Shown here: piece by piece, positions 1 through 64,000 of the stretch
Layout of the letters: the number at the start of each line of letters is the position of its first letter
Numbering within the stretch: the stretch's first letter is position 1
NCBI GenBank assembly: GCA_023269675.1
Contig: JAHFSX010000020.1
Location: forward strand, 6,550 to 70,549
Direction: 5' to 3'
Source of the DNA: Verrucomicrobiota bacterium
Lineage (GTDB): Bacteria > Verrucomicrobiota > Kiritimatiellia > RFP12 > UBA1067
Length of the DNA stretch: 64,000 bases
The notes under the pieces: model-generated
What the model was told of the DNA's origin: nothing
Database searches by the model: none
What the model saw: the letters and a program-made list of their open reading frames with translations, nothing else
Made by a program: the position numbers and the translations under genes

Positions 1-237
1 CATGATTGTTGTATGCGATGCAAGTTGCTCTTGAACTTGCTCAAACGCTCCGATTTGTCTGTGAAACTCTCCAATAAACTCAGCCCCAAAATCGGGATAT
101 GGATATGAAAGAACGCCCGATATTTCGTCAATGCGACAGGGGACGTTGGACAGAGATACAGACAACCCTTGAAAGTTGCCTCGAAGTGTTCCAAGAGTCG
201 TCGACTGCCATTTCCGTTTTTCAAATAATCCGAACAT
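1..237 (-). CDS. Hypothetical protein, N-terminal 79 codons only (runs off left edge)
   Basis: Own translation of minus strand: ATG at 237-235, open to position 1 (MFGLFEKRKWQSTTLGTLRGNFQGLSVSL...). Absent from ORF track because there is no stop in the window. Lies in a low-GC block. Confidence 0.35.
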   Translation of the reverse strand, partial: MFGLFEKRKWQSTTLGTLRGNFQGLSVSLSNVPCRIDEISGVLSYPYPDFGAEFIGEFHRQIGAFEQVQEQLASHTTIM

Positions 238-275
238 TGTTCTTATCCCTAACGTTGGTGGTGGGGGACGGCGCG

Positions 276-785
276 TCAGCGACGTTCCTCTCCAGCATCT
301 GGTTCGCTATTTGTTGTGTTCGGTCTTAGTTGTCGGTGTTCTCTCTCTAATCGGGCTTTGAGCGTGTATGCCTCATCTCGGGGGTATTTGCCTGTCAAAG
401 GGGTGTGCCAGAATCTGCCAGACGCATGCCGAGGGTTCCCCGTAATGTCATCTCGATGGTATGAATGCGTCAATTTAGAAGCGACATTTGTACCTACAAA
501 TATAGCAGCAGCGACAATACCTCTCAGCAACCATGGGTGACCCCGAAACACCCACGGCAGACTTGCAGTTAGAACGCCAGTGGTAACAATAACGCTCAGC
601 GGTGTACCTCCTTCATCGCATTTGTGCGAACCACACATGAACATGGTGAACGCGGTGAGGGTGAACAGCATGACTGAACTTACGGTCAATGCCATTAATC
701 CAGACGACCGCTGAATATGCGATGTCGCAACGACCAAAATGAAACTGGTCCAAAGGATGAGTAACATTATAAAGAACATTGGCAT
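276..785 (-). CDS. Hypothetical integral membrane protein (about 4 TM helices)
   Basis: 169-aa ORF with hydrophobic stretches MFFIMLLILWTSFILVVA, LMALTVSSVMLFTLTAFTMFM, VIVTTGVLTASLPWVF and IVAAAIFVGTNVA. Same strand and low-GC block as its neighbours. Confidence 0.5.
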   Translation of the reverse strand: MPMFFIMLLILWTSFILVVATSHIQRSSGLMALTVSSVMLFTLTAFTMFMCGSHKCDEGGTPLSVIVTTGVLTASLPWVFRGHPWLLRGIVAAAIFVGTNVASKLTHSYHRDDITGNPRHASGRFWHTPLTGKYPRDEAYTLKARLEREHRQLRPNTTNSEPDAGEERR

Positions 786-812
786 TTTGAATTTCGATCT
801 TTCAAGTTTTGT

Positions 813-873
813 GGCGAACGTCGGGAATCACCTGTGAGTACTCGAAACAGGTGCATTCCCTTGTTCGCCTTTT
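813..873. other. Long imperfect hairpin between lipoprotein and membrane-protein genes
   Basis: GGCGAAC-gtc-GGGAATCACCTGT-11 nt-ACAGGTGCATTCCC-tt-GTTCGCC, followed by TTTT on the + strand. Confidence 0.4.
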
Positions 874-915
874 GGTTGCTCTATTGTTGGACATGTCTCA
901 CTGTTTGGGCAGAAA

Positions 916-1326
916 CTACTCTCCATCGCTCGCTTGATTCGATACCGCGTTTGTCGCCGGGGTGAAGAAACGGGTCAAATCTTTCTCTGAAGCATCCAAA
1001 AGATACCGAACGTCTGGAATATCGAGGAGTCCGTTTTCGTTTTGCCAGACAGATTGCTCCGGCGATCGTCTCAAAAGGACGCGCCCATTCCACGTGGCTT
1101 CCCAGTGATTCGGGATGTTGTGCTCAATCTCCACGAAGGCTGTGACATACTCGTTCGTTCCGCGTTTGAATAGTGCAAGATCGCGAATGTTGTATACTCT
1201 AACACCCCACTTGCCAAGAATGATCCTCTCTACAGAGGGGGCAAGTTTGACGCAGCTCCGTTGATAAGGCGTCGTCTCGCATCCAGTCAGGATGACGATA
1301 AACAGCATTGCCAGCAGTTGTTTCAT
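916..1326 (-). CDS. Hypothetical lipoprotein
   Basis: 136 aa. N-terminus MKQLLAMLFIVILTGC is a signal peptide with lipobox L-T-G-C. GAGGA sits 6 nt upstream of the ATG. Confidence 0.7.
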   Translation of the reverse strand: MKQLLAMLFIVILTGCETTPYQRSCVKLAPSVERIILGKWGVRVYNIRDLALFKRGTNEYVTAFVEIEHNIPNHWEATWNGRVLLRRSPEQSVWQNENGLLDIPDVRYLLDASEKDLTRFFTPATNAVSNQASDGE

Positions 1327-2133
1327 TCCTTGTCCTCAAAATGGGGCGAACGTTTTCTGGCTGGCTGAGCCAATTGCTGGCTACTGGATCGACCATGCAT
1401 CGACTTTTTCACATATCGGTTCACAAATCAAGTCGTATATGATGCGCGGCATCATGTCCTGACACAATTCATGCTGTTTCCCTATATCAGGGACCTGCGG
1501 CCTAACATGAGACCGGGACGGCCCCGGCTTCGCGGATACGCTCAGCCGGGGCCGTTTTGCATGCTGCGCATGGTGCGCCCCGCGCGTCCCTTCGGGGATC
1601 GGCACAGGCTTTTCGCATTCCGCTCAAAACCCCCGTCACCAAGGCCGGCACGATACACCGCCGTGTCCGCCTCCTCAGCCGCTCCCGGAACCCGACGCCG
1701 CGCCGGTTGCAGCGGTCACGCCAACGCTTCGGCTACTCGCGCCGGGCGGGTACGCCCTTTGTCATGCCCGTTGCCGACGGCGCGCCTGATCGGCAGGCGT
1801 CCGGTCATCCGTTCCTCCTGCCCGGACGCTTCCCCGTTCCCCAGGGTCCCGTCCGCGCCCTCACCGTCCTGTCTGCAATCTCGTGGCTTACAACGCAACT
1901 GCCCTGTCCTTTAGCCATCATCGCGAATACACAGGCGAGGATGATGGCGAAAGGAAGGGCAGCGTTATGAGTCAGCCACTTTACAGATTGCAGAGCAGGG
2001 CCGGTTTGAGTTCGGCGTCCACCGCGGCGGGTGCCGCGAGTGAGGAATCCGGACTCAGTCAGAGCAGACGTTTTGTCACACCTTCCCTGCCCCCGGCTCC
2101 ATCGTCGCCGCCATCCCCCGCTTTCCCTCTCCC

Positions 2134-2160
2134 ATCATGTGAATCATGTAAATCATGTCA
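2134..2160 (+). repeat. Three perfect tandem 9-mers ATCATGTNA upstream of the first gene of the + operon
   Basis: ATCATGTGA ATCATGTAA ATCATGTCA. The last copy ends 25 nt before the ATG at 2186. Confidence 0.9.
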
Positions 2161-2185
2161 AATAACCCCAGAAAGGACCGCCACC

Positions 2186-2473
2186 ATGAACAGCTACGCC
2201 GAAACCACCCTGCGCGCCCTCGCCGCACAGACCCGCCGCACACCCTACGAGATCCAGACCCTTCTGGCGCTCATCGCCCAGCGCGACGCCGAGACCGTCC
2301 CCGAAGGCCGCAAATACGCCCTCGCCAACGGAGGAGAGCCCGCGACCGAAGCGGAACTGACCTACCTCGCCCGCCTCTGCCGCAACTGCCCGCCCATCCC
2401 CGTTGACCGCCCGCCCGATCCGGCCGACTTCAACGACTGGGAAGCCCGCTGCCCCCACGCCGACCACCTCTGA
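2186..2473 (+). CDS. Hypothetical small protein (95 aa)
   Basis: Internal ATG of ORF 1883..2473, preceded by cAGAAAGGaCCGCCaccATG, the same SD context as downstream genes. Third-position GC becomes very high only from 2186 onward. Confidence 0.65.
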   Translation: MNSYAETTLRALAAQTRRTPYEIQTLLALIAQRDAETVPEGRKYALANGGEPATEAELTYLARLCRNCPPIPVDRPPDPADFNDWEARCPHADHL

Positions 2474-2479
2474 CACCCA

Positions 2480-2520
2480 GCGCCCGCCCGTGGGCCAGGT
2501 ACGCGGGCAGAAAGGCCACC
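2480..2520 (+). repeat. Intercistronic hairpin+SD unit, copy R1
   Basis: GCGCCCGCCCGTGGGCcaggtACGCGGGCAGAAAGGCCACC-ATG. Stem GCCCGC/GCGGGC. Starts 6 nt after the upstream TGA. Confidence 0.85.
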
Positions 2521-2724
2521 ATGAACACCATGCTCACCACCCTCGGAGCGCAAGCCGAATTCACCCAGACATGGAACGCCCTGCAGGCTTGGCTGGAGGA
2601 AGTCAACATGCTCGCCCACCGGCACCACCCGAACCGGACCCAAACGCTGGAAGCCGTCAGCATCTCCAAGCACCTGCTCGACAAGCTGGGCAACCAGATC
2701 GACCAAGCCATCACCGCCGACTGA
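2521..2724 (+). CDS. Hypothetical small protein (67 aa)
   Basis: ORF track. High GC3. Preceded by R1 SD. Confidence 0.7.
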   Translation: MNTMLTTLGAQAEFTQTWNALQAWLEEVNMLAHRHHPNRTQTLEAVSISKHLLDKLGNQIDQAITAD

Positions 2725-2728
2725 TCCC

Positions 2729-2770
2729 GGCGCCCGCCCGTGGGCATCGTTCGCGGGCAGAAAGGCCGCC
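2729..2770 (+). repeat. Intercistronic hairpin+SD unit, copy R2
   Basis: GGCGCCCGCCCGTGGGCatcgtTCGCGGGCAGAAAGGCCGCC-ATG. Confidence 0.85.
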
Positions 2771-3157
2771 ATGAAAAAGAGACAGCACACCGTCACCCTG
2801 CCGCCCGCCGAGCCCGAGATCCCCGCCGTCGAACTCGAATCCGCGACGACCCAGCCCGACCGGCACGAGACCGCCACCCGCGAGGAAGCCATGCTGATCG
2901 CCCTCGACTTCGTGCGCAGCTACGCCAACCACTGGGAACAGCCCGCCGCCGAGATCATCACCACCTTCGCGCAGACGGAAGGCGGATACTGCGGCACCGG
3001 CGTCAGCTACGCCTACAAACGCCGCGGCTTCTTCGTGGGCACCTTCGTCACCCTCAGCAAACCCGAGGAAATCCCCGGCGTGTTTTTCTTCCCGTGGGCC
3101 GAAGTCAAAGCCGCCGCCCTCACCGGAGCCGTCCAAGGCGAATTCAACCTCAGGTGA
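2771..3157 (+). CDS. Hypothetical protein (128 aa)
   Basis: ORF track. High GC3. Its first ~17 codons are duplicated at 4583. Confidence 0.7.
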   Translation: MKKRQHTVTLPPAEPEIPAVELESATTQPDRHETATREEAMLIALDFVRSYANHWEQPAAEIITTFAQTEGGYCGTGVSYAYKRRGFFVGTFVTLSKPEEIPGVFFFPWAEVKAAALTGAVQGEFNLR

Positions 3158-3159
3158 CT

Positions 3160-3191
3160 GAGCGCCCGCCCCCGGGCAGACCGGAGCCGCC
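3160..3191 (+). repeat. Intercistronic hairpin+SD unit, shortened variant R3
   Basis: GAGCGCCCGCCCCCGGGCAGACCGGAGCCGCC-ATG. Stem GCCCG/CGGGC. Confidence 0.7.
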
Positions 3192-3737
3192 ATGAAACAC
3201 ACCAACCAAGAGCAAAAGGCGATCGAAGCCGCACGCGCCGCCGAGGATCTTCCCGACGCCGAATATGACGCGATCCGCAAGACCCCAAGCCAACAGCGCA
3301 CCATCCCCCAGCGCCGCGCCCTGCTGGCAAGCGACCTGAAACGCGCCGGCCAGACGTTCGAGGACCGGGAACGCTCCAACGACCTTTACCGCCACTACCT
3401 GAAGACCGGCGACCGCGCCGAGGCCCGCTGGCATGCCCCTTCCCCGCTCCTGACCTCGACCGCCGCGATCCGCCGCGAACTGGTGGAAGCCTGGAAAGAC
3501 CTGACCCAGTTCGACGCTATGCCCTTCGCCCCCCACGTCAGCCATGAACCCAAACGCTGGCTCAAGTCCGAACGCTTTCACCGCCTCATGGAGATCCAGC
3601 GCGAGATCGAGCGCCAAGGCGGAAAAGTGCGGTATGTCCAACGCACCACCCGACAGGAAGCCATCTACGCCCGCATCATCGCTAGCGACCAACCCAAGAA
3701 CAAACACGAACCCCAGCAGATACCGCTGGGCATCTGA
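3192..3737 (+). CDS. Hypothetical protein (181 aa)
   Basis: ORF track. High GC3. Operon context. Confidence 0.7.
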   Translation: MKHTNQEQKAIEAARAAEDLPDAEYDAIRKTPSQQRTIPQRRALLASDLKRAGQTFEDRERSNDLYRHYLKTGDRAEARWHAPSPLLTSTAAIRRELVEAWKDLTQFDAMPFAPHVSHEPKRWLKSERFHRLMEIQREIERQGGKVRYVQRTTRQEAIYARIIASDQPKNKHEPQQIPLGI

Positions 3738-3749
3738 AAGGAAACGACC

Positions 3750-3944
3750 ATGAACGCGATCATCAGTTATTACTCCTACAGTGAGGAAGGACTGAAAAAC
3801 GGGTCCTTCGCCAGCCGCTCGAAATACGGCCTCGGCCTGTTCACCCTGGGCGACTTCGTGGGCATGATCGAGACCGTGCCCGCAGGCTGGACCCAATACG
3901 ACACGGCCACCGCCCAGAGCCTCATCCCCGATTGCTGCCACTGA
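3750..3944 (+). CDS. Hypothetical small protein (64 aa)
   Basis: ORF track. GAAAGGAAACGACC-ATG SD context 12 nt after the previous stop. Confidence 0.6.
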   Translation: MNAIISYYSYSEEGLKNGSFASRSKYGLGLFTLGDFVGMIETVPAGWTQYDTATAQSLIPDCCH

Positions 3945-3949
3945 AAACC

Positions 3950-3980
3950 GACGCCCGCCCGTGGGCATCGTACGCGGGCC
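3950..3980 (+). repeat. Intercistronic hairpin unit R5 (no intact downstream gene)
   Basis: GACGCCCGCCCGTGGGCatcgtACGCGGGC, then a divergent sequence and a C10 tract. Confidence 0.8.
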
Positions 3981-4010
3981 GTCCCGTTATGTCCGTTCAT
4001 CCCCCCCCCC

Positions 4011-4040
4011 AAAAATCCGGCGCGCCCGCGGGGGCGCGCC
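4011..4040 (-). terminator. Rho-independent terminator of the Cys-rich gene
   Basis: GGCGCGCCC-gcgg-GGGCGCGCC 9-bp GC stem, followed on the minus strand by GGATTTTT. Confidence 0.65.
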
Positions 4041-4095
4041 GATCAACCCCGCCGCTCGTCGCGCTAACGTCTCGCGCCGGGTCCCGGCAAACGAT

Positions 4096-4332
4096 TCAAA
4101 GCCCGTGTTTTTTGTAAAGCTCAAGCCGCGTGGGGCACTTGCAGTAACGGGCGCCTCCGAAGGACTCCCTGTAAGGACACCGCGAGCCGGCCGGGCATTT
4201 GATGAAAAGGAGCTCCTTTCCGACATAATAATCGACCGTGCAGATGCATTTCCCGTCGCCCTTAAGGCACGCGAAATCCTTGTCACATCGCGTCGTCGCC
4301 CGCAAAGCCTGTTCGCTCACCTCGATGGCCAT
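4096..4332 (-). CDS. Small cysteine-rich protein (78 aa, 8 Cys), probably metal-binding
   Basis: MAIEVSEQALRATTRCDKDFACLKGDGKCICTVDYYVGKELLFIKCPAGSRCPYRESFGGARYCKCPTRLELYKKHGL. Has an SD-like GGGGGTG, plus its own promoter and terminator. Confidence 0.7.
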   Translation of the reverse strand: MAIEVSEQALRATTRCDKDFACLKGDGKCICTVDYYVGKELLFIKCPAGSRCPYRESFGGARYCKCPTRLELYKKHGL

Positions 4333-4434
4333 AAATCACCCCCGTCAATCACGAGTACAACAACATGTCTGGGCATTGATGTATCTGCAAACCAGAGGCT
4401 CAAAAAACCTGATTTAACCATATGTTTGGCATGT

Positions 4435-4462
4435 ATTATGCGGGGGGGGGTAAAATTGTCAA
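4435..4462 (-). promoter_or_regulatory. Sigma-70-like promoter TTGACA-N16-CATAAT with a C9 tract in the spacer
   Basis: Minus strand reads TTGACA(4462-4457)-attttaCCCCCCCCCg-CATAAT(4440-4435), about 100 nt upstream of the ATG at 4332. Confidence 0.6.
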
Positions 4463-4538
4463 CGGCTTATTTTATACGCCAAGTGCCTGATCGACAAGAA
4501 AGGCGAGTCGCGCGACAACGCCGCGCGGCAGCAAAGCC

Positions 4539-4582
4539 CCGCGCCCGACCGTGGGCCGGGTACGCGGGCAGATCGGACCGCC
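4539..4582 (+). repeat. Intercistronic hairpin+SD unit, copy R6
   Basis: CCGCGCCCGACCGTGGGCcgggtACGCGGGCAGATCGGACCGCC-ATG. Confidence 0.8.
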
Positions 4583-4738
4583 ATGAAAAAGAGACAGCAC
4601 ACCGTCACCCTGCCGGCAGTCGAGCCCGAGCCCGCCCTTTCTTTTCGCCCCCCAAAACGGTGCGCCTGCAGGGGTTCGCCATACTCGTTTGGATGGCTTA
4701 TAAACAGGTTATGCGCACACACACCAGAAGTAAACTAG
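4583..4738 (+). pseudogene. Truncated duplicate of the 5' end of gene 2771..3157
   Basis: ATGAAAAAGAGACAGCACACCGTCACCCTGCCG is identical to 2771-2803 (MKKRQHTVTLP). It diverges after ~17 codons and stops after 51 codons. Confidence 0.6.
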
Positions 4739-4814
4739 TTCTTGCCGGAAGACTGACCTCGAGTAAGTTTGTCTTCAACACCGGTATCTCTTAGGTTATG
4801 TTAAGTAATAGAAA

Positions 4815-5231
4815 TCAAGAAAAGGTGAACAATGCGTTCGAACTGCTTCCACAGATTTTCAACTCCAAGTTTTTAAGAAAATTCATTCCCAAGATCATAG
4901 AGTTGTTTGCCATTTTTACATTAGCAGGAGGGCCAAACTGCACACTTCCATTAACCCAATATATCTTTTTATGGCCAACGAACCTGCTGACAGCAAAAAG
5001 CACATCAATGCTATTCGACCCATTATTAGGCGATGGTAAACCGACCACGCCAGCCCATTGTGTCTGAATATGGTTATACGGAGTACAAGAAAAAAAAACC
5101 GTTTCTTGAAAGTAACTAACGGCAACAGGTTTTGACGTGTTATATGTGCTTGGAAGACAGGCGATACTCAATCGTATAGGAGCAATAGTATATTCGCTAG
5201 TCCTTAAATTCACACTCAACTTTTTAAACAT
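4815..5231 (-). CDS. Hypothetical protein (138 aa), second gene of low-GC cassette; possible degenerate retropepsin-like fold
   Basis: Start chosen at MFKKLSV because of GGAGAGAACG-ATG. The C-terminal motif ILGMNFL resembles the (I/L)LG(M/R)(D/N)(F/L)L motif of clan AA aspartic peptidases. No D(T/S)G triplet is seen. Confidence 0.55.
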   Translation of the reverse strand: MFKKLSVNLRTSEYTIAPIRLSIACLPSTYNTSKPVAVSYFQETVFFSCTPYNHIQTQWAGVVGLPSPNNGSNSIDVLFAVSRFVGHKKIYWVNGSVQFGPPANVKMANNSMILGMNFLKNLELKICGSSSNALFTFS

Positions 5232-5275
5232 CGTTCTCTCCGATTCCCGCCACGCCAACACCCCAGAATAATACC

Positions 5276-6232
5276 TTAAAGACCAGCATTCGTTACGTAA
5301 CAATCTTTGGTTGGTTTCAATTCTGTTCTGTCCAACTTAATAAATAATTGGCTCCAATCGGGCGCAGATTCTATGATACCCGCTTCCGTTACTGCTACGA
5401 CACTACCCTGATATTTTTTACATATGTCTTTCGTCCGATTACGTTGCCACCATAAAGCACCCATATCCGCAGGAGAGTGTTGGTCAAAAAAGACTCCATT
5501 AAATGATGAGTCAGTTCTCCATTCATCAAAGTCACTCAGGGAAGTCGCTATGTGACCGTCTGCCATTTGTTTAATCTGTGATGCGTAAAAAAGCGCTATC
5601 GATTTTCGCGAGGAAACAAAAACGCGACGTCTGATAGCTTGTTGTTCTTGGTGGTCTTCTTCGAAAGACAACTCGGCCGTCATTTTCTCGTCTTTAGTAA
5701 AGATTACCGATACAAAGTGTAAGGGCTCTCGGTCGCCGATGTTGATAACAACGCCTTTATCTGGGTGAGATAGCAATTTTTCTGCAAACGGATTGCCAGC
5801 AGCATCTTTCATGATCCTGGTCGAAGATGTAACAAGAAATCTGAATGAAGGTTCACTCAGACGTTCTTCGATCAGTTGAAGCGCCCTCTTTGTAAGAAAA
5901 ACGTCCTTGTGGAATGAGCCCACGTTTAAGAACAGAAAACTGTTTGGCTTGGAAAGACAATTTTCAACGTAGGCGGTTCTCTCTTCAGGGCCTTCCAGTT
6001 CAATCCTCAACTCATTTCCTTCAGCGAGTTCATTCGATCGAAGCTTGGACTCAATCTTATCCCAGTCGCTATCTGTTTTTGGAGAAAGATTGATTTTCCG
6101 ACGTTCAAAAAAGACGCTATATTTTTGTGCCGATGGCTCGGTAACCCTTTTTGACGAACTTCGCTGAAGCACGCGCACAAAGCCTTCTAGCTTCTGGCGA
6201 TAACAATCGATCTCCATCATGCGTAACTCCAT
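5276..6232 (-). CDS. Hypothetical protein (318 aa), first gene of low-GC cassette
   Basis: ORF track. Strong SD GAGGAGGGAGTC-ATG. I recognise no family. Confidence 0.7.
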   Translation of the reverse strand: MELRMMEIDCYRQKLEGFVRVLQRSSSKRVTEPSAQKYSVFFERRKINLSPKTDSDWDKIESKLRSNELAEGNELRIELEGPEERTAYVENCLSKPNSFLFLNVGSFHKDVFLTKRALQLIEERLSEPSFRFLVTSSTRIMKDAAGNPFAEKLLSHPDKGVVINIGDREPLHFVSVIFTKDEKMTAELSFEEDHQEQQAIRRRVFVSSRKSIALFYASQIKQMADGHIATSLSDFDEWRTDSSFNGVFFDQHSPADMGALWWQRNRTKDICKKYQGSVVAVTEAGIIESAPDWSQLFIKLDRTELKPTKDCYVTNAGL

Positions 6233-6310
6233 GACTCCCTCCTCTCGAATTCCAGTCGCAACTATCCTAGCTGTCCTGCCGAAGAGGCAACGTCATCTTC
6301 ATGCGGGGAT

Positions 6311-6340
6311 AGAATATCCCCCCCCGTGCTTCGAATGCAA
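6311..6340 (-). promoter_or_regulatory. Sigma-70-like promoter TTGCAT-N18-TATTCT with a G8 tract in the spacer
   Basis: Minus strand reads TTTTTTTTg-TTGCAT(6340-6335)-tcgaagcacGGGGGGGGa-TATTCT(6316-6311), about 80 nt upstream of the ATG at 6232. Confidence 0.55.
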
Positions 6341-6780
6341 CAAAAAAAACCAGCTTCATAATGTTGCCCATAGATGGAAACGTGCTTATGAAGAAGTGTG
6401 TGCCGGAAATAGTGGCATTGTTGTGTAAGTCTTGTGTGGTGAGTGTTGCGGATCAACAATTGTACTGTTTAAGGCATAACAGTAGTCATAATCTCTCTCA
6501 ACATGCCGTCCCTTTCCAGACATCCTCCGCCTTATCGGCAGGCGTTATTGAGAATCTCCGATTGACAACAGAACCGTAGCAAACTTTACTCCCCTGCTTC
6601 AAGCGTATATTTTGGTGTTTTTTCCCCAGGGATTGATACCGAATTGAATAGGTGAAGTTCCTATAGGTCGGAGGGGTGGCATACAAATCTGTTGATCTGA
6701 GTAGAGGGTGATTAGGGGGACGTATCACGGAAAAACGGACAAACAGGTTAGCTAATCCGTCCTCTCCCCCCCCCATACCG

Positions 6781-6814
6781 CACTAACGCAATAACGCACT
6801 AACGAACTTCTTCC
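6781..6814 (-). repeat. AT-rich octamer array at gene 3' end (island copy 1)
   Basis: + strand CACTAACG CAATAACG CACTAACG AACTTCTTCC. Encodes the tail KKFVSALLR* of the ASCH gene. Confidence 0.85.
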
Positions 6815-7247
6815 TCACTTCCCCGTCCACCGCCCACACGCCGAGAAATCCCTTGGCCGCGACGCCCCGCGCGCACAACACCGGCCGTTCCAGCTCCCAC
6901 GCCACATCGCCCATGTACCACGGGTCGGCCGACGCGGTCAGCGCCGAAACCACATGGATACCGCACACCACCTGCCCGCACCAGGCGCGGCACTCGTCAT
7001 ACCCCGGAAAGCGCACCGCCGCGCCGAACCGGTCCGCCACCCACAGGCTGCCCGCGCACCAGTCAGAAAAGCTGAGGTTGTTGGAAGCGTGCACGAGGTA
7101 GAGGCCGGGCGGCACGCGGAAACTCCGGTTCTCCACCGTCTTCAGCCCCGCCCGGATCAGCAGGCCCCAATGCGCCTTCACCGTGAACGCCCGTAGTCCT
7201 TTCCGCTCGAAGTTCGGCGTCCGGCGTTGAATGTCCGACGTTCGCAT
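6783..7247 (-). CDS. ASCH-domain protein (154 aa)
   Basis: LRAFTVKAHWGLLIRAGLKTVENRSFRVPPGLYLVHAS matches the ASCH pattern (xxSIRQPWAxLIxxGxKxIENRSW...IHAS). Start set at MRTSD with GGAGGGAGAGCAA-ATG. Confidence 0.75.
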   Translation of the reverse strand: MRTSDIQRRTPNFERKGLRAFTVKAHWGLLIRAGLKTVENRSFRVPPGLYLVHASNNLSFSDWCAGSLWVADRFGAAVRFPGYDECRAWCGQVVCGIHVVSALTASADPWYMGDVAWELERPVLCARGVAAKGFLGVWAVDGEVRKKFVSALLR

Positions 7248-7497
7248 TTGCTCTCCCTCCGTCCCCAGCCGTTTGAATGTTGCCGATTGCCGATTGCTGA
7301 TTGCTGTCCTCCGTCCTCTGTCCTCCGTCTTCACTCCCCATCCCGTCCGACTGATCGACGCCGCGCCAGTCCTTTTCCCAACAAACGCACGCCGCATCAC
7401 TCGCCTCTATCAACCTTTCGCCGCGCGGCAGGCACATCCCCGCCGGCCACATCGCCCCGCACGAGCAGAACGACCCGCACTCGCGGCAAAGTTTCAT
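7063..7497 (-). CDS. Possible small Cys-rich ORF (MKLCRECGSFCSCG...); extent uncertain
   Basis: ATG lies 13 nt after the stop of 7511..7864. The N-terminal 45 aa look protein-like. The ORF then crosses heptamer repeats and overlaps the ASCH gene out of frame by 185 nt. Confidence 0.25.
   Translation of the reverse strand: MKLCRECGSFCSCGAMWPAGMCLPRGERLIEASDAACVCWEKDWRGVDQSDGMGSEDGGQRTEDSNQQSAIGNIQTAGDGGRANANVGHSTPDAELRAERTTGVHGEGALGPADPGGAEDGGEPEFPRAARPLPRARFQQPQLF
7282..7333. repeat. Two adjacent tandem heptamer arrays
   Basis: GCCGATT GCCGATT GCTGATT, then GCTGTCCTCC GTCCTCT GTCCTCC GTCTTCA. The minus strand reads GGAGGAC-like SD repeats. Confidence 0.8.
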
Positions 7498-7510
7498 AAC
7501 GGCACCGTCA

Positions 7511-7864
7511 CTATGAAATCGAGTCGAAGAAGTCGGCTGACCGCTTGGCCTCTTTCATCTTTTTGCCGCCGAGCGGCATGAGACCGCTGTTCTGCAAAAG
7601 CCAGACAAGGCCGACATTCAACTCTTGCGTATAGAAGTGCGCGAAAGCTTCGCCACGCTCCGCCGCCCGCTCTTCAAATTTCCGGTTACAGGATTCTTTG
7701 CAGGTAATGAATGGTTCAAACGTGTCTCCAACCTTGTCGCCGCCGGTAGGGGGGAACCACACTATATCGGCTTCTTTCGCGTCCGTGACGTGCCTGCCGC
7801 ACACATCGCATACGGCCGCCAGACCGGTTTTCCCGGACGCAAAAAACATCATCTTGATTCCCAT
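7511..7864 (-). CDS. Hypothetical protein (117 aa)
   Basis: ORF track. High GC3. Contains a CDVCG...CKESC motif. Confidence 0.6.
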   Translation of the reverse strand: MGIKMMFFASGKTGLAAVCDVCGRHVTDAKEADIVWFPPTGGDKVGDTFEPFITCKESCNRKFEERAAERGEAFAHFYTQELNVGLVWLLQNSGLMPLGGKKMKEAKRSADFFDSIS

Positions 7865-7893
7865 AACTCACATCGTTCCTTTCATTCTGAGCT

Positions 7894-8301
7894 TCACTCA
7901 GGCCGCTCCACATAGTAGTCAACGCCCTCGCGCAGACTACAGACCACTGGTGGCAACCGGACCGACTCGCAAAACAGCACCACAGCCGCCACGCACCGCC
8001 GCAACACCTCATGATCCTGATGCTCTCCCTCGACGGTCGCCACCACGCTTGCGCGTGTGGCAAACAGCCACGCGTCCGGAATTGCTACACCTGCCGCCTG
8101 TGCCCGATACAGGTTGTGCGGCCGTGTGCAGAGATCCAGCCAGCGCGCCACCGGTTCATCGACCTCCCGCGCGCAGACCGCCGCCCGCTCATAAAGCTCC
8201 CGGTCCATCCGCACTTTCGTGTGCCGCTCCACCCGTCGCACGGCCAGCGCCCGTTCGATCATTTCGCGCGAAGTGATCCCCTTGAGTCTTTTCGCCTTCA
8301 A
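7894..8301 (-). CDS. Hypothetical protein (135 aa, TTG start)
   Basis: ORF track. GGAGGACGGCGAAT-TTG. Confidence 0.6.
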   Translation of the reverse strand: MKAKRLKGITSREMIERALAVRRVERHTKVRMDRELYERAAVCAREVDEPVARWLDLCTRPHNLYRAQAAGVAIPDAWLFATRASVVATVEGEHQDHEVLRRCVAAVVLFCESVRLPPVVCSLREGVDYYVERPE

Positions 8302-8346
8302 ATTCGCCGTCCTCCGGCCTCAGTCTTCTGACCTCATCCCTCTCCC

Positions 8347-8386
8347 CACTAATGCACTAATGAACTGACGAACTAATGAACTTCTC
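8347..8386 (-). repeat. AT-rich octamer array at gene 3' end (island copy 2)
   Basis: CACTAATG CACTAATG AACTGACG AACTAATG AACTTCTC. The stop of 8373..8600 lies inside it. Confidence 0.9.
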
Positions 8387-8600
8387 TCGCCTTCCCCTGC
8401 AGATCCACCGCAAACCGGCCCTTGGCCAGCGTCAGAAAAACGTCCGGCTCGCAGTTGCAGACCTGACCGGAATTCACGGCGCACCAGAAATCATGCTGCA
8501 CATGACAGTCGCTTTTCCGGTCGAGGCAAGAAACGTCGAACACCTGCCGAAAACCGAGGACCATCCGTTCCTGATACGATAACCGCGTTTTAACAGACAT
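8373..8600 (-). CDS. Hypothetical small protein (75 aa)
   Basis: ORF track. GAAAGGAGTACGGCG-ATG. Ends ...EVH*. Confidence 0.6.
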   Translation of the reverse strand: MSVKTRLSYQERMVLGFRQVFDVSCLDRKSDCHVQHDFWCAVNSGQVCNCEPDVFLTLAKGRFAVDLQGKAREVH

Positions 8601-8643
8601 CGCCGTACTCCTTTCGCTGTCTTCCGTCCTCCGTCCCTAATCC

Positions 8644-8683
8644 CACTAATGCACTAATGAACTAACGGACTAAGGAACTTCCC
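8644..8683 (-). repeat. AT-rich octamer array at gene 3' end (island copy 3)
   Basis: CACTAATG CACTAATG AACTAACG GACTAAGG AACTTCCC. Confidence 0.9.
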
Positions 8684-8804
8684 ACTTCTCTTTCTCCGGA
8701 TCGTCCGCCTCGACTCCGGTCTCGCCTCTGAACGCCCACCATGTCCGTCCCGCCGCTACGGCGATCAAGCACACGAGCCACACGAAATCGGCAACAGTTC
8801 TCAC
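8670..8804 (-). CDS. Possible 44-aa single-TM peptide (GTG start)
   Basis: Own translation: VRTVADFVWLVCLIAVAAGRTWWAFRGETGVEADDPEKEKWEVP*, with AAGGAG 11 nt upstream. Preferred over the Arg-rich track ORF 8662..8856. Confidence 0.35.
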   Translation of the reverse strand: MRTVADFVWLVCLIAVAAGRTWWAFRGETGVEADDPEKEKWEVP

Positions 8805-8853
8805 GGGCGTTCAATCTCCTTCGCGTCTTAGCGCCTTCGCGATAGACACCTCC

Positions 8854-8893
8854 CACTAATGCACCAATGAACTAACGAACTAATGAACTTCTC
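8854..8893 (-). repeat. AT-rich octamer array at gene 3' end (island copy 4)
   Basis: CACTAATG CACCAATG AACTAACG AACTAATG AACTTCTC. Confidence 0.9.
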
Positions 8894-9227
8894 CCCCCCG
8901 TTTCAAATAACACATGTGCCAGATCGGATGATAATTACCGGCCGCCTCGTCGCCGTCCAGCAGCACCACCAGCCGCCCGGAACGGCCGCCCGTGATCACG
9001 CCCGGCCGGCCGTCGAACTCGACCCGCCGCCCGACCGTCGCCGGCACGCCGTAGGCGTTCCGGATATATTCGAGACCCTGCGCGGCGACCTGCGCGCGTT
9101 CACACGTTTTGCAGGTCACCTCCATATCCGAGCCGGGGACAACCACCTGGACGCCGGCCCGCGCGCGTCCGCAGAGCGTCATGCCCGCAGGGCCCGCGGC
9201 ATGGTTCACAAAACGGTAACCGCTCAT
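8880..9227 (-). CDS. Hypothetical protein (115 aa)
   Basis: Internal start MSGYRF, chosen for GGAGGTAATT-ATG. Ends ...GGEVH* inside the octamer array. Confidence 0.6.
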   Translation of the reverse strand: MSGYRFVNHAAGPAGMTLCGRARAGVQVVVPGSDMEVTCKTCERAQVAAQGLEYIRNAYGVPATVGRRVEFDGRPGVITGGRSGRLVVLLDGDEAAGNYHPIWHMCYLKRGGEVH

Positions 9228-9361
9228 AATTACCTCCTGCAGATCGGGTAAACCGCCGCGCAGGGCCGGATCGGACCTGTGAGACCGGTCCCCGCGCGGC
9301 TTTCCGGAACATCCGGAAATCAACTGCCGTCCAAGGCGTTCACCACTCTCCCGCATTGCCG

Positions 9362-9393
9362 CACTAATGAACTATGACACTAACGCCCTTCTC
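9362..9393 (-). repeat. AT-rich octamer array at gene 3' end (island copy 5, degenerate)
   Basis: CACTAATG AACTATGA CACTAACG CCCTTCTC. Confidence 0.75.
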
Positions 9394-9658
9394 CCCCGTC
9401 TCCGGCGCTCGGGACAGCCGGACCGCGCGGCAGCGGCAACGAGGAGGGGAGGGGAGCCGGCGCCTCATTCTCCAGCCATTGCCTGACATCCGCGGTGCAG
9501 AACACGACCACGGACGACCGGCTTTCCGGCACCGGCTTGCGCGCCCGGATGGCCCCGGCCCGCGCCAGTTCCAGCAGCCGGTTGCGCGGCAGCCCGTACA
9601 GCGCCGTCACGCACTCCGCCGTCCCCCACAGCGGCTCCATCTGTATCACGACGGTCAT
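9380..9658 (-). CDS. Excisionase/AlpA-like helix-turn-helix DNA-binding protein
   Basis: PLWGTAECVTALYGLPRNRLLELARAGAIRARK...VRQWLE fits the HTH_17/Xis pattern. Its start overlaps the upstream RHH stop (ATGA). Confidence 0.6.
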   Translation of the reverse strand: MTVVIQMEPLWGTAECVTALYGLPRNRLLELARAGAIRARKPVPESRSSVVVFCTADVRQWLENEAPAPLPSSLPLPRGPAVPSAGDGGEGR

Positions 9659-9846
9659 TCTGGCCCCGCGATCTGATCGATGAGATCACGCCGGGATACA
9701 AATTCGGTCAAGATGAACTCGAATTGCCCGGACCGCGACCTTTTCGCCACGAAGCGAACGTCATCAAGTGCCTTAACCAACTTCGTCGGCAAAGACACAG
9801 TGACCTGTGATTTTTCTTCACGTACCCGTTTGGTTGTCTCACTCAT
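9655..9846 (-). CDS. Ribbon-helix-helix (CopG/Arc-like) protein
   Basis: 63 aa. SQVTVSLPTKLVKALDDV is the typical RHH beta-strand/helix signature. Confidence 0.65.
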   Translation of the reverse strand: MSETTKRVREEKSQVTVSLPTKLVKALDDVRFVAKRSRSGQFEFILTEFVSRRDLIDQIAGPE

Positions 9847-9862
9847 TGGTCTAGTGTAAGTA

Positions 9863-9941
9863 ACTGTGATACAGTAATCAAATAAAATAGTTTTACCTTT
9901 TTTCTAAATACAGTACCCCAACTTCCATTAAATTTAGTACA
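9863..9941. promoter_or_regulatory. AT-rich divergent control region with repeated TACAGTA/TAGTACA boxes
   Basis: ACTGT-gat-ACAGT palindrome (9863-9875). TACAGTA at 9870-9876 and 9909-9915. TAGTACAAT at 9935-9943 resembles a -10 for the + gene. Confidence 0.45.
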
Positions 9942-9961
9942 ATAGCGCCCTCGAGGTATCT

Positions 9962-10195
9962 ATGAGCACAAAAGCAAAAAAGTCAAATACGACCCAAAGG
10001 TCGAAAGATTCCACCCAGGTCAGCATCACGTTGCCCACGGAGCTGCTCGAAAAAATCGATGCCATCTGCGCGGCCAAGGTCAGAACCAGATCCAACCTGA
10101 TGGCGATCATACTGGCACAGGCGCTCGCTCAGCCAGCAGCGCCGTCCGCCTCGGCCCCCGCGGCCGGCAACGTGGGCACCGGCGTTGGCAATTAG
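9962..10195 (+). CDS. Ribbon-helix-helix (CopG-like) protein
   Basis: 77 aa. TQVSITLPTELLEKIDAI parallels the RHH motif of 9655..9846. GAGGT SD. Confidence 0.65.
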   Translation: MSTKAKKSNTTQRSKDSTQVSITLPTELLEKIDAICAAKVRTRSNLMAIILAQALAQPAAPSASAPAAGNVGTGVGN

Positions 10196-10539
10196 TGCCT
10201 TTCAGCGCAATGTTTACACGGAACGACACTAAGTTGCTTCCGCGCGAGATCGCGGAAACAGCGTGCTGTTCCGTCCGCCAAGGAGCGGTCCGAGCGATCC
10301 CTTGTGGCTATGCGAGGCACGTTTCCCAAAACGGTCCGGGTAAAACGCCGGTCACCGGGCCCCGGCCAGGCCTCCCCGGCCGAAGTTATTTGTCGCGGGT
10401 TTTTTACCCGCGCTACCCCTCAAAACGGTATGGCAAAGGTATGACAAACAGGCTTCAAATATATCAAATCGGTACTGAAAAACGTCACTTTTTGACGCTT
10501 TTTCATCAAAAAAACCTCATTTTTGGTCAAAAACGCGCC

Positions 10540-10572
10540 TTGTCGCGGGTTCGAATCCCGTCCTCCCCGCCA
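10540..10572 (+). other. Orphan tRNA/tmRNA 3'-end fragment (T-arm, acceptor 3' strand, CCA); putative attR
   Basis: GCGGG-TTCGAAT-CCCGT-CCTCCCC-G-CCA. The same architecture as a tmRNA/tRNA 3' end. No complementary GGGGAGG 5' acceptor strand or other tRNA arms upstream. Confidence 0.7.
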
Positions 10573-10586
10573 TTCTTTTTTTAGAA

Positions 10587-10618
10587 CAGGTCACCTTCAC
10601 CGGTGGCCTGTTTTTTTT
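10587..10618 (+). terminator. Rho-independent terminator after the tRNA-like fragment
   Basis: CAGGTCACC-ttcacc-GGTGGCCTG followed by T8. Confidence 0.8.
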
Positions 10619-10638
10619 GTGGCGCGCGCCGGAAGTTT

Positions 10639-10668
10639 TTGACCGGCGTCGCGGGTTGCGGGTATACT
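10639..10668 (+). promoter_or_regulatory. Sigma-70-like promoter TTGACC-N18-TATACT (uppP)
   Basis: TTGACCGGCG...GTATACTG, 15 nt upstream of the ATG at 10683. Confidence 0.5.
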
Positions 10669-10682
10669 GCACGCCACGCAAC

Positions 10683-11474
10683 ATGACTTTACTTCAAACC
10701 ACCATCATCGCCGTTGTCGAGGGCTTGACGGAATTCTTGCCCGTGTCGTCCACCGGACACATGATCATCGCCCAGAGGCTCATGGGCGTCGACGGCACGC
10801 TCGACGTGGTCAAAGCGTTCACGGTCAACATCCAGTTCGGGGCGATCCTGTCGGTCGTCGTGCTGTACCGGCGGCGCTTTTTTCAGACCTGGGATTTTTA
10901 CTGGAAACTGCTGGTCGCCTTCGTGCCGGCCGCGGTGATCGGGTTCCTGTTGAGCGGTTTCATCGACCGCCTGCTGGACAACGTGACGGTGGTGGCGCTG
11001 ATGCTGGTGGCGGGCGGCGTGTTCATGCTGTTTGTGGACCAGTGGTTCACCCGTCCCGCAGAGGACCAGGCCGTGGACTGGAAGCGGGCGCTGAAGATCG
11101 GCTGCTTCCAGTGCGTGGCCATGATCCCGGGCGTCTCGCGCTCCATGTCCACGATCGTGGGCGGGATGTCCACCGGGCTCTCGCGGCAGAACGCGGCAGA
11201 ATTCTCGTTCTTTCTGGCCGTGCCGACCATGGCGGCCGCGGCGGGGTATAAGCTGCTGAAAATCATGACTGACCCGGCCCTGAGCGCCACGGTGTCGGAC
11301 AACCTGATGACCTTGCTGATCGGCAATGGGGTGGCCTTCCTGGTGGCCCTGGCGGCGATCCGGTGCTTCATCGGCTTCCTTGCCCGACACGGCTTCAAGG
11401 CCTTCGGCTACTACCGCATTGTGGTCGGCGGCGTGATTCTGGCCCTGGTGCTGCTGGGCAAGATTCAGCGCTGA
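10683..11474 (+). CDS. uppP: Undecaprenyl-diphosphate phosphatase
   Basis: MTLLQTTIIAVVEGLTEFLPVSSTGHMII... and ...PGVSRSMSTIVGG are BacA/UppP signatures. Multi-TM. Confidence 0.9.
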   Translation: MTLLQTTIIAVVEGLTEFLPVSSTGHMIIAQRLMGVDGTLDVVKAFTVNIQFGAILSVVVLYRRRFFQTWDFYWKLLVAFVPAAVIGFLLSGFIDRLLDNVTVVALMLVAGGVFMLFVDQWFTRPAEDQAVDWKRALKIGCFQCVAMIPGVSRSMSTIVGGMSTGLSRQNAAEFSFFLAVPTMAAAAGYKLLKIMTDPALSATVSDNLMTLLIGNGVAFLVALAAIRCFIGFLARHGFKAFGYYRIVVGGVILALVLLGKIQR

Positions 11475-11519
11475 CCGAAGGGTTTTTCGCGCGGCCGCCG
11501 ACGGAGCCAAAACTCCACA

Positions 11520-11549
11520 TTGACCGGCGGGGGTGGAAAGCTCTATACT
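11520..11549 (+). promoter_or_regulatory. Sigma-70-like promoter TTGACC-N18-TATACT (rpoZ-smpB)
   Basis: TTGACCGGCG...CTATACTG. Same hexamers as the uppP promoter. Confidence 0.5.
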
Positions 11550-11577
11550 GTCTCGCTTAACCCTTGGAGGCATTTCT

Positions 11578-11823
11578 GTGAATGTTGAACTGATTGAGAA
11601 GGCGAGAGTCCGGGTCCCCAGCGTTCCGGTGCTCGTGAATCTTGTTTCGAAACGCGTGCGTCAGCTCAATATGGGTGAGAGGCCTTACGTGAAACCGTTG
11701 TCGGCCGATGAGGACAAGTGCGACATCGCGCTGCGCGAGATCGCCGACGGTCTGCTCATTTCCGAGGTTGATTTCGGCGCCATCGCGCGGGCCGAGCAGG
11801 CGCATTCGCGCTGGTCGCTGTAA
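11578..11823 (+). CDS. rpoZ: DNA-directed RNA polymerase subunit omega
   Basis: GTG start after GGAGGCATTTCT. VLVNLVSKRVRQLNMGERPYV...DIALREIADGLL fits the RpoZ pattern. Confidence 0.75.
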   Translation: MNVELIEKARVRVPSVPVLVNLVSKRVRQLNMGERPYVKPLSADEDKCDIALREIADGLLISEVDFGAIARAEQAHSRWSL

Positions 11824-11859
11824 TGTGATTCTGCGCGGCAGGCGCAGGGCGGGCGGGTC

Positions 11860-12342
11860 ATGAGCGAGGAGAGCAAAAAACGCAACGGCGGCAATCTGAC
11901 GGTCAACCGCAGGGCGCTGCACGATTATTTTGTTCTCGAGAAGTACGAGGCCGGCATCGAGCTGGTGGGTACCGAGGTGAAGGTGGTGCGTAACGGCGAG
12001 GCCGGGTTGACCGGCTCCTACGCCCAGGTGAAGAACGGACAGCTCTACCTGAATCAGGTGATGATCCCGCCTTACGCCTTCGGCAACCGCTTCAACCATG
12101 ACTCGCTGCGGACGCGGCGCCTGCTGATGCACACGCGGGAGATCCGCAAGCTGCAGGCGCAGTCGGAGCAGAAGGGGCTGTCGCTGATACCGTTGAGGAT
12201 GTACCTGACTCCAAAAGGTCTGGTCAAAGTGGAGATCGGGGTCTGCCGGGGCAAAGCCCAGGAAGACAAACGCGAGACCATCAAGCGGAGGGACGCGGAC
12301 CTTGAGGCCCGCCGGGCGATTGTGACACACTATAAAGGGTGA
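11860..12342 (+). CDS. smpB: SsrA-binding protein
   Basis: NRRALHDYFVLEKYEAGIELVGTEVKVVR...RTRRLLMHTREIRKL...GLSLIPLRMYL is canonical SmpB. Confidence 0.93.
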   Translation: MSEESKKRNGGNLTVNRRALHDYFVLEKYEAGIELVGTEVKVVRNGEAGLTGSYAQVKNGQLYLNQVMIPPYAFGNRFNHDSLRTRRLLMHTREIRKLQAQSEQKGLSLIPLRMYLTPKGLVKVEIGVCRGKAQEDKRETIKRRDADLEARRAIVTHYKG

Positions 12343-12363
12343 GTTTCAGAGGAGGATGAACGT

Positions 12364-12612
12364 ATGACAATGCCAATGGGTTTTCTGGGTATGAATATCG
12401 GGCCGACTGAACTGTTGGTCGTTCTGGCGATTGTGCTGGTCTTGTTCGGCGGCAAGAAACTGCCGGACCTGGCCCGTTCGCTCGGCCGCAGTCTCGGCGA
12501 GTTCAAGAAGGGCAAGGACGAAGGCGAGAAATTGGCCAACGAGAAGGTCAAGGACATCATCGACGACATCAAGAAGGAAGAGCTGAACAAGGTCGAAGGC
12601 CCGAAGGTCTGA
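12364..12612 (+). CDS. tatA: Twin-arginine translocase subunit TatA/E
   Basis: [47 protein letters not shown]. Confidence 0.88.
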
Positions 12613-12637
12613 GCCTGAGCCGCTGAGCTCGCTGTAC

Positions 12638-12672
12638 AGAAAGGACGGGCGCGTGCCCGTCCTTTCTTTTTT
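12638..12672 (+). terminator. Rho-independent terminator after tatA
   Basis: AGAAAGGACGGGC-gcgt-GCCCGTCCTTTCT followed by TTTTTT. Confidence 0.85.
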
Positions 12673-12716
12673 AAGATTAGGGAACGGGACCCGCAACGGG
12701 AATGTTTTGCCTTTTT

Positions 12717-12815
12717 GACTGCGCGAACCTGTTCGCGCTTTTCATGGCAGGGACCTGGCCCTGCCCGGACGCGTCAGGCCGCGTCCCTGGAAAGAGCGGA
12801 CGGGTCCGCGCAGTC
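12717..12815. other. Nested GC-rich stem-loop element (possible structured RNA or REP-like element)
   Basis: Outer helix GACTGCGCG.ACC / GG.TCCGCGCAGTC encloses hairpins GGCAGGG-acctgg-CCCTGCC and GGACGCG-tcaggc-CGCGTCC. Flanked by AGATTAGGG (12674) and CCTTAATCT (12837). Confidence 0.5.
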
Positions 12816-12876
12816 AACAAAACCGTTCTTCTACGACCTTAATCTGTTGGAAGGTATGCACAGGCGTTGAATGTTC

Positions 12877-14226
12877 TCAGACCACCGGGTACTGCCACGC
12901 GCCGCGGTAGGGGCGGCGCAGCAGCGCGTCGGCGGCGGCGTCGCCCGTGGTCTCTTTGAGGCCGTCCCACGCCACGCTGCGGCCGAGCTTCATCGAGAGG
13001 TTGCCCAGCAGGCTCATGGTGGTGGCGCGGTGCGCGCCCTCGATGTCGCAGAGCGGCCGGGTGCCCGTGCGGATGGCGCTCAGGAAGTCCGCGAAGAGCT
13101 CCCTGATGTTCTGCCCGTCGGGCTGGCCGAGCTGCGCGTCCTCATGCAGCTCGGGGTCCTTGCCGTTGGCGGGATAGAAGGTCCAGCCCTTTTGCCAGCC
13201 GAGGTGGAAAACCCCCTTCTCGCCGAAGAAGTGGACGCCGACGTTCTCGCCCTTCTCTTGCGGGTTGCCCGCGAAGAGCCGGTGCTCCCATGTGACCGTG
13301 GGGCCGTCCGCGAAGGTCCAGGTCGCGACCTGGCTGTCCGGCGCGTCGGTCGTCTGCTCTGCCGCCGTGTAGACCGCGGGGCCGCGGACCGGACGGCCGC
13401 CCGTGGAGTGGCATGACGTGGGGTGCTGGAGGCCGGTGATCCAGAGCACCTGGTCGAACCAGTGGATGCCCCAGTCGCCGATCTGGCCGTTGGCGTAGTC
13501 CATGAAGTTGCGGAAGCCGCGCGGGTGGATGCCGCCGTTCCAGACGTTCGTCAGGTCGCCGCAGAAGGGTCGCAGCGGCGCGGGGCCGCACCAGAACTCC
13601 CAGTCGAGGCCCGGCGGCGGCGCGACGTTGCGCTTGGGCGTCTCGGGGCCGCCGCCGTAGCTGACGAAGCACTTGATCAGACCGAGCTTGCCGAGCTTGC
13701 CGGCGCGGATGAATTCGCGCGCGCTCCGGTTGTGCGGGGACGCGCGGCGGTGGGTGCCGACCTGCACCGTGCGGCCGTATTTCGCGGCGGCGCTGACCAT
13801 GGCGCGGCCTTCGAGGATCGTGTGGCCGATGGGCTTTTCGACGTAGACGTGCGCGCCCTGGCGGCACGCCTCGATCATGATGAGCGCGTGCCAGTGGTCG
13901 GGCGTGGCGATGATCGCGATGTCGGGCTTTTCGGCGGCGAGGCACTCGCGGAAATCCTTGTAGAGCTTCGGCTTGGAGACGCCCCGCTTGTCGAGCGTCT
14001 CGCAGGCTTTCGTGAGCATGCGCTCGTCCACGTCGCACAGCGCCGCGAGCGCGCAGGCGCCGCTGTCGAGCGCGCAGTTGAGGATGTTCATGCCCCACCA
14101 GCCCGAGCCGATCAGCACGACGCGGTGTTTCTTCGCGTCCTGCGCGCGGACGATGAAGGGGGCGGCCTGGGCGGCGAGGATCGCGGCCAGCGAAGTCTGC
14201 GAGAAATGGCGGCGGGTGAGGTCCAT
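12877..14226 (-). CDS. Gfo/Idh/MocA-family oxidoreductase with Tat signal
   Basis: Start at MDLTRRHFSQTSLAAILAAQAAPFIVRA (twin-arginine). VVLIGSGWWG Rossmann motif. The track ORF is over-extended upstream. Confidence 0.85.
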   Translation of the reverse strand: MDLTRRHFSQTSLAAILAAQAAPFIVRAQDAKKHRVVLIGSGWWGMNILNCALDSGACALAALCDVDERMLTKACETLDKRGVSKPKLYKDFRECLAAEKPDIAIIATPDHWHALIMIEACRQGAHVYVEKPIGHTILEGRAMVSAAAKYGRTVQVGTHRRASPHNRSAREFIRAGKLGKLGLIKCFVSYGGGPETPKRNVAPPPGLDWEFWCGPAPLRPFCGDLTNVWNGGIHPRGFRNFMDYANGQIGDWGIHWFDQVLWITGLQHPTSCHSTGGRPVRGPAVYTAAEQTTDAPDSQVATWTFADGPTVTWEHRLFAGNPQEKGENVGVHFFGEKGVFHLGWQKGWTFYPANGKDPELHEDAQLGQPDGQNIRELFADFLSAIRTGTRPLCDIEGAHRATTMSLLGNLSMKLGRSVAWDGLKETTGDAAADALLRRPYRGAWQYPVV

Positions 14227-14273
14227 GGTTACGTCCTTTTGGCAAGAATGTCGATGGGGTCGAGTGGGTCGAT

Positions 14274-17270
14274 TCAATCGAGTCGGGTCGATCGGGCGGT
14301 CGGCTGGTAGATGAAGGAATCCCAGTAGAGCCGGTCGATGGCGTAGCAGTCGACGGGGTCCTTGTCCGGGTCGAAGGTCGCGGGCAGCACGCCGTAGCGC
14401 TTCATCTCGCGGAGGTACTCGGGGCGCGGCCGGAAGCCGGGCCTGTCGAAGCGGCCGATCTCCTCCAGGCGCGCGCGGCCGGCGTCGATCATGGCGAGCA
14501 GCGCGCGGTAGGCGGGGTCCTCTTTCGAGGCGAAGACCACGGCGTGCACGTCGTTGGTGTTCTTGCAGAGCCCGAGCCCGCCCGCGGCCTTGGCGAGCGG
14601 GGCGCGCAGAAAGAGGGAGTTCTCGGGCCGCGTGAGATCGAAGATGACATGGCGGCTGTTCCGCAGGCGCGGGTCCTTCAGGTCGGGCGTCCAGAAGCTG
14701 AGGCCGTTCTCGTCGCTCAGGAAACGGGGGAGCGGCTTGAACTCCTTGGTATGGCAGCCCGCGCAGCGCTCTTTGAAGACCGGCTGCGCGTCGCGAGCGG
14801 CGGGCCACTCCTGGTCGTTCTCGAGGGTCTGGTTGTTCTGGGCGTAGCCGCCGATCATGCCGCAGCCGAGCGCGGCGTAGGTGCCGGGATAGGGCGCGCT
14901 GGCGTCGAGCCAGAGGGCGACCGCGGCGGTCTCCCGGGGCGAGGGCGTGACGCCGTGGTGCGAGCCGTCAAGCTTCTTCATGAGCGGGCTGCCGCCGCTG
15001 CCGAGCGCGTAGGTCGCGTAGTTGCTTTTGGCGAGGTTGCGTCCGTCGGCGACCTGGCCCCACGCCGCGAGCGTGTAGTAGCCCATGGAGAACAGCGGGC
15101 CGTGGTGGCCGCAGAGGTCCACGCCGCCCTTGCGCTCCTCGGGGTTGTGGCAGCGCACGCACAGGCGGTCGAGCACGGGCTGGACGTGGCGCGGGAAGTC
15201 GGGCACGTCGAAGGCGCGGTCGCCGGCGTCGATGGCCGAGGGCGTGCGCCGCGCGGCCGTGACCGCGCCGGCGGAGGTGTAGGGGCGCGGGGCGCTGGCG
15301 CGCTCCTCGTGGCAGCCGGTGCACCCCTGGCGCTCGCCGGGCATGAGCTGCGTGAAGCTCTGCATGCGCTTGATGCAGCGGCCGTGCGCGTCGAGGGCGA
15401 CGAAGAACAGCGGGCGCAGCACCGGCGCGGCGAAATGCGCGGAGCCGTCGGCCTCGACCGGCACGGTGCCGAGCACGCGCGGCAGGGTGAAGGTTCCGAC
15501 GTAGCTGAGGGGGTCCATGCCGCCGGTGAAGTTGATGGGCTTGGGCAACGACTCCAGGATCATCAGTTTCTTGACCGAGCCCTTGGCCACGTCGGCCATC
15601 TGGCGGCCCTCGTAGACGTTCTCGAGGAAGAAGACGCCGTTGGACTGGGCCAGGTCGGTCCGGTCCGCGATGAGCGGCTCGCGTCCGCGCGGCAGGAGCG
15701 GGCGCGGCTCCTGAAGGTCGCACTCCTTGAACTCCGGGGGGAGCGAGTAGAGGACTTTCTCGGTGCCGAGGCCGTCCATCAGCACGAGGTCGCGGTCGCG
15801 CGCGGCGAGGCAGAGGTCGTCCGCCAGGGGCCACGGATCGCGGTAGGTGCCGGTCTTGCTGATGCGGCGCAGGTTCTGCTGCACGTCCGGCCCCTGCTTG
15901 GCTGAAACGCGCGCGACGAAGCCTTTGTGCTCCACGGCGCCGTGTCCGGGCGAGTCGATGAAAAGCACGTCCGTGCTGCCGGGGATGGGTTTGGCGTCGA
16001 TGAAGAGGCCTCCGGGGTGCAGGTTGCCGAAGAAGATGCTGTGCTGCGTACCGTCGGGGTTCATGGTCCAGAGGTGGTGGTAGTTCACCTGGTTGCGGTC
16101 CACGTACTCCCAGCGCGTGTAGATCAGGCGCCCGTCCGGCAAGGGCCAGGGCGTGTTGTCCTGCTCGATGTTGGCGGAGAGCATGCGGATGTTGCGGCCG
16201 TCCGCGTCGCAGCGGTGGACCGTGGCGACCTGCGTCAGCCAGCAGTTGACCCAGCGCTTGGCGCGGCCCGAGACGAACACGATGCCGCCGTCGGCCAGGT
16301 AGCACGGCTCGAGGTCGTCATACGCGCCGCCGGTGAGCTGCCGCAGGCCCGTGCCGCCGACGCCGATCTCATAGAGGTGGAAGTGGGGCTCGCCCGCCTT
16401 GCGGTAGGAGAAGAGGACGGTCTTGGCGTCGTAGCTGACGCACGGGTCGCGCACCGCGCCCTCGGGGTCGTCCACGAGCAGGCGCAGGGCGCCGGTCTGG
16501 AGGTTCCAGGAGCAGAGGCGGCCCTGCGTGCCGTAGGTCTGTCGATCCGGCGAGGTGCAGTAGTAGCCGAAGTTGGCGTACCAGTGGCCGTCGGTCACGT
16601 GGTTGCGCGTGGCGAAGACGATCTCGTTGAAAAGCCCGTACGCGCCCGCGCGCAGCGCCGTCGCGCGCGGCGTGATGTCCGGCGGCTGGTAGGCCTGGGG
16701 GACTCGCGTGCAGAGCAGCACGCAGTCGTAGATGATCCAGCTGCCCTTGTCGAGGGTCAGGACGATCTCGTTCTCGCCCGCCTGGAAGCGGTCGGCCGGG
16801 ATCGTGAAGAGGCTGCGCGCGGGCTGGATGCGCCCGTCGGCCTTGCCGGAAGAGTCGCCCGAGCCGTCGGGCATGGCGCGCTTCTCCGTCGCCTTGCCGT
16901 TGACGGCGACGCTCAGGCTGGGGCTCTCCAGCGCGTTGACTTGGCCGACCGCCAGGAAGAGCGCTTGGGTGGGGGCTTCGGGCAGCGTGAAGCGGACGGT
17001 GAAGGGGTGGGTCGTGCCGCCGGCCCACTTGTCGTGGGTGTTGGGGTGGATGTAGGGCCAGTCGGTCTCGGGCTTGGATTTCCCGACGGTGAAGCAGACC
17101 GGCTGCTTGAAGGTCTCTTTGTACTTCTGCCAGCCCGCGCCTTGGGCCAGCGCGAACTCGGCGGGGCTCTGGTCGTCCTTGCCGATGGCGAAGATCACGT
17201 CCGGCAGCGCGGCGCGGGCGTTTACGCACGCGAGGGCGGCGGCGAGAAGGATGAGCGCGGCTCGTTTCAT
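14274..17270 (-). CDS. Secreted TolB/PD40-like beta-propeller protein with three C-terminal CxxCH motifs
   Basis: Signal peptide MKRAALILLAAALACVNARA. WEYVDRNQVNYHHLWTMNPDGT. CTGCH, CVRCH and CAGCH motifs. Paralog of 35099..38602. Confidence 0.8.
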   Translation of the reverse strand: MKRAALILLAAALACVNARAALPDVIFAIGKDDQSPAEFALAQGAGWQKYKETFKQPVCFTVGKSKPETDWPYIHPNTHDKWAGGTTHPFTVRFTLPEAPTQALFLAVGQVNALESPSLSVAVNGKATEKRAMPDGSGDSSGKADGRIQPARSLFTIPADRFQAGENEIVLTLDKGSWIIYDCVLLCTRVPQAYQPPDITPRATALRAGAYGLFNEIVFATRNHVTDGHWYANFGYYCTSPDRQTYGTQGRLCSWNLQTGALRLLVDDPEGAVRDPCVSYDAKTVLFSYRKAGEPHFHLYEIGVGGTGLRQLTGGAYDDLEPCYLADGGIVFVSGRAKRWVNCWLTQVATVHRCDADGRNIRMLSANIEQDNTPWPLPDGRLIYTRWEYVDRNQVNYHHLWTMNPDGTQHSIFFGNLHPGGLFIDAKPIPGSTDVLFIDSPGHGAVEHKGFVARVSAKQGPDVQQNLRRISKTGTYRDPWPLADDLCLAARDRDLVLMDGLGTEKVLYSLPPEFKECDLQEPRPLLPRGREPLIADRTDLAQSNGVFFLENVYEGRQMADVAKGSVKKLMILESLPKPINFTGGMDPLSYVGTFTLPRVLGTVPVEADGSAHFAAPVLRPLFFVALDAHGRCIKRMQSFTQLMPGERQGCTGCHEERASAPRPYTSAGAVTAARRTPSAIDAGDRAFDVPDFPRHVQPVLDRLCVRCHNPEERKGGVDLCGHHGPLFSMGYYTLAAWGQVADGRNLAKSNYATYALGSGGSPLMKKLDGSHHGVTPSPRETAAVALWLDASAPYPGTYAALGCGMIGGYAQNNQTLENDQEWPAARDAQPVFKERCAGCHTKEFKPLPRFLSDENGLSFWTPDLKDPRLRNSRHVIFDLTRPENSLFLRAPLAKAAGGLGLCKNTNDVHAVVFASKEDPAYRALLAMIDAGRARLEEIGRFDRPGFRPRPEYLREMKRYGVLPATFDPDKDPVDCYAIDRLYWDSFIYQPTARSTRLD

Positions 17271-17319
17271 GTTCGTTTTTCCTCAGCGGCAGGGTCGGTA
17301 TTCAAAGAGGATCGGTTAA

Positions 17320-17395
17320 CCACCAAGACGCCAAGAACGCCAAGTTCACCAAGCGGTTTTTCTTGGTGAACTTAGTGAACTTCGTGCCTCGGTGG
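17320..17395. repeat. Inverted array of CACCAAG-type 8/9-mers
   Basis: CCACCAAG ACGCCAAG AACGCCAAG TTCACCAAG -cggttttt- CTTGGTGAA CTTAGTGAA CTTCGTGC CTCGGTGG. Confidence 0.85.
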
Positions 17396-17436
17396 TAAAT
17401 AATGTCCAACGTTCACTTGGGTAAACCAGTCTGGCA

Positions 17437-18792
17437 TTAAGCAGGCTCAGCCGTCAGCACCAGCACCCAGTCGATCGGGTGGAGCTGGCCGGGGGGTGAA
17501 ATCTTCAGCTCGCCGGTGTTCGCCTGCACGCCTTGGTCGTGGGTCGCGCCGGTGCGCGGATCGAACCAGGCCACGCGCAGCTTGGGCTTGCCGAGCGCCG
17601 AGGTGTCGAAGACCGCTTCGGCGTTGTGAGGGAAGTAGGCCATGATGAAGGTCGCGTTTTTCTGGCCCGGCGTGCGGTCGCTGGTGACGGCGATGTGGCG
17701 CCACTCCTCTTTGGGGCCCTGTTTCAGCAGCGCCTGGTCGGGGATGCGCGTCAGGTAAGGCTTGGATTCCAAGAGCGCGCGCAGGTGGCGCATCTGGCCC
17801 GCGCCGGGCAGGTCGAGCGCTTCGCGCCAGGAGGTGAGCGGATAGTTTTTGGGCTCGCGCCCGGGCTGCCAGAACTGCCAGACCGCGTGGCAGCCGTAGG
17901 TGTGTCCGCAGGCGCCGGAGAAGACCGCCCAGTAGGCGCTGCGCCGCACGTCGTGCTGGCCGAGCCAGCCGCTCTCGGCTTTGAAGCCGTTGGGATGATC
18001 CTCGTAGCCCGGCTCGCCGTCGAGGCAGGGCTTGGCCGGCGCGCGCGCGTAATCGCGGCCGATGAACTCGAAGTTCTTGGCGTTGCGGGCGTGGCCCGTC
18101 TGCGACATGTTGAAGCTCAGCCAGGGCGCGTCGTGGAAATACTGCGAGGACTGCTGCTGGCCGCAGGGGTGGAAGGTGACGAGGTGCCGGCCGCCGTCGC
18201 CCGCGCGCAAACCGTCGGCCATGTTGGCGATGATGGCGCGGTGGGTGTCGTCCTTCACCGGGCGGTCGCCGCCGAGGATCCAGATCACGGGCTTGTCGCG
18301 GTAGCGCCGGCCGAGGAACTCGCCGTAGCCGCGCGCGTTTTCGGGGGTGAAAATGACGGGGCCTTGTCCCCACAGCTGGTTCCACTTGTCGCCCCAGGTG
18401 GGCAGCAGGCCCGCCACGAGGCCGCGCTCACGCATCAGCTCCACCACGCGGTCCACGTGGCGGAAATAGGCCTCGTTGGGTTTGGCCGGGTCGTTGTCGA
18501 CGAGCGGCAGGTCGCCGTTGGCGTTGGGGACGCGCAGGCCGTCGAACTCGGCGAGGATCACGCACTGGATGACCGTGAAGCCCTGCTCCGCGCGCCGCGT
18601 GAGGTAGTGGGCGGCGTCCTTCTCGTCGAGGCGGTGGAAGAGCTCCCACGCGGTGTCGGCGAGGTAGAAGAAGGGCTTGCCCTCGCCGTCGGTCAGGTAG
18701 CGGCCGTTCGCGCTGACCGTGAGGGGCATGGGCGCGCCGGCGGCGCACAGGAGCGACGGGACCAGCAACAGCAGGCAGCACAAGCGACGCAT
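17437..18792 (-). CDS. DUF4038 / GH140-like glycoside hydrolase
   Basis: Start MRRLCCLLLLVPSLLCAAG. GKPFFYLADTAWELFHRL is the DUF4038 signature. Confidence 0.8.
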   Translation of the reverse strand: MRRLCCLLLLVPSLLCAAGAPMPLTVSANGRYLTDGEGKPFFYLADTAWELFHRLDEKDAAHYLTRRAEQGFTVIQCVILAEFDGLRVPNANGDLPLVDNDPAKPNEAYFRHVDRVVELMRERGLVAGLLPTWGDKWNQLWGQGPVIFTPENARGYGEFLGRRYRDKPVIWILGGDRPVKDDTHRAIIANMADGLRAGDGGRHLVTFHPCGQQQSSQYFHDAPWLSFNMSQTGHARNAKNFEFIGRDYARAPAKPCLDGEPGYEDHPNGFKAESGWLGQHDVRRSAYWAVFSGACGHTYGCHAVWQFWQPGREPKNYPLTSWREALDLPGAGQMRHLRALLESKPYLTRIPDQALLKQGPKEEWRHIAVTSDRTPGQKNATFIMAYFPHNAEAVFDTSALGKPKLRVAWFDPRTGATHDQGVQANTGELKISPPGQLHPIDWVLVLTAEPA

Positions 18793-19050
18793 GACGCACC
18801 TTCCTCGCGGGGAGATGGAAGCGGCACGGCGTTCCCCCAAGCCAACCGTGCCCCGCCCGATTCATTATTGACGTAACCTTATCACACCCGCTGAGGTTGT
18901 TACAAGACGGGGGGCCGAAAAAAGGCGGCGAGCGCGAGCGCTCCTGTGACGTCAGCGGTGGCCCGGCCAGAGGCCGGGCCCTACCTGAAATGCGGGGAGC
19001 GGCAAGAGTCTACCTGCCGGGAATGACGCTAAGTTAAGGAGTTTTCTCCT

Positions 19051-19126
19051 CATCTTCATCGTGATCGTAATCTTAAGCTCTCCGAAAAACGGATTAAGAT
19101 TAAGAGCAAGAGTATGATTAAGATGG
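19051..19126. repeat. Inverted array of GATTAAGA-type octamers
   Basis: CATCTTCATCGTGATCGTAATCTTAAGCTC-tccgaaaaac-GGATTAAGATTAAGAGCAAGAGTATGATTAAGATGG. Confidence 0.8.
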
Positions 19127-19159
19127 GAATCGAAACCGCCGCGCATCACGCCGGCCGGC

Positions 19160-19678
19160 TCACCACCGGCCCATATGGACCGAGGCCTCCTGGTAACGGG
19201 TGCGGGGCGCGGGGTGCTCGGCGGGCCGTCCGATGGAGATCGCGGCGAGCGGCAGGATCTCCGGCGGCACACCGAAGCATGCGCGGATCCGGGTGATCCG
19301 GTCCTCGTTCGGATGGACGCCCAGCCACACGCCGCCCAGTCCCAGGAGGTGCGCGGCCAGCAGCAGGTTCTCCACGGCGGCGCTGCAGTCCTGCAGCAGG
19401 TAGGAGAGCTCCTGCCGGTGGGCGTGCGCGAGGTCGCCGCAGACGACGATGCCGACGGCGGCGTCGTTCAGCATCTTGCCGTACGGCAGGATGTCGGCCA
19501 GGGCCGCCAGCGACGCGCGGTCGCGCAGCACCAGGAAGCGCCACGGGTCGGTGGCCATGGCGGAGGGGGCCGACATGGCGGCCTCCAGCAGCGCGCGCAC
19601 CTCGTCGTCGGTGACGGGTTCGCCGGTGTATTTGCGGATGCTCCGGCGGCTCAGGATCGGCTGGATCTTGCTGTTCAT
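19160..19678 (-). CDS. Nitroreductase-family protein
   Basis: ILSRRSIRKYTGEPVTDDEVRALLEAAMSAPSA...LLAAHLLGLGGVWLG. Confidence 0.85.
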   Translation of the reverse strand: MNSKIQPILSRRSIRKYTGEPVTDDEVRALLEAAMSAPSAMATDPWRFLVLRDRASLAALADILPYGKMLNDAAVGIVVCGDLAHAHRQELSYLLQDCSAAVENLLLAAHLLGLGGVWLGVHPNEDRITRIRACFGVPPEILPLAAISIGRPAEHPAPRTRYQEASVHMGRW

Positions 19679-20034
19679 GGTGGATTCCTTTGAAGGGGTC
19701 AGTTGTGGGCAGCTTGGTTGCGCTGAAAAAGTCGCTCATGCGCGGTCGGGACGGAGCCCGACCCTCCAGAATACGGAAAAAACCTCCTGATTTACGCGTG
19801 GAGGGACGACCTCCGTGTCGTCCGCCGACTTTTCCAGCGCAACAGGCCGCTCGTTCTTTCAAGTGTTCATGACTGCATTTCCTCGGGGCATCCGTTACGA
19901 CGGCTTGAAAGTCGTCATGGAAGGCAACGCCCCGGCCGGCGCCGGGCTCCGTGTTCTGGCCGGCCGTGGTGGCGGCCGCGGGACCCGGGGGGAGGCGTGT
20001 GAATCGGACAACATCCGTGCGTGCCGGGCTTCAC

Positions 20035-20457
20035 CTATTTCATGAAATATCCAGAGACCCGCCACTGGCCGTCTTTGTCCAGCATGGGCGTGACGGTCTC
20101 AACGGCCGATTTCTTATTCCCGAAGGAGACCGTGAATTGGATGACGACATATTCCCCGTCGGGCGCGCCGGGCAACGTTGTCCGGTAACTCTTGGACTTA
20201 AGCTCCCGCGACAGGTTTTTCCCGAACGGTTTTCGACCCGATTGCATGGTCTGAACCCATTTCTCCTTCGGGACCGCGCCCCTGAAGTACTGCGCCGCCT
20301 GTTCCCAGCTTTCCGCATAGTGCTCGCCGTCAACCAGGGACAGCCAAGTCTGGGCGGCAGCCACGGCGGCCGTCTCCGCTTGCGGGTTGCTCGCAGAGTC
20401 GCAGCCGGAAAGACAGGCAGCCGCGGCGAATGACAGGTAGGCCAGCATTCTTTTCAT
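20035..20457 (-). CDS. DUF4019-like lipoprotein
   Basis: Lipobox LSGC. YAESWEQAAQYFR...LPGAPDGEYVVIQF...DGQWRVSGY. Confidence 0.75.
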   Translation of the reverse strand: MKRMLAYLSFAAAACLSGCDSASNPQAETAAVAAAQTWLSLVDGEHYAESWEQAAQYFRGAVPKEKWVQTMQSGRKPFGKNLSRELKSKSYRTTLPGAPDGEYVVIQFTVSFGNKKSAVETVTPMLDKDGQWRVSGYFMK

Positions 20458-20502
20458 TCTCTTATCCTTTCGTCATGACCCAGTGGTGCGGATCAGGCGC
20501 GG

Positions 20503-21684
20503 CTAAAGGCCGTCGCCTGCGTTCATCGCGCCCGGCCGTTGCGCCTGCGGCTTGGCAGGGCCGGCCTCCGCGGCGGAAAGGCCCCCGTGCGTCAGCGTGT
20601 CCCATGCGGCGAAGTGGGGGTCGATGCCTCCCGGGCGCCAGGCGGGGACGAGTGCGGCGAACGTCGGCATGGCTTCCCCCATCCCCCCGCGGCCGATGAA
20701 GTGATTGAAGGCCATGTCGTAGCCCTGCCGTTGCTTGTGGCTGCCCCGGTAGTCCCCTTTTTTCAGCCCCTCCGGATTCGGCAGCCGGCCGGTGAAGAGC
20801 TTCGCGAAATGCTCAAGGCAGACGGCCAGACGCGGCTGCAGCTGCCCGTCCAGCTTCAGGCTGTAGAGATCATCTCCCTGGTTCCAGGCGATTTCACAGG
20901 CTTGGATCCAAGTGAGAAGCGTGTACTGGGGGTGCCACGGATCGCGGAGGTAGTCCGGCCCCAAGGCCCCGCTCGGCTTGCTGATGTCGCGCAGATGTTG
21001 CGCGTACAGCGCGAGCGCTTCGGCATACGCGGCTTCATCCTCTTGATACACGGCGGCCGCCAGGATGGCAAGGGTCGCCGAGGTGCCCCAGTTGTTGTTG
21101 TTTCGGCGTGCGCCGCGCGCGGTTTGAACCATGCGGTTGAGGAACCGATCGAATGCGGCGACCCGGTCCGGCTTCCAGCCGGATTTCCCGCCGTCGTGAT
21201 AGCGGATGATGTCTGCCGCGGCGATCCAGATGGGTACGGCCCAGGCGGCCTCCAGCTGCGCCTGATTGGCGCCCCCTTTCGAGACCTCGATCTTCGCGTA
21301 CGTTGCGGCCCAGTCGTCCAAAATGCGCATGGCTTTATCGCGGTAGCCCGGATCCTCCGTGATCACCCACATCAGTGCGGCCGCGTGGGCCGCCTGGGCA
21401 TCTCCCCGAAAGGCCAACTCGTAAGCGGTCCCGCCGCTGGCGGCAACGTACACCGTGGCATAGGGCGTGTGGGGGCGCGTCAAATCGGCATACGGGCTTT
21501 GCTTGAGTTCCTCATAGCCCAGCCCGCAAGGGGCGCTCGAGGAAACGCGCCGCTTGAGCTCGTCGAGCCCGCGCTGGGTGCTCATGACGCTCGGATGTGC
21601 GAACACGCGTTTTTCGGCGGCAAAGCAGCAGCGCGAACTCAGGGCCAGCACCAGCAGGCAAGATGTCAGTGACCGCATCAGCAT
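20503..21684 (-). CDS. Alginate-lyase-like (alpha/alpha toroid) polysaccharide lyase family protein
   Basis: Signal peptide. RRNNNNWGTSATLAILAAA resembles the NNHSYW motif region. Function is tentative. Confidence 0.7.
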   Translation of the reverse strand: MLMRSLTSCLLVLALSSRCCFAAEKRVFAHPSVMSTQRGLDELKRRVSSSAPCGLGYEELKQSPYADLTRPHTPYATVYVAASGGTAYELAFRGDAQAAHAAALMWVITEDPGYRDKAMRILDDWAATYAKIEVSKGGANQAQLEAAWAVPIWIAAADIIRYHDGGKSGWKPDRVAAFDRFLNRMVQTARGARRNNNNWGTSATLAILAAAVYQEDEAAYAEALALYAQHLRDISKPSGALGPDYLRDPWHPQYTLLTWIQACEIAWNQGDDLYSLKLDGQLQPRLAVCLEHFAKLFTGRLPNPEGLKKGDYRGSHKQRQGYDMAFNHFIGRGGMGEAMPTFAALVPAWRPGGIDPHFAAWDTLTHGGLSAAEAGPAKPQAQRPGAMNAGDGL

Positions 21685-21778
21685 CGCGTCTCTCCCCTCG
21701 TGGTCGTGTGTTCAGCGGCGTGTGGCGGACGCCGGTTCCGTCGTTGGCTGCCGGCGAGCGGTGACGCGCCGCGGCACG

Positions 21779-22849
21779 TTACTCGCTTTCGGGCACGCTC
21801 TTGGCGGACTTGACGTATTTCCCGAAGTCACGGTCCTTCCTCCGCTTTTCGACATAGGACAGCTGATTGAACGCCGATTCCGCCCTGAGCTTGATGTAGT
21901 GATCGTGGTGCTCTTGACTCATGTCGCCGGCCGTCACCGCCGCGCGTACCGCGCAGCCGGGCTCGCTGGTATGGCTGCAATCCCGGTAGCGGCAGCCGGA
22001 GGCGAGACCGATGATGTCGGAAAAGCTGTCGCCTATCCCGCTTTCGGCCCCCAAGACTCCCAGCTCGCGCATGCCCGGGTTGTCGATGACCAGGGCGCCC
22101 CCCTCGAGGACGATCAATTCCCGGCGGACGGTCGTGTGCATGCCCTCGCCCGTTTCGCTGACGTCCTGGGTCTCGAGCCTTTCGTGGCCGAGCAGCTGGT
22201 TGATGACGGTGCTCTTGCCAACCCCCGATGAGCCGACAAAGCAATACGTCTTGGCGGGCAGCAGCGTCCGTTTAAGGCCTTCAATGCCTTCCCGCGTGAC
22301 GTTGCTCAAGGCCAGCACCGGCACCGTCACGCCTGCGGCGCGGATCTCCGCCAGCTGGGCGGCCAGGACTTCCGGCGCAACCAAATCCGTCTTGGTGAGA
22401 AGGATGCACGGCTCGGCCCCGCCGTCGCGGACCATGACGAGATAGCGCTCCAGCCGCTTCAGGTTGAAGTCCTGGTGGCAGGATTGAACAATCAGTACGC
22501 AGTCGACGTTCGCCGCGATCATCTGATAGCCGACGGATTCTCCCGCCGACTTCCGGCGCAGCGCCGTCCTTCGCTCCAGCAGCTTGTGGGCCCGCCCGAT
22601 CTCGCCAGCCGGGTGTTTCCCGATACAGACCCAGTCCCCCACACACGGGAGCTCCTGCGACAGGCGGTTCAGGTGCCGATAACGGCCGGACAGCTTGGCC
22701 CTGAAGGTTCCGCTTGGATCCATGACCAGCAGCGAGCCGCGATCGACCGCGGCAACCCGGGCAAGGGTGTCCTCGGGTCCGCATTCCGCCCGCTCTTCAA
22801 GCCACGCGTTCCAGCCCAGTCGCGTCAGATCATCATGTCGGTTACTCAT
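21779..22849 (-). CDS. rsgA: Ribosome small-subunit-dependent GTPase A
   Basis: LTKTDL, GSSGVGKSTVINQLLG, HTTVRRELIVL, and the CRYRDCSHTSEPGCAV zinc motif. Confidence 0.92.
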   Translation of the reverse strand: MSNRHDDLTRLGWNAWLEERAECGPEDTLARVAAVDRGSLLVMDPSGTFRAKLSGRYRHLNRLSQELPCVGDWVCIGKHPAGEIGRAHKLLERRTALRRKSAGESVGYQMIAANVDCVLIVQSCHQDFNLKRLERYLVMVRDGGAEPCILLTKTDLVAPEVLAAQLAEIRAAGVTVPVLALSNVTREGIEGLKRTLLPAKTYCFVGSSGVGKSTVINQLLGHERLETQDVSETGEGMHTTVRRELIVLEGGALVIDNPGMRELGVLGAESGIGDSFSDIIGLASGCRYRDCSHTSEPGCAVRAAVTAGDMSQEHHDHYIKLRAESAFNQLSYVEKRRKDRDFGKYVKSAKSVPESE

Positions 22850-22938
22850 TCATCACCCGTTTTCTTCGGAAGTGCCTCGGTCGGCGCAGAACGTCAGCGG
22901 CCAGACCTGGCGTCGTCACGCAGCTTGCGTGAGCCGCT

Positions 22939-23346
22939 TTGTCAAATCTCTCTTCTTCAACTCCTGCTCACAATTACAACACGGATGTTACCACGTTCTG
23001 CAGCAGGTCCGGTAGTCATGAAAGAGCCTGCCTGAGCCGGCACGCAATCTCCGCACCTTTCGATACCGAAGGCGGCAAGGGCTTCGAAACGGTGTGCCCG
23101 CCTGAAAAGGGGGTTGATCTCGCGGCCGCGTGCGCAGGAGCCGAGGGCCGCACGCTGCGCTGGCAGAGGATGGACGGGTTCCGGGACGGCATCGTCAAGG
23201 ACCTCAAGATCTTCGGGCGGAACGAGGACGCTTTACCGCGAGATCGATTCACGCTCTGGCTGGACTGCAACTCCGATTTCTACGGCACGTACGAGAACCT
23301 TCAGGCGCAGGCGCGCGGCGAGATCGTGCGCCCGGTGCTGGAGTGA
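22939..23346 (+). pseudogene. Orphan coding-like fragment without credible start or signal peptide
   Basis: GC3 is high only from about 23040. No ATG with an SD. Possibly a remnant of a secreted glycan-active protein. Confidence 0.3.
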
Positions 23347-23368
23347 GGGAAGACCGCGGGGGACGGTT

Positions 23369-23406
23369 GGGATTAAGATTAAGAGCGAGATTACGATTAC
23401 GAATGG
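23369..23406. repeat. GATTAAGA-type octamer array between convergent genes
   Basis: GGGATTAAGATTAAGAGCGAGATTACGATTACGAATGG. Confidence 0.8.
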
Positions 23407-23413
23407 CCGCCTG

Positions 23414-23848
23414 TCACGCGAAGGAGCCGTAGGTGCGCTCGGTGGTGGTCAGCCCCATGTGGTACGAATAGGGGTGGAGCGCGATTTCGGGGTCGGCCAG
23501 GCGGCTGGCCCGGTACTGCGAGGGGGAGAGCCCCGTGGCCTTCTGGAAGCGGCGCGAGAAATAGAGCTGGTTGACGAAGCCGACCTGCGCGGCGATTTCT
23601 TTGATGCTCAGATGGTTCAGGCTCAACAGCTTCTTGGCGTACTCGATGCGCTGGCGTTCGATGTAGTGTTGCGGGGAGAGGTGCAGATGGCGTTTGAACA
23701 GGCGGAAAAGCTGGCAGTACGAGAGGTTGGCGAGACGGGAGAGCTGGGGGTAGTCCGGGGCTTCATGTAACGTCGTGCGGATGTAATCCGTGACACGGGT
23801 TAACCGCTCGTCCGCTTCGCCGTTCGGCTGCCCCTGTTTGACTCGCAT
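23414..23848 (-). CDS. AraC-family transcriptional regulator (HTH domain only)
   Basis: LSRLANLSYCQLFRLFKRHLHLSPQHYIERQRIEYAKKLL...IKEIAAQVGFVNQLYFSRRFQKATGLSPSQYR. The start could also be 23887. Confidence 0.85.
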   Translation of the reverse strand: MRVKQGQPNGEADERLTRVTDYIRTTLHEAPDYPQLSRLANLSYCQLFRLFKRHLHLSPQHYIERQRIEYAKKLLSLNHLSIKEIAAQVGFVNQLYFSRRFQKATGLSPSQYRASRLADPEIALHPYSYHMGLTTTERTYGSFA

Positions 23849-24106
23849 GGAGACAGCGTAGGCAAAAACGCGCGGCCGGGCAATCAAAAAGGGAGGTCCG
23901 CCCGTCGAGCGGGAGCGTCAGGGCGGGCGCGCCGAGCGTGCAATCCTGGTGCATAACGATGCAATGCCAGTCCAAAGCATTCTGGTTGAAGGCGGAAGAT
24001 CGGTCCGATATAGTTGGACCCGCATCGTTGGATACGTTTTTTGAAAAGGCCCGGATGAGGCGCAGAGGGCCGGTCGGATTCACGGGATTCAGGGAGAAGA
24101 GCATAC

Positions 24107-27100
24107 ATGACATCGAAAACAAGCGGCGGCCGGATCCTTACGCTCACCGTCCTGTTGGCCGTGCCGGGGGTTGCGCCTGCGGCGCCGGCCGCGAGCGCTG
24201 TCGCGGATGCGCATCTGGTGACCGGCGATGCGGGCGACCGCCCGGCGATGCAGTCCGCGGCCATGCCGGCGACGGCGCAACCGGCCACCAAGCAAAATCT
24301 GGTGATCTTCAACGAGCCGGGCCGGTACGGCGGCTGGCCCGCCAATCACGGCCTCTGGCAGTGGGGCGATGAGCTGGTCGCGGGGTTCGAGGTCGCCTGG
24401 TTTAAGCACCCGGTCAACGATCACGCCGTGGACCGCGGCAAGCCCTTCGAAAACTGGCAGGCGCGCAGCCTCGACGGCGGCCGGACGTGGCAGATGGAGC
24501 ACGACCTGCCCTTCACCCCGCTCGGACACGAGAAGCAACCCGCGCCGCTGAGCGCGCCGCTCGATTTCACCGCGCCGGATTTCGCCCTCATGTTCCGCTT
24601 CGGCGGTCTGCATGACGGGCCGTCGTGGTTCTACACGTCGGATGACCGCTGCCGCACCTGGAAAGGGCCTTACGCCTTTGCCGTCGACGGTGTCGATAAG
24701 ATCTGCACGCGCACCGATCTCATCATACTCGGCCCGCGCGACTGCCTGATGTTCGGCAGCGCGGCCAAGCCGAGCGACGGCAAGGAAGGCCGCGTGTTCT
24801 GCGCGCGCACCACGGACGGCGGTCTGCACTGGAAGCTGGTCGCGTTTATCGGCCCTGAGCCGGCGTCCGGCTACGCCATCATGCCGTCCACGGTGCGGCT
24901 CCCGGGCGGCGCGCTGGTCACCGCGGTCCGCAACGGCGGCGCGAAGCGCAACAGCATCGACGCCTGGCGCAGCGACGACGACGGCCGGCACTGGACGTCG
25001 CTCGGCGACGCGACGCCCGACATCGGCAGCAATCCGCCGGCCCTGGTGCAGCTGAAGGACGGCCGGCTGGGCCTGTCCTACGGGTATCGCCGCAAGCCGT
25101 TCGGGGTGCGCGCGCGAATCTCCAGCGACGAGGGCCGCACATGGGGCCCGGAGATCATCCTGCGCGACGACGGGCTCACCGGCGACCTCGGCTATCCGCG
25201 CAGCATCGTCCGACCCGACGGCAAGATCCTGACGGTCTACTATTTCAACGGGCCGCGCGACGAGGACCGCACCATTCAGGGCACGCTCTGGACGCCGCCT
25301 GAGAGTTCCGTGGCCATAACGGGCACGACGGTCACGAACTCCATCGGCATGCGGCTTGTCCGCGTGGCGGCGGGCCGCTTTGTCATGGGGCAGGACGGAC
25401 CGGCCTCGGACTACAAGCTGGTCAAGCATCCTGAGAAGTTCGACGATGCGGACTGGGACGAGAAGCCGGCGCACGCGGTCACGGTCACGACGCCCTTTTA
25501 TATGGGCGCCACGGAGGTGACGCTCGGGCAGTACCGGCGGTTCATGCCCGCGTTCCGCGGCACGGAAGGCGACAGCGAGGACGCGGTGAGCGGCATCAGC
25601 TGGGACCAGGCGCAGGCGTTCTGCGCCTGGCTGTCGGAGAGGGAGGGCCAGACTTACCGGCTGCCGACCGAAGCGGAGTGGGAGTATACCTGCCGCGCCG
25701 GAACGACAACGATCTTCAACACGGGCGACGCTTTACCGGATGGCTTTCAGCCGTGGTACGGGGACACGGGATTCCTCGAGCGCTACTTCAAGGACGGCGC
25801 GTTGCCGAAGCCCTACCGCAGCGGGACTAGGGTCAGCGTCCGCGTCGCGCGGGGCGCGCCGAACGCCTGGGGCCTGTACGACACGCACGGCAACCTCGCG
25901 GAGTGGTGCGGCGACTGGTACGGGCCTTATGAGTCGGGCCCACAAACCGATCCGCTCGGCCGCAGCGCGGGCGATTTCCGCGTGCTCCGCGGCGGAAGCC
26001 ATTCGGCCTTCGCCCGCCTGCTGCGCTCGGCCAACCGCGCGGCGTGGTTGCCGCAGACGAAGAGCGACAAAGCGGGCTTCCGCGTCGTGCTCGGCGCGTT
26101 GCCGCCGGGCCAGACCGTGCCGCCGGCGCCGCCGCCGCTGAACGCGCAGAACGTGAAGCCGGGCCTCGTGAAGATCGAGCAGGGGCCGCGGGAGCAGCCG
26201 TTCTTTTCCGGACCGAGTCCTTTTGTGAAGATCGCGCCCGGCTCCGCCGGGCCGATGTTCTCCGCCCACAATCACAGCCCCTCGATCACCGAGTGCCCGA
26301 ACGGCGACCTGCTTGCGGTCTGGTACTCTTGCGTCGACGAGGGTGGCAGCGAGCTGTGCGACGTCGCCAGCCGTCTCCGCTTCGGCAGCAGGGAGTGGGA
26401 GCCGGCCTCGCCCTTCTGGGACGGGCCCGACGTGAACGACCACGCGCCCAAGGTCTGGTGGGACGGCCGGCAGACGCTGTTCAACTTCGCGCGCGGCCGC
26501 GATGAGAACATCCTGCGCACCTCCACCGACAACGGCGCCACGTGGTCGAAAGCGGAGGTGATGCAGCCGGTCGGCGAGTTCGGCAATCAGCTGCTGCGGC
26601 TGCGCGACGGCACGCTGGTGCTCGGCAACGACTCCCGGCAATGCAGTCTCGTTTTCAGCCGCGACGGCGGAAAGCGTTGGGACTTCAACGACGTCCAGAA
26701 GCGCGCGAGCGATTTCCGCCCTGGGGGACAGGGATTCCGCTATCCCGGCATCCACGCGCCGATGGTGCAGCTCGCCGACGGCCGCATCATGGCCTTGAGC
26801 CGTAACGACAAGCCGGAGGATCAGGCGCTGTTCGGCTTCAAGACTCCGATGAGTTACTCGGGCGACCTCGGCAGGACGTGGACGTTCGAGGCGACTGAGT
26901 TTCCCGCGATCAGCAGCGTGCAGCGCGCGGCGATGATCCGGCTGCACGAAGGGCCGATCCTGCTGTGCACGTTCACCGACCAGTGGCGCGACTGGAAGAA
27001 CCGCAAGGGCTTGGCCTTCAAGTCGGCCGGTGGGGGAGAGACCGTCGGCTATGGTTTGTTCGCGGCGCTTTCGTTCGACGAGGGCAAGACCTGGCCCGTG

Positions 27101-27313
27101 CGCAAGCTCGTCACGCCTGGCGGCCCCTCGCGCACTGTGAACGGGATTGACCGCTTGGAGTTCACGCTCAGCGGCACCCTGGCGGAGCCGTGCGGGTACC
27201 TCGCCGCCACGCAGACCCGCGACGGGAATGTGCAGCTGATCACGAGCAAGAACCATTATGTCTTCAACCTCGCGTGGCTCCAGGCCCTGCCGCCTGCGCC
27301 GGGGAAAGAGTGA
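24107..27313 (+). CDS. Secreted BNR/sialidase-like propeller - FGE-sulfatase (SUMF1) domain - BNR/sialidase-like propeller fusion
   Basis: Asp-boxes SLDGGRTW, TTDGGLHW, SDDDGRHW, SSDEGRTW. FGE motifs GMRLVRVAAGRFVMG, WEYTCRAGT, RVLRGGSH. Second set STDNGATW, SRDGGKRW, SGDLGRTW, SFDEGKTW. Confidence 0.85.
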   Translation: MTSKTSGGRILTLTVLLAVPGVAPAAPAASAVADAHLVTGDAGDRPAMQSAAMPATAQPATKQNLVIFNEPGRYGGWPANHGLWQWGDELVAGFEVAWFKHPVNDHAVDRGKPFENWQARSLDGGRTWQMEHDLPFTPLGHEKQPAPLSAPLDFTAPDFALMFRFGGLHDGPSWFYTSDDRCRTWKGPYAFAVDGVDKICTRTDLIILGPRDCLMFGSAAKPSDGKEGRVFCARTTDGGLHWKLVAFIGPEPASGYAIMPSTVRLPGGALVTAVRNGGAKRNSIDAWRSDDDGRHWTSLGDATPDIGSNPPALVQLKDGRLGLSYGYRRKPFGVRARISSDEGRTWGPEIILRDDGLTGDLGYPRSIVRPDGKILTVYYFNGPRDEDRTIQGTLWTPPESSVAITGTTVTNSIGMRLVRVAAGRFVMGQDGPASDYKLVKHPEKFDDADWDEKPAHAVTVTTPFYMGATEVTLGQYRRFMPAFRGTEGDSEDAVSGISWDQAQAFCAWLSEREGQTYRLPTEAEWEYTCRAGTTTIFNTGDALPDGFQPWYGDTGFLERYFKDGALPKPYRSGTRVSVRVARGAPNAWGLYDTHGNLAEWCGDWYGPYESGPQTDPLGRSAGDFRVLRGGSHSAFARLLRSANRAAWLPQTKSDKAGFRVVLGALPPGQTVPPAPPPLNAQNVKPGLVKIEQGPREQPFFSGPSPFVKIAPGSAGPMFSAHNHSPSITECPNGDLLAVWYSCVDEGGSELCDVASRLRFGSREWEPASPFWDGPDVNDHAPKVWWDGRQTLFNFARGRDENILRTSTDNGATWSKAEVMQPVGEFGNQLLRLRDGTLVLGNDSRQCSLVFSRDGGKRWDFNDVQKRASDFRPGGQGFRYPGIHAPMVQLADGRIMALSRNDKPEDQALFGFKTPMSYSGDLGRTWTFEATEFPAISSVQRAAMIRLHEGPILLCTFTDQWRDWKNRKGLAFKSAGGGETVGYGLFAALSFDEGKTWPVRKLVTPGGPSRTVNGIDRLEFTLSGTLAEPCGYLAATQTRDGNVQLITSKNHYVFNLAWLQALPPAPGKE

Positions 27314-27369
27314 GGTGTTGCCAATGGGTTCTTCGCGGATTCATGAATCGAACGTCGCAGATGATTTTA

Positions 27370-27445
27370 ACCGCCAAGGCACAAAGTGCACCAAGAACAC
27401 CAAATATTATCTCGGTGAACTCCGTGTTCTTAGAGCCTTGGTGGT
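27370..27445. repeat. Inverted array of CACCAAG-type 8/9-mers
   Basis: ACCGCCAAG GCACAAAG TGCACCAAG AACACCAAA -tattatc- TCGGTGAAC TCCGTGTTC TTAGAGC CTTGGTGGT. The palindrome GATTCATGAATC sits at 27338-27349. Confidence 0.8.
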
Positions 27446-27489
27446 GAAGAAACTGTTGTTTCCGGCTATGCCGGGTTAGGAGAGCGCAT

Positions 27490-28410
27490 ATGTTGCCGAA
27501 ACCGCTGAGAGGGGTCGTGCCGCCGATGGTCACCCCGCTGCTGGATAACGACACCTTGGATATCGAGGGGCTGGAGCGCCTGGTGGAGCACATTCTAGCG
27601 GGGCATGTCCACGGGCTGTTCCTGCTGGGGACCACGGGCGAGGCGCCCGACCTGAACTACGCGCTGCGGCACGAGCTGGTCAAGCGCGTCTGCAAGCAGG
27701 TGAAGGGGCGCGTGCCGGTGCTGGTGGGCGTCACCGACACGGTGTTCCCCGAGAGCCTGCGGCTGGCCCAGACGGCGGAGAAGGCGGGCGCGGAAGCGGT
27801 TGTCGCCGCGCCGCCGTACTACTACATGACGGGTCAGCCGGAGCTGGTCGAGTACTACACCCACCTGGCGAACCGCTTGCCGTTGCCGCTCTTTCTCTAC
27901 AACATGCCGTCGCACACCAAGGTGATGATCGACCCATACACCGCGCGCACCCTGTCGGAACACCCCAACATCGTCGGGCTCAAGGACAGCTCGGCCAACA
28001 TCGTCTACTTCAACGCGGTGCGCCACCTGCTGCGCGAGCGCGAGGACTTCGCCGTGCTGATGGGGCCGGAGGAGGCGCTCGGCGAGGTGGTGCTGATGGG
28101 CGCGCACGGGGGCGTGTGCGGCGGGGCGAACCTGTTCCCGCAGCTCTTTGTGGACACCTACCGCGCGGCGGTGGCGGGGGATGTCGCGCAGGTGCGGGCG
28201 CTGCAGGAGCGCATCATGGCGGTCAGCGGCGCCTTGTATGGCGTGGGGCGGCACGTGTCGAGTTTCCTGAAGGGCGTGAAGTGCTCGCTCGACCTGATGG
28301 GCATCTGCAGCGATTTCATGGCCGAGCCCTTCAGCGCGTTCCGCGAGGAGGAGCGGGCGATCATCCGCAGCCGGCTCATCACGCTGGGCGCGAGCGTGGT
28401 GAAGGAGTAG
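27490..28410 (+). CDS. DapA/N-acetylneuraminate-lyase-family aldolase
   Basis: VPPMVTPL...GLFLLGTTGE...YNMPSHTKV...IVGLKDSS (Schiff-base Lys context). Confidence 0.85.
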   Translation: MLPKPLRGVVPPMVTPLLDNDTLDIEGLERLVEHILAGHVHGLFLLGTTGEAPDLNYALRHELVKRVCKQVKGRVPVLVGVTDTVFPESLRLAQTAEKAGAEAVVAAPPYYYMTGQPELVEYYTHLANRLPLPLFLYNMPSHTKVMIDPYTARTLSEHPNIVGLKDSSANIVYFNAVRHLLREREDFAVLMGPEEALGEVVLMGAHGGVCGGANLFPQLFVDTYRAAVAGDVAQVRALQERIMAVSGALYGVGRHVSSFLKGVKCSLDLMGICSDFMAEPFSAFREEERAIIRSRLITLGASVVKE

Positions 28411-28413
28411 ATC

Positions 28414-29901
28414 ATGCAGTTACCGTTGATTGACCTGCTGGTTTTCGCCGTCTATATGGCGGGCGTCACCTTGTTCGGGTGCTCGTTCTATTTCAGGAAG
28501 GGGGCCGCGGATAAGGCCGACGCCTTCACCTCCGGCGGCGGGCGGTTGCCCGCGTGGGCGGTGGGCATGTCGATCTTCGCGACCTTCGTGAGCAGCATCA
28601 GCTTTCTGGGTCTGCCGGCCAAGGCTTACCTCGGGAACTGGAACGCCTTCGTGTTCAGCCTCTCGATCCCGGTGGCGTCGTGGATGGCGGTGCGCTTCTT
28701 CGTGCCGCTCTACCGCAGCCTGAACAGCGTCTCGGCCTACAGCTATCTCGAGACGCGCTTCGGCCCGTGGGCGCGCGTCTACGCCTCGCTCTGCTATCTG
28801 GTGACGCAGGTGGCGCGCATGGGCACGATCATGTATCTGCTGGCGCTGCCCATGAACGCGCTGCTCGGCTGGTCCATCCCGCTGATCATCGTGATCACGG
28901 GCGTCGGCGTGTTGCTCTACTCGATGATGGGAGGCATTCAGGCGGTGGTCTGGACCGACGCGATCCAGGGAATCATCCTGATCGGCGGCACGGTGCTCTG
29001 CCTCGGCGTGCTGCTCTGCTCCATGCCGGGGGGGATCGGACAGACCTGGGAGATCGCGACCGCGTCGCACAAGTTCAGCCTCGGCAGCTGGAGTCCGGCG
29101 GACTGGGGCAGCGAGACCTTCTGGGTCTGCCTCGTCTACGGCATCTTCATCAACCTGCAGAACTACGGCATCGACCAGAACTACGTGCAGCGCTACATGA
29201 CCGCTCGCACCCAGCGCGACGCGATCCGCTCGACGCTCTTCGGCTCGCTGCTTTACGTGCCGGTCTCGTTCCTCTTTTTCGCCATCGGCACCGCGATGTT
29301 CGCCTACTATCAGGCGCGCCCGGAGCTGCTGCCGCCCGAGATCGCGGCGCGCCCGGACCAGGTGCTGCCGTACTTCATCGTCAAGGGCCTGCCCGTGGGC
29401 GTGACGGGCCTCCTGATCGCGTCGATTTTCGCGGCGGGCATGAGCACGATCGCGACGAGCCTCAACAGCGGCGCGACGATCCTGCTGGAGGATTACTACA
29501 AGCGCTTCATCGATCCGGCGGTGCGCGACCGTCAGGCGATGCGCGTGCTGCATGCCGGGACGCTGGCGCTGGCGGTGCTGGGCGTGGGGTGCGCGCTGGC
29601 GATGATGCGCGTGAAGAGCGCGCTGGATGTGTGGTGGGCGCTCTCGTCCATTTTCAGCGGTGGCATGCTGGGGCTGTTTCTGCTAGGGTATTTCTCCAGG
29701 AAAGCGCGCAACCCCGAGGCGGCCCTGGGCGCGGTTCTGGGCATCCTGGTGATCGCGTGGGTCAGCGTGTTCCAGAAGACGTGGCCCTTGCCGGTGAAGC
29801 TGCATGCCAATCTGGCGATCGTGCTGGGCACGACGACCATCTTCGTGACCGGCTTTCTGCTCTCGGCGCTGCGGCGGCGGAAAAGCGGAGTAGAGCCATG
29901 A
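28414..29901 (+). CDS. Sodium:solute symporter (SSS) family transporter
   Basis: 495 aa, about 13 TM helices. GGRLPAWAVGMSIFATFVSSISFLG. Confidence 0.85.
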   Translation: MQLPLIDLLVFAVYMAGVTLFGCSFYFRKGAADKADAFTSGGGRLPAWAVGMSIFATFVSSISFLGLPAKAYLGNWNAFVFSLSIPVASWMAVRFFVPLYRSLNSVSAYSYLETRFGPWARVYASLCYLVTQVARMGTIMYLLALPMNALLGWSIPLIIVITGVGVLLYSMMGGIQAVVWTDAIQGIILIGGTVLCLGVLLCSMPGGIGQTWEIATASHKFSLGSWSPADWGSETFWVCLVYGIFINLQNYGIDQNYVQRYMTARTQRDAIRSTLFGSLLYVPVSFLFFAIGTAMFAYYQARPELLPPEIAARPDQVLPYFIVKGLPVGVTGLLIASIFAAGMSTIATSLNSGATILLEDYYKRFIDPAVRDRQAMRVLHAGTLALAVLGVGCALAMMRVKSALDVWWALSSIFSGGMLGLFLLGYFSRKARNPEAALGAVLGILVIAWVSVFQKTWPLPVKLHANLAIVLGTTTIFVTGFLLSALRRRKSGVEP

Positions 29902-29938
29902 TCGGACGGATCCGTCCGATCAAATAAAAGGGAATAAC

Positions 29939-30964
29939 ATGAAGCGGAAATGGGATTTTGCGGTCGGTGCGTTTGCGCTGGCGCTGCGTGCGGCGGCGGT
30001 GGAGCCCGGCGGGGCGGTGACGGTTGCGGAGTTCATCAACGATCCGATGCCCACGCCGGCGTGCCACGCCTCGACGATCGTCGAAGGCGGCAAGGGCCTG
30101 GTGGCGGCGTGGTTCGGCGGCACCGGCGAGGGCCATAAAGACGTGGGCATCTGGCTTTCGCGGCAGGAGGGCGGCCGCTGGCTGCCGGCGCAAGAGGTCG
30201 CGAACGGCGTGCAGGCGGACGGCACGCGCCACCCCTGCTGGAACCCCGTGCTGTTCCAGCCCAAGCGCGGCCCGCTGCTGCTCTTCTTCAAGGTCGGGCC
30301 GAAGTGTGACCGCTGGTGGGGCATGCTGATGACCTCGGCGGACGGCGGCGCGACGTGGTGCGCGCCCAAGCGGCTGCCGGACGGCTGCATCGGTCCGGTC
30401 AAGAACAAGCCGCTCGAGCTGGCTGACGGACGCCTGCTGTGCGGGTCGAGCGACGAGCTGGGCGGCTGGAGCGTGCACATGGAATGGACGGCCGACAACG
30501 GGGCCACGTGGACGCGCACGGATCCGCTGAACGAGGCGAAGAGCATCGCCGCGATCCAGCCCAGCCTGCTGGTGCATGCGGACGGCGCGATCCAGGCGGT
30601 CGGGCGCACGCGGCAGCAGCGTGTGTTTTCGATGACGTCCGCCGACGCGGGGAAGACCTGGGGGCCGATGACGCTGCTCGAGATGCCGAACCCGAACTCC
30701 GGCACGGATGCGGTGACGCTGAAGGACGGCCGCTTCCTGATGGTCTGCAATCCGGTGCCGAAGGGGCGCTCGCCGCTGGTGGTCGCGCTGTCGCGCGACG
30801 GCCAGGCGTGGAAGGCTGTGCTGACGCTGGAGGACGAGCCCGCGCGGGAGTTCTCCTATCCGGCGGTGATCCAAACGGCGGACGGCAAGGTGCACATCAC
30901 CTACACGTGGAAGCGCCTCAAGGTGCGGCACGTGGTGCTGGACCCGGCCAAGCTGGGGGAGTGA
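29939..30964 (+). CDS. Exo-alpha-sialidase / BNR-repeat glycosidase
   Basis: ACHASTIVE...WFGGTGEGHKDVGIW. Asp-boxes SADGGATW, TADNGATW, SADAGKTW. Confidence 0.85.
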   Translation: MKRKWDFAVGAFALALRAAAVEPGGAVTVAEFINDPMPTPACHASTIVEGGKGLVAAWFGGTGEGHKDVGIWLSRQEGGRWLPAQEVANGVQADGTRHPCWNPVLFQPKRGPLLLFFKVGPKCDRWWGMLMTSADGGATWCAPKRLPDGCIGPVKNKPLELADGRLLCGSSDELGGWSVHMEWTADNGATWTRTDPLNEAKSIAAIQPSLLVHADGAIQAVGRTRQQRVFSMTSADAGKTWGPMTLLEMPNPNSGTDAVTLKDGRFLMVCNPVPKGRSPLVVALSRDGQAWKAVLTLEDEPAREFSYPAVIQTADGKVHITYTWKRLKVRHVVLDPAKLGE

Positions 30965-31025
30965 TAGGCAGCGGTATTATGCTGCGCGCGCGAGGTGTTT
31001 AGGCGAAAAGGGCTTGGTGTTTGCG

Positions 31026-31095
31026 CGGCAGGGCGAGCACGCCGTGCCGCCGCTGTTGGGCATGATGCGGCGGCGCGGGAGCGCTCGCCCTGCCG
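31026..31095. other. Nested perfect hairpin (13-bp outer, 8-bp inner stem)
   Basis: CGGCAGGGCGAGC...GCCGCCGC-13 nt-GCGGCGGC...GCTCGCCCTGCCG. Confidence 0.7.
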
Positions 31096-31159
31096 GAGTT
31101 AGTCTGGGAAACAGGTTTCTGAATGGGCATTAGGTTTTGAGCGCAGGGGGGGATCGGGA

Positions 31160-33565
31160 ATGAGATCGACTAAGCAATGGGTGGGCCTGTCTGTTGTGGT
31201 GGCGGGGATGGCTTGCGCGGGGACCGCGTCCGCGGAGGCAGGCGGCCGGCCGGTCCCGCACGTCGAAACGGAGGAGGCGGTCGTCACGGGAAGCGGCTGG
31301 ACGGTCGCGCCGCTGGCCAATGGCCAGCACGCCTTTGCGAACCGCAATTTCGTGTGGGCCGACTTGCCGCGCGAGACCGGCGGATGGACCTACACTCAGA
31401 CGGCCGGAGGGGAGCGCGCGGAAGTCGCGGTGGAGGCCCGCAAGGAGATGACCGCCTATCTGGCGACGGCCTCCACGCAGTCGGGGATTGACCTGTCCGG
31501 CTGGAAGCCCGTCTCCGGGGTGTCCTTCCGCTATACCGATGGCGGGCGCACGGAACTGCAGGTGTTCTCCCGCAAACTCAAGGCGGGCGAGAAGGTGTCG
31601 CTGCCGCAGGGGAACTGGGCGGGCGGCCTGCTGCTGATGGGGCTGAAGATCGACGATGCGTTGCAGCGCCTCCCGTACAACAACCCTGGGCTGACCGTGG
31701 ATTTGGGGGTGGGGCTCTGGGCGTGGCCGCTGCCGATGGATTTCGACGGGGACGGGGACCTCGACCTGGTCGTGGCCTGTCCCGACAAGCCCTACAACGG
31801 CGTCTACTTTTTCGAGAACGCGACCGGACGGACCTCGCCGCGCAAATGGCTGTGCGGTCTGGATTCGGCTGCCAGGATGCCGGTCTTCAAGCCGGGCCGC
31901 TGGCTCTGCAAGGCTCCTGCCAACGTGCAGGTCAGCTATGTGGCCGGCGAGCCGAAGGTGCTGACGCCGGGCATGGCGTATCCGGACTTCATGAAGTCCG
32001 GGCTGGCCCGCGGCGTGAAGATCGAAGGGCTCAGGCCCAACGTCCACACCAACGCGGTGCGCGCCAACATGTGGCGCTACGTGGACTATGACGGCGACGG
32101 CGCGCAGGATCTGGTCGTCGGCGTCGGGGACTGGAAGGCCTACGGCTGGGACAACGCGTATGACGCGCAAGGCGTGTGGACGAACGGGCCGCTGCACGGC
32201 TTCGTCTATCTCGCGCGCAACCGCGGCACGACCGCATCCCCGCAGTACGGCGAGCCGGTGAAGGTGCTTGCCGACGGCCGGCCGGTGGACGTCTTCGGAT
32301 GGCCCTCGCCCAACTTCGCGGACTTCGACGGGGACGGCGACCTCGACCTGCTGTGCGGCGAGTTTCTGGACGGCTTCACCTATTTCGCGAACACGGGCAC
32401 AAGGCAACAACCGGCCTATGCGGCGGGCCGGCGCGTGAGGCGTCCGGACGGGGCGCGCCTGGCGATGGAGCTGCAGATGATCACGCCCACGGCGATCGAC
32501 TGGGACCAGGACGGCGACACCGACCTGATCTGCGGCGACGAGGACGGGCGCGTGGCCTTCATCGAGAACACGGGCCGGCTGGACGCGGAGGACGTGCCAC
32601 TGTTTCTGGCGCCGCGCTATTTCCGGCAGGAGGCGCAGGAGGTGAAGTTCGGCGCCCTGGCCACGCCGTTCGGGTGCGACTGGGACGGCGACGGCGACTG
32701 GGACCTGATCTGCGGCGACTCGGCGGGCTGCATCGCCTTCATCGAAAACCTCAGCGGTCCGGGCGTAGAGCAGCCGAAGTGGGCCGGGCCCAAACGGCTG
32801 CAGGCGGGAGGCGAGCCGCTGCGGATCATGGCGGGACCGAACGGCAGCATCCAGGGCCCGGCCGAGGCCAAGTGGGGCTACACCACGCAGACGGTGACGG
32901 ACTGGGACGGAGACGGGCTCCCTGACATCGTGGCCAATTCGATCCTGGGCAAGGTCCAGTGGTACCGCAATGTCGGCACGCGCAAGGCCCCGAAGCTGGC
33001 CGCCGCGCAGCCGGTTGAAGTGGAGTGGGAAGGCCCGCAGCCCAGCCTGGCGTGGGGCTGGATGCGTCCCGAGGGCAAGGCGCTTCTGACGCAGTGGCGC
33101 ACCACGCCGGTGACCGTCGATTGGAACAAGGACGGATGGGTGGATCTGATCATGCTCGACCAGGAGGGCTATCTCGCCTACTTCGAACGGTCGTTGCGCG
33201 ACGGCAAGCGCGTGCTGTTGCCTCCGCGGCGCATCTTCTGCAACGACAAGGGCGAGCCCCTGCAGTTCAACGCCAAGCGCGCCGGCGGCAGCGGCCGACG
33301 CAAACTGTGCGTGACCGACTGGGACGGCGACGGCCGGCTCGACATTCTGATCAACTCCAAGAACGCCGAATTCTGGCGGCAGGTGGAGGAGAAGGAAGGT
33401 CGGTTCTTTTTCAAGAACATGGGGGGGCTGCATCCCAAGAGTATCGAGGGTCACGACGTGAGCCCGACGGTGGTGGATTTCGATAATGACGGCCTGCCCG
33501 ATTACATCGGCGGCGCCGAGGACGGGTATCTCTACTACATGCGAAATCCGGCAGCGAAACGGTGA
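31160..33565 (+). CDS. FG-GAP/VCBS-repeat secreted protein
   Basis: Nine DxDxDGxxD-type repeats (DFDGDGDLDLVV, DWDQDGDTDLICG, DWDGDGRLDILI and others). Confidence 0.85.
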   Translation: MRSTKQWVGLSVVVAGMACAGTASAEAGGRPVPHVETEEAVVTGSGWTVAPLANGQHAFANRNFVWADLPRETGGWTYTQTAGGERAEVAVEARKEMTAYLATASTQSGIDLSGWKPVSGVSFRYTDGGRTELQVFSRKLKAGEKVSLPQGNWAGGLLLMGLKIDDALQRLPYNNPGLTVDLGVGLWAWPLPMDFDGDGDLDLVVACPDKPYNGVYFFENATGRTSPRKWLCGLDSAARMPVFKPGRWLCKAPANVQVSYVAGEPKVLTPGMAYPDFMKSGLARGVKIEGLRPNVHTNAVRANMWRYVDYDGDGAQDLVVGVGDWKAYGWDNAYDAQGVWTNGPLHGFVYLARNRGTTASPQYGEPVKVLADGRPVDVFGWPSPNFADFDGDGDLDLLCGEFLDGFTYFANTGTRQQPAYAAGRRVRRPDGARLAMELQMITPTAIDWDQDGDTDLICGDEDGRVAFIENTGRLDAEDVPLFLAPRYFRQEAQEVKFGALATPFGCDWDGDGDWDLICGDSAGCIAFIENLSGPGVEQPKWAGPKRLQAGGEPLRIMAGPNGSIQGPAEAKWGYTTQTVTDWDGDGLPDIVANSILGKVQWYRNVGTRKAPKLAAAQPVEVEWEGPQPSLAWGWMRPEGKALLTQWRTTPVTVDWNKDGWVDLIMLDQEGYLAYFERSLRDGKRVLLPPRRIFCNDKGEPLQFNAKRAGGSGRRKLCVTDWDGDGRLDILINSKNAEFWRQVEEKEGRFFFKNMGGLHPKSIEGHDVSPTVVDFDNDGLPDYIGGAEDGYLYYMRNPAAKR

Positions 33566-33593
33566 TGTTTTGAAGGTGAATGAGGTGGTTGGC

Positions 33594-34892
33594 ATGAAAA
33601 AGACAATGACCGCGCCGCTCGCGGCTCTCTTGGCGCTCGCACCCTTTCTGGCGGGGGAGGCCGCGGCAGGAGCCGAGGGTTCCGCTGCGGCGCGACCGAC
33701 GTTTGAAGCGGCCGAGCAGGCCCACGCGGAGCTGTGGAAGAGTCGCATCGACAGGCACGGCGTCATCCTGGATTACGTCGGCGAGATCCCCACGCCCGAG
33801 GACTGCGCCCTGGGGCGGCCGAACGCCATCGGCTGGTGGAGCCCGATCGAAAACGGTCCGATGTTCACGGGGCTGTATCTGCCGGCGGCCTGCGAGCGCG
33901 CCCGCCGCAGCGGTGCCGCGTCCGACAAGGAGCAGGCGCGGCGTCTGGCTCAGGGGCTCTTGACCTGCGCCTCGGTCTCAGACGTGCCCGGCTTCATCGC
34001 CCGAGGCCTGGGCACGGACGGCAAGTGCCACTATCCCCTCGGCTCGGATGACCAGACCCATCCGTGGTTCTACGGCCTGCACGCGTATTACACGAGCGGC
34101 CTCCCTTCCGAAGCGGAGCGCCGGCAGATCGCCGGCAAGATGAAGGAGGTCGCCGATGTCCTGGAAGCCGCCGGGTGGCGCTGCCCCTGCGAAGGGGCTT
34201 TCAAAGGGCAGTTCCGGGGCGGCTTCCAAGGGCACCTCTTCCGCGACGCGGTCCGGTATCTCTTTCTGCTTCGGGCGATGTATGACGTGACGGGCGACCG
34301 CGTCTGGCTCGAGCGCTACCGGAAGGCGCTTGCAGGGCGTCCCGCGAACTGCGACCGGACGCGCACCCAGATCTGCGCCGCCGGCTACGGTCCCGACCGC
34401 GAGGCGATCAAGAACATCGACGAGTCTCAGCTCTGGATCTATGTCGGCTCCCAAGGGTCGCTTGCCAAGCTCGCCGCCATGGAGAGCGATGAGCCGATCC
34501 GGGCGCACTACCGTGCGGGGTTGACCGCGAACGTCAGCAACGTCCTCGCGTCAGTCGAAGCGTACACAGTGTTCGATAACGCTGACGCGCAGCGCTTCGG
34601 CCACGCGAATTGGCGGGAAGGCTACTCGACCTGGTTCCCTCAAACCACGCAGGCGGAGGCGGAGAAGCTGTCCAAAACCGGCGACCGTGCGAAGCTGGGC
34701 GGGCGGAAGCATTACGAGGCCAGCTTCATGAAGAATCCCCTGGCGGCCGCGGCGATCATCGCGCTCGCCGGCGACGGCACGGGACGCGAGGCCGTGGAAC
34801 GCGCGATCCGCCATTACGATTACTCGAAGCTCTACATGTCGGAGTTCTTCTTCGCGGAATGCGCGTATTACGCGTTGCCCGCCAAGCCCTGA
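33594..34892 (+). CDS. Secreted hypothetical protein, paralog of 38622..39947
   Basis: Start MKKTMTAPLAALLALAPFLAG after GAGGTGG. Shares VPGFIARG and DQ.TH motifs with the paralog. Confidence 0.75.
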   Translation: MKKTMTAPLAALLALAPFLAGEAAAGAEGSAAARPTFEAAEQAHAELWKSRIDRHGVILDYVGEIPTPEDCALGRPNAIGWWSPIENGPMFTGLYLPAACERARRSGAASDKEQARRLAQGLLTCASVSDVPGFIARGLGTDGKCHYPLGSDDQTHPWFYGLHAYYTSGLPSEAERRQIAGKMKEVADVLEAAGWRCPCEGAFKGQFRGGFQGHLFRDAVRYLFLLRAMYDVTGDRVWLERYRKALAGRPANCDRTRTQICAAGYGPDREAIKNIDESQLWIYVGSQGSLAKLAAMESDEPIRAHYRAGLTANVSNVLASVEAYTVFDNADAQRFGHANWREGYSTWFPQTTQAEAEKLSKTGDRAKLGGRKHYEASFMKNPLAAAAIIALAGDGTGREAVERAIRHYDYSKLYMSEFFFAECAYYALPAKP

Positions 34893-35098
34893 GAGGCGCG
34901 GGAGCGTGCCCGACTGACGGAGGCGGGGCGAACGCAAGCCCTTATACCCCTGGCTATCGTTATTTGGACTAAAGACGCCGGGCATCCGGCTGGTAGGGCG
35001 AGTACTCCGTGCCGCCGACATTGAGCGGTCAGCGGCGGCGCAGGAGCGCACGCCCTAACGAATAAGATCTACATAACTTCCGCCAGTCGCATTCGTCC

Positions 35099-38000
35099 TC
35101 ATTCGCGGGGCGCGGGGATCACCTCGCCCGCGAGTTGCCGTTTCTGCCCGGCCGCGTCGAAGGTCCCGTAAAACGCCCCGTTCGCGTCCATCCACGTGTT
35201 GAGCCGCGCCCACTCCTCGGGCGTGAGGCTCACCTGGCCGTGCCCCTTCTCAAGCAATTTCGTGAGCGGGCTCGCCCACGCGCCGAAACGCAGCGGCTCG
35301 GTCAGCGGCTCATAGTTGCCGTTCGGGCGGCCCCACCCCGAGAACGACACCTGCCGGATCAGCGCGTTGTACGACTTTGAGAAGGACCCCTCCGGCACGC
35401 CGCTGAGGACCGGACGCTTCGGCTCCTTGCCGTCGTGGCAGGTCACGCAGTGGCGGTCGAGAATCGGCTGCACCAGGCGCGGATAGCTGAACGGCTTTGT
35501 GCCGTCCGGTCCCGCCGTGATCGCGGAGGGCGCGTGCCGGAGGGCCATGGCCTGCGCGCGCGGCGGCTCCTTCTTCATGCGGTGCTCGTGGCAGCCGATG
35601 CAGGTCTCGCTCTCGCCGGGCTGCAGATACACGAGGCTGCGCATGGTCTGAACCGCGCGCCCTCGCGCGTCCAGCGCCTGGAAGAGCAGCGGCGTGCGGG
35701 CCGGCGCCTCGAAGTAGGCCGAGCCGTCCGCCTCCACCGGCACAGTGCCTAACACCTGCCGCCCCGGCGCGCCCAGCCCCTCGCCGACCTTGGGCGCGTC
35801 GATGTTCGGCGTGGTTTTGAGCAGCACTTGAATCAGGCGAAGATGCGTGACCGGCGTGTTGGTCGGCAGGTAAGGCCAGCTCTCCATCACGTTGCTGAGG
35901 AAGAAGGTGCCCGTGCCCTTGTCGCGCCGCGCCGCGTCAATCGCCGCGGCCACTTCCGGGGGCGGTGTGCGTCGGGCCAGCGGACGCGCCCAGAGGCTGG
36001 AGATGTTGGGGTCGCGGTAGAGCAGCTCTTTGTTGCCGAAGGCGTCGCAGAGATAGATGCCGAACATGTTGGGGATGTTCGGCCCCGGCTCGCCGACCAG
36101 CCGGTCGTAGCTGTACGAGGCGAGGAAGCGCGTCTCGGAGAGCGGCCAGGGCGACTTGTAACAGTGCCCGGGCCAGCGTCGCTCCTCCTCGGTCGGCGCC
36201 TTTTCCATCCACGGCTCCTTCAGCGGGCTGTTCCAGTAACCGGCGGTCGGCGTGTCGAAGTCGTACGGGGCGGCGGGATCCGGCCCGCGGGCCAGCGGCG
36301 ATTCGGACTCGGGGAACCGCACCTCCGGCGTGAGGCGCGTCAGCGGCTCGCGGCCGTCCACGCCTTTCGTGACGTCCACCAGGACGATTGATCCCGCGCT
36401 CAGGCCGTGGTGCGGCGAGGCGGTCGCCATGACGCGCGACGATCCCGGTATGGAGCGCGCCTCCCAAAGGCCCGCAGGATCCCAGGTGTTGTTGCCGTAG
36501 TAGATGCGCACGTTGCCGCCGTCGGGCCGCGCCGACCAGAGCTGCTGATACAGAACGGCGTTGCGGTCCACATAATCCCAGCGCGTGTAGATCACGCGAC
36601 CGTCGTTGAGCAGGCAGGGGTTCCATTCGTGCGTCTCGTGGAACGAGATGCTGTGCGGGTTCTCGCCTCCCGCGCTCATCCGGGAAAGCGTATAGACGAA
36701 GCACGGGCCGCGTCCGCAGCGGTGATACCCGCCGCGCAAGGTCGATGAATAGAGGATGTCGCCCGACGGCAGGTAGACGGGGAAGAAGTTGTCGGTGTCG
36801 CCTTGCGTGAGCGGACGCACCGCGCCGCTGGCCAGCGTGAGTTCGTGGAGGTGGTAGCGGAGGTGCTTCGTGCGTTCGCCGAACCCCCAGGCGTCCGGCG
36901 CAGCCTTGACCGGGCAGTATGCGAAGAGCAGCCGTTGCGCGTCACAGGATAGTTCGGGCGTCATGAAGTTCCCGGCCGGGAGCGAGGCGGGGGTGATATT
37001 CCGCGTGCGCATGGAGACGCCCGGCTGTTCCAGCACGAACAGTCCGCCGCCGGGGCGCGAGCAGTAGCCATACATCTGCGTCAGCTGGTGGCTCATCACC
37101 GAGGGCACGTGCTTGACGAAGAGCAGCGGCGTACCCGTGAGCTGCGGGTCGCCGAGCATGAGTTGCCTGCGGAGCAGATGCGCCGACTGCCAATAGGATT
37201 CCCACGCGGCCTCGTCCGAATCCGAGCCGGGCCGTGCCGCACGCAAGCGCTCCGTCGCGGCCGGGTCCATGCCGGCCGCTGCCATCCGGTTCAGCAGCCG
37301 CTCGGCCGCCTGCGCGAACGTGCGCGCCTCGCGGGGCGTGCCGATGCCGTCCTGCATGCGCCAGTCCCATGCGGTCAGCGCGTCGGCGATGGCCGGCTGC
37401 GGATCGGGCGAGCAGGCGACCGGCCCGCGCGAGAAAGGCCGCCGCTGCGGGAGCAGCGTCAACGGTTTGCCGCCGTCCGTCAACGCGGTCACGCGCACCG
37501 CGCCCGCTCCTGCCGATGCGCACAGGGTTAAGGCGTTGGTTTCGGTCCGGTAGGCGGGCGCTTCTCCCGACAGCGTTTCCATGCGAAACCGGATATCGGC
37601 CAGCGGCGTCGAGCCGGGATCGAAGGCGACGCGCAGCGTGTCGCCCGCGTTCAGGTCCGCGGTCAGGCGCCAGCCGTCCGCCACCTCATTGTGTCCGGTC
37701 AGCAGCACCTGCGAGCCGTCTGTGCCGTCCGCATAGAACCAGACGCCCGCGGCCGATCCGTGTGCGGGGATGAGCGGACGGCCGTTCAGCGTGAGCGCGG
37801 CGCGCGCGGCCTTTGCGGCCGGTGCGCGGATGACGAACAGGAACGCGGCCAGCGAGGCCTCGTAATCGGTTTCGTGTCCCCTCGACGCCTGCGCATCGAT
37901 CAGGACAAAGGGATTGCGCTCCTGAACCGTTTTCGCCAGTTTCAGAACGCTTTCCGGCGGGACGGACGTGTCCTTGCCGCCGGTGGTGACCGCCAATGGC

Positions 38001-38602
38001 ATGGTGAAACGCTCAGGGAAGAACGCCGCGCTGCGCTTGACGTACTCTTCCGGCAAGGCGGTCTTTGTGCCGCCGAACGAGGCCGCGATGGCCTCTTGGA
38101 AATTCGTGTAAGACACATGGTCGGCCAGTCCGTTGAGTGCGACCACACCGTCGATCAGGTCGGGGTGCAGCGCCGCAAAGGTTAACGCGCTGCTTGCGCC
38201 CATCGATCCGCCAGAGAGGATCACGCGTTTGACCGTGTACTGCATTTTCAGGTCGCCGATGAGCTGGAGCATGTCCGCTTCGGCGGCGGGCCCCATCCAG
38301 GAGGTCTTCGCGCGGTAATCTGGCGAGACCAAGATCATCCGGTTCTGGGCGGCGGCGTCGCGCGCGGCGCGGGCCTCGCCGCGGTTCTCGCGGATGAACT
38401 GCCAGCGGTCGGAGCCGTGGCCATGCAGACTGACCAGCAAGTCGTACGGCTGTGCGGGTTCGAAGCCGTCCGGCAAGACCACGACGTAGCGCTGCTCGCT
38501 CCGGTCACGCGTCGCCGTGAAAGCGATGTCGTTCGTCTCGCCGGCACAGGTCATGACCGCCGTCAGCGCCAGAGCCAAACCCAGTTCAGGGACGTGTAAC
38601 AC
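35099..38602 (-). CDS. Alpha/beta-hydrolase (esterase) fused to a TolB/PD40-like beta-propeller with CxxCH motifs
   Basis: GTG start with GAGGGGG SD. SLHGHGSDRW, the GGSMGA nucleophile elbow, WDYVDRNAVLYQQLWSARPDG, CIGCH, CVTCH. Confidence 0.8.
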   Translation of the reverse strand: MLHVPELGLALALTAVMTCAGETNDIAFTATRDRSEQRYVVVLPDGFEPAQPYDLLVSLHGHGSDRWQFIRENRGEARAARDAAAQNRMILVSPDYRAKTSWMGPAAEADMLQLIGDLKMQYTVKRVILSGGSMGASSALTFAALHPDLIDGVVALNGLADHVSYTNFQEAIAASFGGTKTALPEEYVKRSAAFFPERFTMPLAVTTGGKDTSVPPESVLKLAKTVQERNPFVLIDAQASRGHETDYEASLAAFLFVIRAPAAKAARAALTLNGRPLIPAHGSAAGVWFYADGTDGSQVLLTGHNEVADGWRLTADLNAGDTLRVAFDPGSTPLADIRFRMETLSGEAPAYRTETNALTLCASAGAGAVRVTALTDGGKPLTLLPQRRPFSRGPVACSPDPQPAIADALTAWDWRMQDGIGTPREARTFAQAAERLLNRMAAAGMDPAATERLRAARPGSDSDEAAWESYWQSAHLLRRQLMLGDPQLTGTPLLFVKHVPSVMSHQLTQMYGYCSRPGGGLFVLEQPGVSMRTRNITPASLPAGNFMTPELSCDAQRLLFAYCPVKAAPDAWGFGERTKHLRYHLHELTLASGAVRPLTQGDTDNFFPVYLPSGDILYSSTLRGGYHRCGRGPCFVYTLSRMSAGGENPHSISFHETHEWNPCLLNDGRVIYTRWDYVDRNAVLYQQLWSARPDGGNVRIYYGNNTWDPAGLWEARSIPGSSRVMATASPHHGLSAGSIVLVDVTKGVDGREPLTRLTPEVRFPESESPLARGPDPAAPYDFDTPTAGYWNSPLKEPWMEKAPTEEERRWPGHCYKSPWPLSETRFLASYSYDRLVGEPGPNIPNMFGIYLCDAFGNKELLYRDPNISSLWARPLARRTPPPEVAAAIDAARRDKGTGTFFLSNVMESWPYLPTNTPVTHLRLIQVLLKTTPNIDAPKVGEGLGAPGRQVLGTVPVEADGSAYFEAPARTPLLFQALDARGRAVQTMRSLVYLQPGESETCIGCHEHRMKKEPPRAQAMALRHAPSAITAGPDGTKPFSYPRLVQPILDRHCVTCHDGKEPKRPVLSGVPEGSFSKSYNALIRQVSFSGWGRPNGNYEPLTEPLRFGAWASPLTKLLEKGHGQVSLTPEEWARLNTWMDANGAFYGTFDAAGQKRQLAGEVIPAPRE

Positions 38603-38621
38603 GTGAGCCCCCTCTTCGCAA

Positions 38622-39947
38622 TCACGGTTTCAGCAAGGGTTGCGGGTGCGTGAAAATCCCCAGTCCGCTGGCTTTCCAGTAAGCGGCGAGGAGATATAAG
38701 ATGCCGCTGCTGGAGACGCGCTCATAGTCCAGACGCGTGATCGACTGGGCCAGCAGCGCCCGCTGCGGATCCGGGAGCGGAGGCTCGTTCACCAGCAGCT
38801 GGGTCAGCGCCGCCTCGCCGCTTTCGCGGATGCAATACCAGACTTTGCGGTAGTCGCCCACCAGCCCGCCGCTTTGACGCCAGTCGGGGCCGATCATGGT
38901 CAAGTCGAGCTTTTGGCCGGCGCTGCCTGCGGAGACGGCTCTGGCGGCGGCATGCTGGGCGACCAGCAGCATCGCTTGACGCAGCCGCGCTTTGAGGGCC
39001 GAGTCGGTTTCCAGCCTGCAGAGCAGATCCAGAGAGCACTGCATCTGCAGCAGCGCGTAGGTCGGCGTGGAACGCTGAAGCTGAAACGACTGCTCGACGG
39101 CGGGACCCAGGAACTTGCGGTACAGACGATAGTGTTCGCCGTCTCTGCCCACGTCCCAGGCGGCGGCGTAGAACATGGGAAGCCGCGCCGCCTCGTGGGC
39201 CTGAACCTCCAGCATCCGGCAAATGCCGCGCGGATCGCGGGTGCCGTCGGCGCGCAAGAAGTCGTAGTTGTTAGCCGGGGTCACGTTGCGCGTCATGCGG
39301 TCGGCGATCTCCTTGAGGATGTTCCTGATCGCGGATTGGGTCGCCGCATCGCACAGGGGGCTGTGGTAGTATTCCCACAGGCTGTAGACGCAGTGCGTAT
39401 ACTGGTCCCGCGACGAATTGATGTAGACGCCGGAGGCGTTCCCGGGGCAGACGCCGCGGGCGATGAAGCCCGGCACGCCATGCACGGTGGCGCACAGCTT
39501 GATCCCGTTGAAGATCTTCAGCGCGTCCGCTTTCAGGGACGCGTCGTGCGTCACGGCGTACCGGTCGATGACCATGGAGAGCATGACGCCCGCGGAGATC
39601 ATGCAGTCCTCCATGCCGGTCCCGTAGCCGTAGGGGTTGGGGTATTGGCGCGAAACCTCGTCGGCGGTCGGCAGGTGCGCCAGTTCCTTCCCGGGCTCAT
39701 AGCTGCTCAGGTAGTCGTAAAACAGGTCGGTTTTGGGGCTGTAAAAACGGACCCACGCCACGCTCCACGCCTGGTCCATTTTGACAGACAGCGTGGCCGC
39801 CGCCGGAGCCCCGTCAGAGCTCACCGCAGGTTCCGCTCCCGAACACGTTCCGACGGCAAGGCTCAGGAGCAGAACGCATCCGCACCGGCAGGCCGCCTTG
39901 CCGCTCCGCTTCACTTCCTTCGGCACCCGATTGAAAGACACTTTCAT
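38622..39947 (-). CDS. Secreted hypothetical protein, paralog of 33594..34892
   Basis: Start MKVSFNRVPKE... VHGVPGFIARGV, SRDQYTHCVYSLWEYY. Confidence 0.75.
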   Translation of the reverse strand: MKVSFNRVPKEVKRSGKAACRCGCVLLLSLAVGTCSGAEPAVSSDGAPAAATLSVKMDQAWSVAWVRFYSPKTDLFYDYLSSYEPGKELAHLPTADEVSRQYPNPYGYGTGMEDCMISAGVMLSMVIDRYAVTHDASLKADALKIFNGIKLCATVHGVPGFIARGVCPGNASGVYINSSRDQYTHCVYSLWEYYHSPLCDAATQSAIRNILKEIADRMTRNVTPANNYDFLRADGTRDPRGICRMLEVQAHEAARLPMFYAAAWDVGRDGEHYRLYRKFLGPAVEQSFQLQRSTPTYALLQMQCSLDLLCRLETDSALKARLRQAMLLVAQHAAARAVSAGSAGQKLDLTMIGPDWRQSGGLVGDYRKVWYCIRESGEAALTQLLVNEPPLPDPQRALLAQSITRLDYERVSSSGILYLLAAYWKASGLGIFTHPQPLLKP

Positions 39948-40097
39948 GGGGCAGATGGTGTTAAAACGACACGGAGATGTCAAGCAGGATGCCGAGGGGT
40001 GGGATTCAACTTTGTTGAATCCACACCCGAAGGAGGCGTTAGAGTTTAGCCCGCCGCCCGTGCAGCGGGAACACGCGAAGGGGTAACTCTGCTGAAC

Positions 40098-40170
40098 GAT
40101 GAAGATGAGGATTAAGATAACGAAAGGCCCCGATCCCTCATAATCTTAATCGTGCTCTTAATCGTAATCC
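40098..40170. repeat. Inverted array of GATTAAGA-type octamers in a divergent promoter region
   Basis: GATGAAGATGAGGATTAAGATAACG-aaaggccccgatccc-TCATAATCTTAATCGTGCTCTTAATCGTAATCC. Confidence 0.8.
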
Positions 40171-40375
40171 GTTTGAAGTTACAGGCAAGGAGTTAGGAGT
40201 TGCCATGCCATGAAAGTGAACGTGTTCGCGCGCCGCGACGTGCCGGGAGCCGTATGAGGGGATGCGGGACGTGCATCCTGAAGGGTTTCGGGTGGTCAGG
40301 GCGGGGGATTTCTGTTTCAATAAGGGTGACGGGAAAGCGTGTGTTCTGTGTGATGCGAGGGCGAGGAGTCGGGCG

Positions 40376-41548
40376 ATGAAGAATTTCATTTATTATAATC
40401 CGGTCAAGGTGGTTTTCGGCAAGGGCACGGCGTCTCAGGTGGGCGAGGAGACCGCGCGCCACGGGCGCAAGGCGCTGCTGGTGTATGGACAGTCCAGCCT
40501 CAAGAAATCCGGTTATTTTGACCGCATCGCGGCTTCGCTGAAGGCGGCGGGCGTCGAGGTGGTCGAGTTCGGCGGCGTGCAGGCGAACCCGCTGCTCTCG
40601 CACGCGCGCAAAGGCATCGCGCTGGCTCAGTCGAGCGGCTGTGACGTGGTCGTGGCCGCGGGCGGCGGCAGCGTGCTGGACTCGGCCAAGGGCATCGCCG
40701 GCGGCGCGGGCTGCGGCATCGACCCGTGGGAGGTGCTCAACAACGGCAAGACGTTCACGGCCGCGCTGCCGCTGGTGACGGTGCTGACCGTGCCGGCCGC
40801 GGGCTCGGAGATGAACTGCGGTTTTGTGCTGACCGACGATGTCGCGAGCGGCATCAAGGGCGGCGGCTACGGCGGCACGCCGGTCTTTCCCAAAACGTCG
40901 ATCCTCGACCCCGAGACCACGCTGACGGTCTCGCCGCACTACATGACCTACGCGTGCGCGGATGTGATGTCGCACCTGGTCGAATTCTATTTCACCTCGA
41001 CTGAGGAGTGGACGCCGGTGCAGAACCGCGTGATCGAAGGCCTGTTCCTTTCGGCGATGGAGTGCCTGACGGCGATCCACGCCGATCCGGCCGCGTACGC
41101 GCCGCGCGAGGCGTTCATGTGGAACGCGACCTTGGCGTGGAACGGCCTGCCGCCCTGCGGCCTGGGCGGCGCCACGCCGTCGCACCTGATCGAGCACGGG
41201 CTCAGCGGCGTGTTCCCGAAGATCGCGCACGGCGAGGGCCTGGCCCTGATCCAGCCGACCTGGCTGCGGTGGTTCGCGGCGCGTTCGCCTGCGCGTCCGG
41301 CGCGTTTCGCGCGGGCGGTCTTCGGCGTGGACATTGCCTGCGACACGCTCGCGGGGATCGAAGGCGCGCGTCGCTATCTGGACTTTCTGGCGCGCTTCGG
41401 CGGGCCGCGCAATTTCGGGGCGTGCGGCGTGCAAGCCTCGGACCTCGACGCGGTCGCGCGCGATGCGGCCAAGCTCGCGCAGGTGTGGGGCATGGCGGCG
41501 GATTATCCCGAAGCGCTGATCAAAGAGATCCTGACGATGGGCGTATAG
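40376..41548 (+). CDS. Iron-containing alcohol dehydrogenase
   Basis: MKNFIYYNPVKVVFGKGT...VVAAGGGSVLDSAKGIA. GAGGAG SD. Confidence 0.88.
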   Translation: MKNFIYYNPVKVVFGKGTASQVGEETARHGRKALLVYGQSSLKKSGYFDRIAASLKAAGVEVVEFGGVQANPLLSHARKGIALAQSSGCDVVVAAGGGSVLDSAKGIAGGAGCGIDPWEVLNNGKTFTAALPLVTVLTVPAAGSEMNCGFVLTDDVASGIKGGGYGGTPVFPKTSILDPETTLTVSPHYMTYACADVMSHLVEFYFTSTEEWTPVQNRVIEGLFLSAMECLTAIHADPAAYAPREAFMWNATLAWNGLPPCGLGGATPSHLIEHGLSGVFPKIAHGEGLALIQPTWLRWFAARSPARPARFARAVFGVDIACDTLAGIEGARRYLDFLARFGGPRNFGACGVQASDLDAVARDAAKLAQVWGMAADYPEALIKEILTMGV

Positions 41549-41561
41549 CGGAGGGCTGGCT

Positions 41562-52500: not shown

Positions 52501-52925
52501 TAGGCGGCTCCGGTCATCTGGCCGTTCGCTCGGGAGAGCGCTTCGGCCGCGACCAGCTCGGGAACGATGCCGCGTTTGACCGGACCGAAGAAGGCGCTCT
52601 GCGTCGCCAGCAGGAAGAGGATCGCCAGCATGGGCCACGCCTGCCCCGAGAAAAGGGCGGGGACGGCCAGCAGCAGGATCGCCAGCTCGGACCCTTTCAC
52701 GGCGAGGATGATCGAGCGCTTGCCGTAGCGGTCGGCCAGGTTCCCCGCCCAGTTTGAGAAGAGGAGAAACGGGATCACCAGCAGCGCCGAGGCGAGGGTC
52801 AGGGTTTCGCCCAGGTCGCGGTGCAGCTCGGTGACGAGATAGATCACCGTGAGCATCTTAAACACATTGTCGATCATCGCGCCGATGGCCTGCGCGCTGT
52901 TGAGCCAGTGAAACGTCGTTTTCAT
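49554..52925 (-). CDS. Fusion of lysophospholipid transporter (MFS, LplT-like), PlsC-type acyltransferase and acyl-ACP synthetase (Aas-like)
   Basis: N-terminal MFS with about 12 TM helices. NHIAYAD (HX4D). IIFSSGSTGTPKGV AMP-binding motif. Start MKTTFHW with GGGAG SD. Confidence 0.85.
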   Translation of the reverse strand: MKTTFHWLNSAQAIGAMIDNVFKMLTVIYLVTELHRDLGETLTLASALLVIPFLLFSNWAGNLADRYGKRSIILAVKGSELAILLLAVPALFSGQAWPMLAILFLLATQSAFFGPVKRGIVPELVAAEALSRANGQMTGAAYLAIILGLFLPSLFVTTLHAGCFSILVGCVALSALGLFCAFRIAPTPAANRIARTSFWIIPDAVRTLNSLGQHVWLKRAALGTIAFSGLAALFQQNLVVYARDITALSVESSGFLFLLVAAGIALGALLTGRLSKHTIEIGLIPVGTLGLAAAITGLGLAHGHLVIGALLVLSGIAAGLCIVPLTAYVQEQAPEHNRGEIFGAIEFWSFAAMVVASALFYGMFNLLHVDSRLCMVLTGALGALASAWSLLRLPDFAVRFLVSRLARLIYRVEVRGLENLPREGGALLISNHIAYADAVIIQSATQRPIRYLMSRDIFKSWGWCRPLFKLTGAIPVHTSDGPRMLVKSLGDAREALLQGSLISIFPEGELTRTGTIQTFHKGFEKVVRNTGCPIIPVHLDNLWGSIFSFRYGAPGWRWPHRLPYPVTVRFGAPLPPSVSADEAREAVAALGAQTAEERAHRPGNTLPRRLLKQARRLWFCRILQDTLGQKATYGQLLAGAAALNRRLAPHIKGEQRVGILLPPSVAGVLANAALTLQGKTVVNLNWTVSAEAFRSAVAQSGLKHIVTSRKFTGAVSLPETPAGFLYLDDLLAGLTFSEQVRALAHALFGSAGSFAPAGEPRPADTACIIFSSGSTGTPKGVMISHANLLSNLDALQTLTRFGRKDTLCATLPLFHSFGYLGTLWWPLLARIPTAYHANPLQTSQVVRLIRDTRATTLLTTPTLLQAYMRRATAPDFAGLRHVFTGGEKLHTALADEFEHLFGLCPLEGYGTTELSPVVALSLPDRMAGAELCRGHKPGSAGRPLPNLAVQVVDPESGARLPAGESGLLLVKGPSVMQGYLNAPAKTAEVLRDGWYNTGDIARLDEDGFLFLTDRLTRFSKIGGEMVPHGAVEEALQQACGTSEPCVAVVSEEDDAKGEHLVVCFTPKAGSADTLHQALKRSGLPNLWIPSRAHFLAIPGIPVLGTGKTDLRAIRSFVQQAKCA

Positions 52926-53057
52926 GGTCTTGCTCCCTTGTCTGCTTTTTGAGAAAAATCTGTACGGGTTGTCGCTTGGCTCTCGGATGGGGCGGGTCCG
53001 CCGAACCCGCTCGGCCTTGGAAAACAGGCGTCTGGCTGTCCACGGCCGTTCGCTTAA

Positions 53058-53074
53058 ATGCAGGGCTCGGGCCA
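53058..53074 (-). promoter_or_regulatory. Candidate sigma-54 promoter (TGGCCC-N5-CTGCA)
   Basis: Minus strand TTGGCCCGAGCCCTGCAT. The invariant GG and GC are spaced N10. About 130 nt upstream of the ATG at 52925, next to the divergent sigma-54 activator gene. Confidence 0.45.
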
Positions 53075-53110
53075 AGTTAGAAGCTGTAGTCATAAGTACT
53101 TAATGGTGAA

Positions 53111-53185
53111 TATTTAATGTGTATACGTGAAAGAGCTGTTATAAACAGAATAGACATTAAATGCCTGTTACTGGTACATTTAATG
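53111..53185. promoter_or_regulatory. Three copies of YATTTAATGY in an AT-rich divergent region (candidate activator binding sites)
   Basis: TATTTAATGT at 53111-53120, ACATTAAATG (inverted) at 53154-53163, and ACATTTAATG at 53176-53185. Confidence 0.4.
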
Positions 53186-53186
53186 C

Positions 53187-54656
53187 ATGTCAGATAGAAA
53201 ACAACTGTCGGAGCGGGACCGCGTTTTTTTTGTCCGCGTGGCGAAGTCCGCCTTTACGAACCCGTTCGGCGACGAGCGGGAGCAGTCGGACCGCCAGGCC
53301 GCGGGTTCCGAGCCCGACGCCACGTTCGAAAAGGTGTTCGAGAGCCTGCTGGCGGAACTGGCCCAGCGGATTCAGGCGTTGGAACGCGCCGGCACGGTTG
53401 ATTGTCGGCGCTACCGGGGAGATGACGGGGAGAACCTGGCGACCGGGATTCTCTTCCACGTGTTCCACCAGTACCTCGAGCCGTTTGACGCGCTGATCCA
53501 GCGGCAGATCGAGGCGGGCGGCGAAGCGTGTGCCGCGCCCTTCACCGGGGAGGTTTTCGCGACGTTGCTGCGCTACGGGTTCACGCGCGAAGAGGCGGGA
53601 AAGTATGTCGCGGTCTTCTACCAGACCCGTCGGGCATTCTTCTTTATATCCCAGAGCCTCGTCGGCAACAGCCCCTGCATGAAGCAGCTCCGGAAGCGGC
53701 TGTGGGACAACATCTTCACGCACGACAGCCGCTGGTATGTCCGCTGCTTCTGGAACCGCATGGAGGATTTCTCCACGCTGCTTCTGGGTGAGACTGGAAC
53801 CGGCAAAGGCGCGGCGGCGTTCGCGTTGGGACGATCCGGCTTCATCCCGTATGATCCGCCGCGCCGCTGTTTCACCGAGAGCTTCACCCGCGCGTTCGTG
53901 ACGATCAACCTCTCGCAGTATCCCGAAACGCTGATCGAGTCCGAGCTTTTCGGACACCGCAAAGGGGCCTTCACCGGCGCGGTCGAGAAACACGACGGCG
54001 TTTTCTCAAGGTGCAGCCCGCACGGCGCGATCTTTCTCGACGAGATCGGCGACGCGGGGGTGCCGGTGCAGATCAAGCTCTTGCAGGTCTTGCAGCAGCG
54101 CACCTTTTCGCCGGTGGGCAGCCACGAGGAGCTCAGGTTCGGGGGGCGCGTGATCGCGGCCACCAACCACTCGATCGACGCGTTGCGCCGCCGGGGTACG
54201 TTCCGCGACGATTTCTTCTACCGTCTCTGTTCCGATCAGATCGTCATGCCGCCATTGAGCCGGCGCATCCAAGAGATGCCCTCGGAGCTGGAGATGCTGG
54301 TGCGGCACATTCTCAAGCGCCTGAGCGGAGAGGCGTACGGTGCCGTGATGGATCACGTCTTGGCGGTGCTTCGCGCGGAGTTGGGCGGCGGCTACGCCTG
54401 GCCGGGCAACGTGCGCGAACTCGAGCAGGCGATACGCCGCATTCTGTTGACCGGCACCTGTCAGGGCGACAGCGGGGCGCCGCGGTCCGGCGACGAGGCT
54501 GATGTCGCGGCGGCCCTTGACCGCGGGGAGCTCACCGTCAAAGAGCTCACCGCCGCCTACTGCCGCCGGCTTTTTCATAAATCCGGCCGCTACGAAGAGG
54601 TGGCCAAACGCACCGGGCTCGATTGGCGCACGGTCAAAAAGTATGTCGAGCCCTGA
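53187..54656 (+). CDS. Sigma-54-dependent transcriptional activator (AAA+ EBP with C-terminal HTH, no receiver domain)
   Basis: LLLGETGTGKG, ESELFGHRKGAFTGA, GAIFLDEIGD, RVIAATN, EVAKRTGLDWRTVKKYV. Confidence 0.9.
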   Translation: MSDRKQLSERDRVFFVRVAKSAFTNPFGDEREQSDRQAAGSEPDATFEKVFESLLAELAQRIQALERAGTVDCRRYRGDDGENLATGILFHVFHQYLEPFDALIQRQIEAGGEACAAPFTGEVFATLLRYGFTREEAGKYVAVFYQTRRAFFFISQSLVGNSPCMKQLRKRLWDNIFTHDSRWYVRCFWNRMEDFSTLLLGETGTGKGAAAFALGRSGFIPYDPPRRCFTESFTRAFVTINLSQYPETLIESELFGHRKGAFTGAVEKHDGVFSRCSPHGAIFLDEIGDAGVPVQIKLLQVLQQRTFSPVGSHEELRFGGRVIAATNHSIDALRRRGTFRDDFFYRLCSDQIVMPPLSRRIQEMPSELEMLVRHILKRLSGEAYGAVMDHVLAVLRAELGGGYAWPGNVRELEQAIRRILLTGTCQGDSGAPRSGDEADVAAALDRGELTVKELTAAYCRRLFHKSGRYEEVAKRTGLDWRTVKKYVEP

Positions 54657-54685
54657 GGGATTCTCGTGAGGCCGGCCACGCGCTT

Positions 54686-57600
54686 TCAGCTGGCAGGGAC
54701 CCACTCGTAGACGGGCGCGGGCGGCTCAAGGCGCAGGTCGGCCCAGGCGCCCCAGTCGCCGGAACTGTTGTCCTTCGGACCCGCGTCGGTGATGAGCAGG
54801 AGTGAGACGGTCTTGCCGGCCCAGGGCGTCAGCGCGCCTTCCAAGGGAAGCCAGGCGTGCGTGATGACCGTGCTGTTTGCGATCTCGGTGCGCTTCCCGT
54901 CCGCGTCTTCGATGACCGCGCGGAAGAGGATGCCGTCGCCGAGGTCGCTGCCGTCCTGTTTGCCGACCGAGCACCGGAGAAACAGCGGCTGCGGCGGCAG
55001 CGTGAGCGCGTAGCGGGCGAAGGTGTAGCCGGTGACTTTGCTGTAAGGCGGGTGCATGAAGAGGCCGCGCGTTTTCAAGGTGCCGCCGCAGGTCGACGAG
55101 GCGGTGTAGAGCTGTGCGCCGCTGGACGGGTCGAGCGGCGTCTCGGCCCCTTTGCGCAGGCACATGCCGGCCGCGCGTACGGCGGGGAGGGGCATGTTCT
55201 GAGACAGGTCGGGCTGCCGCGTCAGCTTGCGCGTGACCGGTTTGATGTCGCCGGCATCGTTGAATTTCAGCGAGAAGGTTAAGGTTTCGGAGCGCTCAGC
55301 TGCCGGCGGCAGAGCCAGTCGCCGCGACACGTTGGTTCCGGGTTCGAGGATGAAAAGGTTTTCGACGCCTTCGCACAGCAGGCACGCGGCGCACGGAAAA
55401 GTCAGGCGCGAGACCGGGCGAACGAGCAACGTCCCGTGCTCGACCGAGGCCGTGACGCTGACGGGTTCGACCACCGTGAAGTCGATCCACGCGTTCTCGA
55501 AGGTCCGCCACACGCGTGCGCCGGGCTTCGCGTCGGGCGGGATCACGACCGCGTGCGCCGCGCTGCCGCGCACGGTGAGGCGCTCGCCGGCGACGACTTC
55601 CGCGCGGTCGCAGGTGAGCGTCGCCGCGGGGGGCGGCAGGGCCCTGCGGACGCGGTAGGCGAAGGCGTTCGTGACGGGCTGCACATAGCTGAGGCCGCGC
55701 GCGGCGCGCACCTCGGCGGGGCCGATCACGGCGTCGGCTTTGTCGAGGGCGATGGCTTGGGTGACGGTAAAGGGGAAGCCGGCTTCGGTGGTTTTATAGA
55801 GCAGGATCTCGGCGACATTTTTCGGCAGGGACCGGCAGATGGCGACGCCGGCGCTGGCGCCTTCGGGGAAGCGTGTGAACGTGCCGCGCCCGTCGATGTA
55901 GGTGTAGTCGGGCGAGACCGAGAGGTCGGCGCGGTGGCCGTTGAGCTCGCCGCTGAACACGCGCACGGTGCCGTTTGAGCCGCAGCCCCAGTAGCCGTTG
56001 GGCGGCAGGTCGAGCGCGGTGCCGTCGACTTGGATTTTCAGGCGCTCGCTCTTGTGGCCGTTGACGGCGGTGACGCAGCCGTTGGCGTACCGGGTGACGA
56101 GCTGGGAGCGGCGGAAGACGTCGTTCGCGACCGCGGCCGAAGTGTCGAACGTTTCGCCGTCGGGGCCCACGTAGCGGATGGAGTCGGCCGAGGCCTGGGT
56201 GTAGAGGCTGGCGAGGGCCTGCAGCATGTAGTAGCTGCGCAGCTCGCCGTCGCGCCCGTGGATCAGGAAGCCGGGATGGCCGAAGGCGACCGTCGCCGCG
56301 AGGAAGCGGTCACGGGCGGCATCGGGGCCTTTGGGCTCGCTGTGGCCGGGATAGAACATGTCGGGGTTGCCCATGCCGAAGTTGCAGCAGAGGTCGTGCA
56401 GCTTGCGGAGGTCGAAGTCGACGAGCCACGGGCTGTCGGCGGGCTGGTAGCTCTGGTCCTGGGCGTAGTTGCCGTCGGTCAGGCCGCAGTAGGGGAAGTG
56501 GTTGTTGCCCTCGGAGTAGACCGGCCCGTTCCAGGCCGCCTTCTGGAGCAGCATGATTTCGCCGTAGGCGTAGAAGACGGCGGCGAAGGTGCCTGCGCCG
56601 GGCACGCGGGCGTCGAAGTCCACGCGGCTCCAGGGGGTGACCGCAGTGTGGACGTCGCAGTAGGCGGTGCTGAAGCCGAACTTCTTCTCGATGACCGGCG
56701 AGAACTTTTCGCAGAACTCCACGGCGCGGGCGGGCTTGGGCGCGTAGCAGCGCTCCCAGGCCTGCTGGAGCTGGTTGTCGGCGGTGCGCGAGATCAGGTC
56801 GAAGCTCCAGCAGCCGTTGACCGGCGCGAAGTCGGTGAAGTTGTTGTAGGGCCCGTACACGAAACCGAGTTCGTCCTGCATGATGCGCGCGTAGCGTGCC
56901 TGTCCTTCGGAGCCGCCTTTTTGGGGAGCGGGCTCGGTGCGGAAAGTGAAACTCTCGTTGCCGTCGCGCCAGCCGGTCTCGTGGTCGGTGACCACGAGCC
57001 GGGTCATGCCCCACCGGTGCACGTCGCGCCAGTAGGCGACGTCGCGGGCGCGGTTGCTCGCGCCGTGGGCGCGCCAGACGCGCGTGCCGGTGACGTGCTT
57101 CCACGGCGAGGCCGGGTTAGGGATGTTGGGCAGCACGTCCTCGAACTTCGGCGAGAGCGTGAGCACGAAGCGCTCGAAGCAGGGGTTGCGCGTGCCGTCG
57201 GTCTTGGGCAGGTAGCGCGTGCCGCCGTTGCTGGCGAGCGCGCCGTCGAAGCGCTGGTTCTCGGCCCACAGCGTGGAGGCGTTGGACTGGGTCCAGTCGA
57301 TGTGCGCCATGAAGAAGAGCGGCGCGGCGACCGTGCCGGAGACGACGACGGCGGGACGCGCGAGCCCGTCCGCTGCGCCGTAGGTGTAGTAGGGGAGGGT
57401 CACGAGGCGGGGGCTTGCGAAGCCGCGCGTGGCGCCGAAGCGCACCTCCTGCACGTGGCCTCCGTCGGCCGCGAGGTCCATGACCAGCGACTTGCCGATG
57501 AGGCGGAAGCGGAGCTCGACGTTCGAGGCGCGGTTGCTGGCCATGAGGCGGCCCGTGTAGGTGACGCTTTTGCCGTCGGAGGCGACGCGCACATCCTCGT

Positions 57601-58549
57601 GGGAGGCGCGGGACGGGGCGGACGTGCCATCCTCGGGTACAAAGTAGACCCCGCCGCCCAGGCAGACGGGAACCCAGTCGCCGGTGTCGTCCCAGCGCAG
57701 GGCGAGGTCGTCCCAGGCGCCGGCTTGGGCGGGCAGGCGGACCTCGAGGCGGCCGTCCTCGCCGTCGCGGATCAGGAGGTAGCGGCCGGTGCCGCCCTTG
57801 GCGACGCGCGTCACGCTCGGGGCGGAGTCGCGCGGGATAATGGTGAGGGGCGTGTCCGGGAAGGGCAGGGTGGCGGGGCCCGTGTTCACGCCGGGGGGGC
57901 AGTCGGGGAAGAGCCGCGCGCCGCGCTGCGGGCGGGGCGTGAAGGTGAGGGGCGCGAAGGTTTCGGTGAAGACCGCCAGACTGTTGAGGTAGAGCGTGCG
58001 CGCCCCGGTGTTGTGGCCGTTGGTGACGGTGACCGAGAGCAGCCGGCCTCCCTTGGCGGCACGCGGCATCAGGCCGGCGTCGAGGCGGCGGTGGCAGAGG
58101 AACCACTCCTGGAAATGGACGGTGGCCAGGTTGACCGAGAACGGCAGGCCTTCGGCATCGGCGAAGTTGACCGTGACGCTGACGGGCGGGGTTTGGGGAT
58201 CGGGGGCGTAGCTGTGGTTGTTGCCGTAGATCCAGCAGGTGACGGCGTCGAAGGCGCCGGTGATGATGACGGGCTCGGGCGGATAGAGTGTCACGCGCGG
58301 CTCTTTCCCCGTGGCACGGTAGGTGAGTTTGGCCACGGCATCGCCGAAGAGCAGGACCTCCTGCGAGCGTTCGAGGCGGGCTTCGGCCTCAACGGTCTCG
58401 ACGCGCCAGCCAGCGACGTCCGTGAAGGGCACCAGCGCCGGGTGGTCATCCTGCATGCGGTGCGCCCAGACCATCTCATACGGGCGTTCGCCTGCGGCGA
58501 GGAGTCCGGCCAATAACGAGAGCGTTGCGGTGATGAGAAAGGTACGCAT
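54686..58549 (-). CDS. Large secreted hypothetical protein (1287 aa)
   Basis: Start MRTFLITATLSLLAGLLAAG. High GC3 throughout. I recognise no family. Confidence 0.8.
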   Translation of the reverse strand: MRTFLITATLSLLAGLLAAGERPYEMVWAHRMQDDHPALVPFTDVAGWRVETVEAEARLERSQEVLLFGDAVAKLTYRATGKEPRVTLYPPEPVIITGAFDAVTCWIYGNNHSYAPDPQTPPVSVTVNFADAEGLPFSVNLATVHFQEWFLCHRRLDAGLMPRAAKGGRLLSVTVTNGHNTGARTLYLNSLAVFTETFAPLTFTPRPQRGARLFPDCPPGVNTGPATLPFPDTPLTIIPRDSAPSVTRVAKGGTGRYLLIRDGEDGRLEVRLPAQAGAWDDLALRWDDTGDWVPVCLGGGVYFVPEDGTSAPSRASHEDVRVASDGKSVTYTGRLMASNRASNVELRFRLIGKSLVMDLAADGGHVQEVRFGATRGFASPRLVTLPYYTYGAADGLARPAVVVSGTVAAPLFFMAHIDWTQSNASTLWAENQRFDGALASNGGTRYLPKTDGTRNPCFERFVLTLSPKFEDVLPNIPNPASPWKHVTGTRVWRAHGASNRARDVAYWRDVHRWGMTRLVVTDHETGWRDGNESFTFRTEPAPQKGGSEGQARYARIMQDELGFVYGPYNNFTDFAPVNGCWSFDLISRTADNQLQQAWERCYAPKPARAVEFCEKFSPVIEKKFGFSTAYCDVHTAVTPWSRVDFDARVPGAGTFAAVFYAYGEIMLLQKAAWNGPVYSEGNNHFPYCGLTDGNYAQDQSYQPADSPWLVDFDLRKLHDLCCNFGMGNPDMFYPGHSEPKGPDAARDRFLAATVAFGHPGFLIHGRDGELRSYYMLQALASLYTQASADSIRYVGPDGETFDTSAAVANDVFRRSQLVTRYANGCVTAVNGHKSERLKIQVDGTALDLPPNGYWGCGSNGTVRVFSGELNGHRADLSVSPDYTYIDGRGTFTRFPEGASAGVAICRSLPKNVAEILLYKTTEAGFPFTVTQAIALDKADAVIGPAEVRAARGLSYVQPVTNAFAYRVRRALPPPAATLTCDRAEVVAGERLTVRGSAAHAVVIPPDAKPGARVWRTFENAWIDFTVVEPVSVTASVEHGTLLVRPVSRLTFPCAACLLCEGVENLFILEPGTNVSRRLALPPAAERSETLTFSLKFNDAGDIKPVTRKLTRQPDLSQNMPLPAVRAAGMCLRKGAETPLDPSSGAQLYTASSTCGGTLKTRGLFMHPPYSKVTGYTFARYALTLPPQPLFLRCSVGKQDGSDLGDGILFRAVIEDADGKRTEIANSTVITHAWLPLEGALTPWAGKTVSLLLITDAGPKDNSSGDWGAWADLRLEPPAPVYEWVPAS

Positions 58550-58669
58550 AGGTTTAGCGGGTTGCGGGAGTTCGGTGGAAGCGGCATACGATAACGATAG
58601 GTCAGACAGTCTAAAGGTTGGGGGGGCGGCTGGCAATCGGATAAACGGCCATGGCCGCAAGAGCCAGTC

Positions 58670-58702
58670 GCACGCCCGGGGATGGGCGTGCCACATTCAA
58701 GG
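58670..58702. repeat. REP-like element, partial copy C (inverted orientation)
   Basis: GCACGCCC-ggggat-GGGCGTGC-CACATTCAAGG is the reverse complement of the second hairpin of copies A and B. Confidence 0.8.
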
Positions 58703-58725
58703 AGGCGCCCCGCGCGGAGATGCGG

Positions 58726-58767
58726 AAAAAACGAACGCCGCGCGGCACGGGGTGCGGCGCGGCGTTC
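58726..58767 (-). terminator. Rho-independent terminator downstream of 58820..59377
   Basis: GAACGCCGCGC-13 nt-GCGCGGCGTTC, followed on the minus strand by GTTTTTTCC. Confidence 0.7.
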
Positions 58768-58782
58768 GGATCAGATGAACGT

Positions 58783-58815
58783 CCAACGCTGAACGCTCAA
58801 CTTTCAACACTCAAG
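58783..58815. repeat. Tandem CAACGCT-type heptamers at a gene 3' end
   Basis: CCAACGCT GAACGCT CAACTTT CAACACT CAAG. Confidence 0.7.
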
Positions 58816-58819
58816 CGGT

Positions 58820-59377
58820 TCACTTGGCCAGGGAGGCCTCGTACTTGCCGCGCCAGAAGACGGTGATGTAGCCGAACGTCAGGCCCAGGGCGCAGTAGAT
58901 CAGCTCGGCCTGTGTCGCGTAGAGGAACTTCGTGTTCTCGTCCCCGCCCGGGACGGCCGCCGTCAGCGCGGCGTGGCTGAGCGAGGCGAAGAAAGCGCCC
59001 GAGCCGATGAAGAGCGCGGGCACCATGTTCTTGAGGTTCTCGCTCATGATCGCGGGGATCACGACGATGAAGACCGCGATCGCCAAGGTCAGGTTCATGC
59101 CGCCGACGAAGGGCAGCCCCTTGATTCCGGGCACGCCGGTCAGCTTGAGGATCGCGATCGAGGCGAGGATGCCGGTCAGGTAGCCGATCCACGCCTTCAC
59201 GCCGTTCATCGGCGTGCAGCCCGCGACGAAATAGACGGCCCAGGCCTGAAACGCGATCCACATCATGTCCATGCCGTGCGTGACCTTCGGCACAAACGCG
59301 TCGACGAGAACGAGAATCGCGGCCTGGAGGGCCAACCCGCACGACACCACAAACAGTTGCTTATGAGACAGAGCCAT
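58820..59377 (-). CDS. Multi-pass inner-membrane protein (possibly DUF1097/YcdZ-like)
   Basis: 185 aa with about 5 hydrophobic helices. The start could be GTG at 59386. Family assignment is tentative. Confidence 0.7.
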   Translation of the reverse strand: MALSHKQLFVVSCGLALQAAILVLVDAFVPKVTHGMDMMWIAFQAWAVYFVAGCTPMNGVKAWIGYLTGILASIAILKLTGVPGIKGLPFVGGMNLTLAIAVFIVVIPAIMSENLKNMVPALFIGSGAFFASLSHAALTAAVPGGDENTKFLYATQAELIYCALGLTFGYITVFWRGKYEASLAK

Positions 59378-59511
59378 CTTCCTCACCCTTTTTCTTTGAT
59401 TTCAGGGCACGTCACCGGCACCCGTTGCCCGTGCTTCCGCGCCTTGAATGCCGCAGTTTAGCGGAATCGGGCGGGTGATGCAAAGGCGAAGATGCGAACC
59501 GAGGCAGCTTT

Positions 59512-59571
59512 CCATGCGCAGGGATGCGCATGGCACGTTCCGGGAAGTGGCACGCCCATCCTTGGGCGTGC
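59512..59571. repeat. REP-like double-hairpin element, copy B
   Basis: CCATGCGCA-ggga-TGCGCATGG-cacgttccgggaagtg-GCACGCCC-atcctt-GGGCGTGC. Confidence 0.9.
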
Positions 59572-59587
59572 GGGAGCGGGTGTCCGG

Positions 59588-60130
59588 TCAGCGAAGGGCC
59601 GTGGCGCCGAGGCCGATGAGGAAGAGCCCGAGCAGGGCGTCGAGCGCGCCTGCGAGACGGAAAAGGGCGGGGCGCTGGGTGAGCCAGACGATGGCCTGCC
59701 GCATCTTCCACGGGTAGAGGATCAGGATCATGCCTTTGACGATGCAGAGGTAGGCGAGCGTGACGAGCACCAGCCGCCACGGCGAGGCATGGACGCGGGC
59801 GGTGTGCAGCAGCTCGTAAGGGAACAGCACCAGGATCCCGCCGAGCGCGCGGCAGGTCAGCAGGTTGTCGAGCCAGAACCAGGTGAGGGGAACGCAGACC
59901 AGGACGGCGGCGGGCAGAAATTTCTTGAACGGCACGAGGAAGTCGAGCTGCATGGTCCAGAGCGCGTAACCGGCCCAGATCCAGGCGACGGTGCTGAGGA
60001 CGCGGCCGGCGGCCACGCTGCGCGGCAGGGCGTTGTAGAAGCGGGCGAGCGGCGCGGGCGCGGCAACAATCGCAGCGCCCATCAGGACGCAGATCAGGCC
60101 CAACAGATAGCACCAGCAGGAAAGAAGCAT
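59588..60130 (-). CDS. Hypothetical integral membrane protein (180 aa)
   Basis: Start MLLSCWCYLLGLICVLMGAAIV. About 5-6 TM helices. Confidence 0.7.
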   Translation of the reverse strand: MLLSCWCYLLGLICVLMGAAIVAAPAPLARFYNALPRSVAAGRVLSTVAWIWAGYALWTMQLDFLVPFKKFLPAAVLVCVPLTWFWLDNLLTCRALGGILVLFPYELLHTARVHASPWRLVLVTLAYLCIVKGMILILYPWKMRQAIVWLTQRPALFRLAGALDALLGLFLIGLGATALR

Positions 60131-60218
60131 GGCAGAAACTCCGTTTTGAAAGATGTGGGCGGTATTAAAGCACAATGGGGAAGGTGAGGGGAAGGAGAGA
60201 GTTGTGCAGTGCATGAGC

Positions 60219-60341
60219 GGGTTAGTTCATGAGTTCATTAGTGCGAAGAGGTGTAAGCGCCCGCCGTGCGAGGCTGGATTTCCCTGGAAGCAACTCATGA
60301 ACTCATGAACTAGCGCACTAAGGCACTAATGAACTTCTTCC
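60219..60341. repeat. Inverted pair of CACTAATG-type octamer arrays flanking a 46-nt GC-rich core
   Basis: GGTTAGTTCATGAGTTCATTAGTGCG ... CAACTCATGAACTCATGAACTAGCGCACTAAGGCACTAATGAACTTCTTCC. Same motif as the island arrays. Confidence 0.85.
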
Positions 60342-60342
60342 C

Positions 60343-61101
60343 TCAGTGCCCGTCGTCGGCGAGCGGAAGTTTTTTGACGGCGCCGGTCTCGAAATCGAAC
60401 ATCAGCGGCAGGTGGTCGGAGAGGCGCACCTGGGGGATCTTGAAGCGGACCGGCGTGATGGAGGGGTCGTAGCAGATGAAGTCCAGCTCGCGGCAGGGGG
60501 CCCAGCTGGGGAAGGTCGGCTGGTGCCGGAGATTGGCGCTCTTGAGTCCGGTCGCGCGCAGGAACATGTGCATTTCCCACACGCCGGAGAGGGTGTTGAA
60601 GTCGCCCGCGACCAGGCGCGGCTTGGCGCAGCCCGCGATCAGGTCGTGCAGGTCGCTGAGCTGGCGGTGGCGCGCGCGGATGCCGAGCGCGAGATGCACC
60701 AGAAAGAGGGTGACGCTTTCGAGCTCGACCTCGATGGCGAGGCTCTTGAAGCCGGTCTCGAAGTCGTGGAACGCGGTGCGCAGGATCGGCTCGCGCGCCA
60801 GCACGGCGTTGGCCTGCTTGTTGAGCACCGGCACGTGGCGCTTGAAGCCGGTGTCGGGGTACTTGATGCGGAAGCAGTGGTAGAAGTCGAGCTCGTTGGC
60901 CAGTTCCTCGGCCTGGTTCCTGCGCCGTGCGCGGTAGGAGCCCGTGTCCACCTCCACGAGGCCGATGATGTCGGGGTCCATGTGCCGCACGAAGCGCGAG
61001 ATGTTCGGGAAGTGGGAGGTGGTGCGCAGCAGGGTTTCGAGCCAGGCGAAACGCCTGAGCCGGCCGGTGCCGTATTGGATGTTATGGAGCAGAAGTCTCA
61101 T
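60343..61101 (-). CDS. Endonuclease/exonuclease/phosphatase (EEP) family protein
   Basis: IIGLVEVD...LFLVHLALG...VAGDFN...LSDHLPLMFDF. Confidence 0.85.
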   Translation of the reverse strand: MRLLLHNIQYGTGRLRRFAWLETLLRTTSHFPNISRFVRHMDPDIIGLVEVDTGSYRARRRNQAEELANELDFYHCFRIKYPDTGFKRHVPVLNKQANAVLAREPILRTAFHDFETGFKSLAIEVELESVTLFLVHLALGIRARHRQLSDLHDLIAGCAKPRLVAGDFNTLSGVWEMHMFLRATGLKSANLRHQPTFPSWAPCRELDFICYDPSITPVRFKIPQVRLSDHLPLMFDFETGAVKKLPLADDGH

Positions 61102-61116
61102 GGTGAACGCCAGGCC

Positions 61117-61812
61117 TTAAGCGGGGCCCATCTCGGCGGCGATGGCGCGCGCGGCGGCGCAGGGGTCGGCGGCCTCGAGGATCGGGCGGCCCACCACGAG
61201 GTGCGTCGAGCCGTCCCTGACCGCCTGGCCGGGGGTGGCCACGCGCTTCTGGTCGCCCACGTCCGCGCCGGCGGGGCGCACGCCGGGGGTGACCAGGAGG
61301 GCGTCCGGCCCGAGCGCCGCGCGCATGTGGGCCACCTCTTTGGGCGAACAGACGATGCCGTCCGCGCCGTTCTCGCAGGCGAGGCGGCCGAGGGCCTCGA
61401 CGTGGGCCTTCATCTCGCGGCTGACGCCGAGGTCGGCGAGGTCGGACTGGTCGAGGCTGGTGAGGACGGTCACGGCGAGGATTTTGGGCGCGCGCGCGCC
61501 GCAGGCCAGGGCGGCGTCCTTGGCGGCCCGGATCATGGCTTTGCCGCCCACGGCGTGGATGGTCATCAGGTCCACGCCCAGCTCCGCGCCGGCCTTGACC
61601 GCGCGCTCCACGGTGCGGGGGATGTCGTGCAGCTTCAGGTCGAGGAAGACCTTTTTGCCGCGGCTCTTGACGGCGCGGACCACGTCCGGTCCTGCGGCGC
61701 TGAAGAGTTCCAGGCCGATCTTGTAAAAGGAGACCGACTCCCCGAGCCGGTCGACGAGCTGTTCGACTTCGGCGGTGGAGGCGACATCGAGGGCGACAAT
61801 CAGTTCTGCCAT
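61117..61812 (-). CDS. pyrF: Orotidine-5'-phosphate decarboxylase
   Basis: LIVALDV...YKIGLELF...VFLDLKLHDIPRTV...LMTIHA...VVGRPI. Confidence 0.93.
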   Translation of the reverse strand: MAELIVALDVASTAEVEQLVDRLGESVSFYKIGLELFSAAGPDVVRAVKSRGKKVFLDLKLHDIPRTVERAVKAGAELGVDLMTIHAVGGKAMIRAAKDAALACGARAPKILAVTVLTSLDQSDLADLGVSREMKAHVEALGRLACENGADGIVCSPKEVAHMRAALGPDALLVTPGVRPAGADVGDQKRVATPGQAVRDGSTHLVVGRPILEAADPCAAARAIAAEMGPA

Positions 61813-62066
61813 GGGAAAAGTCCTTTGTGGGTGTGTCCGCAGGAATTGCGCGGCTTAGGGGTATTAAGCCAAAAACGGGAGCGCTAAGCAATAAGCAATC
61901 GGCGGCCGGGCGATCGGCGGGGCGCGGCGGGCAATCGGAAAAAGAAAGCGACTTTTTTTGCGACGAGCGGCAATAAAGTGGTTAAGCGTGCGTTTAATGC
62001 GACTGTTTAAGAGACGCGGTTTCGCGGGACGTTGAAGGCTCCCGTGAGCGTCGGAAAGGTCAAAAG

Positions 62067-62546
62067 ATGAATAACAGAGCTAAAACAGTGTTTTTCGGTA
62101 TGGTCGCGATGGCGGGTTTGCTGGCGGCAACGCCGGCGAGGGCGGACCACGTGAGCGTGGGCCTGGGACTTGGCGACGGTTACGGCAACTACTTTTCGCT
62201 CGGCGTGAACAGCGGCGGGCGGGGATACGGGCCGTCACATCACGGTGACGGCTACGGCCGCGGCTACGGGCATGGCGGCTACGGGCATGGCGGCTACGGC
62301 TACCCGGCGAGGCCGTATTGCGCGGGTGCCGTGGTCTATGCGCCGCGCCCCATGGTTTACGCGGCGCCGGTGGTTTACGCGGCGCCGCCTCCGGTGGTCG
62401 TGCAGAGCGGCTACTGGCAGGAGCGCGAAGAGCGCACCTGGATCGAGGGGTGCTGGGTCGAGACGACCGACGCCTACGGCCGCCGCTGCAAAATGTGGCA
62501 GCCGGGACGCTGGGAAGTCCGCAACATCCGCGAGTGGGTGCAGTAG
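62067..62546 (+). CDS. Secreted Gly/Tyr-rich protein with WXXGXW repeats
   Basis: Signal peptide. GYGRGYGHGGYGHGGYGY, then WIEGCW and WQPGRW. Confidence 0.8.
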   Translation: MNNRAKTVFFGMVAMAGLLAATPARADHVSVGLGLGDGYGNYFSLGVNSGGRGYGPSHHGDGYGRGYGHGGYGHGGYGYPARPYCAGAVVYAPRPMVYAAPVVYAAPPPVVVQSGYWQEREERTWIEGCWVETTDAYGRRCKMWQPGRWEVRNIREWVQ

Positions 62547-62572
62547 GGCGAAAGACGGGGAGTGAAACGCCC

Positions 62573-62610
62573 AACGCTCAACGCTCAGGATCAGCGTTGA
62601 GCGTTTTCGT
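62573..62610 (+). terminator. Terminator hairpin made of tandem CAACGCT heptamers; overlaps the rnhC stop
   Basis: AACGCTCAACGCT-caggatc-AGCGTTGAGCGTT followed by TTTCGTCTTT. Confidence 0.7.
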
Positions 62611-63583
62611 CTTTGGTGCGCGAGACCGCCTGGCCTTCGGGGCCGAGCGCGGCGCGCGACGAGCCGCAGGCGCCGAGCACCTGGTCGGTGGTGCGGAAGT
62701 GGCATTTGCTGGTCTTGAGCAGGATCGCGGGGCCGGACTTCTTGATCAGCTCGATGGCGGAGGCCTTGACCTGCTCGGAGCAGCCCTTGTGCGCCTGAAA
62801 CCCGTAGGTCTCGCCCAGTTTGCCGAGGCCGCGCAGGAAAGCCTCGCGCGCCAGCACGGAGGCGGCCGCGACCGCGATGTCCGACTCCGCCTTGTGGCGC
62901 TGCTCCAGTTTGATCGATCGGCCTTTCTTCATCAGGGCGCGCTCGATCACCTGTTTGGCGCCGAACTGGTCGGCGACGGCGCGCGGACAGTCCGGCACGG
63001 TTTCCATCAGGTTCTCGATGCAGCGGGCGTGGGCCCAGGCGAGCAGGTTGTTGACGTTGCGGATCTTGGCGTAGAGGCGGTTGTAGGCCTCCGGGCCGAT
63101 CGCGACCATCGCGAAGCGCTTGGGGCCGAGGAGCTGGCGCGTCTTGCTGCCGATGACGAAGACCGCCTTGTCGGTGAGCTGCTTGCAGTCCTTCACGCCG
63201 ATCTCCTGCATGGCGCGGGCGAGATCCGGGTCCACATAGACGGCGCAGGCCACGAGCGAGCCGAAAAAGTCGCCCTTGCCGCTTTCGTCGATGCCCATGT
63301 GGGGCGAGACGAGCTCGGGGTTGAGCAGCTCCTCATAGCCTAGGGTGGCGGCCTGCAGCACGTTGGGCTCCATGAAGAAGATGACGAAATCCTGAGCCCC
63401 TTTGCCCTGGATCAGGCATTTTCCGCTTTTGTACAGGTTGACGATGCAGTCCTGGGCTTCGACCGCCATGAGGGTGTGCGGGACCACTTTGCGCTTGTAG
63501 TTGCCCATGCTCAGCATGGCTTTCAGCGACTCCTGCTGCTCGGCGTTGAGAACAAAGGTGAACGAGTTCTTTTTGGTTTCCAT
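62591..63583 (-). CDS. rnhC: Ribonuclease HIII
   Basis: N-terminal DUF3378-like region (LYKSGKCLIQGKG). GIDESGKGDFFGSLV, ADQFG, KAESDIAVAAASVLAR. Confidence 0.88.
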   Translation of the reverse strand: METKKNSFTFVLNAEQQESLKAMLSMGNYKRKVVPHTLMAVEAQDCIVNLYKSGKCLIQGKGAQDFVIFFMEPNVLQAATLGYEELLNPELVSPHMGIDESGKGDFFGSLVACAVYVDPDLARAMQEIGVKDCKQLTDKAVFVIGSKTRQLLGPKRFAMVAIGPEAYNRLYAKIRNVNNLLAWAHARCIENLMETVPDCPRAVADQFGAKQVIERALMKKGRSIKLEQRHKAESDIAVAAASVLAREAFLRGLGKLGETYGFQAHKGCSEQVKASAIELIKKSGPAILLKTSKCHFRTTDQVLGACGSSRAALGPEGQAVSRTKDENAQR

Positions 63584-63706
63584 CGTGGGCTCATTACACC
63601 ACAAGCCCGCAGGCGCCGCAAGGCGGAATGCGCTCGACAGGCAGCGCCCGCATCAATTATTGTATCTCCACGTGTTTTTATAAAAAAAAACGGGAACGGA
63701 GTCGGC

Positions 63707-64000
63707 ATGCAATCTCGTATCGGGCTGTGGGTGTTGGCGGCGTGTGTGGCGACGGGGGTGCAGGCGCAAGTCAAGGCGCGGCACTTTCCGGCGGACGCGA
63801 AATGGGTGCTGCATCTGGATCTGAAGGCGCTCAACGAGGCGCCGATGGGCCAGTTCCTGCGGCAGGCGATGGACGCGGAGTCGGCGCGCGGGCTGGCCTC
63901 GCTCAAGGCGATGAGCGGGATCGACCTGACGAACGACGTGGATTCGCTGGTGGTGTGCGGCAAGGGCGACGCGCAGGCGGGCGGCGTGATGTACGCCTAC
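63707..64000 (+). CDS. Secreted hypothetical protein, N-terminal 98 codons (runs off right edge)
   Basis: Own translation: MQSRIGLWVLAACVATGVQAQVKARHFPADAKWVLHLDLKAL... High GC3. GGAACGGAG SD. No stop in the window. Confidence 0.6.
   Translation, partial: MQSRIGLWVLAACVATGVQAQVKARHFPADAKWVLHLDLKALNEAPMGQFLRQAMDAESARGLASLKAMSGIDLTNDVDSLVVCGKGDAQAGGVMYAY

Follow-up and report, generated by a model that had tools for sequence, protein, structure and literature searches.

A repeated hairpin and ribosome-site unit between the small genes of Verrucomicrobiota prophages and uncultured phages

The repeated hairpin-plus-ribosome-site unit described here, which will be referred to as T1, has its nearest known parallels in two phage systems: the PeSL cassettes found in T4-type phages and the start-associated sequences (SAS/ESAS) of cluster K mycobacteriophages. 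PeSLs (promoter-early stem-loops; Arbiol et al. 2010, PMC2839356; Comeau et al. 2014, PMC4122927) are sequences of ca. 100 bp in which an early promoter of the sigma-70 type is combined with a proven terminator (PMC2839356). The work on SAS (Pope et al. 2011, PMC3203893) gives a 13-bp consensus, 5'-GGGATAGGAGCCC, located 3-7 bp ahead of the start codon. About half of the SAS sites have an inverted repeat with a variable spacer just upstream, forming the extended SAS (ESAS), whose 17-bp arms show departures that do not support RNA pairing, so that the authors favoured DNA-binding sites (PMC3203893). T1 was analysed in a stretch of 64,000 nt (the window) from a Verrucomicrobiota bacterium (GCA_023269675.1, contig JAHFSX010000020.1, positions 6,550-70,549, forward strand).

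PeSLs and T1 are alike in being composite elements that bridge the interval between a stop codon and the start that follows and contain a GC stem-loop with G-U pairs, a Shine-Dalgarno (SD) sequence and an ATG, and in being repeated among small orphan genes of a plastic region, at points of gene insertion, deletion or replacement; T1 flanks such genes and marks recombination junctions. They differ in that T1 is ca. 45 nt long, has a conserved loop sequence and is found in temperate phages of PVC-type bacteria instead of T4-type myoviruses. Scans of the sense strand (positions 1800-4800 of the window and 2600-6800 of locus L184) detected no terminator at the units, and no sigma-70-like early promoter either, bearing in mind that the promoter types of the host may differ. 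With SAS, T1 shares an asymmetric, conserved sequence in which the SD is contained and which lies a few bases before the start of non-structural genes, as well as its multicopy and unidirectional character. However, the SAS consensus is absent from T1, which has an A plus AGAAAGG or AAGGAGG and belongs to another phage group, and the changes in the T1 stem are compensatory, whereas the departures in ESAS speak against RNA pairing.

Intercistronic and 5' stabiliser stem-loops are known in bacterial and phage mRNAs and, as T1, are GC hairpins placed in the intercistronic space or just ahead of a ribosome-binding site. A conserved loop is not known to be required in stabiliser hairpins, nor are these known to be common to unrelated phages, in contrast to T1. 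Integron attC sites, of 57-141 bp with paired core sites, are found beside an integron integrase and attI, and they resemble T1 in that a folded site stands behind each promoterless small gene, ahead of the SD that belongs to the next gene, within an array whose orphan genes undergo exchange as cassettes. The T1 core, in contrast, has 27 nt with none of the attC core sites, and the exchange at T1 looks homologous. No integron-type integrase is present beside the T1 array, the sole integrase found being a Phage_integrase-family gene at the opposite end of the prophage. BoxC/PIT repeats are presumably a different sequence. In Rfam the units rendered no match at E <= 1 (window 1-12000) and none at E <= 10 (window 1800-4700 and four viral loci), and four 14-mers had no occurrence in the literature searched.

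Copies of T1 in the window, the genome and viral contigs

A search of the window for CGCCCGNCCGTGGGC-N6-CGCGGGC, allowing up to three mismatches, rendered four sites (2481, 2731, 3952 and 4542), all of them exact and on the + strand, against a chance expectation of 0.06 sites; four sites were reached in none of 100 shuffles. A repeat search grouped the same four copies as a 50-nt family. The preliminary description had proposed a repeated hairpin-plus-SD unit between small genes in five copies, each 2-8 nt after a TGA. The repeat is real, with four full copies and a shortened one, the latter of a type that is seen again as a variant in viral loci. A TGA precedes four of the five, with 4-8 nt between, whereas no stop codon lies ahead of the copy at 4542. 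The consensus tail then given, AGAAAGGCC(A/G)CC-ATG, describes only the copies at 2480 and 2730; that at 3952 lacks both an SD and a start downstream and therefore marks the end of the + strand operon, and that at 4542 has a different tail (Table 1). Two further observations, an SD context without the hairpin ahead of the first gene and a truncated gene behind the 4542 copy, were confirmed, the second by 94% identity between 2766-2818 and 4578-4630. A string at 60256 that had been considered related is part of an unrelated repeat and lacks a 3' arm, and neither search, by profile or by covariance model, hit it. The purine-rich stretch behind the T1 stem (AGAAAGG) is a putative SD sequence; the 3' end of the 16S rRNA was not found in the assembly. 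For gene1, which has a T1 unit on each side, no Pfam or PHROG family was found, and a PDB profile search gave nothing (best E 0.028).

Table 1. Positions of the T1 units and genes of the module in the window
Feature	Position	Strand	Description
SD-only start context of gene0	2169..2188	+	CAGAAAGGACCGCCACC-ATG, without hairpin; repeat family
gene0	2186..2473	+	95 aa; no known family; purifying selection between paralogs
T1 unit 1	2480..2523	+	5' flank GCGCCC; helix 2486-2492 / 2502-2508; loop 2493-2501
T1 unit 1, 3' part	SD AGAAAGG 2509-2515; gene1 ATG 2521	+	upstream, gene0 TGA 2471-2473
gene1	2521..2724	+	67 aa; no known family; T1 unit on each side; allele swapped between paralogous prophages
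T1 unit 2	2730..2773	+	helix 2736-2742 / 2752-2758; SD 2759-2765; gene2 ATG 2771
T1 unit 2, 5' context	gene1 TGA 2722-2724	+	precedes the unit
gene2	2771..3157	+	128 aa; no known family
Shortened unit	3162..3194	+	GCCCG-CCCC-CGGGC 3164-3177, then AGACCGGAGCCGCC and gene3 ATG 3192; upstream, gene2 TGA 3155-3157
gene3	3192..3737	+	181 aa; no known family; 12-nt SD-only junction to gene4
gene4	3750..3944	+	64 aa; last gene of module
Terminal T1 unit	3951..3979	+	after gene4 (TGA 3942-3944); no SD or start downstream
Displaced T1 unit	4541..4585	+	C-to-A in 5' arm; no stop codon upstream; then AGATCGGACCGCC-ATG
Truncated copy of gene2 start	4583-4630	+	behind displaced T1 unit

The genome, of 6.3 Mb, contains eight paralogous prophages with small-gene modules bearing T1. 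A genome-wide search with nhmmer detected 20 copies at E <= 4e-9, the next match having an E value of 0.13, and the covariance model of T1 gave 21 matches at E <= 1, which are the same 20 and a weak one. All 20 copies are inside small-gene modules of prophages, none being found in host DNA, and all share one orientation relative to the genes, as judged from the strands and the gene order of the modules. A TGA or TAA is present within 12 nt upstream in 19 of them; an SD and an ATG follow in 14, and the remaining six end an operon with no gene after. Among 60 units taken from 80 related loci, 46 lie at a distance of 5 nt from the stop codon and eight at 6 nt, and the usual gap between genes at T1 is 46 nt. 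Both TGA and TAA occur as the upstream stop, and the 46-nt gap leaves the downstream TGA out of frame, observations on which stop-codon readthrough or recoding, and a SECIS element as well, were rejected.

The T1 core was also found in 84 stretches of IMG/VR viral contigs, corresponding to 75 distinct contexts, with an SD and a start directly behind the unit in 64 of these and a stop 2-12 nt ahead in 56. The GC content of the loci ranges from 0.32 to 0.65, and the flanks are often AT-rich. Three of the records are rated 100% complete: two have four or five copies in one array of 3-4.5 kb on a single strand, and the third (151.6 kb) has two copies ca. 9.4 kb apart on one strand. Cultured phages and plasmids gave no match at E <= 1 in a BLAST search whose low-complexity filter may hide a GC-rich query such as this one. 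T1 is a prophage element that is also found, nearly unaltered, in many uncultured phages.

A covarying stem with a conserved loop

The helix chosen by RNAalifold from 33 distinct units, which is the best supported for T1, has 7 bp (GCCCGYG/CGCGGGC) and closes a loop of 9 nt (GGC-N-U-N-R-U-A); a conserved CGCC(C) is found ahead of the stem, and an A followed by the purine-rich SD directly after it. In this alignment 98.3% of the cells pair, pair 26-38 being U.G in 23 units and C-G in 10, and pair 27-37 being GC in 29, GU in one and AU in two. The preliminary description had identified a retained stem GCCCGC/GCGGGC and a variable loop. A GC stem is indeed conserved, but the register was off by 4 nt, the best helix lying further inward: in the outer register 97.5% of the cells pair with no covariation, and 500 of 500 shuffles equal it. 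Nor is the loop variable, given the conservation of its positions 5, 7, 8 and 9.

Covariation is thin inside the phage family of the window itself, involving one pair and two sequences. The covariance model, run on 79 viral loci, gave 120 matches and 96 distinct rows. In the alignment of these rows, which was fitted to the model and whose loci had been fetched by an exact pattern in which, for most rows, the stem and the first three loop positions are set, 99.8% of the cells pair and both sides have changed at five of the seven pairs, a count that none of 500 shuffles reaches. Fully compensated stems include GCCGGGG/CCCCGGC, GCCGGGA/UCCCGGC and GCCGGA/UCCGGC, with loop and flanks retained. Outside the positions of the search pattern the loop is conserved as well (U5, R7 and U8 in 67 of 67 rows each, A9 in 63 of 67), and the first base 3' of the stem is A in 91 of the 96 rows, followed by purines. 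The U.G pair is present in 68 of the 96 rows and would read A.C on the other strand; together with the covariation of the stem, it argues for a folded single strand. Two T1 copies carry a C-to-A change that disrupts the second base pair.

The T1 fold is thermodynamically no more stable than shuffled sequence, with a median z of -0.29 for 29 distinct T1 junctions and a z below -2 in none of them; the five copies of the window have z values of 0.62, -1.74, -0.21, -0.77 and 0.05. On folding, the helix of the model was formed neither by the 4542 copy nor by the 3162 copy, and the RNAfold MFE of the latter is another structure. A pseudoknot pairing the loop with the 5' flank was dropped on steric grounds and because the sequences offer no variation by which to judge it, and complementarity of the loop to rRNA was dropped because two loop positions vary freely. 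A promoter with the -35 element in the ATCATTTCAACC flank and the -10 element in the loop found no support in the scans either, and the copies of the window are devoid of that flank.

Exchange of gene1 between T1 units

Among 66 gene1 3' ends, T1 is present in 25, another GC hairpin in 37 and no hairpin in four. The alternative hairpins that occupy the T1 slot in relatives are terminator-like, some with T-runs, and as a family they covary (score 0.161, compared to 0.081 in shuffles, with 0 of 500 shuffles reaching it). T1 itself joins at least six upstream and at least nine downstream gene families, as counted in 60 units. The identity between units is 0.91, while the end of gene1 that borders them reaches 0.79 (14 distinct gene-unit pairs, 91 comparisons).

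The comparison of C1 with C46 rendered identities of 0.93 for gene0, 0.98 for the unit that follows, 0.72 for gene1, 0.98 for the next unit and 0.96 for gene2. In three comparisons the dS of gene1 was 0.69, 0.54 and 0.76, versus 0.11-0.23 in the flanking genes; the flanks of the swapped gene1 have 93-96% identity and a dS that is 3-5 times lower. The DNA-contig joints at the locus match copies in paralogous prophages, not rearranged forms of the locus. The identities and dS values show that a gene1 allele has been exchanged exactly between two T1 copies, among paralogous prophages, and with the many gene families joined they directly support one option of the preliminary description, that of a junction at which gene cassettes are exchanged. 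The recombination events may have occurred inside the T1 unit itself, and it could also be the case that the high sequence conservation of T1 results from repeated recombination alone.

Possible roles of T1

The explanation that we favour, with moderate confidence, is that T1 is a cassette acting in cis, both leader and junction, in the accessory-gene arrays of phages; it would act in the mRNA, be read through its loop and double as a homology patch. T1 would most likely be read in the mRNA, where it would define the structure around every ribosome-binding site. The loop would probably be bound by a phage or host factor, and this binding may lead to the joint translation or the stabilisation of a swappable set of small genes; at the end of an operon, T1 would cap the 3' end of the last cistron. 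Since the ca. 45-nt unit is near-identical wherever it is present, it would also serve as a homology patch for cassette exchange between related phages. Among the functions suggested in the preliminary description, that of an mRNA stabilising or processing site is plausible because of the covariation support for the hairpin and its location on the sense strand only, and T1 could also be a translational coupling device. In the metatranscriptome of the same sample no contig matched the stretch, an outcome that is neutral as to expression, and the other run labelled as RNA probably consists of DNA. A more specific proposal, which we hold tentatively, is that T1 is an undescribed cis-regulatory RNA motif read by a dedicated RNA-binding regulator, either from the phage or conserved in the host, that would switch the whole array.

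It appears rather doubtful that T1 works at the DNA level alone, as a recombination linker of the kind suggested for lambdoid boundary sequences and for PeSLs, with a hairpin that has no role of its own. The identity of T1 would in that case be maintained as phages sharing it can swap genes between copies, which is in agreement with an allele swap bounded by two units and with raised dS inside, with the number of gene families joined, with a unit more conserved than its coding flanks, and with the presence of the same core, of unexceptional MFE, across phages of very different base composition. Compensated stems that retain their loop are nevertheless unexpected for a mere homology patch, and so are the strict one-strand orientation and the fixed abutment to the SD.

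A duplex-DNA operator for a phage repressor or regulator, comparable to the stoperators of cluster A phages or to the reading proposed for ESAS, by which the module would be silenced in the lysogen, is unlikely. The strong sequence conservation, which includes loop positions, would suit such an operator, as would the unidirectional and intergenic location of T1, the fact that GCCCGCGGGC is palindromic in the T1 copies whose Y position is C, and the small HTH- or RHH-like genes that were recognised by eye at the edge of some arrays. The covariation of the stem, with its frequent U.G pair, argues however for a folded single strand, unrelated hairpin sequences occupy the same slot in relatives, and no regulator gene is common to all the arrays examined; no trans-acting factor for T1 was identified.

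We consider it very unlikely that T1 is a leaky terminator or attenuator behind each small gene, overridden by phage antitermination and representing the counterpart, devoid of a U-tract, of the hairpins of the relatives. Those hairpins are terminator-like and lie in the same slot, T1 begins 5-6 nt past the stop codon, and 6/20 copies close an operon with no gene behind them; but the hairpin of T1 is followed by 8 nt of purine-rich sequence instead of a U-tract, the sense-strand terminator scan was empty at the units, and no antiterminator was identified. A miniature selfish repeat of the REP or MITE type, inserting between genes and bringing a ribosome-binding site by chance, is highly improbable: the invariant core in unrelated, even AT-rich, flanks and the several copies per genome would fit it, but copies scattered between host genes in either orientation were not found, all 20 being in prophage modules, and the single orientation, the one array per phage, the covarying stem and the lack of visible target duplications or terminal repeats speak against it.

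Most of the unknown anti-host-defence genes of phages reside in accessory regions, and the regulation and reshuffling of such arrays is poorly known beyond a few model phages. T1 represents a compact and recognisable signal for finding these arrays among the uncultured phages of Kiritimatiellae, Lentisphaerae and related groups; it could delimit individual cassettes, and it allows asking whether one factor controls all the arrays. The PeSL idea, i.e., that regulatory cassettes double as recombination linkers, is extended with it from lytic phages of the T4 type to temperate phages of little-studied bacteria. If T1 is an RNA motif read by a regulator, interchangeable early or anti-defence genes would be switched on and off together, and any gene recombined between two units would fall under the same control.

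T1 copies in the window and in the prophage modules of the genome

T1, a unit of about 45 nt that combines a hairpin with a Shine-Dalgarno (SD) sequence between small prophage genes, is present as first described (sequence 1800-5400, pattern and repeat searches). A pattern search of CGCCCGNCCGTGGGC-N6-CGCGGGC, with up to three mismatches allowed, rendered four sites, all exact, against 0.06 expected and with none of 100 shuffles reaching four; a repeat search of the window recovered the same four as a single 50-nt repeat family, and a shortened copy could be read from the sequence. The location just after a TGA that had been assigned to all five copies holds for four of them (4-8 nt after the stop), the last copy having no preceding stop codon. 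The tail AGAAAGGCC(A/G)CC-ATG is complete only in the first two copies. Both the SD context without hairpin ahead of the first gene and the truncated gene after the last copy were corroborated. The string at 60256, which had been regarded as related to T1, belongs to another repeat, has no 3' arm and is missed by profile and covariance model.

The source assembly comprises 6.33 Mb (64.8% GC). A profile built from the copies detected exactly 20 units in it at E <= 4e-9, the next match having an E of 0.13, and the covariance model detected the same 20 plus one weak match. They are distributed over eight contigs, in paralogous modules of co-directional small genes, with TGA or TAA no more than 12 nt upstream of 19 of the 20; SD and ATG follow 14, the other six being located at the operon end. 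The five genes of the window module lack any Pfam or PHROG family, and a pN well below pS between paralogs shows them to be real genes.

The modules are part of integrated prophages. Two of them (C45 and C46) could be traced to a tyrosine integrase adjoining host genes, at different sites, and bear methylase and restriction genes, a phage holin, an SU10-type adaptor and a DnaB-like helicase directly ahead of the module. RadC is encoded by one paralog, and downstream of the module variable low-GC genes are followed by converging minus-strand phage genes. Upstream of the helicase, the paralogous modules have an internally repetitive stretch in common. A low-GC insert (48-58% GC) separates the helicase region from the module in the window paralog only; its ORFs are without known family. 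In the C66 paralog, gene1 (the second module gene) is separated by ca. 7 kb of other genes, one of them a 1069-aa ORF, from a remnant of a gene1 3' end that has a terminal T1 unit, an arrangement that looks like cargo inserted between two units.

Other structures lie beside the module. A near-perfect hairpin of ca. 115 nt just upstream (RNA MFE -62.7 kcal/mol, z -7.44, equalled by none of 200 shuffles) is kept in 15 distinct relatives with a variable 5' arm and a constant 3' arm, the latter containing GAAAGGAAGGG and an ATG at 1948. It has no Rfam match; a role in translational control, as an origin-like structure or as a single-strand promoter is conceivable. Inverted C10/G9 runs bracket a gene for a 78-aa cysteine-rich protein, which has a terminator-like end made of a perfect GC palindrome and an A/T run; the bracketed segment may be an inserted cargo cassette.

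Location of T1 copies and associated features (bare numbers, window; G000, source assembly, with C for its contigs, the window being G000:C1:6550-70549; G149, another genome; L, collected relative or viral loci)
Feature	Location	Strand	Remarks
T1, exact sites	2481, 2731, 3952, 4542	+	
T1, shortened copy	3164-3177		GCCCG-CCCC-CGGGC
SD context without hairpin	2169-2188		
Truncated gene	4578-4630, repeat of 2766-2818		94% identity
Small-gene modules	G000: C1, C25, C29, C45, C46, C62, C66, C78		eight paralogous copies
Repetitive stretch	C1:250-1450		
Low-GC insert	1-1640		
C66 paralog	G000:C66:112684-119600		
Long hairpin	1872-1994	+	
Inverted C10/G9 runs	3996-4014, 4436-4454		
Gene for 78-aa protein	4096-4332	minus	
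Terminator-like palindrome	4017-4042		
CRISPR array with T1-core spacer	L016 (G149:C26), about 1494-1541	minus	33 repeats of 37 nt; spacer 14/32; Kiritimatiellae-class genome
Alternative gene-end hairpins (examples)	L040:2746-2787; L071:1140-1183; G000:C78:13477		range L027-L099
CACTAATGAAC	8354, 8651, 9361, 60323		33 in G000 (29 more)

Distribution in relatives and viral contigs

When 400 genomes of the class were searched with the exact pattern, just two contained convincing copies. One, from the same family, shows the order RadC, unit, gene1, unit, next gene. The matching sequence of the second is inside one of the 32 spacers of a CRISPR array, which means that DNA carrying T1 is targeted by CRISPR immunity in this group; an exact protospacer was not found among the collected loci.

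The core GCCCGCCCGYGGGC-N5/6-YGCGGGC is present in 84 contig stretches of IMG/VR. Among 75 distinct contexts, SD and start lie directly downstream in 64, a stop 2-12 nt upstream in 56, and both in 47. AT-rich flanks are common; with the motif masked, the loci range from 0.32 to 0.65 in GC content, and in a subgroup the conserved 5' flank, preceded by a TAA, is longer. The neighbouring ORFs tested against Pfam (86 of 132) are mostly orphans, and the few matches, to RadC, DUF3560, DUF2786, DUF3846, YodL, NikA-like, FtsK/SpoIIIE, DNA ligase and others, are typical of mobile-element accessory regions. Of five whole viral records, three of them rated 100% complete, four contain 4-5 copies each in one array of 1.4-5 kb, and the fifth (151.6 kb) has two copies ca. 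9.4 kb apart, always on one strand. No match at E <= 1 was obtained in INPHARED phages or PLSDB plasmids with BLAST, whose low-complexity filter may mask such a GC-rich query, and 14-mers of T1 do not occur in the literature searched.

The stem-loop and the post-stop slot

RNAalifold analysis of 33 distinct units rendered a 7-bp helix, GCCCGYG with CGCGGGC, located 4 nt inside the stem proposed in the preliminary description. In this helix 98.3% of cells pair, against 16-64% in slid control registers; pair 26-38 is U.G in 23 units and C-G in 10, pair 27-37 is GC in 29, GU in one, AU in two and other in one, and the covariation score is equalled by 3 of 500 shuffles. The outer register did not stand, since it shows no both-side changes and is no better than shuffles, even with 97.5% of its cells pairing. 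A covariance model built from 37 T1 cores gave 120 matches in 79 viral loci. In the resulting alignment of 96 distinct rows 99.8% of cells pair, and both-side changes occur at five of the seven stem pairs (nine cells; matched by none of 500 shuffles), a count that leans towards structure because the rows are fitted to the model and most were fetched by exact pattern. Copies outside that fetch have wholly compensated stems and retain loop and flanks. Loop positions left free by the pattern are conserved (U5, R7 and U8 in 67 of 67, A9 in 63 of 67), and the first base 3' of the stem is A in 91 of 96 rows, followed by purines. It counts against the hairpin that, compared with shuffled sequence, the fold gains no stability (median z -0.29, none of 29 distinct junctions below -2); the window copies have z values of 0.62, -1.74, -0.21, -0.77 and 0.05, and the model helix is absent from the fold of two of them.

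A search with the gene1 alignment found 18 loci in genome contigs, three in IMG/VR and 50 in metagenome contigs. The 124 stop-to-start junctions of 80 oriented loci fall into two classes, a short one of 11-20 nt with SD only, and a long one of 42-116 nt in which the stop and a few bases are followed by a GC hairpin, SD and ATG. Among 66 gene1 3' ends with enough sequence, 25 carry T1, 37 another GC hairpin and four none. These other hairpins form a family, CCG(T/C)A(C/G)-GGGC-NNNN-loop-NNNN-GCCC, with T-runs in some. In a MAFFT alignment of 39 of them, seven misaligned, 93.3% of inner-stem cells pair, both-side changes occur in 12 cells, and the covariation score is 0.161 versus 0.081 +/- 0.008 in shuffles, none of 500 matching it. 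Since the inner stem covaries in these hairpins too, the post-stop slot is a structural slot. One paralog of the source genome has the other hairpin type before gene1 and T1 after it.

The two types have a box GTA(C/G)-GGGC in common, which is in the 5' arm of the alternative hairpins and, as GTAC-GCGGGC, in the 3' arm of T1. Similar GTAG-GGGCGGAC hairpins are found at several host loci of G000. Three occurrences of CACTAATGAAC are in the right part of the prophage and one in the repeat at 60256, and related strings fill some stop-to-start gaps in L035, L037, L075 and L076.

Gene exchange at the units and relation to known phage elements

Sixty units join at least six upstream to at least nine downstream gene families, and 51 of the units touch gene1. 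Identity is 0.91 in the units versus 0.79 and 0.68 in the coding flanks, and that of the unit exceeds that of the gene1 end in 89% of 91 comparisons (14 distinct pairs). From gene0 to gene2, identity between C1 and C46 runs 0.93, 0.98 (unit), 0.72 (gene1), 0.98 (unit) and 0.96. The dS of gene1, a short gene for which these figures are noisy, is 0.69, 0.54 and 0.76 in three comparisons between two allele groups and 0.17 inside one group, and that of gene0 and gene2 is 0.11-0.23. That synonymous divergence is higher in gene1, and that the rise begins and ends abruptly at the units, speaks for a replacement through recombination rather than fast protein evolution.

Such exchange is what a pure recombination linker would give, and T1 could alternatively be a duplex DNA operator. 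Covariation of the stem together with conservation of the loop is characteristic of a folded element with a recognition partner. T1 could also be an attenuator without U-tract, and scans of the sense strand at the units found neither a sigma-70-like promoter nor a terminator-like site. As for a selfish repeat, profile and covariance model found no dispersal of T1 in host DNA of the source genome.

No Rfam family was found on T1 at E <= 1 (12 kb) or E <= 10 (short stretches). The closest parallel is the promoter-early stem-loop (PeSL) cassette of T4-type phages, described as stop codon, promoter, stem-loop, SD and ATG between orphan genes, with proven promoter and terminator activity and with mini-circles formed by recombination (PMC2839356; PMC4122927). 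Going by those descriptions, T1 resembles PeSL in layout and junction role, but neither a promoter nor a terminator is recognisable in it, its length is half that of a PeSL, and its loop is conserved. It is also like the start-associated sequences and their extended form (SAS/ESAS) of cluster K mycobacteriophages, as portrayed in PMC3203893, in being start-linked, one-way and present in many copies with an inverted repeat upstream; in that account the authors saw no support for RNA pairing.

The repeat, its position, the stem covariation, the wide occurrence and the gene1 swap are established by these data, and from there we infer that T1 would act in mRNA, as a sense-strand stem-loop joined to a ribosome-binding site, setting the translation-initiation and transcript-stability context of each cassette. 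Its loop would probably be bound by a factor, and the near-identity of the units would let cassettes recombine there. The wide distribution in IMG/VR changed our reading of T1. The element is real and has a broader spread than could be seen in the window, it belongs to an already known sort of phage element in a new form, and there is a fair chance that it represents an undescribed cis-regulatory RNA motif.

Follow-up and report, generated by a model that had tools for sequence, protein, structure and literature searches.

A putative σ70-type promoter with a C9 run in its spacer, in front of a moron-like gene for a small cysteine-rich protein on a prophage-like island of an uncultured Kiritimatiellia bacterium

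Could an accessory gene of a prophage-like element be tuned by slippage of a homopolymer that lies between the two hexamers of its own promoter? This question is raised by the minus strand at 4462..4435 of the window, as the whole stretch of 64,000 nucleotides analysed here is called, which reads TTGACA-attttaCCCCCCCCCg-CATAAT with a spacer that, read directly, measures 16 nt. The original prediction of a TTGACA-N16-CATAAT promoter with a C9 tract was confirmed letter by letter, the -35 hexamer being perfect, the -10 hexamer matching in five of six positions and the C run making up 9 of the 16 spacer nucleotides; the distance to the ATG at 4332, put at about 100 nt, is 102 nt when counted from the -10 hexamer. 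Since the C9 run lies wholly between TTGACA and CATAAT, its length sets the spacing of the two hexamers. The coordinates of this and the other features are collected in Table 1.

Table 1. Positions of the features discussed, in window coordinates
Feature	Position	Strand	Remark
-35 hexamer TTGACA	4457..4462	-	6/6 consensus
Spacer attttaCCCCCCCCCg, 16 nt	4441..4456	-	contains the C9 run, plus-strand G9 at 4442-4450
-10 hexamer CATAAT	4435..4440	-	5/6 consensus
A/T-rich, UP-element-like stretch gcgtataaaataagccg	4463..4500	-	upstream of the -35 hexamer; the inserted unit ends here on its right side
Weaker overlapping promoter-like site TTGTCG-N17-TAAAAT	4497..4469	-	within the A/T-rich upstream stretch
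Overlapping opposite-strand promoter-like site TTGGCA-N19-TAAAAT	4426..4456	+	same G9 run in its spacer
Predicted leader, about 95 nt	4333..4428	-	SD-like GGGGGTG inside
Gene for a 78-aa protein with 8 Cys, large uncharacterised family	4096..4332	-	
Intrinsic terminator	4011..4042	-	11-bp stem at 4042..4017, 10 G-C pairs, 4-nt loop, ATTTTT tail
Left flanking D3 element	3952..3979	+	only window copy without SD and ATG after it; the inverted unit begins here instead
Right flanking D3 element	4542..4569	+	followed by SD and ATG 4583
C10 run (minus-strand G10)	4001-4010	+	after the T tail of the terminator, near the left unit junction; no promoter-like context
G9 run (minus-strand C9)	4442-4450	+	spacer of TTGACA-N16-CATAAT
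C8 run	6318-6325	+	spacer of TTGCAT-N18-TATTCT
C9 run	6766-6774	+	no promoter-like context
Companion site TTGCAT-N18(G8)-TATTCT	6311..6340	-	7/12 match; 79 nt upstream of ATG 6232 of a 318-aa gene
tRNA/tmRNA-like 3' end fragment GTCGCGGGTTCGAATCCCGTCCTCCCCGCCA, 31 nt	10542..10572	+	T arm, acceptor strand and CCA; no complete gene

How much weight does such a match carry? No other site in the 64 kb reaches a σ70 match of 11/12, for which 0.05 sites are expected, and at the lower threshold of at least 10/12 four matches were observed versus 0.63 expected (expected promoter-match counts are from first-order Markov simulations, per 64-kb window). A consensus scan of positions 1-12000 returned 10 promoter-like sites (4.6 ± 2.1 expected) and ranked 4462..4435 first with 11/12. 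The DNA around the site is poor in G and C, positions 4333-4500 having a GC content of 43.5% as compared to 65% for the whole window. Reading 4462..4435 as a genuine-looking σ70-type promoter is thereby supported.

Would the host recognise these hexamers? In the chromosomal part of the window TTGACC-N18-TATACT occurs at 10639 (10639-10668, plus strand), ending 14 nt before uppP/BacA, and again at 11520, ending 28 nt before rpoZ. A relative with 90% SmpB identity, represented by three contigs, retains both hexamers upstream of rpoZ at the same distance of 18 nt, but its spacer sequence has diverged, and this footprint supports E. coli-like recognition of -35 and -10 elements in the lineage. The preferred spacing in the lineage is suggested to be 17-18 nt, and since a spacer of 18 nt separates the hexamers of both top-ranking housekeeping promoters of the window, the C9 allele with its 16 nt is probably sub-maximal. 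A further promoter-like site at 53151-53180 (plus strand) ends 6 nt before the start codon of a 489-aa gene; the gaps of 14 nt (uppP) and 6 nt (489-aa gene) hint at mRNAs of this organism that have no leader or a very short one.

What would such a promoter transcribe? Translation of the open reading frame can begin only at the ATG at 4332, because a stop codon lies two codons upstream, and this ATG is preceded at a distance of 4 nt by the SD-like GGGGGTG (4343..4337). GC content is 0.71 at third codon positions as compared to 0.52 and 0.48 at first and second positions, the skew of a real gene. A word-index search with the 78-aa protein found no homologue and the family surfaced only in a full HMMER scan, which returned 925 cluster representatives (50% identity) at E ≤ 1e-3, nearly all of them about 78 aa long. 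In the family alignment C16, C22, C31, C64, C66 and R69 are invariant and C52, Y54 and P67 nearly so, and the AlphaFold model is confident (pLDDT 84, pTM 0.71). A Foldseek comparison of this model with the PDB gave no match; Pfam, NCBIfam, PHROGs and a PDB sequence search gave no assignment, and IMG/VR contains no close relative. Judged from its sequence, the frame is a real gene for a small conserved 8-Cys protein. The gene had also been credited with a terminator of its own, and a strong intrinsic terminator, an 11-bp G+C hairpin followed by ATTTTT, is indeed found behind it; the T run is only 5 nt long and is followed by G10. A match to the Rfam family Xoo2 (E 0.1) was rejected as merely this terminator hairpin. 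The fold predicted for the leader is no more stable than that of shuffled sequence, and Rfam has no family matching the leader.

The annotation of the source contig misses the 78-aa gene and instead places a 277-aa open reading frame on the opposite strand (3961..4794) across the whole unit. This frame is a singleton without GC3 skew and is regarded as spurious; because it was called over the unit, the 78-aa gene and its promoter are invisible in the public record. Named members of the family come from metagenome-assembled genomes of Candidatus Methanoperedens, Nitrospiraceae and Syntrophaceae and thus from archaea and bacteria. On two Methanoperedens contigs the family gene lies downstream of an exosome/L37ae cluster, with RpoP in between on one of the two. 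The product of the window's gene is probably cytoplasmic, since a hydrophobic N-terminal stretch is absent as judged by eye, and it is probably not one of the surface or restriction-type targets usual for contingency loci. A homologue of the gene also occurs in the P0195 loci (L004-L011), which have identical upstream sequence starting at GTAGTTACTAAGAAGC; beyond GTAGTTACTAAGAAGC at least three different contexts are found, suggesting a small mobile cassette. Where the contigs are long enough (L004-L006) this homologue is accompanied by two small convergent genes. Kinship between the convergent 64-aa genes found with the homologue in L004 and in the window was considered and rejected, the two being unrelated.

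Which kind of genetic element carries the gene? The unit, at about 3980-4500, has a GC content of 56% as compared to 65% in its left and 71% in its right flank, consists of a single gene with its own putative promoter and factor-independent terminator, and is inverted between two D3 phage-type gene-start elements (3952 and 4542). Morons of lambdoid and HK97-type phages are reportedly extra transcription units. Prophage morons are, like this unit, single extra genes with their own σ70 promoter and terminator, located between phage genes and deviating in base composition. Because it combines a single gene, its own promoter and terminator, an inverted position between phage gene starts and a foreign composition, the unit is taken as a putative prophage moron, and it fits the definition in that both the position between phage genes and the deviant GC content are found. 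What defines a classic moron is its absence from sister phages, whereas this unit is assigned from its own sequence. To our knowledge a slippery tract in the promoter is not usual in descriptions of morons.

The D3 element is a 28-nt sequence, CGCCCGCCCGTGGGC-nnn-GTACGCGGGC, often preceded by TAACGCCGCCcGAtCATTTCAA, and occurs on the plus strand of the window in four copies (2481-2508, 2731-2758, 3952-3979 and 4542-4569). At 21 nt past the copy at 3952 begin the C10 run, the terminator and the 78-aa gene in opposite orientation. Behind the copy at 4542 a 53-nt duplication with 94% identity (4578-4630 versus 2766-2818, plus strand) takes in the SD and codons 1-16 of a 128-aa gene (2771), and the open reading frame starting at ATG 4583 is truncated where the similarity to the 2771 gene stops, after about 4630, at the edge of low-GC DNA. 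An exact-pattern scan of IMG/VR found D3 in 23 viral contigs (L018-L040) with GC contents of 41-64%, and a mismatch-tolerant count gave 36 copies in the 194 kb of these contigs. Across the 40 copies from the window and the IMG/VR contigs D3 is nearly invariant, and nearly all copies are followed by an SD and start codon within 0-3 nt, the exceptions being three of the 40 (window 3952, L021 and L036). The proteins flanking D3 in the viral contigs are unrelated to those of the island, save for one match of 46%. In L022 and L025 D3 begins right after a TATAAT or CATAAT -10 hexamer and therefore seems to be an mRNA 5' or intercistronic element, candidate roles being a processing site, a 5' stabiliser or a translational operator. 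No Rfam family corresponds to D3 and the sequence was not found in the literature searched; readings as a σ54 or an ECF-type promoter were rejected by eye for misfit of the spacing. One of the D3-bearing viral contigs (L028, 8684-10813, minus strand) carries a reverse transcriptase beside a bAvd-like gene, that is a diversity-generating retroelement, and also an NlpC/P60-SH3 lysin.

These elements belong to a lower-GC island of ORFans that extends from position 1 to about 10530. Encoded just upstream of the window, on the source contig, are an HTH_17 protein and a helicase of the DnaB type; at its right end the island encodes an RHH protein and has an HTH_17 match that is weak (18 bits, under the Pfam cut-off of 27), and two island proteins match PHROG families. 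The tRNA/tmRNA-like fragment has a weak Rfam tmRNA match (positions 346-363, E 0.08) and a partial direct repeat at 10390-10418, and lies 1.3 kb upstream of smpB with uppP and rpoZ in between; it probably represents what is left of the att site where the island ends on the right. The setting on a mobile element, part of the original prediction, is borne out by D3, the PHROG matches, the DnaB/HTH_17 pair and this att-like fragment, and a mobile, prophage-like element integrated in a Kiritimatiellia chromosome is accordingly the supported reading. 'Prophage-like' is the safe term, since the window contains no structural phage genes. BLAST of positions 3700-5300 against phage and plasmid collections gave no match, and the island proteins checked are all singletons at 90% identity. 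Outside the island SmpB (gene at 11860) shares 88-93% identity with proteins of Kiritimatiellae/Kiritimatiellia metagenome-assembled genomes, and the chromosomal genes from about 12.9 kb on are typical of the PVC group. The relative with 90% SmpB identity has a different synteny upstream of rpoZ, so that it does not reveal an empty attachment site.

How could the C9 run act in this setting? At the level of sequence the promoter, leader, SD, gene and terminator, the moron setting and the C9 run that sets the spacing are all in place. The account that we favour, with moderate confidence, is that of a σ70-type moron promoter in which a C9 run prone to slippage sets the distance between the hexamers. 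RNA polymerase with the primary sigma factor of the host would bind TTGACA and CATAAT and transcribe the 78-aa gene independently of the phage operons. The run would be long enough to slip at replication, giving rise to sub-populations with C8, C10 and C11, and by simple arithmetic C8, C9, C10 and C11 correspond to spacers of 15, 16, 17 and 18 nt. Cells would consequently differ in expression in a heritable and reversible manner, and because the spacers range from 15 to 18 nt, slippage would grade expression in the manner of a rheostat and not act as a clean ON/OFF switch. A phase-variable promoter of this type is a reasonable hypothesis of the textbook kind, new only in host and context.

Precedents for such a control are well known. 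In porA (poly-G), opc (poly-C) and fetA (poly-C) of N. meningitidis a G/C run is likewise situated between -35 and -10 and its length sets the spacer. In these genes the tract length sets sigma-factor binding, and the outcome is graded, with high, medium and no expression (PMC2791445, with its references to Sarkari 1994 and van der Ende 1995). The meningococcal genes differ from the C9 site in that tract polymorphism and effects on expression are proven and in that they encode surface proteins of a host-adapted pathogen, whereas the C9 site, at which no length polymorphism was seen, belongs to an uncultured Kiritimatiellia bacterium and precedes the gene of a small, probably cytoplasmic Cys-rich protein in a prophage-like island. 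A second parallel is hifA/hifB of H. influenzae, for which TA repeats in the overlapping spacers of divergent promoters are described (van Ham 1993, cited in PMC2791445). The C9 site resembles this arrangement, as one run lies in the spacers of TTGACA-N16-CATAAT on the minus and TTGGCA-N19-TAAAAT on the plus strand. The hif repeat differs in being a dinucleotide repeat and in that both promoters share one optimal length; the spacers of the C9 site differ by 3 nt, and the optima of its two promoters would therefore be reciprocal. Unlike its counterpart in hif, the plus-strand TTGGCA-N19-TAAAAT is a mere sequence match and leads into a truncated gene. In Bordetella fim2 and fim3 a C-stretch separates the binding site of the activator BvgA from the -10 element, and in the vlp genes of Mycoplasma hyorhinis a poly-A tract lies in the promoter; both systems control surface structures. 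They are like the C9 site in that a homopolymer in the promoter region sets the spacing of elements, and there transcription is phase-variable. If the C9 run slips, promoter-spacer phase variation would extend from a few host-adapted pathogens to an accessory gene of a prophage in an uncultured member of the Kiritimatiellia, and stochastic tuning of moron expression would be suggested as a general strategy of temperate elements.

Is the run exceptional within its surroundings? The window has four G/C runs of 8 nt or longer, which all fall within 4001-6774 and outside credible genes. Between 3900 and 6900 these four runs compare with 0.07 expected in simulations, and the three runs of at least 9 nt with 0.03. 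The 53 kb of chromosomal sequence (10531-64000), in contrast, contain no G/C run of at least 8 nt versus 3.75 expected and 15 runs of at least 6 nt versus 44. Chromosomal depletion together with the cluster in the island argues that the genome avoids slippery runs and that the cluster is not due to chance, and suggests selection against slippery tracts in this genome of 67% GC. A second transcription unit of the same design had been proposed nearby; a G8 run does lie in a spacer upstream of the 318-aa gene, but the promoter match itself reaches only 7/12. Of the four long runs only G9 at 4442-4450 sits within a good promoter. A repeat family has a C-rich segment to which the C9 run at 6766 can be aligned; this run may be a mutated repeat copy.

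Does the run vary in length? With 9 nt it exceeds the slip threshold of about 8 nt that was derived from deep sequencing of N. meningitidis, where homopolymers of at least 8 nt were mostly variable and the strong candidates mainly G/C runs (PMC5084427). It is possible, though we consider it doubtful, that the promoter is a real moron promoter but C9 an incidental and stable spacer sequence in a repair-proficient host, the cluster of tracts then reflecting foreign, recently acquired non-coding DNA. Such stability is hard to reconcile with the hypermutability of G/C runs of at least 8 nt wherever this was measured (PMC5084427), and the depletion of runs in the chromosome suggests that they are costly, that is mutable, in this organism as well. 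What can be compared directly agrees rather with the incidental reading. Within the searchable collections the C9 site is not covered by any second, independent assembly: no contigs came back when the 78-aa, 64-aa and 277-aa products and SmpB were looked up as exact sequences, the three products being either missing from these collections or singletons confined to the source contig (NCBI, ENA) and the 318-aa protein occurring also on a Logan contig, and a variable-gap promoter pattern gave one chance match each in the genome and the metagenome collections, located in coding sequence of Flavobacteriales. The contig versions at NCBI and ENA agree in the lengths of the C10 and G9 tracts, since the same 277-aa frame spans both tracts in each. 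The Logan contig (L001, run SRR14366756) is 100% identical over 4586-6809, with the neighbouring G9 and G8 runs unchanged, and ends short of 4442-4450. Agreement between these copies is a weak argument against variation in the consensus sequence and silent on minority alleles. An incidental run is further favoured by the lack of promoter context at two of the four long tracts, by the C9 at 6766 with its likeness to a mutated copy of the repeat family, and by the 78-aa product, which with its exosome/L37ae neighbourhood in Methanoperedens is not of the kind that is usually phase-varied.

Length variation is nevertheless found beside a relative of the gene. A homologue with 49% identity is found on four metagenome contigs, each from a different sample, and over a stretch of about 510 nt these contigs differ only by one SNP and in a poly-C run, which reads C7, C8, C8T or C9 (L012 1820-1827, L013 857-864, L014 763-769, L015 763-771). 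Variation of poly-C length in natural populations beside a homologue of the 78-aa gene speaks against an incidental, stable run. This poly-C run sits in the spacer of TTGAAT-N15-17-TATCGT and lies 45 nt downstream of the homologue; on L012 an uncalled 72-aa Cys-rich open reading frame is found about 350 nt further downstream. A scan of IMG/VR for TTGACA and TATAAT separated by a spacer with a C8-9 run gave seven perfect sites versus none for a scrambled control. With spacers of 8-26 nt permitted, all seven fall between 15 and 18 nt; all have A/T-rich upstream flanks, and in three of the seven an SD and ATG follow within about 35 nt. The scan shows that what appear to be real phage promoters can carry such C runs and implies no enrichment. 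One related pair of these sites (L048 and L051) differs as C9 versus C8T, hence by substitution and not by slippage, and the spacer length that is kept through this C-to-T change fits better with an incidental run.

Is the promoter itself a coincidence? On this reading the hexamers would be a chance consensus match in an A/T-rich junction and the 78-aa gene would be silent or transcribed by read-through, which we think improbable. From the end of the upstream gene at 4815 down to 4462 only weak terminator-like sites are present, so that read-through from the upstream minus-strand genes into the 78-aa gene may occur, and the 102 nt to the ATG compare with 14-28 nt for the two chromosomal promoter candidates. 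The 0.05 matches of this quality expected per 64 kb, the position and orientation that suit a real gene with its own terminator, and the conservation of the hexamer pair in the lineage, as seen at rpoZ, all weigh against a coincidence.

Alternatively, the runs could be junction features of cassette acquisition and the promoter a hybrid formed at such a junction. The plus-strand C10 (4001-4010) and G9 (4442-4450) bracket the terminator, gene, leader and -10 hexamer as a short inverted pair, with the -35 hexamer outside and the -10 hexamer inside the bracket, and C10 and the C9 run at 6766 lie within about 20 nt of boundaries of composition or repeats, the latter at the edge of a cassette of 44% GC. 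This 2.1-kb cassette (4631-6760) has ends that coincide with those of the independent Logan contig. Direct comparison of the flanks of C10 and G9, however, revealed no similarity beyond the runs, the unit reaches about 20 nt and about 60 nt past the two runs, and the C8 run at 6318 is internal to its cassette. In addition, no known tail-adding mechanism was found and the searches returned no related cassette, and we give an origin at junctions little credit.

A more elaborate version of phase variation would let the one G/C run toggle the two overlapping, opposed promoters (with the assembled run, 16 nt for the minus-strand and 19 nt for the plus-strand spacer) reciprocally, within a cluster of contingency loci on a prophage. 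Run lengths of 10-11 would then favour the moron and lengths of 7-8 the plus-strand start, from which transcription would cross D3 at 4542 and proceed antisense into the cassette of 44% GC. Such a toggle is a long shot; together with four long tracts in 3 kb it would, if true, amount to phase-variable lysogenic conversion outside the world of pathogens, in an environmental PVC bacterium. That the runs are a sequencing or assembly artefact, for example from poly-G in two-colour chemistry, which does occur at contig ends in such data (L020 1-49 opens with G11, G19 and G14), is very improbable, as the runs are 8-10 nt long, internal and far below the assembly k-mer size, two of them are exactly reproduced in the independent Logan assembly, and G runs and C runs both occur on the same strand.

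Other repeats of the island deserve mention. Arrays with an 8-nt period (CACTAATG / AACTAACG) are found on the plus strand at 6780-6812, 8346-8386, 8643-8683, 8853-8893 and 9361-9393, after each minus-strand gene of the island, where they overlap conserved C-terminal codons (..EVH*). By eye they appear to put stop codons in all frames of both strands; IMG/VR contains no exact match to them. Just before the first plus-strand gene of the island (ATG 2186), three tandem 9-mers ATCATGT(G/A/C)A occupy 2134-2160 on the plus strand. A promoter-like TTGACA-N16-CATGAT at 2161..2134 is disfavoured, as it is the reverse complement of these three 9-mers (ATCATGTNA). The tandem 9-mers look like operators or iterons, and an operator is more likely here than a promoter.

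Follow-up and report, generated by a model that had tools for sequence, protein, structure and literature searches.

The window, the whole 64,000-nucleotide stretch of a Verrucomicrobiota bacterium contig analysed here, contains two adjacent minus-strand genes, which we refer to as geneA and geneB. Both open reading frames were read from the sequence. The genes, their expression signals and the features around them are as follows.

5276–6232, minus strand: geneA, 318 aa, ATG start
5232–5275, minus strand: spacer of 44 nt between geneA and geneB
4815–5231, minus strand: geneB, 138 aa, ATG start
6238–6242, minus strand: Shine-Dalgarno sequence GGAGG of geneA, 5 nt before the ATG
5236–5241, minus strand: Shine-Dalgarno sequence GGAGAG of geneB, 4 nt before the ATG
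6233–6740, minus strand: low-GC leader of geneA, with its putative promoter region
4712–6740: low-GC block carrying the pair, about 2.03 kb, 36–48% GC
4702–4711 and 6741–6750: exact 10-nt direct repeat AAACAGGTTA, flanking the low-GC block
6780–6812, 8346–8386, 8643–8683, 8853–8893 and 9361–9393, minus-strand reading: copies of a repeat with a period of 8 nt
10535–10615 region: tRNA- or tmRNA-like 3' end fragment (T-arm and acceptor ending in CCA), with GGTTCGAATCCCGTCCTCCCCGCCA at 10548–10572

An earlier note on this DNA had described a two-gene unit of unrecognised function with strong Shine-Dalgarno sequences on both genes, and this description holds: the frames, the 44-nt gap and both ribosome-binding sites are present as listed, and neither protein matches a family. 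A site scan found no terminator-like site in the spacer, and a TTG at 5303 offers an alternative start for geneB that would yield 162 aa. The arrangement is reproduced in an independent assembly (Logan SRR14366756, 2224 nt, hereafter L015), which is 100% identical to window positions 4586–6809 and in which both genes are called, each at 100% identity.

Several features suggest that geneB is likely a genuine gene and more than a chance open reading frame. Its open frame of 161 codons was matched in only 2 of 2000 shuffles of the AT-rich stretch, it scores best of the six frames under a codon model trained on geneA, with purines enriched at codon position 1, and its N-terminus (M-x-K-x-L) aligns with partner ORFs found at other loci. 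The 138-aa call is present only in the Logan assembly, and the NCBI and ENA sources that contain geneA do not list geneB, which thus seems to lack an annotation in the deposited genome record or to have been called there in another form. Positions 5090–5098 are an A9 run on the plus strand and T9 on the coding strand of geneB (codons GTT TTT TTT TCT); the run lies just before the conserved Cys49 and is a possible slippage site.

The leader of geneA contains a G8 run (C8 on the plus strand, 6318–6325) and a T8 run (6342–6349), 86–117 nt upstream of the gene, and the earlier note had proposed a phase-variable promoter here. The runs are real, yet a promoter scan of the leader (6233–6740) returned nothing above threshold on the minus strand, and the tract lengths are identical in the window and L015; the proposal is not confirmed. 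A near-consensus sigma-70-type promoter (TTGACA-16 nt-CATAAT, 11 of 12 matches) does lie at 4435–4462 on the minus strand, with a C9 run (G9 on the plus strand, 4442–4450) in its spacer. A homopolymer in the spacer is the textbook arrangement of phase-variable promoters; this promoter faces a Cys-rich 78-aa ORF at 4096–4332 (minus strand), away from the geneA/geneB pair.

The pair is foreign in composition, as had been claimed: GC content is 43.4% in geneA and 39.1% in geneB, compared with 64.9% for the window. The direct repeat AAACAGGTTA may be the insertion footprint of the low-GC block, and only its coincidence with the GC boundaries points there, with about three exact 10-nt direct repeats expected by chance in that stretch.

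The block itself lies inside an integrated element, in agreement with the earlier reading of a prophage-like remnant. A stem-loop and a T-run (terminator) come directly after the tRNA-like 3' end GGTTCGAATCCCGTCCTCCCCGCCA, which is probably the att remnant that marks one end of the element. No intact tRNA or tmRNA was found anywhere in the window with ARAGORN and Rfam, and the other end of the element is therefore placed beyond position 1. Among the proteins encoded by the element are one of HTH_17 type that resembles excisionases, several with a ribbon-helix-helix and members of two PHROG families without an assigned function. A degenerate second copy of the tRNA-like 3' end is seen at 10390–10418.

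The 8-nt-period repeat, which reads (TTAGTTCA/TTAGTGCA)n on the minus strand, occurs wherever two genes of the minus-strand operon meet. Each copy begins at or just past the stop codon of the preceding gene and leads up to a ribosome-binding site of GGGAG type, and because TAG recurs every 8 nt, the repeat places stops in all three frames. It is absent between geneA and geneB, which fits a later insertion of the cassette at the end of the operon. Repeats of another kind are found on the plus strand, where a GC-rich sequence of about 50 nt precedes the start codons of several genes (2476–2525, 2726–2775, 3947–3996 and 4537–4586). The segment 4578–4630 is a 94% copy of 2766–2818, where the 128-aa gene at 2771 begins, and leads into a truncated 51-aa ORF (4583–4738) that adjoins the low-GC cassette.

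GeneA belongs to a very small family. It has no family match in Pfam, NCBIfam, PHROGs or PADLOC, and sequence and profile searches of the PDB with the whole protein or with its C-terminal extension found nothing. Word-indexed searches across 5.8 billion clusters yielded two relatives, and a full profile search with HMMER, covering 1.84 billion cluster representatives, defined a family of 12 proteins, none with a consistent Pfam match and none with a PLDc hit. Further genome and metagenome scans re-found the known loci only, and tblastn of geneA, of its relative P0010 and of the partner at locus L005 against curated phage and plasmid records gave no match. Six residues are invariant across the 12-sequence alignment (W57, G105, H172, F173, H194 and E196), and seven more are nearly so (S94, L100, G160, R168, L171, F190 and R201). 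The C-terminal extension of about 70 aa is common only to P0006; a suspected likeness to DUF5678 was dropped, as there is no Pfam hit at E<=10. Neither protein of the pair has membrane segments.

We examined the gene downstream of geneA in the window and in its relatives elsewhere, and found the following.

Window geneA: small ORF, 138 aa, 44 nt downstream
P0004 (a Victivallales MAG): small ORF, 158 aa, 58 nt downstream
P0005: small ORF, 169 aa, overlapping by 4 nt
P0006: small ORF, 159 aa, 12 nt downstream
P0007: small ORF, at least 143 aa, 27 nt downstream
P0002 (locus L001): HD/HDIG protein, 320 aa, overlapping by 17 nt
P0008: HD/HDIG protein, 333 aa, 131 nt downstream
P0009: HD/HDIG protein, cut at the contig end, 54 nt downstream
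P0011: probably HD, N-terminal 82 aa seen, 116 nt downstream
P0010, P0012 and P0013: no clear downstream partner

The pairing of geneA with a partner is conserved, and the type of partner is swapped between branches. A same-strand downstream gene lies within about 60 nt or overlaps in the window and for P0002, P0004, P0005, P0006, P0007 and P0009. The partner type tracks the geneA tree, with a small partner (138–169 aa) in five of the six members of the closer clade and an HD protein in the distant clade. The small partner was also considered as a domain of the HD partner, and this was rejected for want of any similarity between them. The earlier note had staked its reading on the two genes occurring together elsewhere; a linked small downstream ORF is found at four other loci, and the two that are readable resemble geneB.

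Small partners were compared between the window (geneB), L003 and L005, which covers two of the four from other loci. Those at L003 and L005 are clearly related to one another, and geneB shares with them the N-terminus, two cysteines (C25 and C49 in geneB), an FA motif, a G(L/I/F)(P/A)xS motif 15 residues past the second cysteine and a C-terminal (I/V)(L/I)G-x-(N/D)(F/L). The three proteins are all basic (pI 9.1–9.8, with geneB at 9.6). GeneB scores 7.8 bits against an HMM of the L003 and L005 partners, a value reached by 5 of 5000 shuffles (p~0.001), and pairwise BLASTP with a partner ORF gives a weak E=0.035. It is 20–30 aa shorter than the other small partners and does not have their DLCQC motif.

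GeneB by itself has no family in Pfam, NCBIfam, PHROGs or PADLOC and no sequence or profile hit in the PDB, and no relatives emerged when viral contigs were scanned with geneB, the partner alignment or the neighbouring 205-aa gene. The earlier note had called the protein beta-rich. The AlphaFold single-sequence model is all-strand but, at a pLDDT of 33, backs this description only weakly; geneB is probably beta-rich. It was also considered as a lipoprotein or membrane protein, which is ruled out as it has no hydrophobic segment and its 'SIAC' is not conserved in relatives.

The C-terminus of geneB, SMILGMNFLKNLELKI, contains the motif ILGMNFL, in which the earlier note saw a likeness to retropepsin-like peptidases while pointing out that the catalytic D(T/S)G is lacking. 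Both parts of this observation were confirmed, and the partner family conserves the motif. The C-terminal (I/V)(L/I)G-x-(D/N)(F/L)(L/I) and the strand after it resemble the 'LGMDFL' region of clan AA peptidases (bacterial APRc/ApRick, the Ddi1 RVP domain and HIV protease), and geneB is similar to these in size and predicted beta-richness. In contrast to them, the geneB family has no D(T/S)G, and a conserved cysteine lies roughly at the presumed place of the DTG loop. When the three-sequence geneB family was aligned by hhalign with six retropepsin-like domains (PDB alignments), only the last 24 columns aligned, with a probability of 23.5% and P=8.6e-4. Pfam aspartic-protease models gave no hit to geneB or the partners at E<=10, the single Asp of geneB (in SIDVLF) is not conserved, and geneB aligned with the partners from L003 and L005 shows no invariant acidic residue. 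An assignment of geneB as an aspartic peptidase was rejected, as it has neither D(T/S)G nor a conserved acidic residue.

The AlphaFold model of geneA, built from a three-sequence alignment, has a pLDDT of 59 overall and of 70–88 over residues ~50–240, which form a predicted alpha/beta core. A Foldseek search of the PDB with this model returned polyphosphate kinase PPK1, the PssA proteins of E. coli and H. influenzae, and vaccinia F13 as 16 of the top 17 hits, at a probability of 0.91–1.0; these matches are weak (E~1e-3, TM ~0.3, rmsd 6–19 Å) and come from one medium-quality model. PPK1, PssA and F13 share the fold of the phospholipase D (PLD) superfamily, which is also found in the defence proteins DrmC of DISARM and the PLD nuclease of Mokosh. 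Foldseek against viral structures (BFVD) gave nothing significant. The modelled fold of geneA is thus closest to the PLD superfamily, and a PLD-like protein with a non-canonical, His-centred site is the best lead, as distinct from membership in the superfamily.

The single-domain PLD enzymes Nuc, Zucchini/PLD6 and NucT provide the nearest comparison. The predicted core of geneA resembles them in its order of strands and helices and in an invariant His on a central strand, and its best structural matches are to this superfamily; we infer that its secondary-structure order lays onto a single-domain Nuc-type PLD in the model, with H172 at the position of the HxK histidine. Unlike them, geneA does not keep the HKD motif HxK(x)4D(x)6G(S/T)xN: in the 12-sequence alignment the Lys, Asp and Asn are unconserved and there is no GSxN. 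Nor is there a Pfam PLDc hit or profile similarity to Nuc or Zucchini, and hhalign of the geneA family against the Nuc, Zucchini and NucT PLDs gave a probability of 0.3%. The extra conserved residues H194, E196, R168 and R201 suggest an active site of different make-up.

The relatives of geneA reside in varied surroundings. An integrase, a gene resembling Y1 transposases and a toxin-antitoxin pair (Gp49/HTH_37) are present at L003; another integrase is encoded 1.3 kb downstream on the contig of P0006; and P0002 is on a 416-kb contig listed in IMG/VR. One locus, L008, looks archaeal, with TrmB, PIN and DUF5679 genes. In the loci other than the window, the pair matches the local GC content, between 26% and 57% depending on the locus, and this range indicates that the family has spread by horizontal transfer across very different hosts.

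The earlier note had taken the context of the pair to be that of anti-phage or superinfection-exclusion systems, and on this point our searches do not support it. With PADLOC-DB v2, the best match of geneA is one of 34 residues to SAVED2 at E=0.046, which is noise; geneB, the small partners and four of the five scanned geneA homologues have no hits, and the fifth, P0006, has only a noise-level match to PycC (E=0.011). The HD partners have weak matches only, to Cas3-HD or Cas10-HD, and the L001 HD partner matches HDIG and a c-di-GMP phosphodiesterase model. Among the neighbours in related loci, no PADLOC system was matched except for a generic helicase and the Gp49 toxin (NsnC models). The neighbourhoods are not enriched in recognised defence genes and contain mobile-element genes instead, such as the integrases and the Gp49/HTH pair. 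A literature search found no description of a matching system.

We propose that the two genes form a cassette that was acquired horizontally and travels as cargo of the integrated mobile element. The geneA family would be its conserved core, probably a phosphodiesterase- or phosphotransferase-like protein with a PLD-like fold and a His/His-Glu/Arg site. The downstream partner would be exchangeable but tightly linked, an HD/HDIG phosphohydrolase or nuclease-type protein in other branches and, in the branch of the window, a small, basic, Cys-bearing protein, geneB, that is most likely a non-catalytic adaptor, regulator or sensor. Core and partner would act jointly on a nucleic-acid or nucleotide substrate; the choice of effector protein between them is, like the candidate catalytic residues, an inferred one. 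A conserved core with an exchangeable partner is a layout typical of conflict systems (defence, abortive infection, addiction), and our tentative reading, which we hold as quite possible, is that the cassette is a genetic-conflict module that benefits the element by defence or abortive infection. Two-gene conflict systems with a swappable effector resemble it in that a core gene is translationally coupled to alternative partners, here an HD enzyme or a small beta protein, and the cassette shares with them a patchy distribution and its carriage by mobile DNA, here integrative elements and one very large contig that is phage-like. They differ from it in that no component of the geneA pair matches PADLOC v2 and its neighbourhoods show no defence enrichment. 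A more elaborate version of this reading seems to us somewhat doubtful: a previously undescribed two-component conflict system whose core is a histidine-only, HKD-less offshoot of the PLD superfamily, and whose partner in the branch of the window, a new small beta-fold protein, keeps the retropepsin C-terminal strand motif with a conserved Cys in place of the catalytic Asp loop and serves either as a catalyst of a new type or as an adaptor derived from a protease.

Other explanations have to be weighed against a conflict role. A compact operon of two genes, which in relatives are closely spaced or overlap, would also suit a toxin-antitoxin or addiction module that stabilises the element, with geneA as a PLD-like nuclease or phosphodiesterase toxin and geneB as its neutraliser, or the reverse. 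The small partner is basic, and the genes are found on mobile elements, adjoining integrases and another toxin-antitoxin pair. But a 320–333-aa HD enzyme, the partner in three other loci and probably a fourth, is an unlikely antitoxin, neither protein has an HTH, RHH or AbrB domain, and no toxin-antitoxin family is matched in Pfam or NCBIfam; we regard such a module as unlikely. The nearest folds of geneA, PPK1 and phosphatidylserine synthase, are not nucleases, and they point to a different alternative, a non-conflict accessory moron that modifies or signals through nucleotides, polyphosphate or phospholipids. GeneA would then transfer or hydrolyse a phosphodiester and its partner, an HD-GYP-like phosphodiesterase elsewhere, would turn the product over. 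The c-di-GMP phosphodiesterase match of the L001 partner agrees with this, as does an ADxFDA...RPY-type motif identified in it by reading. However, the partner in the window has neither an HD domain nor conserved residues of a catalytic type, the lack of membrane segments gives nothing to suggest a lipid role, and extreme rarity with patchy spread suits selfish or conflict genes better, so that an accessory function of this kind also seems improbable.

It is further conceivable that geneB is a decaying or spurious ORF, which would leave geneA as a solitary orphan without a current function in its host. The restriction of the 138-aa call to the Logan assembly, while geneA is also in NCBI and ENA, would agree with this, and so would the weak similarity to partner ORFs, the T9 run within the coding sequence, the shorter length and the missing DLCQC motif. 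Against it stand the rarity of such a frame among shuffles and its best codon score of the six frames, together with a strong Shine-Dalgarno sequence, a conserved N-terminus, collinear motifs, and a position and charge shared with the partners at other loci, and we consider it very unlikely. The conflict module remains our preferred, if tentative, reading of the pair.

As judged by sequence, both families are undescribed; the modelled fold of geneA would be at most an HKD-less offshoot of the PLD superfamily, and the architecture resembles known two-gene mobile modules. If the pair is a working conflict module, it adds a system built from two protein families without described relatives, and the natural swap of partners, an HD enzyme for a small beta protein, could reveal which part senses and which acts. 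It would also mean that a PLD-like fold minus the HKD motif is still under selection across bacteria, archaeal-looking contigs and the 416-kb viral contig. If the pair has no such role, it is a well-delimited, recently inserted low-GC moron in a high-GC genome. Its practical value at present lies in the five or six natural operons that it provides for cloning and testing.

A minor observation concerns the viral contig. At 8991–9984 of L001, upstream of P0002, two adjacent genes (138 and 191 aa) share an N-terminal motif, MKHL..IQ.EF.K.A...QQ.YL.RH.KSK, and appear to be paralogues.

Follow-up and report, generated by a model that had tools for sequence, protein, structure and literature searches.

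The window (the whole stretch of DNA that was analysed, 64 kb in length) has a lower and patchier GC content from position 1 to about 10580 than in its remaining part. This low-GC region ends with a fragment resembling the 3' end of a tRNA at 10540-10583; a tmRNA or tRNA gene at 10200-10583 was considered and rejected, as ARAGORN and Rfam revealed none and only the 3'-end-like fragment is present. Synteny with Kiritimatiellia metagenome-assembled genomes (MAGs) starts only at rpoZ, at about 11503, and SmpB (encoded at 11860-12342) shares 93-94% identity with its counterparts in Kiritimatiellia MAGs. Within the low-GC region a plus-strand module (1883-3944) is convergent with a minus-strand operon of small genes (9846-6783), the products of which include PHROG matches and a weak excisionase-like HTH protein. 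The stretch between these two convergent modules spans positions 4001-6774. In sibling islands, retrieved via the cluster of the 128-aa protein, the module encoding proteins of 67, 128, 181 and 64 aa is kept, and the cargo following it differs: one island carries an SNF2 helicase, a DUF6119 protein, a methyltransferase and a ResIII protein, and another carries response regulators. Retention of the module with different cargo behind it indicates that the stretch 4001-6774 serves as a hotspot for variable cargo in a phage-like integrative element, here of an uncultured Kiritimatiellia bacterium from gut or wastewater. The edges of the cargo region were set by sibling gene order, alignment of paralogues and the GC profile; a 64-aa gene adjoining the run of ten G's at the left edge is not on record.

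Most of the hotspot is occupied by a two-gene cassette (about 4700-6760), whose low GC content (43% by profile) and gene composition were correctly recognised in the first-pass annotation. Both genes are located on the minus strand. The first (5276-6232) encodes a 318-aa protein, and the second (4815-5231), which begins 44 nt 3' of it, encodes a protein of 138 aa and contains an in-frame T9 tract at 5090-5098. Pfam, PADLOC-DB v2, PHROGs and a PDB sequence profile yielded no match for the cassette proteins, and the cassette corresponds to no known defence family; a tblastn search of the cassette against phages and plasmids also returned nothing. Only about ten relatives of the 318-aa protein were found among 1.8 billion representative proteins, and no homologues were found for the 138-aa protein or for the 78-aa protein encoded near the left end of this cargo.

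An AlphaFold2 model of the 318-aa protein, built on the alignment of its relatives (pLDDT 81), matches almost exclusively structures of the PLD superfamily, the single matching domain (Nuc/BfiI/NucT-like) comprising residues about 75-230 (Foldseek probability 0.95-1.0) and being followed by a small C-terminal domain. The top nine PDB matches include FAM83, F13, PssA, PLD, Nuc and PPK1, with PLD3 at rank 13 and BfiI at rank 27 at weaker E-values; the TM-score normalised to Nuc is 0.61, and among viral structures the top matches are to a NucT-like nuclease and to a protein with a PLD domain. Residues N103, G105, H172-F173, H194 and E196 are invariant in the family. The HxK(x)4D(x)6G(S/T)xN motif is absent, since H172-F173 is followed by I or V and there is no lysine at +2. 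According to the model, therefore, the 318-aa product is a protein with a predicted PLD-type alpha/beta sandwich fold that is devoid of the catalytic motif. The structure model of the 138-aa protein (pLDDT 33) is uninformative. From the predicted fold and the genomic context we infer that the cassette may have a nuclease-like toxin or defence role.

The closest full-length relative of the 318-aa protein, P0015 (39% identity), likewise has a small gene (159 aa) behind it, and a phage-type integrase is located about 1.3 kb away; the two-gene layout may therefore recur on another mobile element. Another homologue, P0002, was rejected as a comparable locus: its context (contigs L081/L082) has 29% GC, a different operon and no G/C tracts, and its 138-aa neighbour bears no relationship to the protein of equal length in the cassette.

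The start of the 318-aa gene is preceded by a strong candidate ribosome-binding region, the Shine-Dalgarno sequence GAGGAGGGAGTC at 6245-6233, immediately 5' of the ATG at 6232. Further upstream, the minus strand reads T8-g-TTGCAT-tcgaagcac-G8-a-TATTCT. The T8 run (6349-6342) is separated by a single g (6341) from a -35-like hexamer TTGCAT (6340-6335), which shares 3 of 6 positions with TTGACA, the TTG being kept. It is followed by the 9-nt tcgaagcac (6334-6326), by the G8 homopolymer (6325-6318; C8 on the plus strand), which is the candidate slippage tract, by a single a (6317), the sole base between the tract and the next box, and by a -10-like hexamer TATTCT (6316-6311), which matches TATAAT at 4 of 6 positions with T-12, A-11 and T-7 kept. 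The spacer between the two hexamers is 18 nt long, and 8 of its 18 positions belong to G8. The site is intergenic and lies on the strand of the 318-aa gene, with 78 nt between the end of the -10-like box and the ATG. The strand read and a homopolymer scan confirmed this string, its coordinates and the 18-nt spacer with its 8-nt homopolymer as first annotated, and the measured distance agrees with the figure of about 80 nt given there for the Shine-Dalgarno sequence and start codon of the gene pair. The tract reaches the length at which slippage is expected (about 7-8 nt or more), and 8 nt is within the length range of known slippage tracts. The T8 run had been described as UP-like, and in its place directly 5' of the -35-like box it could be an UP-like A/T tract; it could also be the U-tail of a weak upstream hairpin formed by CTTCATAA...TTATGAAG (6393-6354, z = -1.2).

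The tract is reproduced in a second assembly. A 2224-bp Logan contig (L083) from run SRR14366756 is 100% identical to window positions 6809-4586, with the lengths of G9, T8, G8 and T9 all unchanged, and its ends fall in island repeats, away from the homopolymers. The GenBank and Logan contigs were produced by different assemblers, probably from common reads; their agreement shows that G8 is not an idiosyncrasy of one assembler. A sequencing or assembly artefact, caused by poly-G reads of two-colour Illumina chemistry or by a chimeric join at a homopolymer, is given some room by the metagenomic origin of the contig and by the probable sharing of reads. It is nevertheless highly improbable, because the runs, at 8-10 nt, are short and are internal and uniquely flanked, one of them is poly-C where the other three are poly-G, and the 2224 bp assembled twice are identical with ends that do not coincide with any run.

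G8 belongs to a cluster. The 64-kb window contains four G/C runs of at least 8 nt, and all of them are located inside the 2.8 kb of horizontally acquired cargo DNA at 4001-6774 and are intergenic. Besides G8, they are a G10 run (4001-4010, minus strand) at the left-hand boundary of the cargo, immediately 3' of the terminator hairpin and U5 of the 78-aa gene, a C9 run (4442-4450, minus strand) within the spacer of a near-consensus promoter, and a G9 run (6766-6774, minus strand) at the right-hand boundary of the low-GC cargo. In the segment 3990-6790 the four observed runs compare with a mean of 0.063 in dinucleotide shuffles (maximum of 2 in 300 shuffles). The remaining 57 kb (6791-64000, 66% GC) contains none, against 3.75 expected by shuffling. 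The two results together indicate that the host avoids long G/C runs and that the cargo segment accumulates them; related Kiritimatiellia MAGs have 10 such runs in 259 kb, about one per 26 kb. The G8 run itself is far beyond chance, and long simple-sequence tracts are enriched here over background and composition in the manner of contingency loci.

The edges of the cargo region might suggest that the runs are junction or recombination marks of inserted cargo cassettes, either targets or scars, since G10 and G9 lie exactly at its two edges and both are poly-G on one strand. This is very unlikely, as G8 and C9 are situated within compositionally homogeneous AT-rich DNA and not at composition breaks, and the G/C runs are accompanied neither by a recombinase nor by inverted repeats or target-site duplications. 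We know of no element that targets poly-G.

A further alternative is that the tracts arise by neutral or weakly constrained slippage in young, AT-rich, non-coding cargo DNA, or in the case of G8 by expansion of the G4 arm of a palindrome described below, and that the resemblance to a promoter is coincidental. Several observations point in this direction. In an alignment with four paralogous post-gene elements the G9 run falls opposite GGGGAGAG/GGGATTAG, where GGGG/GGG stands in its place, which suggests expansion of short G runs in situ. The excess also extends to other homopolymers: with T8 and T9 included, 4 runs of at least 8 nt of any base occur in 4700-6780 against 0.38 expected. In addition, only two of the four G/C tracts, G8 and C9, are enclosed by -35/-10 frames aimed at the downstream gene, the tract stopping 1 nt before the -10 box in both; a matrix scan found no promoter frame around G10 (4001-4010) or G9 (6766-6774) on either strand, and a promoter spacer is therefore not the common denominator of the cluster. 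Against neutral slippage stands the distribution of the runs, four intergenic ones in 2.8 kb, two of them in promoter frames, with none in the other 57 kb. Moreover, the runs are found both in DNA of 58% GC near the 78-aa gene and in the cassette of 43% GC, so that the mutational bias of a single donor does not explain them, and long G/C runs, being unstable, are prone to loss unless maintained. An origin without any switch function is on this evidence a possibility on the doubtful side.

The promoter quality of the G8 site is low. Its hexamers match the sigma-70 consensus at 7 of 12 positions in total, and a consensus promoter scan with a threshold of at least 9 of 12 did not call it. Frames were also scored with a crude sigma-70 weight matrix; we know of no experimental characterisation of the promoter rules of Kiritimatiellota. 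With this matrix TTGCAT-18-TATTCT scores 7.75 bits and takes sixth place among the frames in 6233-6800, being outscored by five frames in the 550-nt leader, and frames of at least 7 bits occur about once per kb per strand. When a G8 run was simulated in sequence of local composition, an equally good frame enclosing it on the gene strand was obtained with P about 0.04, so that the G8 promoter frame, taken by itself, does not exceed chance. These values also add to the case for a coincidental likeness. The residues retained in the two hexamers, TTG and TA...T, are those of greatest weight, and an 18-nt spacer is likewise found in two strong host-type promoters, as TTGACC-18-TATACT precedes both uppP and rpoZ. 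On the plus strand the frame at G8 scores 0.9 bits, so that the tract is framed on one strand only. The promoter frame proposed in the first-pass annotation is upheld in its geometry, as one that encloses the tract and faces the gene, and remains a weak candidate promoter.

The neighbouring C9 site is much stronger. On the minus strand at 4462-4435, both the consensus scan and the matrix identified the near-consensus promoter TTGACA-atttta-C9-g-CATAAT with a 16-nt spacer, scoring 13.5 bits (chance P about 0.0005). A plus-strand frame TTGGCA-19-TAAAAT (4426-4456) encloses the same C9 tract, which is thereby common to the frames of both strands. The recurrence of the architecture at 4435-4462 had been pointed out before and is real, with the tract again one base from the -10 box.

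A further feature overlaps the -10-like box. Four G's at the end of the tract, the adjoining A and the box are all included in a perfect palindrome, GGGGATA-TTC-TATCCCC (6305-6321, both strands), which occurs once in the window and which simulation places beside a G-run with P about 2e-4; as an RNA hairpin it has a folding energy of -12.4 kcal/mol (z = -2.3). One explanation is a repressor operator that overlaps the -10 box and would be compatible with a promoter at this place; another is an unrelated hairpin that makes TATTCT merely resemble a -10 box. The low P value of the palindrome, which needs only four of the eight G's, speaks in favour of an origin of the tract without a switch.

The same feature raises the prospect that the tract is hypermutable and regulatory, and acts other than through the -35/-10 spacing, either via another promoter or via a 5'-UTR hairpin formed by the G-run and CCCC. 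In the first case, tract length would shift the distance or phasing of an upstream element, either T8 itself or an activator or repressor site at the palindrome, relative to the real promoter. Candidates for the latter are the other leader frames, which score 8.1-8.9 bits against 7.75 for the G8 frame and include TTGCCT-18-GATAGT at 6290-6261, located 3' of the tract, and frames upstream of G8 at 6602, 6489 and 6456. Repeat tracts upstream of the promoter are a known variant, exemplified by the TAAA tract of Neisseria nadA, the tract is part of a palindrome, and the argument from tract enrichment is independent of the exact mechanism. However, there is no strong frame among the alternatives, the leader and 5'-UTR folds are no better than those of shuffled sequence, and the parallel with the geometry of the strong C9 promoter favours the spacer model. 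Regulation by a route other than the spacer is accordingly considered unlikely. No structured RNA was detected by Rfam, either at the gathering score or at E values up to 1. A 34-aa upstream open reading frame (6371-6267), which spans T8 and G8, was rejected as a leader peptide, since it has no Shine-Dalgarno sequence and none of three frames ends coupled to the start of the 318-aa gene.

On the minus strand, a hairpin followed by U5 at 6764-6731 (-13.8 kcal/mol, z = -3.2) lies just 3' of both the G9 run and the upstream operon; it was not called by a consensus terminator scan. It may terminate the upstream operon and isolate the cassette transcriptionally, which would make the cassette dependent on a promoter of its own.

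Sibling copies of the locus were sought in several collections. A pattern of the exact flanks with a variable gap had no match in GTDB genomes, and a shorter flank pattern had none in IMG/VR. The one match to this shorter pattern in JGI metagenomes (L084) has a 13-nt gap that is not composed of G and no homology to the window, and was dismissed as chance. Locus searches guided by the 318-aa, 181-aa and 128-aa proteins yielded no relatives in genome or metagenome contigs, and a pattern representing the 8-nt-periodic element was absent from IMG/VR and GTDB genomes. No sibling copy of the cassette turned up in GTDB genomes, JGI metagenomes, IMG/VR or a collection of 15 billion proteins.

The preferred reading, which we put forward tentatively as quite possible and somewhat short of probable, is that the spacer of a weak promoter of sigma-70 type contains a slippage-prone tract, G8, which modulates transcription of the cassette. 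Slipped-strand mispairing during replication would add or remove one G at G8, and the spacer between TTGCAT and TATTCT would step through 17, 18 and 19 nt, which would alter both the distance and the angular phasing of the two boxes. Transcription of the cassette would then be switched or graded in a subpopulation, in a heritable yet reversible manner. We infer that the G8 frame would act as a promoter, that the tract would vary in length and that a costly cassette, possibly with an anti-phage or toxic nuclease-like function, would gain from stochastic silencing. Support for this switch comes mainly from the cluster of tracts and from the stronger neighbouring site, rather than from the promoter quality of G8. 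The phase-variable switch originally proposed thus retains its tract, the non-random clustering and the geometry shared with its neighbour, and is weakened by the poor hexamers, the two unframed tracts and the palindrome alternative; the G8 site is a plausible member of the classical class of slipped-strand promoter switches. In a broader version, the hotspot would be a set of contingency loci in which each cassette is placed under its own hypermutable G/C tract, a one-base slip at C9/G9 toggles the direction of transcription between two overlapping divergent promoters and the in-frame T9 tract lies in the partner gene, but this extension appears improbable.

Homopolymer promoter switches are textbook examples in a few host-adapted pathogens; to our knowledge they have hardly been sought in uncultured environmental or gut lineages or in the cargo of mobile elements, and no literature linking Kiritimatiellota to phase variation was found. 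If this extended reading is correct, slipped-strand phase variation would have its first description for the PVC/Kiritimatiellota lineage, and it would control an orphan two-gene module with an HKD-less PLD fold, maybe a new defence or toxin system. Variation of the tracts would mean that slippage-based stochastic silencing of costly acquired genes operates in Kiritimatiellota too, that mobile elements can bring cargo pre-fitted with such switches and that the orphan PLD-fold module is flagged as having a function worth silencing. If the tracts do not vary, the site would be an ordinary weak look-alike of a promoter beside an unusual and unexplained cluster of homopolymers.

The closest known counterparts are found in Neisseria meningitidis, where porA (poly-G) and opc/fetA (poly-C) have tracts of about 8-14 nt between the -35 and -10 boxes and slippage changes expression. 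The G8 site resembles them in having a G/C homopolymer in a putative spacer upstream of an accessory, variably beneficial gene. At the Neisseria loci the transcription starts have been mapped, and length polymorphism and effects on expression are established, whereas the G8 site is a candidate read from the sequence. Its hexamers are weak, and in place of a surface protein gene it precedes an orphan cassette with a PLD-fold product, which is carried by a mobile element in an uncultured bacterium of the PVC group. In Bordetella pertussis, fim2, fim3 and fimX have a C-stretch of about 13-15 nt between the -10 box and an upstream recognition element, and their expression is BvgA-dependent. The likeness is that several promoters of one genome (paralogous ones in Bordetella, two candidates here) each have their own tract; the Bordetella tract is longer, and neither an activator nor a paralogous gene family is evident here. 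The Haemophilus influenzae genes hifA and hifB have overlapping divergent promoters with TA repeats, an arrangement that is experimentally established. It is paralleled by the C9/G9 site at 4426-4462, where one repeat tract is common to promoter-like frames of both strands and where, by analogy, a change in length would affect both directions at once. Unlike these, the hif repeat is a dinucleotide, and the G8 frame is present on one strand only.

With respect to the gene product, the predicted fold of residues about 75-230 of the 318-aa protein is like that of Nuc (1byr), BfiI (2c1l) and the phage NucT-like proteins, while the protein differs from them by the absence of HxK(x)4D, by additional parts (a helical region at the N-terminus and a C-terminal domain) and by having no sequence-level match in Pfam or PDB. 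With respect to what might be switched, the nearest examples are the G-tract in pglX of the Pgl/BREX system of Streptomyces coelicolor and the mod genes of type I/III restriction-modification systems, in which the tract is within the coding sequence and switching occurs by frameshift. At the locus described here the tract is non-coding and the cassette is without a match to known defence families; what it would have in common with pglX and mod, judging from its predicted fold and its context, is a costly function of anti-phage or nuclease type, carried in accessory DNA and placed under a homopolymer switch.

The cassette, a low-GC two-gene pair on the minus strand, contains a further homopolymer within its 138-aa coding sequence, a T9 run (A9 on the plus strand) at 5090-5098. 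The full 138-aa ORF is read with T9 only, T8 or T11 leading to products of 104-105 aa and T7 or T10 to products of 51-52 aa. As judged from the sequence, this run is a potential second slippage site of the same cassette, which would act at the translational level. Another run, G10 at 4001-4010, is located in the convergent gap between the plus-strand module of the island and its cargo, directly after the terminator hairpin (4016-4041; -24.3 kcal/mol, z = -3.5) and U5 of the 78-aa gene. This places it exactly at the boundary between conserved and variable parts, as inferred from sibling islands.

The sibling islands (ENA ERZ27297709 contigs) have in common a module of genes encoding 67, 128, 181 and 64 aa, and differ in the cargo past the 64-aa gene, which identifies this site as a hotspot for cargo and defence. 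In one of them the cargo comprises a TPR protein, an SNF2 helicase, DUF6119, an N6/N4 methyltransferase and a ResIII protein, and in another it includes response regulators. The right edge of the island carries a tRNA 3'-end-like fragment, TTGTCGCGGGTTCGAATCCCGTCCTCCCCGCCA, at 10540-10583, where no gene was called by ARAGORN or Rfam, and a 12-nt direct repeat, TTGTCGCGGGTT, is present 150 nt upstream of it (10390-10401). The fragment together with the repeat probably represents what is left of an att site, and both the integrase and the intact tRNA presumably lie past the left end of the window.

Several repeated elements were found within the island. A GC-rich hairpin element, GCGCCCGCCCGTGGGC..GTACGCGGGCAG, is present in four copies (2476-2525, 2726-2775, 3947-3996 and 4537-4586), three of which are immediately followed by ATG. 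ORFs starting with ATGAAAAAGAGACAGCACACCGTCACC (MKKRQHTVTLP...) are found at two copies, at 2771 and 4583 (stretches 2766-2818 and 4578-4630). The copy at 4583 precedes an ORF of a mere 51 aa, and the similarity ends past 4630; this ORF may be what remains of a 128-aa gene paralogue, adjoining the inserted low-GC cassette.

In the minus-strand operon, five genes terminate within copies of a conserved element, GAAGTTCATTAGTTCGTTAGTTCATTAGTGCATTAGTGGGA, which is about 40 nt long and has a period of 8 nt; the copies are located on the minus strand at 6780-6824, 8346-8390, 8643-8687, 8853-8897 and 9361-9397. Owing to this period, TAG occurs in each of the three frames, and the element is followed by a purine-rich stretch resembling GGGGAGAGG. 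Its pattern had no match in IMG/VR or GTDB genomes. The element could serve as a stop in all frames, as an array of regulator-binding sites or as the boundary of a cassette. A different, 7-nt tandem repeat, AGCAATC AGCAATC GGCAATC GGCAAC (about 7279-7305, minus strand), precedes the start codon (ATG at 7247) of the 154-aa gene, for which PHROG_3193 is a match.

Outside the island, uppP and rpoZ are each preceded by the same strong promoter-like frame, TTGACC-18-TATACT (14.2 bits in a crude sigma-70 weight matrix; 10639-10668 and 11520-11549). This suggests that sigma-70-like promoters are in use in the organism, and an 18-nt spacer may be their norm. An orthologous C-rich tract is found in two related Kiritimatiellia MAGs, L005 (8729-8739) and L012 (6355-6375), with a promoter-like frame, TTGGCT-16-TATCTT, and a lipoprotein gene downstream of it; therefore, other long C-rich tracts adjoining promoters exist in this clade. 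The tract reads CCCCCT-C11 in L005 versus C9-T-C4-T-C5-T in L012, with equal total length and substitutions without indels.

The C9/G9 run at 4442-4450 falls within promoter-like frames of both strands (site 4426-4462), TTGACA-16-CATAAT on the minus strand (13.5 bits), facing the 78-aa Cys-rich ORF 4096-4332, and TTGGCA-19-TAAAAT on the plus strand (11.3 bits), facing the 51-aa ORF 4583-4738. Gain of one base would change the spacers to 17 nt (minus) and 20 nt (plus), and loss of one base to 15 and 18 nt, respectively. Since one base would shift both spacer lengths, this single tract could toggle between the two divergent predicted promoters, an arrangement resembling that of hifA/hifB, where one tract toggles divergent promoters.

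Follow-up and report, generated by a model that had tools for sequence, protein, structure and literature searches.

Octamer arrays at gene boundaries as a candidate interspersed repeat of a Kiritimatiellia clade

Octamer arrays of the minus-strand gene island

The DNA analyzed here is a stretch of 64,000 nucleotides (the window), which SmpB assigns to the same Kiritimatiellia clade as the related genomes compared below. It harbors an island of minus-strand open reading frames (ORFs) and five tandem octamer arrays (Table 1). We found all five where a preliminary description had placed them, in a single orientation and far beyond chance. In searches of the window, a 30-nt consensus with at most three mismatches gave 3 matches (0.00 expected) and a two-unit pattern gave 17 (0.27 expected), while six arrays with at least three AGTKC cores at period 8 were observed as compared to 0.02 in shuffles. 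One copy is ~40 nt long and consists of a purine head (GGR-GAAGTT), three to five CRTTAGTK units, and a G-rich tail. The unit, an AGTKC core plus 3 nt, is repeated with a period of 8, reads MACTAAYG on the opposite strand, and is not palindromic; six of its positions are fixed, and K and R alone are free. A logo of 170 copies showed K and R split 50/50, the remaining positions conserved at ≥88 to 100% through unit 3, and GGR at positions -3 to -1. The typical array has 4 units (32 bp, ~3 helical turns), with a range of 3 to 12 across copies. Such strict conservation at six of eight positions, with the other two left free to vary, implies a putative partner that acts in trans and recognizes the sequence. 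A copy sits with its head against an ORF boundary; we call it T oriented when it lies on or just after a stop codon, and N oriented when it directly precedes a start codon or includes one (…CTAATGAACTTC).

Table 1. Positions of the octamer arrays and accompanying repeats in the window.
Feature	Position	Strand	Sequence or context
Array 5	9362..9393	-	GAAGGGCGTTAGTGTCA-TAGTTCATTAGTG; degenerate, a 1-nt deletion breaks the period
Array 4	8854..8892	-	GAAGTTCATTAG TTCGTTAG TTCATTGG TGCATTAG TGGG
Tail of array-4 insertion	8805..8853	-	period-8 CGCGAAGG/CGCTAAGA repeats
Array 3	8644..8682	-	stop of 44-aa membrane ORF 8670-8804 (…WEVP*)
Array 2	8347..8385	-	stop of 75-aa ORF P5 (8373-8600, …REVH*)
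Array 1	6781..6812	-	GAAGTTCGTTAG TGCGTTAT TGCGTTAG TGCGG; ends ORF 6783-7247 (…KKFVSALLR*), different frame
Companion repeats	7280..7329	-	(GGAGGAC R)x3 then (CAATCRG)x4, transcript strand
Inverted pair (T…N element, ~137 nt)	60206..60342	-	directly after TGA of EEP-family gene 60343-61101

Direct reading of the sequence confirmed a TAG at 8-nt intervals along the transcript strand, and thus in all three frames; the same is true of TAA on the opposite strand. The proposal of a three-frame stop therefore holds at this level, and the arrays appear to supply the working stop codon. Not every gene of the module ends in this way, as had been claimed: only 5/9 minus-strand ORFs end in an array, the others being those that end at 9655, 7894, and 7511 and a Cys-rich ORF starting at 7497. 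Nor are the arrays limited to the module, because the inverted pair adds two further copies, a T arm at 60292-60337 and an N arm at 60208-60243, separated by a 48-nt spacer. The statement that the genes end in different frames was mostly wrong. Relative to the head, the ends EVH*, EVH*, EVP*, and EGR* are read in one frame (GAA GTT CAT TAG), and the gene ending at 6783 is the only one of the five to use another.

Array 5 holds the stop (TAG 9382-9380) of an HTH_17/excisionase-like ORF (9380-9658), and array 4 provides that of ORF 8880-9227 (…GGEVH*). All 14 homologues of the latter gene end with …IYLKDGA or …IYLKRE, and 0/14 carry the array-encoded EVH tail; at this junction, the genes of the relatives overlap (GGGGGATGAAGAC). 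Array 4 and its tail form one insertion of ~99 nt, and the tail gives a Shine-Dalgarno sequence (SD; GAAGGAG) to the 44-aa ORF starting at 8804. The 24-nt core of this tail is found with 96% identity in 7 other Kiritimatiellia loci. A G-rich, SD-like segment indeed follows each island array, as initially noted, in the form of GGGAG, GGAGGAC, or CGCGAAGG repeats, and the combination recurs in relatives. The companion repeats precede the ORF that starts at 7247 as SD-like purine repeats, and GGAGGAC arrays also come after T arrays at four other loci (L350, L339, L347, and L354). The intergenic DNA of the window and of the relatives is also filled with further short tandem repeats, whose periods are 6, 7, and 9 nt.

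As RNA, the single island arrays were unstructured (z between -1.2 and +0.3), while the 137-nt pair folded as a hairpin with a dG of -62.6. T…N pairs gave z scores of -6.25 (the 137-nt pair), -5.0, and -5.0, and in the pair at L274, the AUG lies inside the stem. An intrinsic terminator, i.e., a GC-rich hairpin with a U tract, was not supported: the arrays are unstructured, and the minus strand between 6783 and 9846 contained no terminator-like site. No Rfam family matched at gathering score across the whole window.

Placement, distribution, and insertion of the arrays

Related Kiritimatiellia MAGs and metagenomes contained >250 copies. A strict 21-nt pattern, for which ~4 chance matches are expected in 596 Gb, matched 63 genome loci, almost all in MAGs of the Kiritimatiellia clade, and 93 metagenome loci. 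The arrays are conserved in other genomes, contrary to one of the conditions that the preliminary description gave as refuting it. Look-alike arrays occur in Longimicrobium (AGTGC-N3), Bacteroidota (AGTTCATT), and Beggiatoaceae (TAACTGA); the T…N arrays of Longimicrobium surround a MITE-like element.

A pattern search showed that the arrays are tightly tied to gene ends. According to gene calls from a crude, home-made codon-usage caller, under which about one-third of the copies were not assigned to a nearby boundary, 40/96 copies of a first set had their T head at -28 to +18 nt relative to the stop of a gene in the same orientation, and 34 copies of an independent second set obeyed the T rule, with offsets of -13 to +2 (18 copies), +12 (8), +20 (4), and +28 (4). 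By the same calls, the first in-frame ATG relative to N heads was at -9 in 7/19 copies and at +3 to +5 in 6/19, and start codons near N heads often had no SD. The upstream ORFs are real genes, including RmlD, GuaA, PFK, ThiC, AdoHcyase, ROK, and FGGY, with Pfam matches in 18/20 of those tested. Close inverted pairs are nearly always T…N, facing outward and spanning the intergenic region (8:0, 18:0, and 9:3). Few copies lie between divergent genes, and 5-7 adjoin upstream stops in N orientation.

Related islands were compared, as the preliminary description had proposed. Array 3 is the sole island array shared at the same junction with relatives, being orthologous in L175-177 and L181-182; at this junction, L178-180 carry a different repeat, CAGTAGG. 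The syntenic islands lack arrays 1, 2, 4, and 5. Array 1 is missing after the orthologous gene in L175, and array 5 at the same junction in L175 and L178, while P5 and array 2 are both missing in all relatives. Arrays 1, 4, and 5 were inserted without an accompanying gene, and in L181, P6 is missing after the array. In addition, alignment showed that the 137-nt pair is missing in 4 syntenic relatives with conserved flanks. The relatives' smpB loci contained no array in the 231 kb searched, as compared to five in 2.6 kb here. Because four of the five island arrays and the 137-nt pair are missing from syntenic relatives, these alignments show the island and 60.2-kb copies to be derived insertions, with arrays 2-4, which have one common K/R pattern, as duplicates of the ancestral array 3.

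No clear target-site duplication was seen at three resolved junctions. The interiors between T and N arms are nonhomologous and 5-380 nt long, and most copies are single arms. Since our searches found neither a mobilizing enzyme nor a target-site duplication nor a conserved interior, the evidence for a mobile element is the comparison of filled with empty sites. The K/R patterns are diverse (51 patterns among 75 perfect arrays), a diversity at odds with a recent burst from a single master copy. At the rmlD junction, 5 MAGs retain both the T and the N array, with a replaced interior between the two. Such conservation across species argues for a function and against passive junk.

Comparison with known repeats

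A close parallel is offered by the TAACTGA heptamers, direct repeats in intergenic DNA that are known from Beggiatoaceae, Cyanobacteria, and some Bacteroidetes (MacGregor 2015, PMC4679880). They occur in sets of 2-6 with stops in all three frames and no predicted RNA structure, end ~1 nt before start codons or overlap the upstream stop, usually precede genes without an SD, and have a patchy, strain-specific presence (PMC4679880). The octamer arrays share each of these traits, i.e., short direct repeats, all-frame stops, placement next to starts or over upstream stops, lack of an SD, no predicted structure, and patchy presence, together with a related AACT-rich core (TAACTGA versus GAACTAAY). 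In contrast to the heptamer, however, the unit is an octamer (CRTTAGTK, period 8 instead of 7), and the element has a defined head (GGRGAAGTT) and a G-rich tail. The reverse orientation after stops, rare in Beggiatoa, is the commonest here; outward-facing inverted pairs are frequent, and the host phylum is different.

Similar to the REP/BIME/REPIN elements of Proteobacteria, the arrays are extragenic, have many copies, and are biased toward gene 3' ends. Both singlets and inverted doublets are found, the latter folding into long hairpins; copies are present or missing between close relatives and have fixed positions, presumably due to a reader protein. In contrast to REP, a single octamer array is a direct repeat with neither palindrome nor fold, and its head is GAAGTT with no GTAG. 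Mobilization by a RAYT, as for REP, was considered but not supported: most RAYT homologues of the clade have classic GTAG and GC-rich palindromes at their flanks, and an octamer array was present at 1/6 RAYT-selected loci. At that locus (L395-398), the array lies 130 nt upstream; the five others have GTAG palindromes instead. At L045, inverted octamer arrays belonging to a sister subtype lie on either side of a RAYT-like gene, whose NF047646 match (E 1.5e-19) is below cutoff. There is no RAYT in the 64-kb window.

The 137-nt T…N element resembles a MITE in its terminal inverted repeats and in its filled versus empty sites, but it has no clear target-site duplication, and neither interior nor length is conserved across copies. 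MIRUs, the subject of Supply et al. 1997, are tandem repeats inside operons that are oriented with the genes and reportedly overlap both neighboring genes, at the stop codon of the one upstream and the start of the one downstream. The octamer arrays are likewise oriented and overlap the upstream stop; however, MIRU units are 46-101 bp long and encode small ORFs, whereas ours have 8 nt and stops in every frame. Like attC sites, the arrays mark the 3' ends of several small ORFs in one orientation, often overlapping the stop, and bound gene presence and absence, whereas most octamer copies follow housekeeping genes. On direct reading, no imperfect inverted repeat and no R''/R' or RYYYAAC…GTTRRRY cores were present, and the island arrays do not fold; a reading as integron attC sites was not supported. 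Searches for an integrase or recombinase gave no match in Pfam (0/20 ORFs at positions 276-10195) or PHROGs (0/10 island ORFs). Last, Geobacter metallireducens has four tandem octamers (GTTGCTYN), usually as opposite-strand pairs at variable distance (Aklujkar 2009, PMC2700814). These octamer/heptamer sites occur in dozens of copies, attract IS insertions, and were read as global-regulator sites (PMC2700814). Our arrays are alike in their tandem octamers, opposite-strand pairs, and multiple copies, yet the unit sequence is different, and no relation to stop or start codons was reported for Geobacter (PMC2700814).

A proposed boundary repeat and its alternatives

With moderate confidence, we interpret the arrays as a lineage-specific, oriented interspersed repeat, an octamer-array element of one Kiritimatiellia clade. 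The best reading is a boundary repeat of the REP/MIRU/TAACTGA kind that provides a frame-independent stop and a spacer. Whatever the frame of the upstream ORF, an inserted copy would end its translation, replacing the native stop and adding 3-9 residues such as EVH or KFVSALLR. From the sequence, we infer effects on translation and transcripts: the copy would separate formerly overlapping, translationally coupled genes by an unstructured, AU-rich spacer, after which SD-like purine repeats would start the next cistron. A protein that reads DNA or single-stranded RNA in 8-nt steps could be the partner, and copying might run by transposition in trans or by microhomology or gene conversion at GGRGAAG.

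It is possible, although unlikely, that the arrays are instead a selected RNA-level intercistronic module. After a cistron, a T copy would then stop translation in any frame and offer an unstructured, C-poor platform for landing or processing, and an N copy would serve as an SD-less, A-rich translation leader with the AUG. The long-range T…N hairpin would mask the downstream start until the ribosome finishing the upstream gene melts the T arm, thereby coupling the two, with S1, a cold-shock protein, or RNase E as the reader. Stops adjoin or fall inside the T arm, within ribosome-footprint distance, and the AUG lies inside the N head or ≤5 nt away, often without an SD. Such a module would also fit the folding of the pairs (z -5 to -6, with the L274 AUG inside the stem), the stop-rich and SD-rich purine repeats that come with T arrays on the sense strand, and the conserved rmlD-junction arrays; the same idea has already been put forward for the TAACTGA repeats (PMC4679880). 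However, the five island arrays have neither a partner arm nor structure, no G-U asymmetry favors the transcribed strand (the sense strand was better in 5/11 cases), and permuting the partner arms does not consistently lower their complementarity. Moreover, 5-7 N-oriented copies adjoin upstream stops, and the placement rule, with the head toward the nearest gene, holds symmetrically on DNA whatever the gene polarity. The latter would rather suit DNA iterons at gene ends, i.e., a roadblock, insulator, or nucleoid-organizing site for a host protein binding cooperatively in 8-bp steps, which we nevertheless regard as quite improbable. MetJ binds tandem 8-bp metboxes, and omega binds 7-bp heptads. 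The strict 8-bp period, the six fixed and two free positions per unit, and the typical 32-bp array of 4 units agree with such sites, as do the comparable paired octamers of Geobacter metallireducens, taken as regulator sites (PMC2700814). In contrast, the arrays have a nonpalindromic unit and overlap coding ends instead of promoters, heads within a few nucleotides of stop or start codons are left unexplained by DNA binding, and no candidate binding protein was identified. The neighboring RHH proteins, which the preliminary description had suggested as possible readers, are not supported in this role: L178-L180 keep RHH_5 and the order of the genes and have no such array, and elsewhere arrays follow housekeeping genes at >70 loci. 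As operator iterons of these proteins, the arrays have the tandem 7-8 bp repeats (period 8, 3-5 units) but neither a promoter/operator location nor co-occurrence with RHH genes; the divergent RHH promoter region (9847-9961) contains a different palindrome, ACTGTGATACAGT.

The suggestion of cassette junctions was borne out in part. Small genes would be gained and lost via exchange at ~40 nt of identity or by a site-specific recombinase, with all-frame stops keeping the junctions viable. The array-P5-array arrangement as compared to one array in relatives, the lack of four of the five arrays in syntenic islands, the loss of P6 in L181, and the near-identical direct repeats of arrays 2-4 are in line with this, and so are the exchange of T…N interiors between species, the MITE-like element of Longimicrobium, and the IS elements at fixed distances from the analogous Geobacter sites (PMC2700814). 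However, attC-defining features (inverted repeat, GTTRRRY core) are missing, none of the 20 ORFs tested matched a recombinase, arrays 1, 4, and 5 arrived without any gene, and most array-bearing genes are single-copy housekeeping genes instead of cassettes; we find recombination linkers very doubtful. Functionless, microsatellite-like slippage products of independent origin in AT-rich gene-end DNA are highly improbable. Variable unit number (3 to 12), the abundance of other short tandem repeats (periods 6, 7, and 9 nt) in intergenic DNA, and the CAGTAGG repeat at the array-3 junction of L178-180 would be expected from slippage. This reading is largely refuted by a head, unit, and tail that are the same in >250 copies from many MAGs and keep six positions of each unit invariant, by discrete insertions with defined ends, by the strict orientation and position rule, and by arrays kept at orthologous sites.

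A wider version of the boundary-repeat interpretation, which we consider doubtful, is that arrays and stop-plus-SD purine repeats (GGAGGAC, TGAAGGA, and CGCGAAGG) form a self-propagating "junction grammar," which one conserved factor binding nucleic acid in 8-nt steps would read. The element would cap every ORF boundary that it reaches, and the look-alikes of Longimicrobium, Bacteroidota, and Beggiatoaceae would belong to the same system. Such a system would offer stop and start codons in any frame, insulate genes from insertions between caps, and let T…N hairpins couple or uncouple neighboring cistrons, i.e., act as a natural plug-and-play operon adaptor.

For the clade, the octamer-array element means that gene ends are rewritten: native stops are replaced and short C-terminal tails are added (EVH, EVR, KFVSALVH, and SSLVH), while a start codon can be donated by the element (MNF…). 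Consequently, annotation and protein-family alignments of the clade are systematically affected. Overlapping, translationally coupled phage genes would become separated cistrons, and the element marks end points of gene gain and loss. Similar boundary repeats in several other phyla have been unexplained since at least 2009-2015. Hundreds of copies conserved at six of eight positions imply a putative sequence-specific reader, and a reader found in one system could explain a class of bacterial repeats.

Octamer arrays in the minus-strand operon

Reading 6400-9900 on both strands, together with pattern statistics, bore out the five arrays of the preliminary description, all in a single orientation. 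On the minus (transcript) strand, each consists of GAAGTT followed by three to four units CRTTAGTK (K = G/T, R = A/G) and then GGGRG. The 30-nt consensus with up to three mismatches was matched 3 times against 0.00 expected, a two-unit pattern 17 times against 0.27 expected, and runs of at least three AGTKC cores at period 8 formed six arrays against 0.02 in shuffles. By these pattern counts, chance does not explain the five arrays. Because the period is 8, TAG appears in all three frames and, on the complementary strand, so does TAA. The arrays are not island-specific, as they also occur at 60 kb in the window, where two more copies face each other, and in other genomes.

The observation is thus real; however, two of its details were overstated. 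An array had been placed at the stop codon of every gene, while just five of the nine ORFs on the minus strand are closed by one; no array terminates the ORFs that end at 9655, 7894, and 7511 or the Cys-rich ORF that starts at 7497. The genes had also been said to end in different frames. In fact, four of the five share a frame relative to the head (GAA GTT CAT TAG; EVH*, EVH*, EVP*, EGR*), the exception being the gene ending at 6783 (KKFVSALLR*). The reported G-rich, SD-like segment 3' of every array is genuine. The sense strand 3' of arrays that follow a stop codon carries purine-rich, SD-like tandem repeats, and such combinations of array and companion repeat recur at loci from other genomes (L350, L339, L347, and L354). 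There, entire intercistronic spacers are made of concatenated 7-8-nt repeats, each carrying a stop codon, an SD-like motif, or both (e.g., TGAAGGA and CTGAGGACGGAGGA).

The minus-strand module has the appearance of an early operon in a prophage-like island. Further island ORFs match solely PHROG families of unknown function, and the GC content is ~0.59 in the island versus ~0.67 in the remaining window. The SmpB protein is 93-94% identical to those of Kiritimatiellia MAGs, and comparison of the island insertion site showed synteny with relatives confined to the smpB segment. The AT-rich segment adjoining the island has a composition unlike both island and host, and the ORFs tested in 1-5000 gave no Pfam match. 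The Cys-rich ORF, which is conserved, has no stop until ~180 nt into the following gene, with GGAGGAC and CAATCRG repeats within the read-through stretch; repeat insertion may have cost it its stop. Cumulative GC skew falls to ~10-11 kb and then rises (1-11000 versus 11000-64000), a turn that coincides with the boundary between the island's minus-strand genes and the host's plus-strand genes and could stem from gene orientation or from a replication feature. Across the whole window, Rfam at gathering thresholds gave no match, and ARAGORN found neither tRNA nor tmRNA.

Positions of arrays, repeats, and neighboring features in the window
Feature	Position	Strand	Remark
Array 1	6781-6812	minus	
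Array 2	8347-8385	minus	
Array 3	8644-8682	minus	
Array 4	8854-8892	minus	
Array 5	9362-9393	minus	
Inverted pair of arrays	60208-60243 and 60292-60337		mutually facing; directly 3' of the stop of an EEP-family gene
Element formed by the inverted pair	60206-60342		137 nt
GGAGGAC companion repeats	7306-7329, also after arrays 2 and 3	sense	
CGCGAAGG companion repeat	after array 4	sense	
RHH_5 repressor gene	9962-10195	plus	faces operon beginning with a small ORF
HTH_17/excisionase-like ORF	9380-9658	minus	next after the operon's first small ORF
Divergent promoter region	9847-9961		between two small regulator genes
75-aa ORF	8373-8600	minus	
Cys-rich small ORF (MKLCRECG…)	7063-7497	minus	also in L175 and L178
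AT-rich segment	5000-6700		GC 0.43
318-aa ORF	5276-6232	minus	in the AT-rich segment; no Pfam match
Hairpins with tandem-repeat arms	17323-17386, 19065-19124, 40100-40169, 62566-62610		intergenic

A clade-wide, oriented element at ORF boundaries

Each array is a copy of an oriented octamer-array element that occurs clade-wide. The strict pattern ACTAAYGNACTAAYGAACTTC, for which chance predicts roughly 4 matches in 596 Gb, was found at 63 genome loci, nearly all from one Kiritimatiellia clade, and at least 12 of the matches lie in the complete chromosome OW818680.1. A 29-nt pattern matched 93 metagenome contigs. In a logo of 170 copies, GGR occupied positions -3 to -1 and only K and R varied within each unit, each at ~50/50; the remaining six positions were at least 88-100% conserved through unit 3 and 71-81% conserved in unit 4. 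A typical array has four units. More generally, the unit is an AGTKC core plus three nucleotides, and sister arrays in which the triplet differs (AGTKCTAA, AGTGCGGG, and others) were found alongside. Deep cross-phylum conservation of the strict family was rejected, since MAGs labeled Lentisphaeraceae, Akkermansia, and Verrucomicrobia belong, by SmpB identity (74-94%), to the same Kiritimatiellia clade. A looser search returned look-alike arrays of AGTGCGTT in Longimicrobium and of AGTTCATT in Bacteroidota; its more than 119 raw matches are near chance expectation, yet genuine tandem arrays are present, concentrated in these two groups.

Overall, the arrays are sparse. None was found in 231 kb of the relatives' smpB loci, so that five in 2.6 kb represent a real local enrichment; comparable operon runs exist elsewhere (L350 and L339). 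At another locus (L316, 1-360), octamer arrays joined end to end fill almost all of 360 nt, and at least three types of unit are represented (GCATTCGC, MACTAAYG, and AACTTTAG). Downstream of them lie a RAYT-like gene and an ORF fragment that, judged by eye from its C-terminal translation, we take to be HsdS-like.

Genes were called with a simple codon-usage caller built for this analysis; in a Pfam check, 18 of 20 ORFs upstream of arrays were ordinary enzymes (RmlD, GuaA, PFK, ThiC, AdoHcyase, ROK, and FGGY kinase among them). Two placements were found, on or just after a stop codon (T) and, in reverse orientation, at a start codon (N). In one set, 40 of 96 head-bearing copies have their start at -28 to +18 nt relative to the stop codon of a gene in the same orientation. 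An independent metagenome set provided 34 copies with the head at such a stop: in 18, the stop ends between 13 nt before the head and 2 nt into it, and in the other 16, it falls within the array (frame 0, 8; frame 2, 4; frame 1, 4). The element is inserted at ORF boundaries and supplies a stop codon in any frame. In N copies, the head adjoins the start of the downstream gene; among 19 cases, the first in-frame ATG is that of the last unit in seven (…CTAATGAACTTC, M-N-F…) and lies 3-5 nt past the head in six. So the head faces the nearest gene irrespective of that gene's polarity. Consistent with this rule, close inverted pairs are nearly always T…N with heads outward; three counts gave 8:0, 18:0, and 9:3. 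Copies between divergent genes are few, and about one-third of all copies could not be assigned to a gene boundary, contig ends and missed gene calls being part of the reason.

Gain, persistence, and local copying

The syntenic islands L175-L182, up to 78-80% identical at the nucleotide level, have an array only at the junction after a 40-44-aa membrane ORF. In L181 and L182, this array has the same unit order as arrays 2-4 of the window; in L178-L180, the junction is occupied by another repeat rich in stops, CAGTAGG. The EVH tail is missing from all 14 homologs of the gene at 8880-9227 (69-92% identical), which end in …IYLKDGA or …IYLKRE. Where the relatives' genes overlap (GGGGGATGAAGAC), the window has a ~99-nt insertion made of array 4 and a tail repeating CGCGAAGG at period 8, which provides a new SD. 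The element separates genes that once overlapped. The 75-aa ORF and array 2 are missing from all relatives, so that the window has array-ORF-array where relatives have just one array. They also lack arrays 1 and 5. One K/R pattern is common to arrays 2-4, whereas elsewhere 75 perfect four-unit arrays show 51 patterns, none occurring more than five times, which indicates that arrays 2-4 are local copies of one another.

The inverted pair at 60 kb is absent from four syntenic relatives, although these share the stop codon and the intergenic sequence downstream of it. Five MAGs show that arrays can also be kept: at their rmlD junction, the 77-320-nt interior was replaced, but the arrays on both sides of it are still there, T with …EKFVSALVH* and N with the ATG of the next gene. 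At L140 (1175-1458) and L120/L139, T…N interiors contain unrelated inserts, one an ATCCACAGATGGACACAGAT-type repeat; another is presumably a fragment like a four-helix-bundle (23S rRNA intervening-sequence) protein gene. Insertions may be especially frequent between the two arms.

Candidate identities and related repeats

The arrays had been suggested to be iterons for the neighboring RHH proteins, but relatives have RHH genes without arrays and arrays occur at housekeeping genes, which speaks against operators of this kind. The island's divergent promoter region carries a different palindrome, ACTGTGATACAGT, with two more TACAGTA-like half-sites; together, these are probably the real RHH operator. 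An integron attC was discarded for want of an inverted repeat, core sites, and, among the 20 ORFs tested at 276-10195, an integrase, and IMG/VR, searched with phage origin in mind, gave no match to the strict pattern and 9 raw matches to the looser one. Intrinsic terminators were rejected, as no terminator-like site was found in the operon; as RNA, the five island arrays showed no significant fold (z -1.2 to +0.3). T…N pairs can fold: the window pair forms a long hairpin (dG -62.6, z -6.25), and the L101 and L274 pairs reach z ~-5, with the downstream AUG within the stem in L274. However, the transcribed strand gained no advantage from G-U pairing, being the better one in 5 of 11 cases, and true partner arms were better matched than permuted arms only sometimes. 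RNA-specific pairing was therefore rejected; pairing is real for some pairs, with selection at the RNA level no more than a possibility. The four hairpins listed in the table resemble T…N pairs in arrangement, with different units (CCAAGAACG/GTGAACTTA, GATTAA/TAATC, and CAACGCT) and, in some, subsequent terminator-like T-runs.

A RAYT-mobilized REP was promising from L045, where a gene matching REP-associated tyrosine transposase (NF047646, E 1.5e-19, below cutoff; PF01797) sits between inverted octamer arrays of a sister subtype. RayT-annotated proteins like this one form a large family, and only one of six RAYT-selected loci had an array nearby; five were flanked instead by classic GTAG plus GC-rich palindromes. 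This idea was downgraded, and the arrays are probably not the enzyme's cognate REP. At L400, L403, L406, and L408-409, RayT-annotated genes of ~320 aa (a Y1 transposase domain and a ~150-aa C-terminal extension) are flanked by GTAG plus GC-rich palindromes such as GTAGGGGCGACCGGCAGGTCGTCC and a 24-nt tandem repeat, which suggests a canonical REP-RAYT system in these Kiritimatiellia-like genomes. A MITE would fit the filled versus empty site, but there is no clear target duplication or conserved interior, and most copies are single arms. In Longimicrobium, a separate MITE-like element is enclosed by T…N arrays: five MAG loci (L004, L052, L082, L093, and L113) share a homologous ~200-nt element that has terminal inverted repeats of its own (TTTGTCATCCTGAG…CTCAGGATGACAAA) and is flanked by CGTTAGTG/CACTAACG octamer arrays, which face outward at a constant spacing of 210-245 nt. 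Since IS elements also lie at fixed distances from analogous octamer sites in Geobacter (PMC2700814), such arrays may be preferred landing sites.

Possible resemblances of the arrays to boxA, the RNase E RN|WUU site, the consensus RNAP pause, the CspB heptamer, USS, and FRT were given no weight. A literature search for the array sequences themselves gave no match. Among described phenomena, the intergenic TAACTGA heptamer repeat of Beggiatoaceae, Cyanobacteria, and Bacteroidetes comes closest; it provides stops in all frames and ends ~1 nt before start codons or overlaps upstream stops; it has neither SD nor RNA structure, its presence is strain-specific, its function is unknown, and S1 or Csp binding has been put forward (PMC4679880). 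Our literature search found no follow-up. REP/BIME/REPIN, MIRU, and the Geobacter octamer sites also share some traits with the octamer arrays. The present arrays differ in having an 8-nt unit, a defined head and tail, a location mainly after stop codons, and outward-facing pairs. We infer that this element acts as a spacer or insulator and has a sequence-specific reader; the way it is copied is likewise a matter of inference. It belongs with the known short tandem repeats that abut gene boundaries, as a variant of its own.
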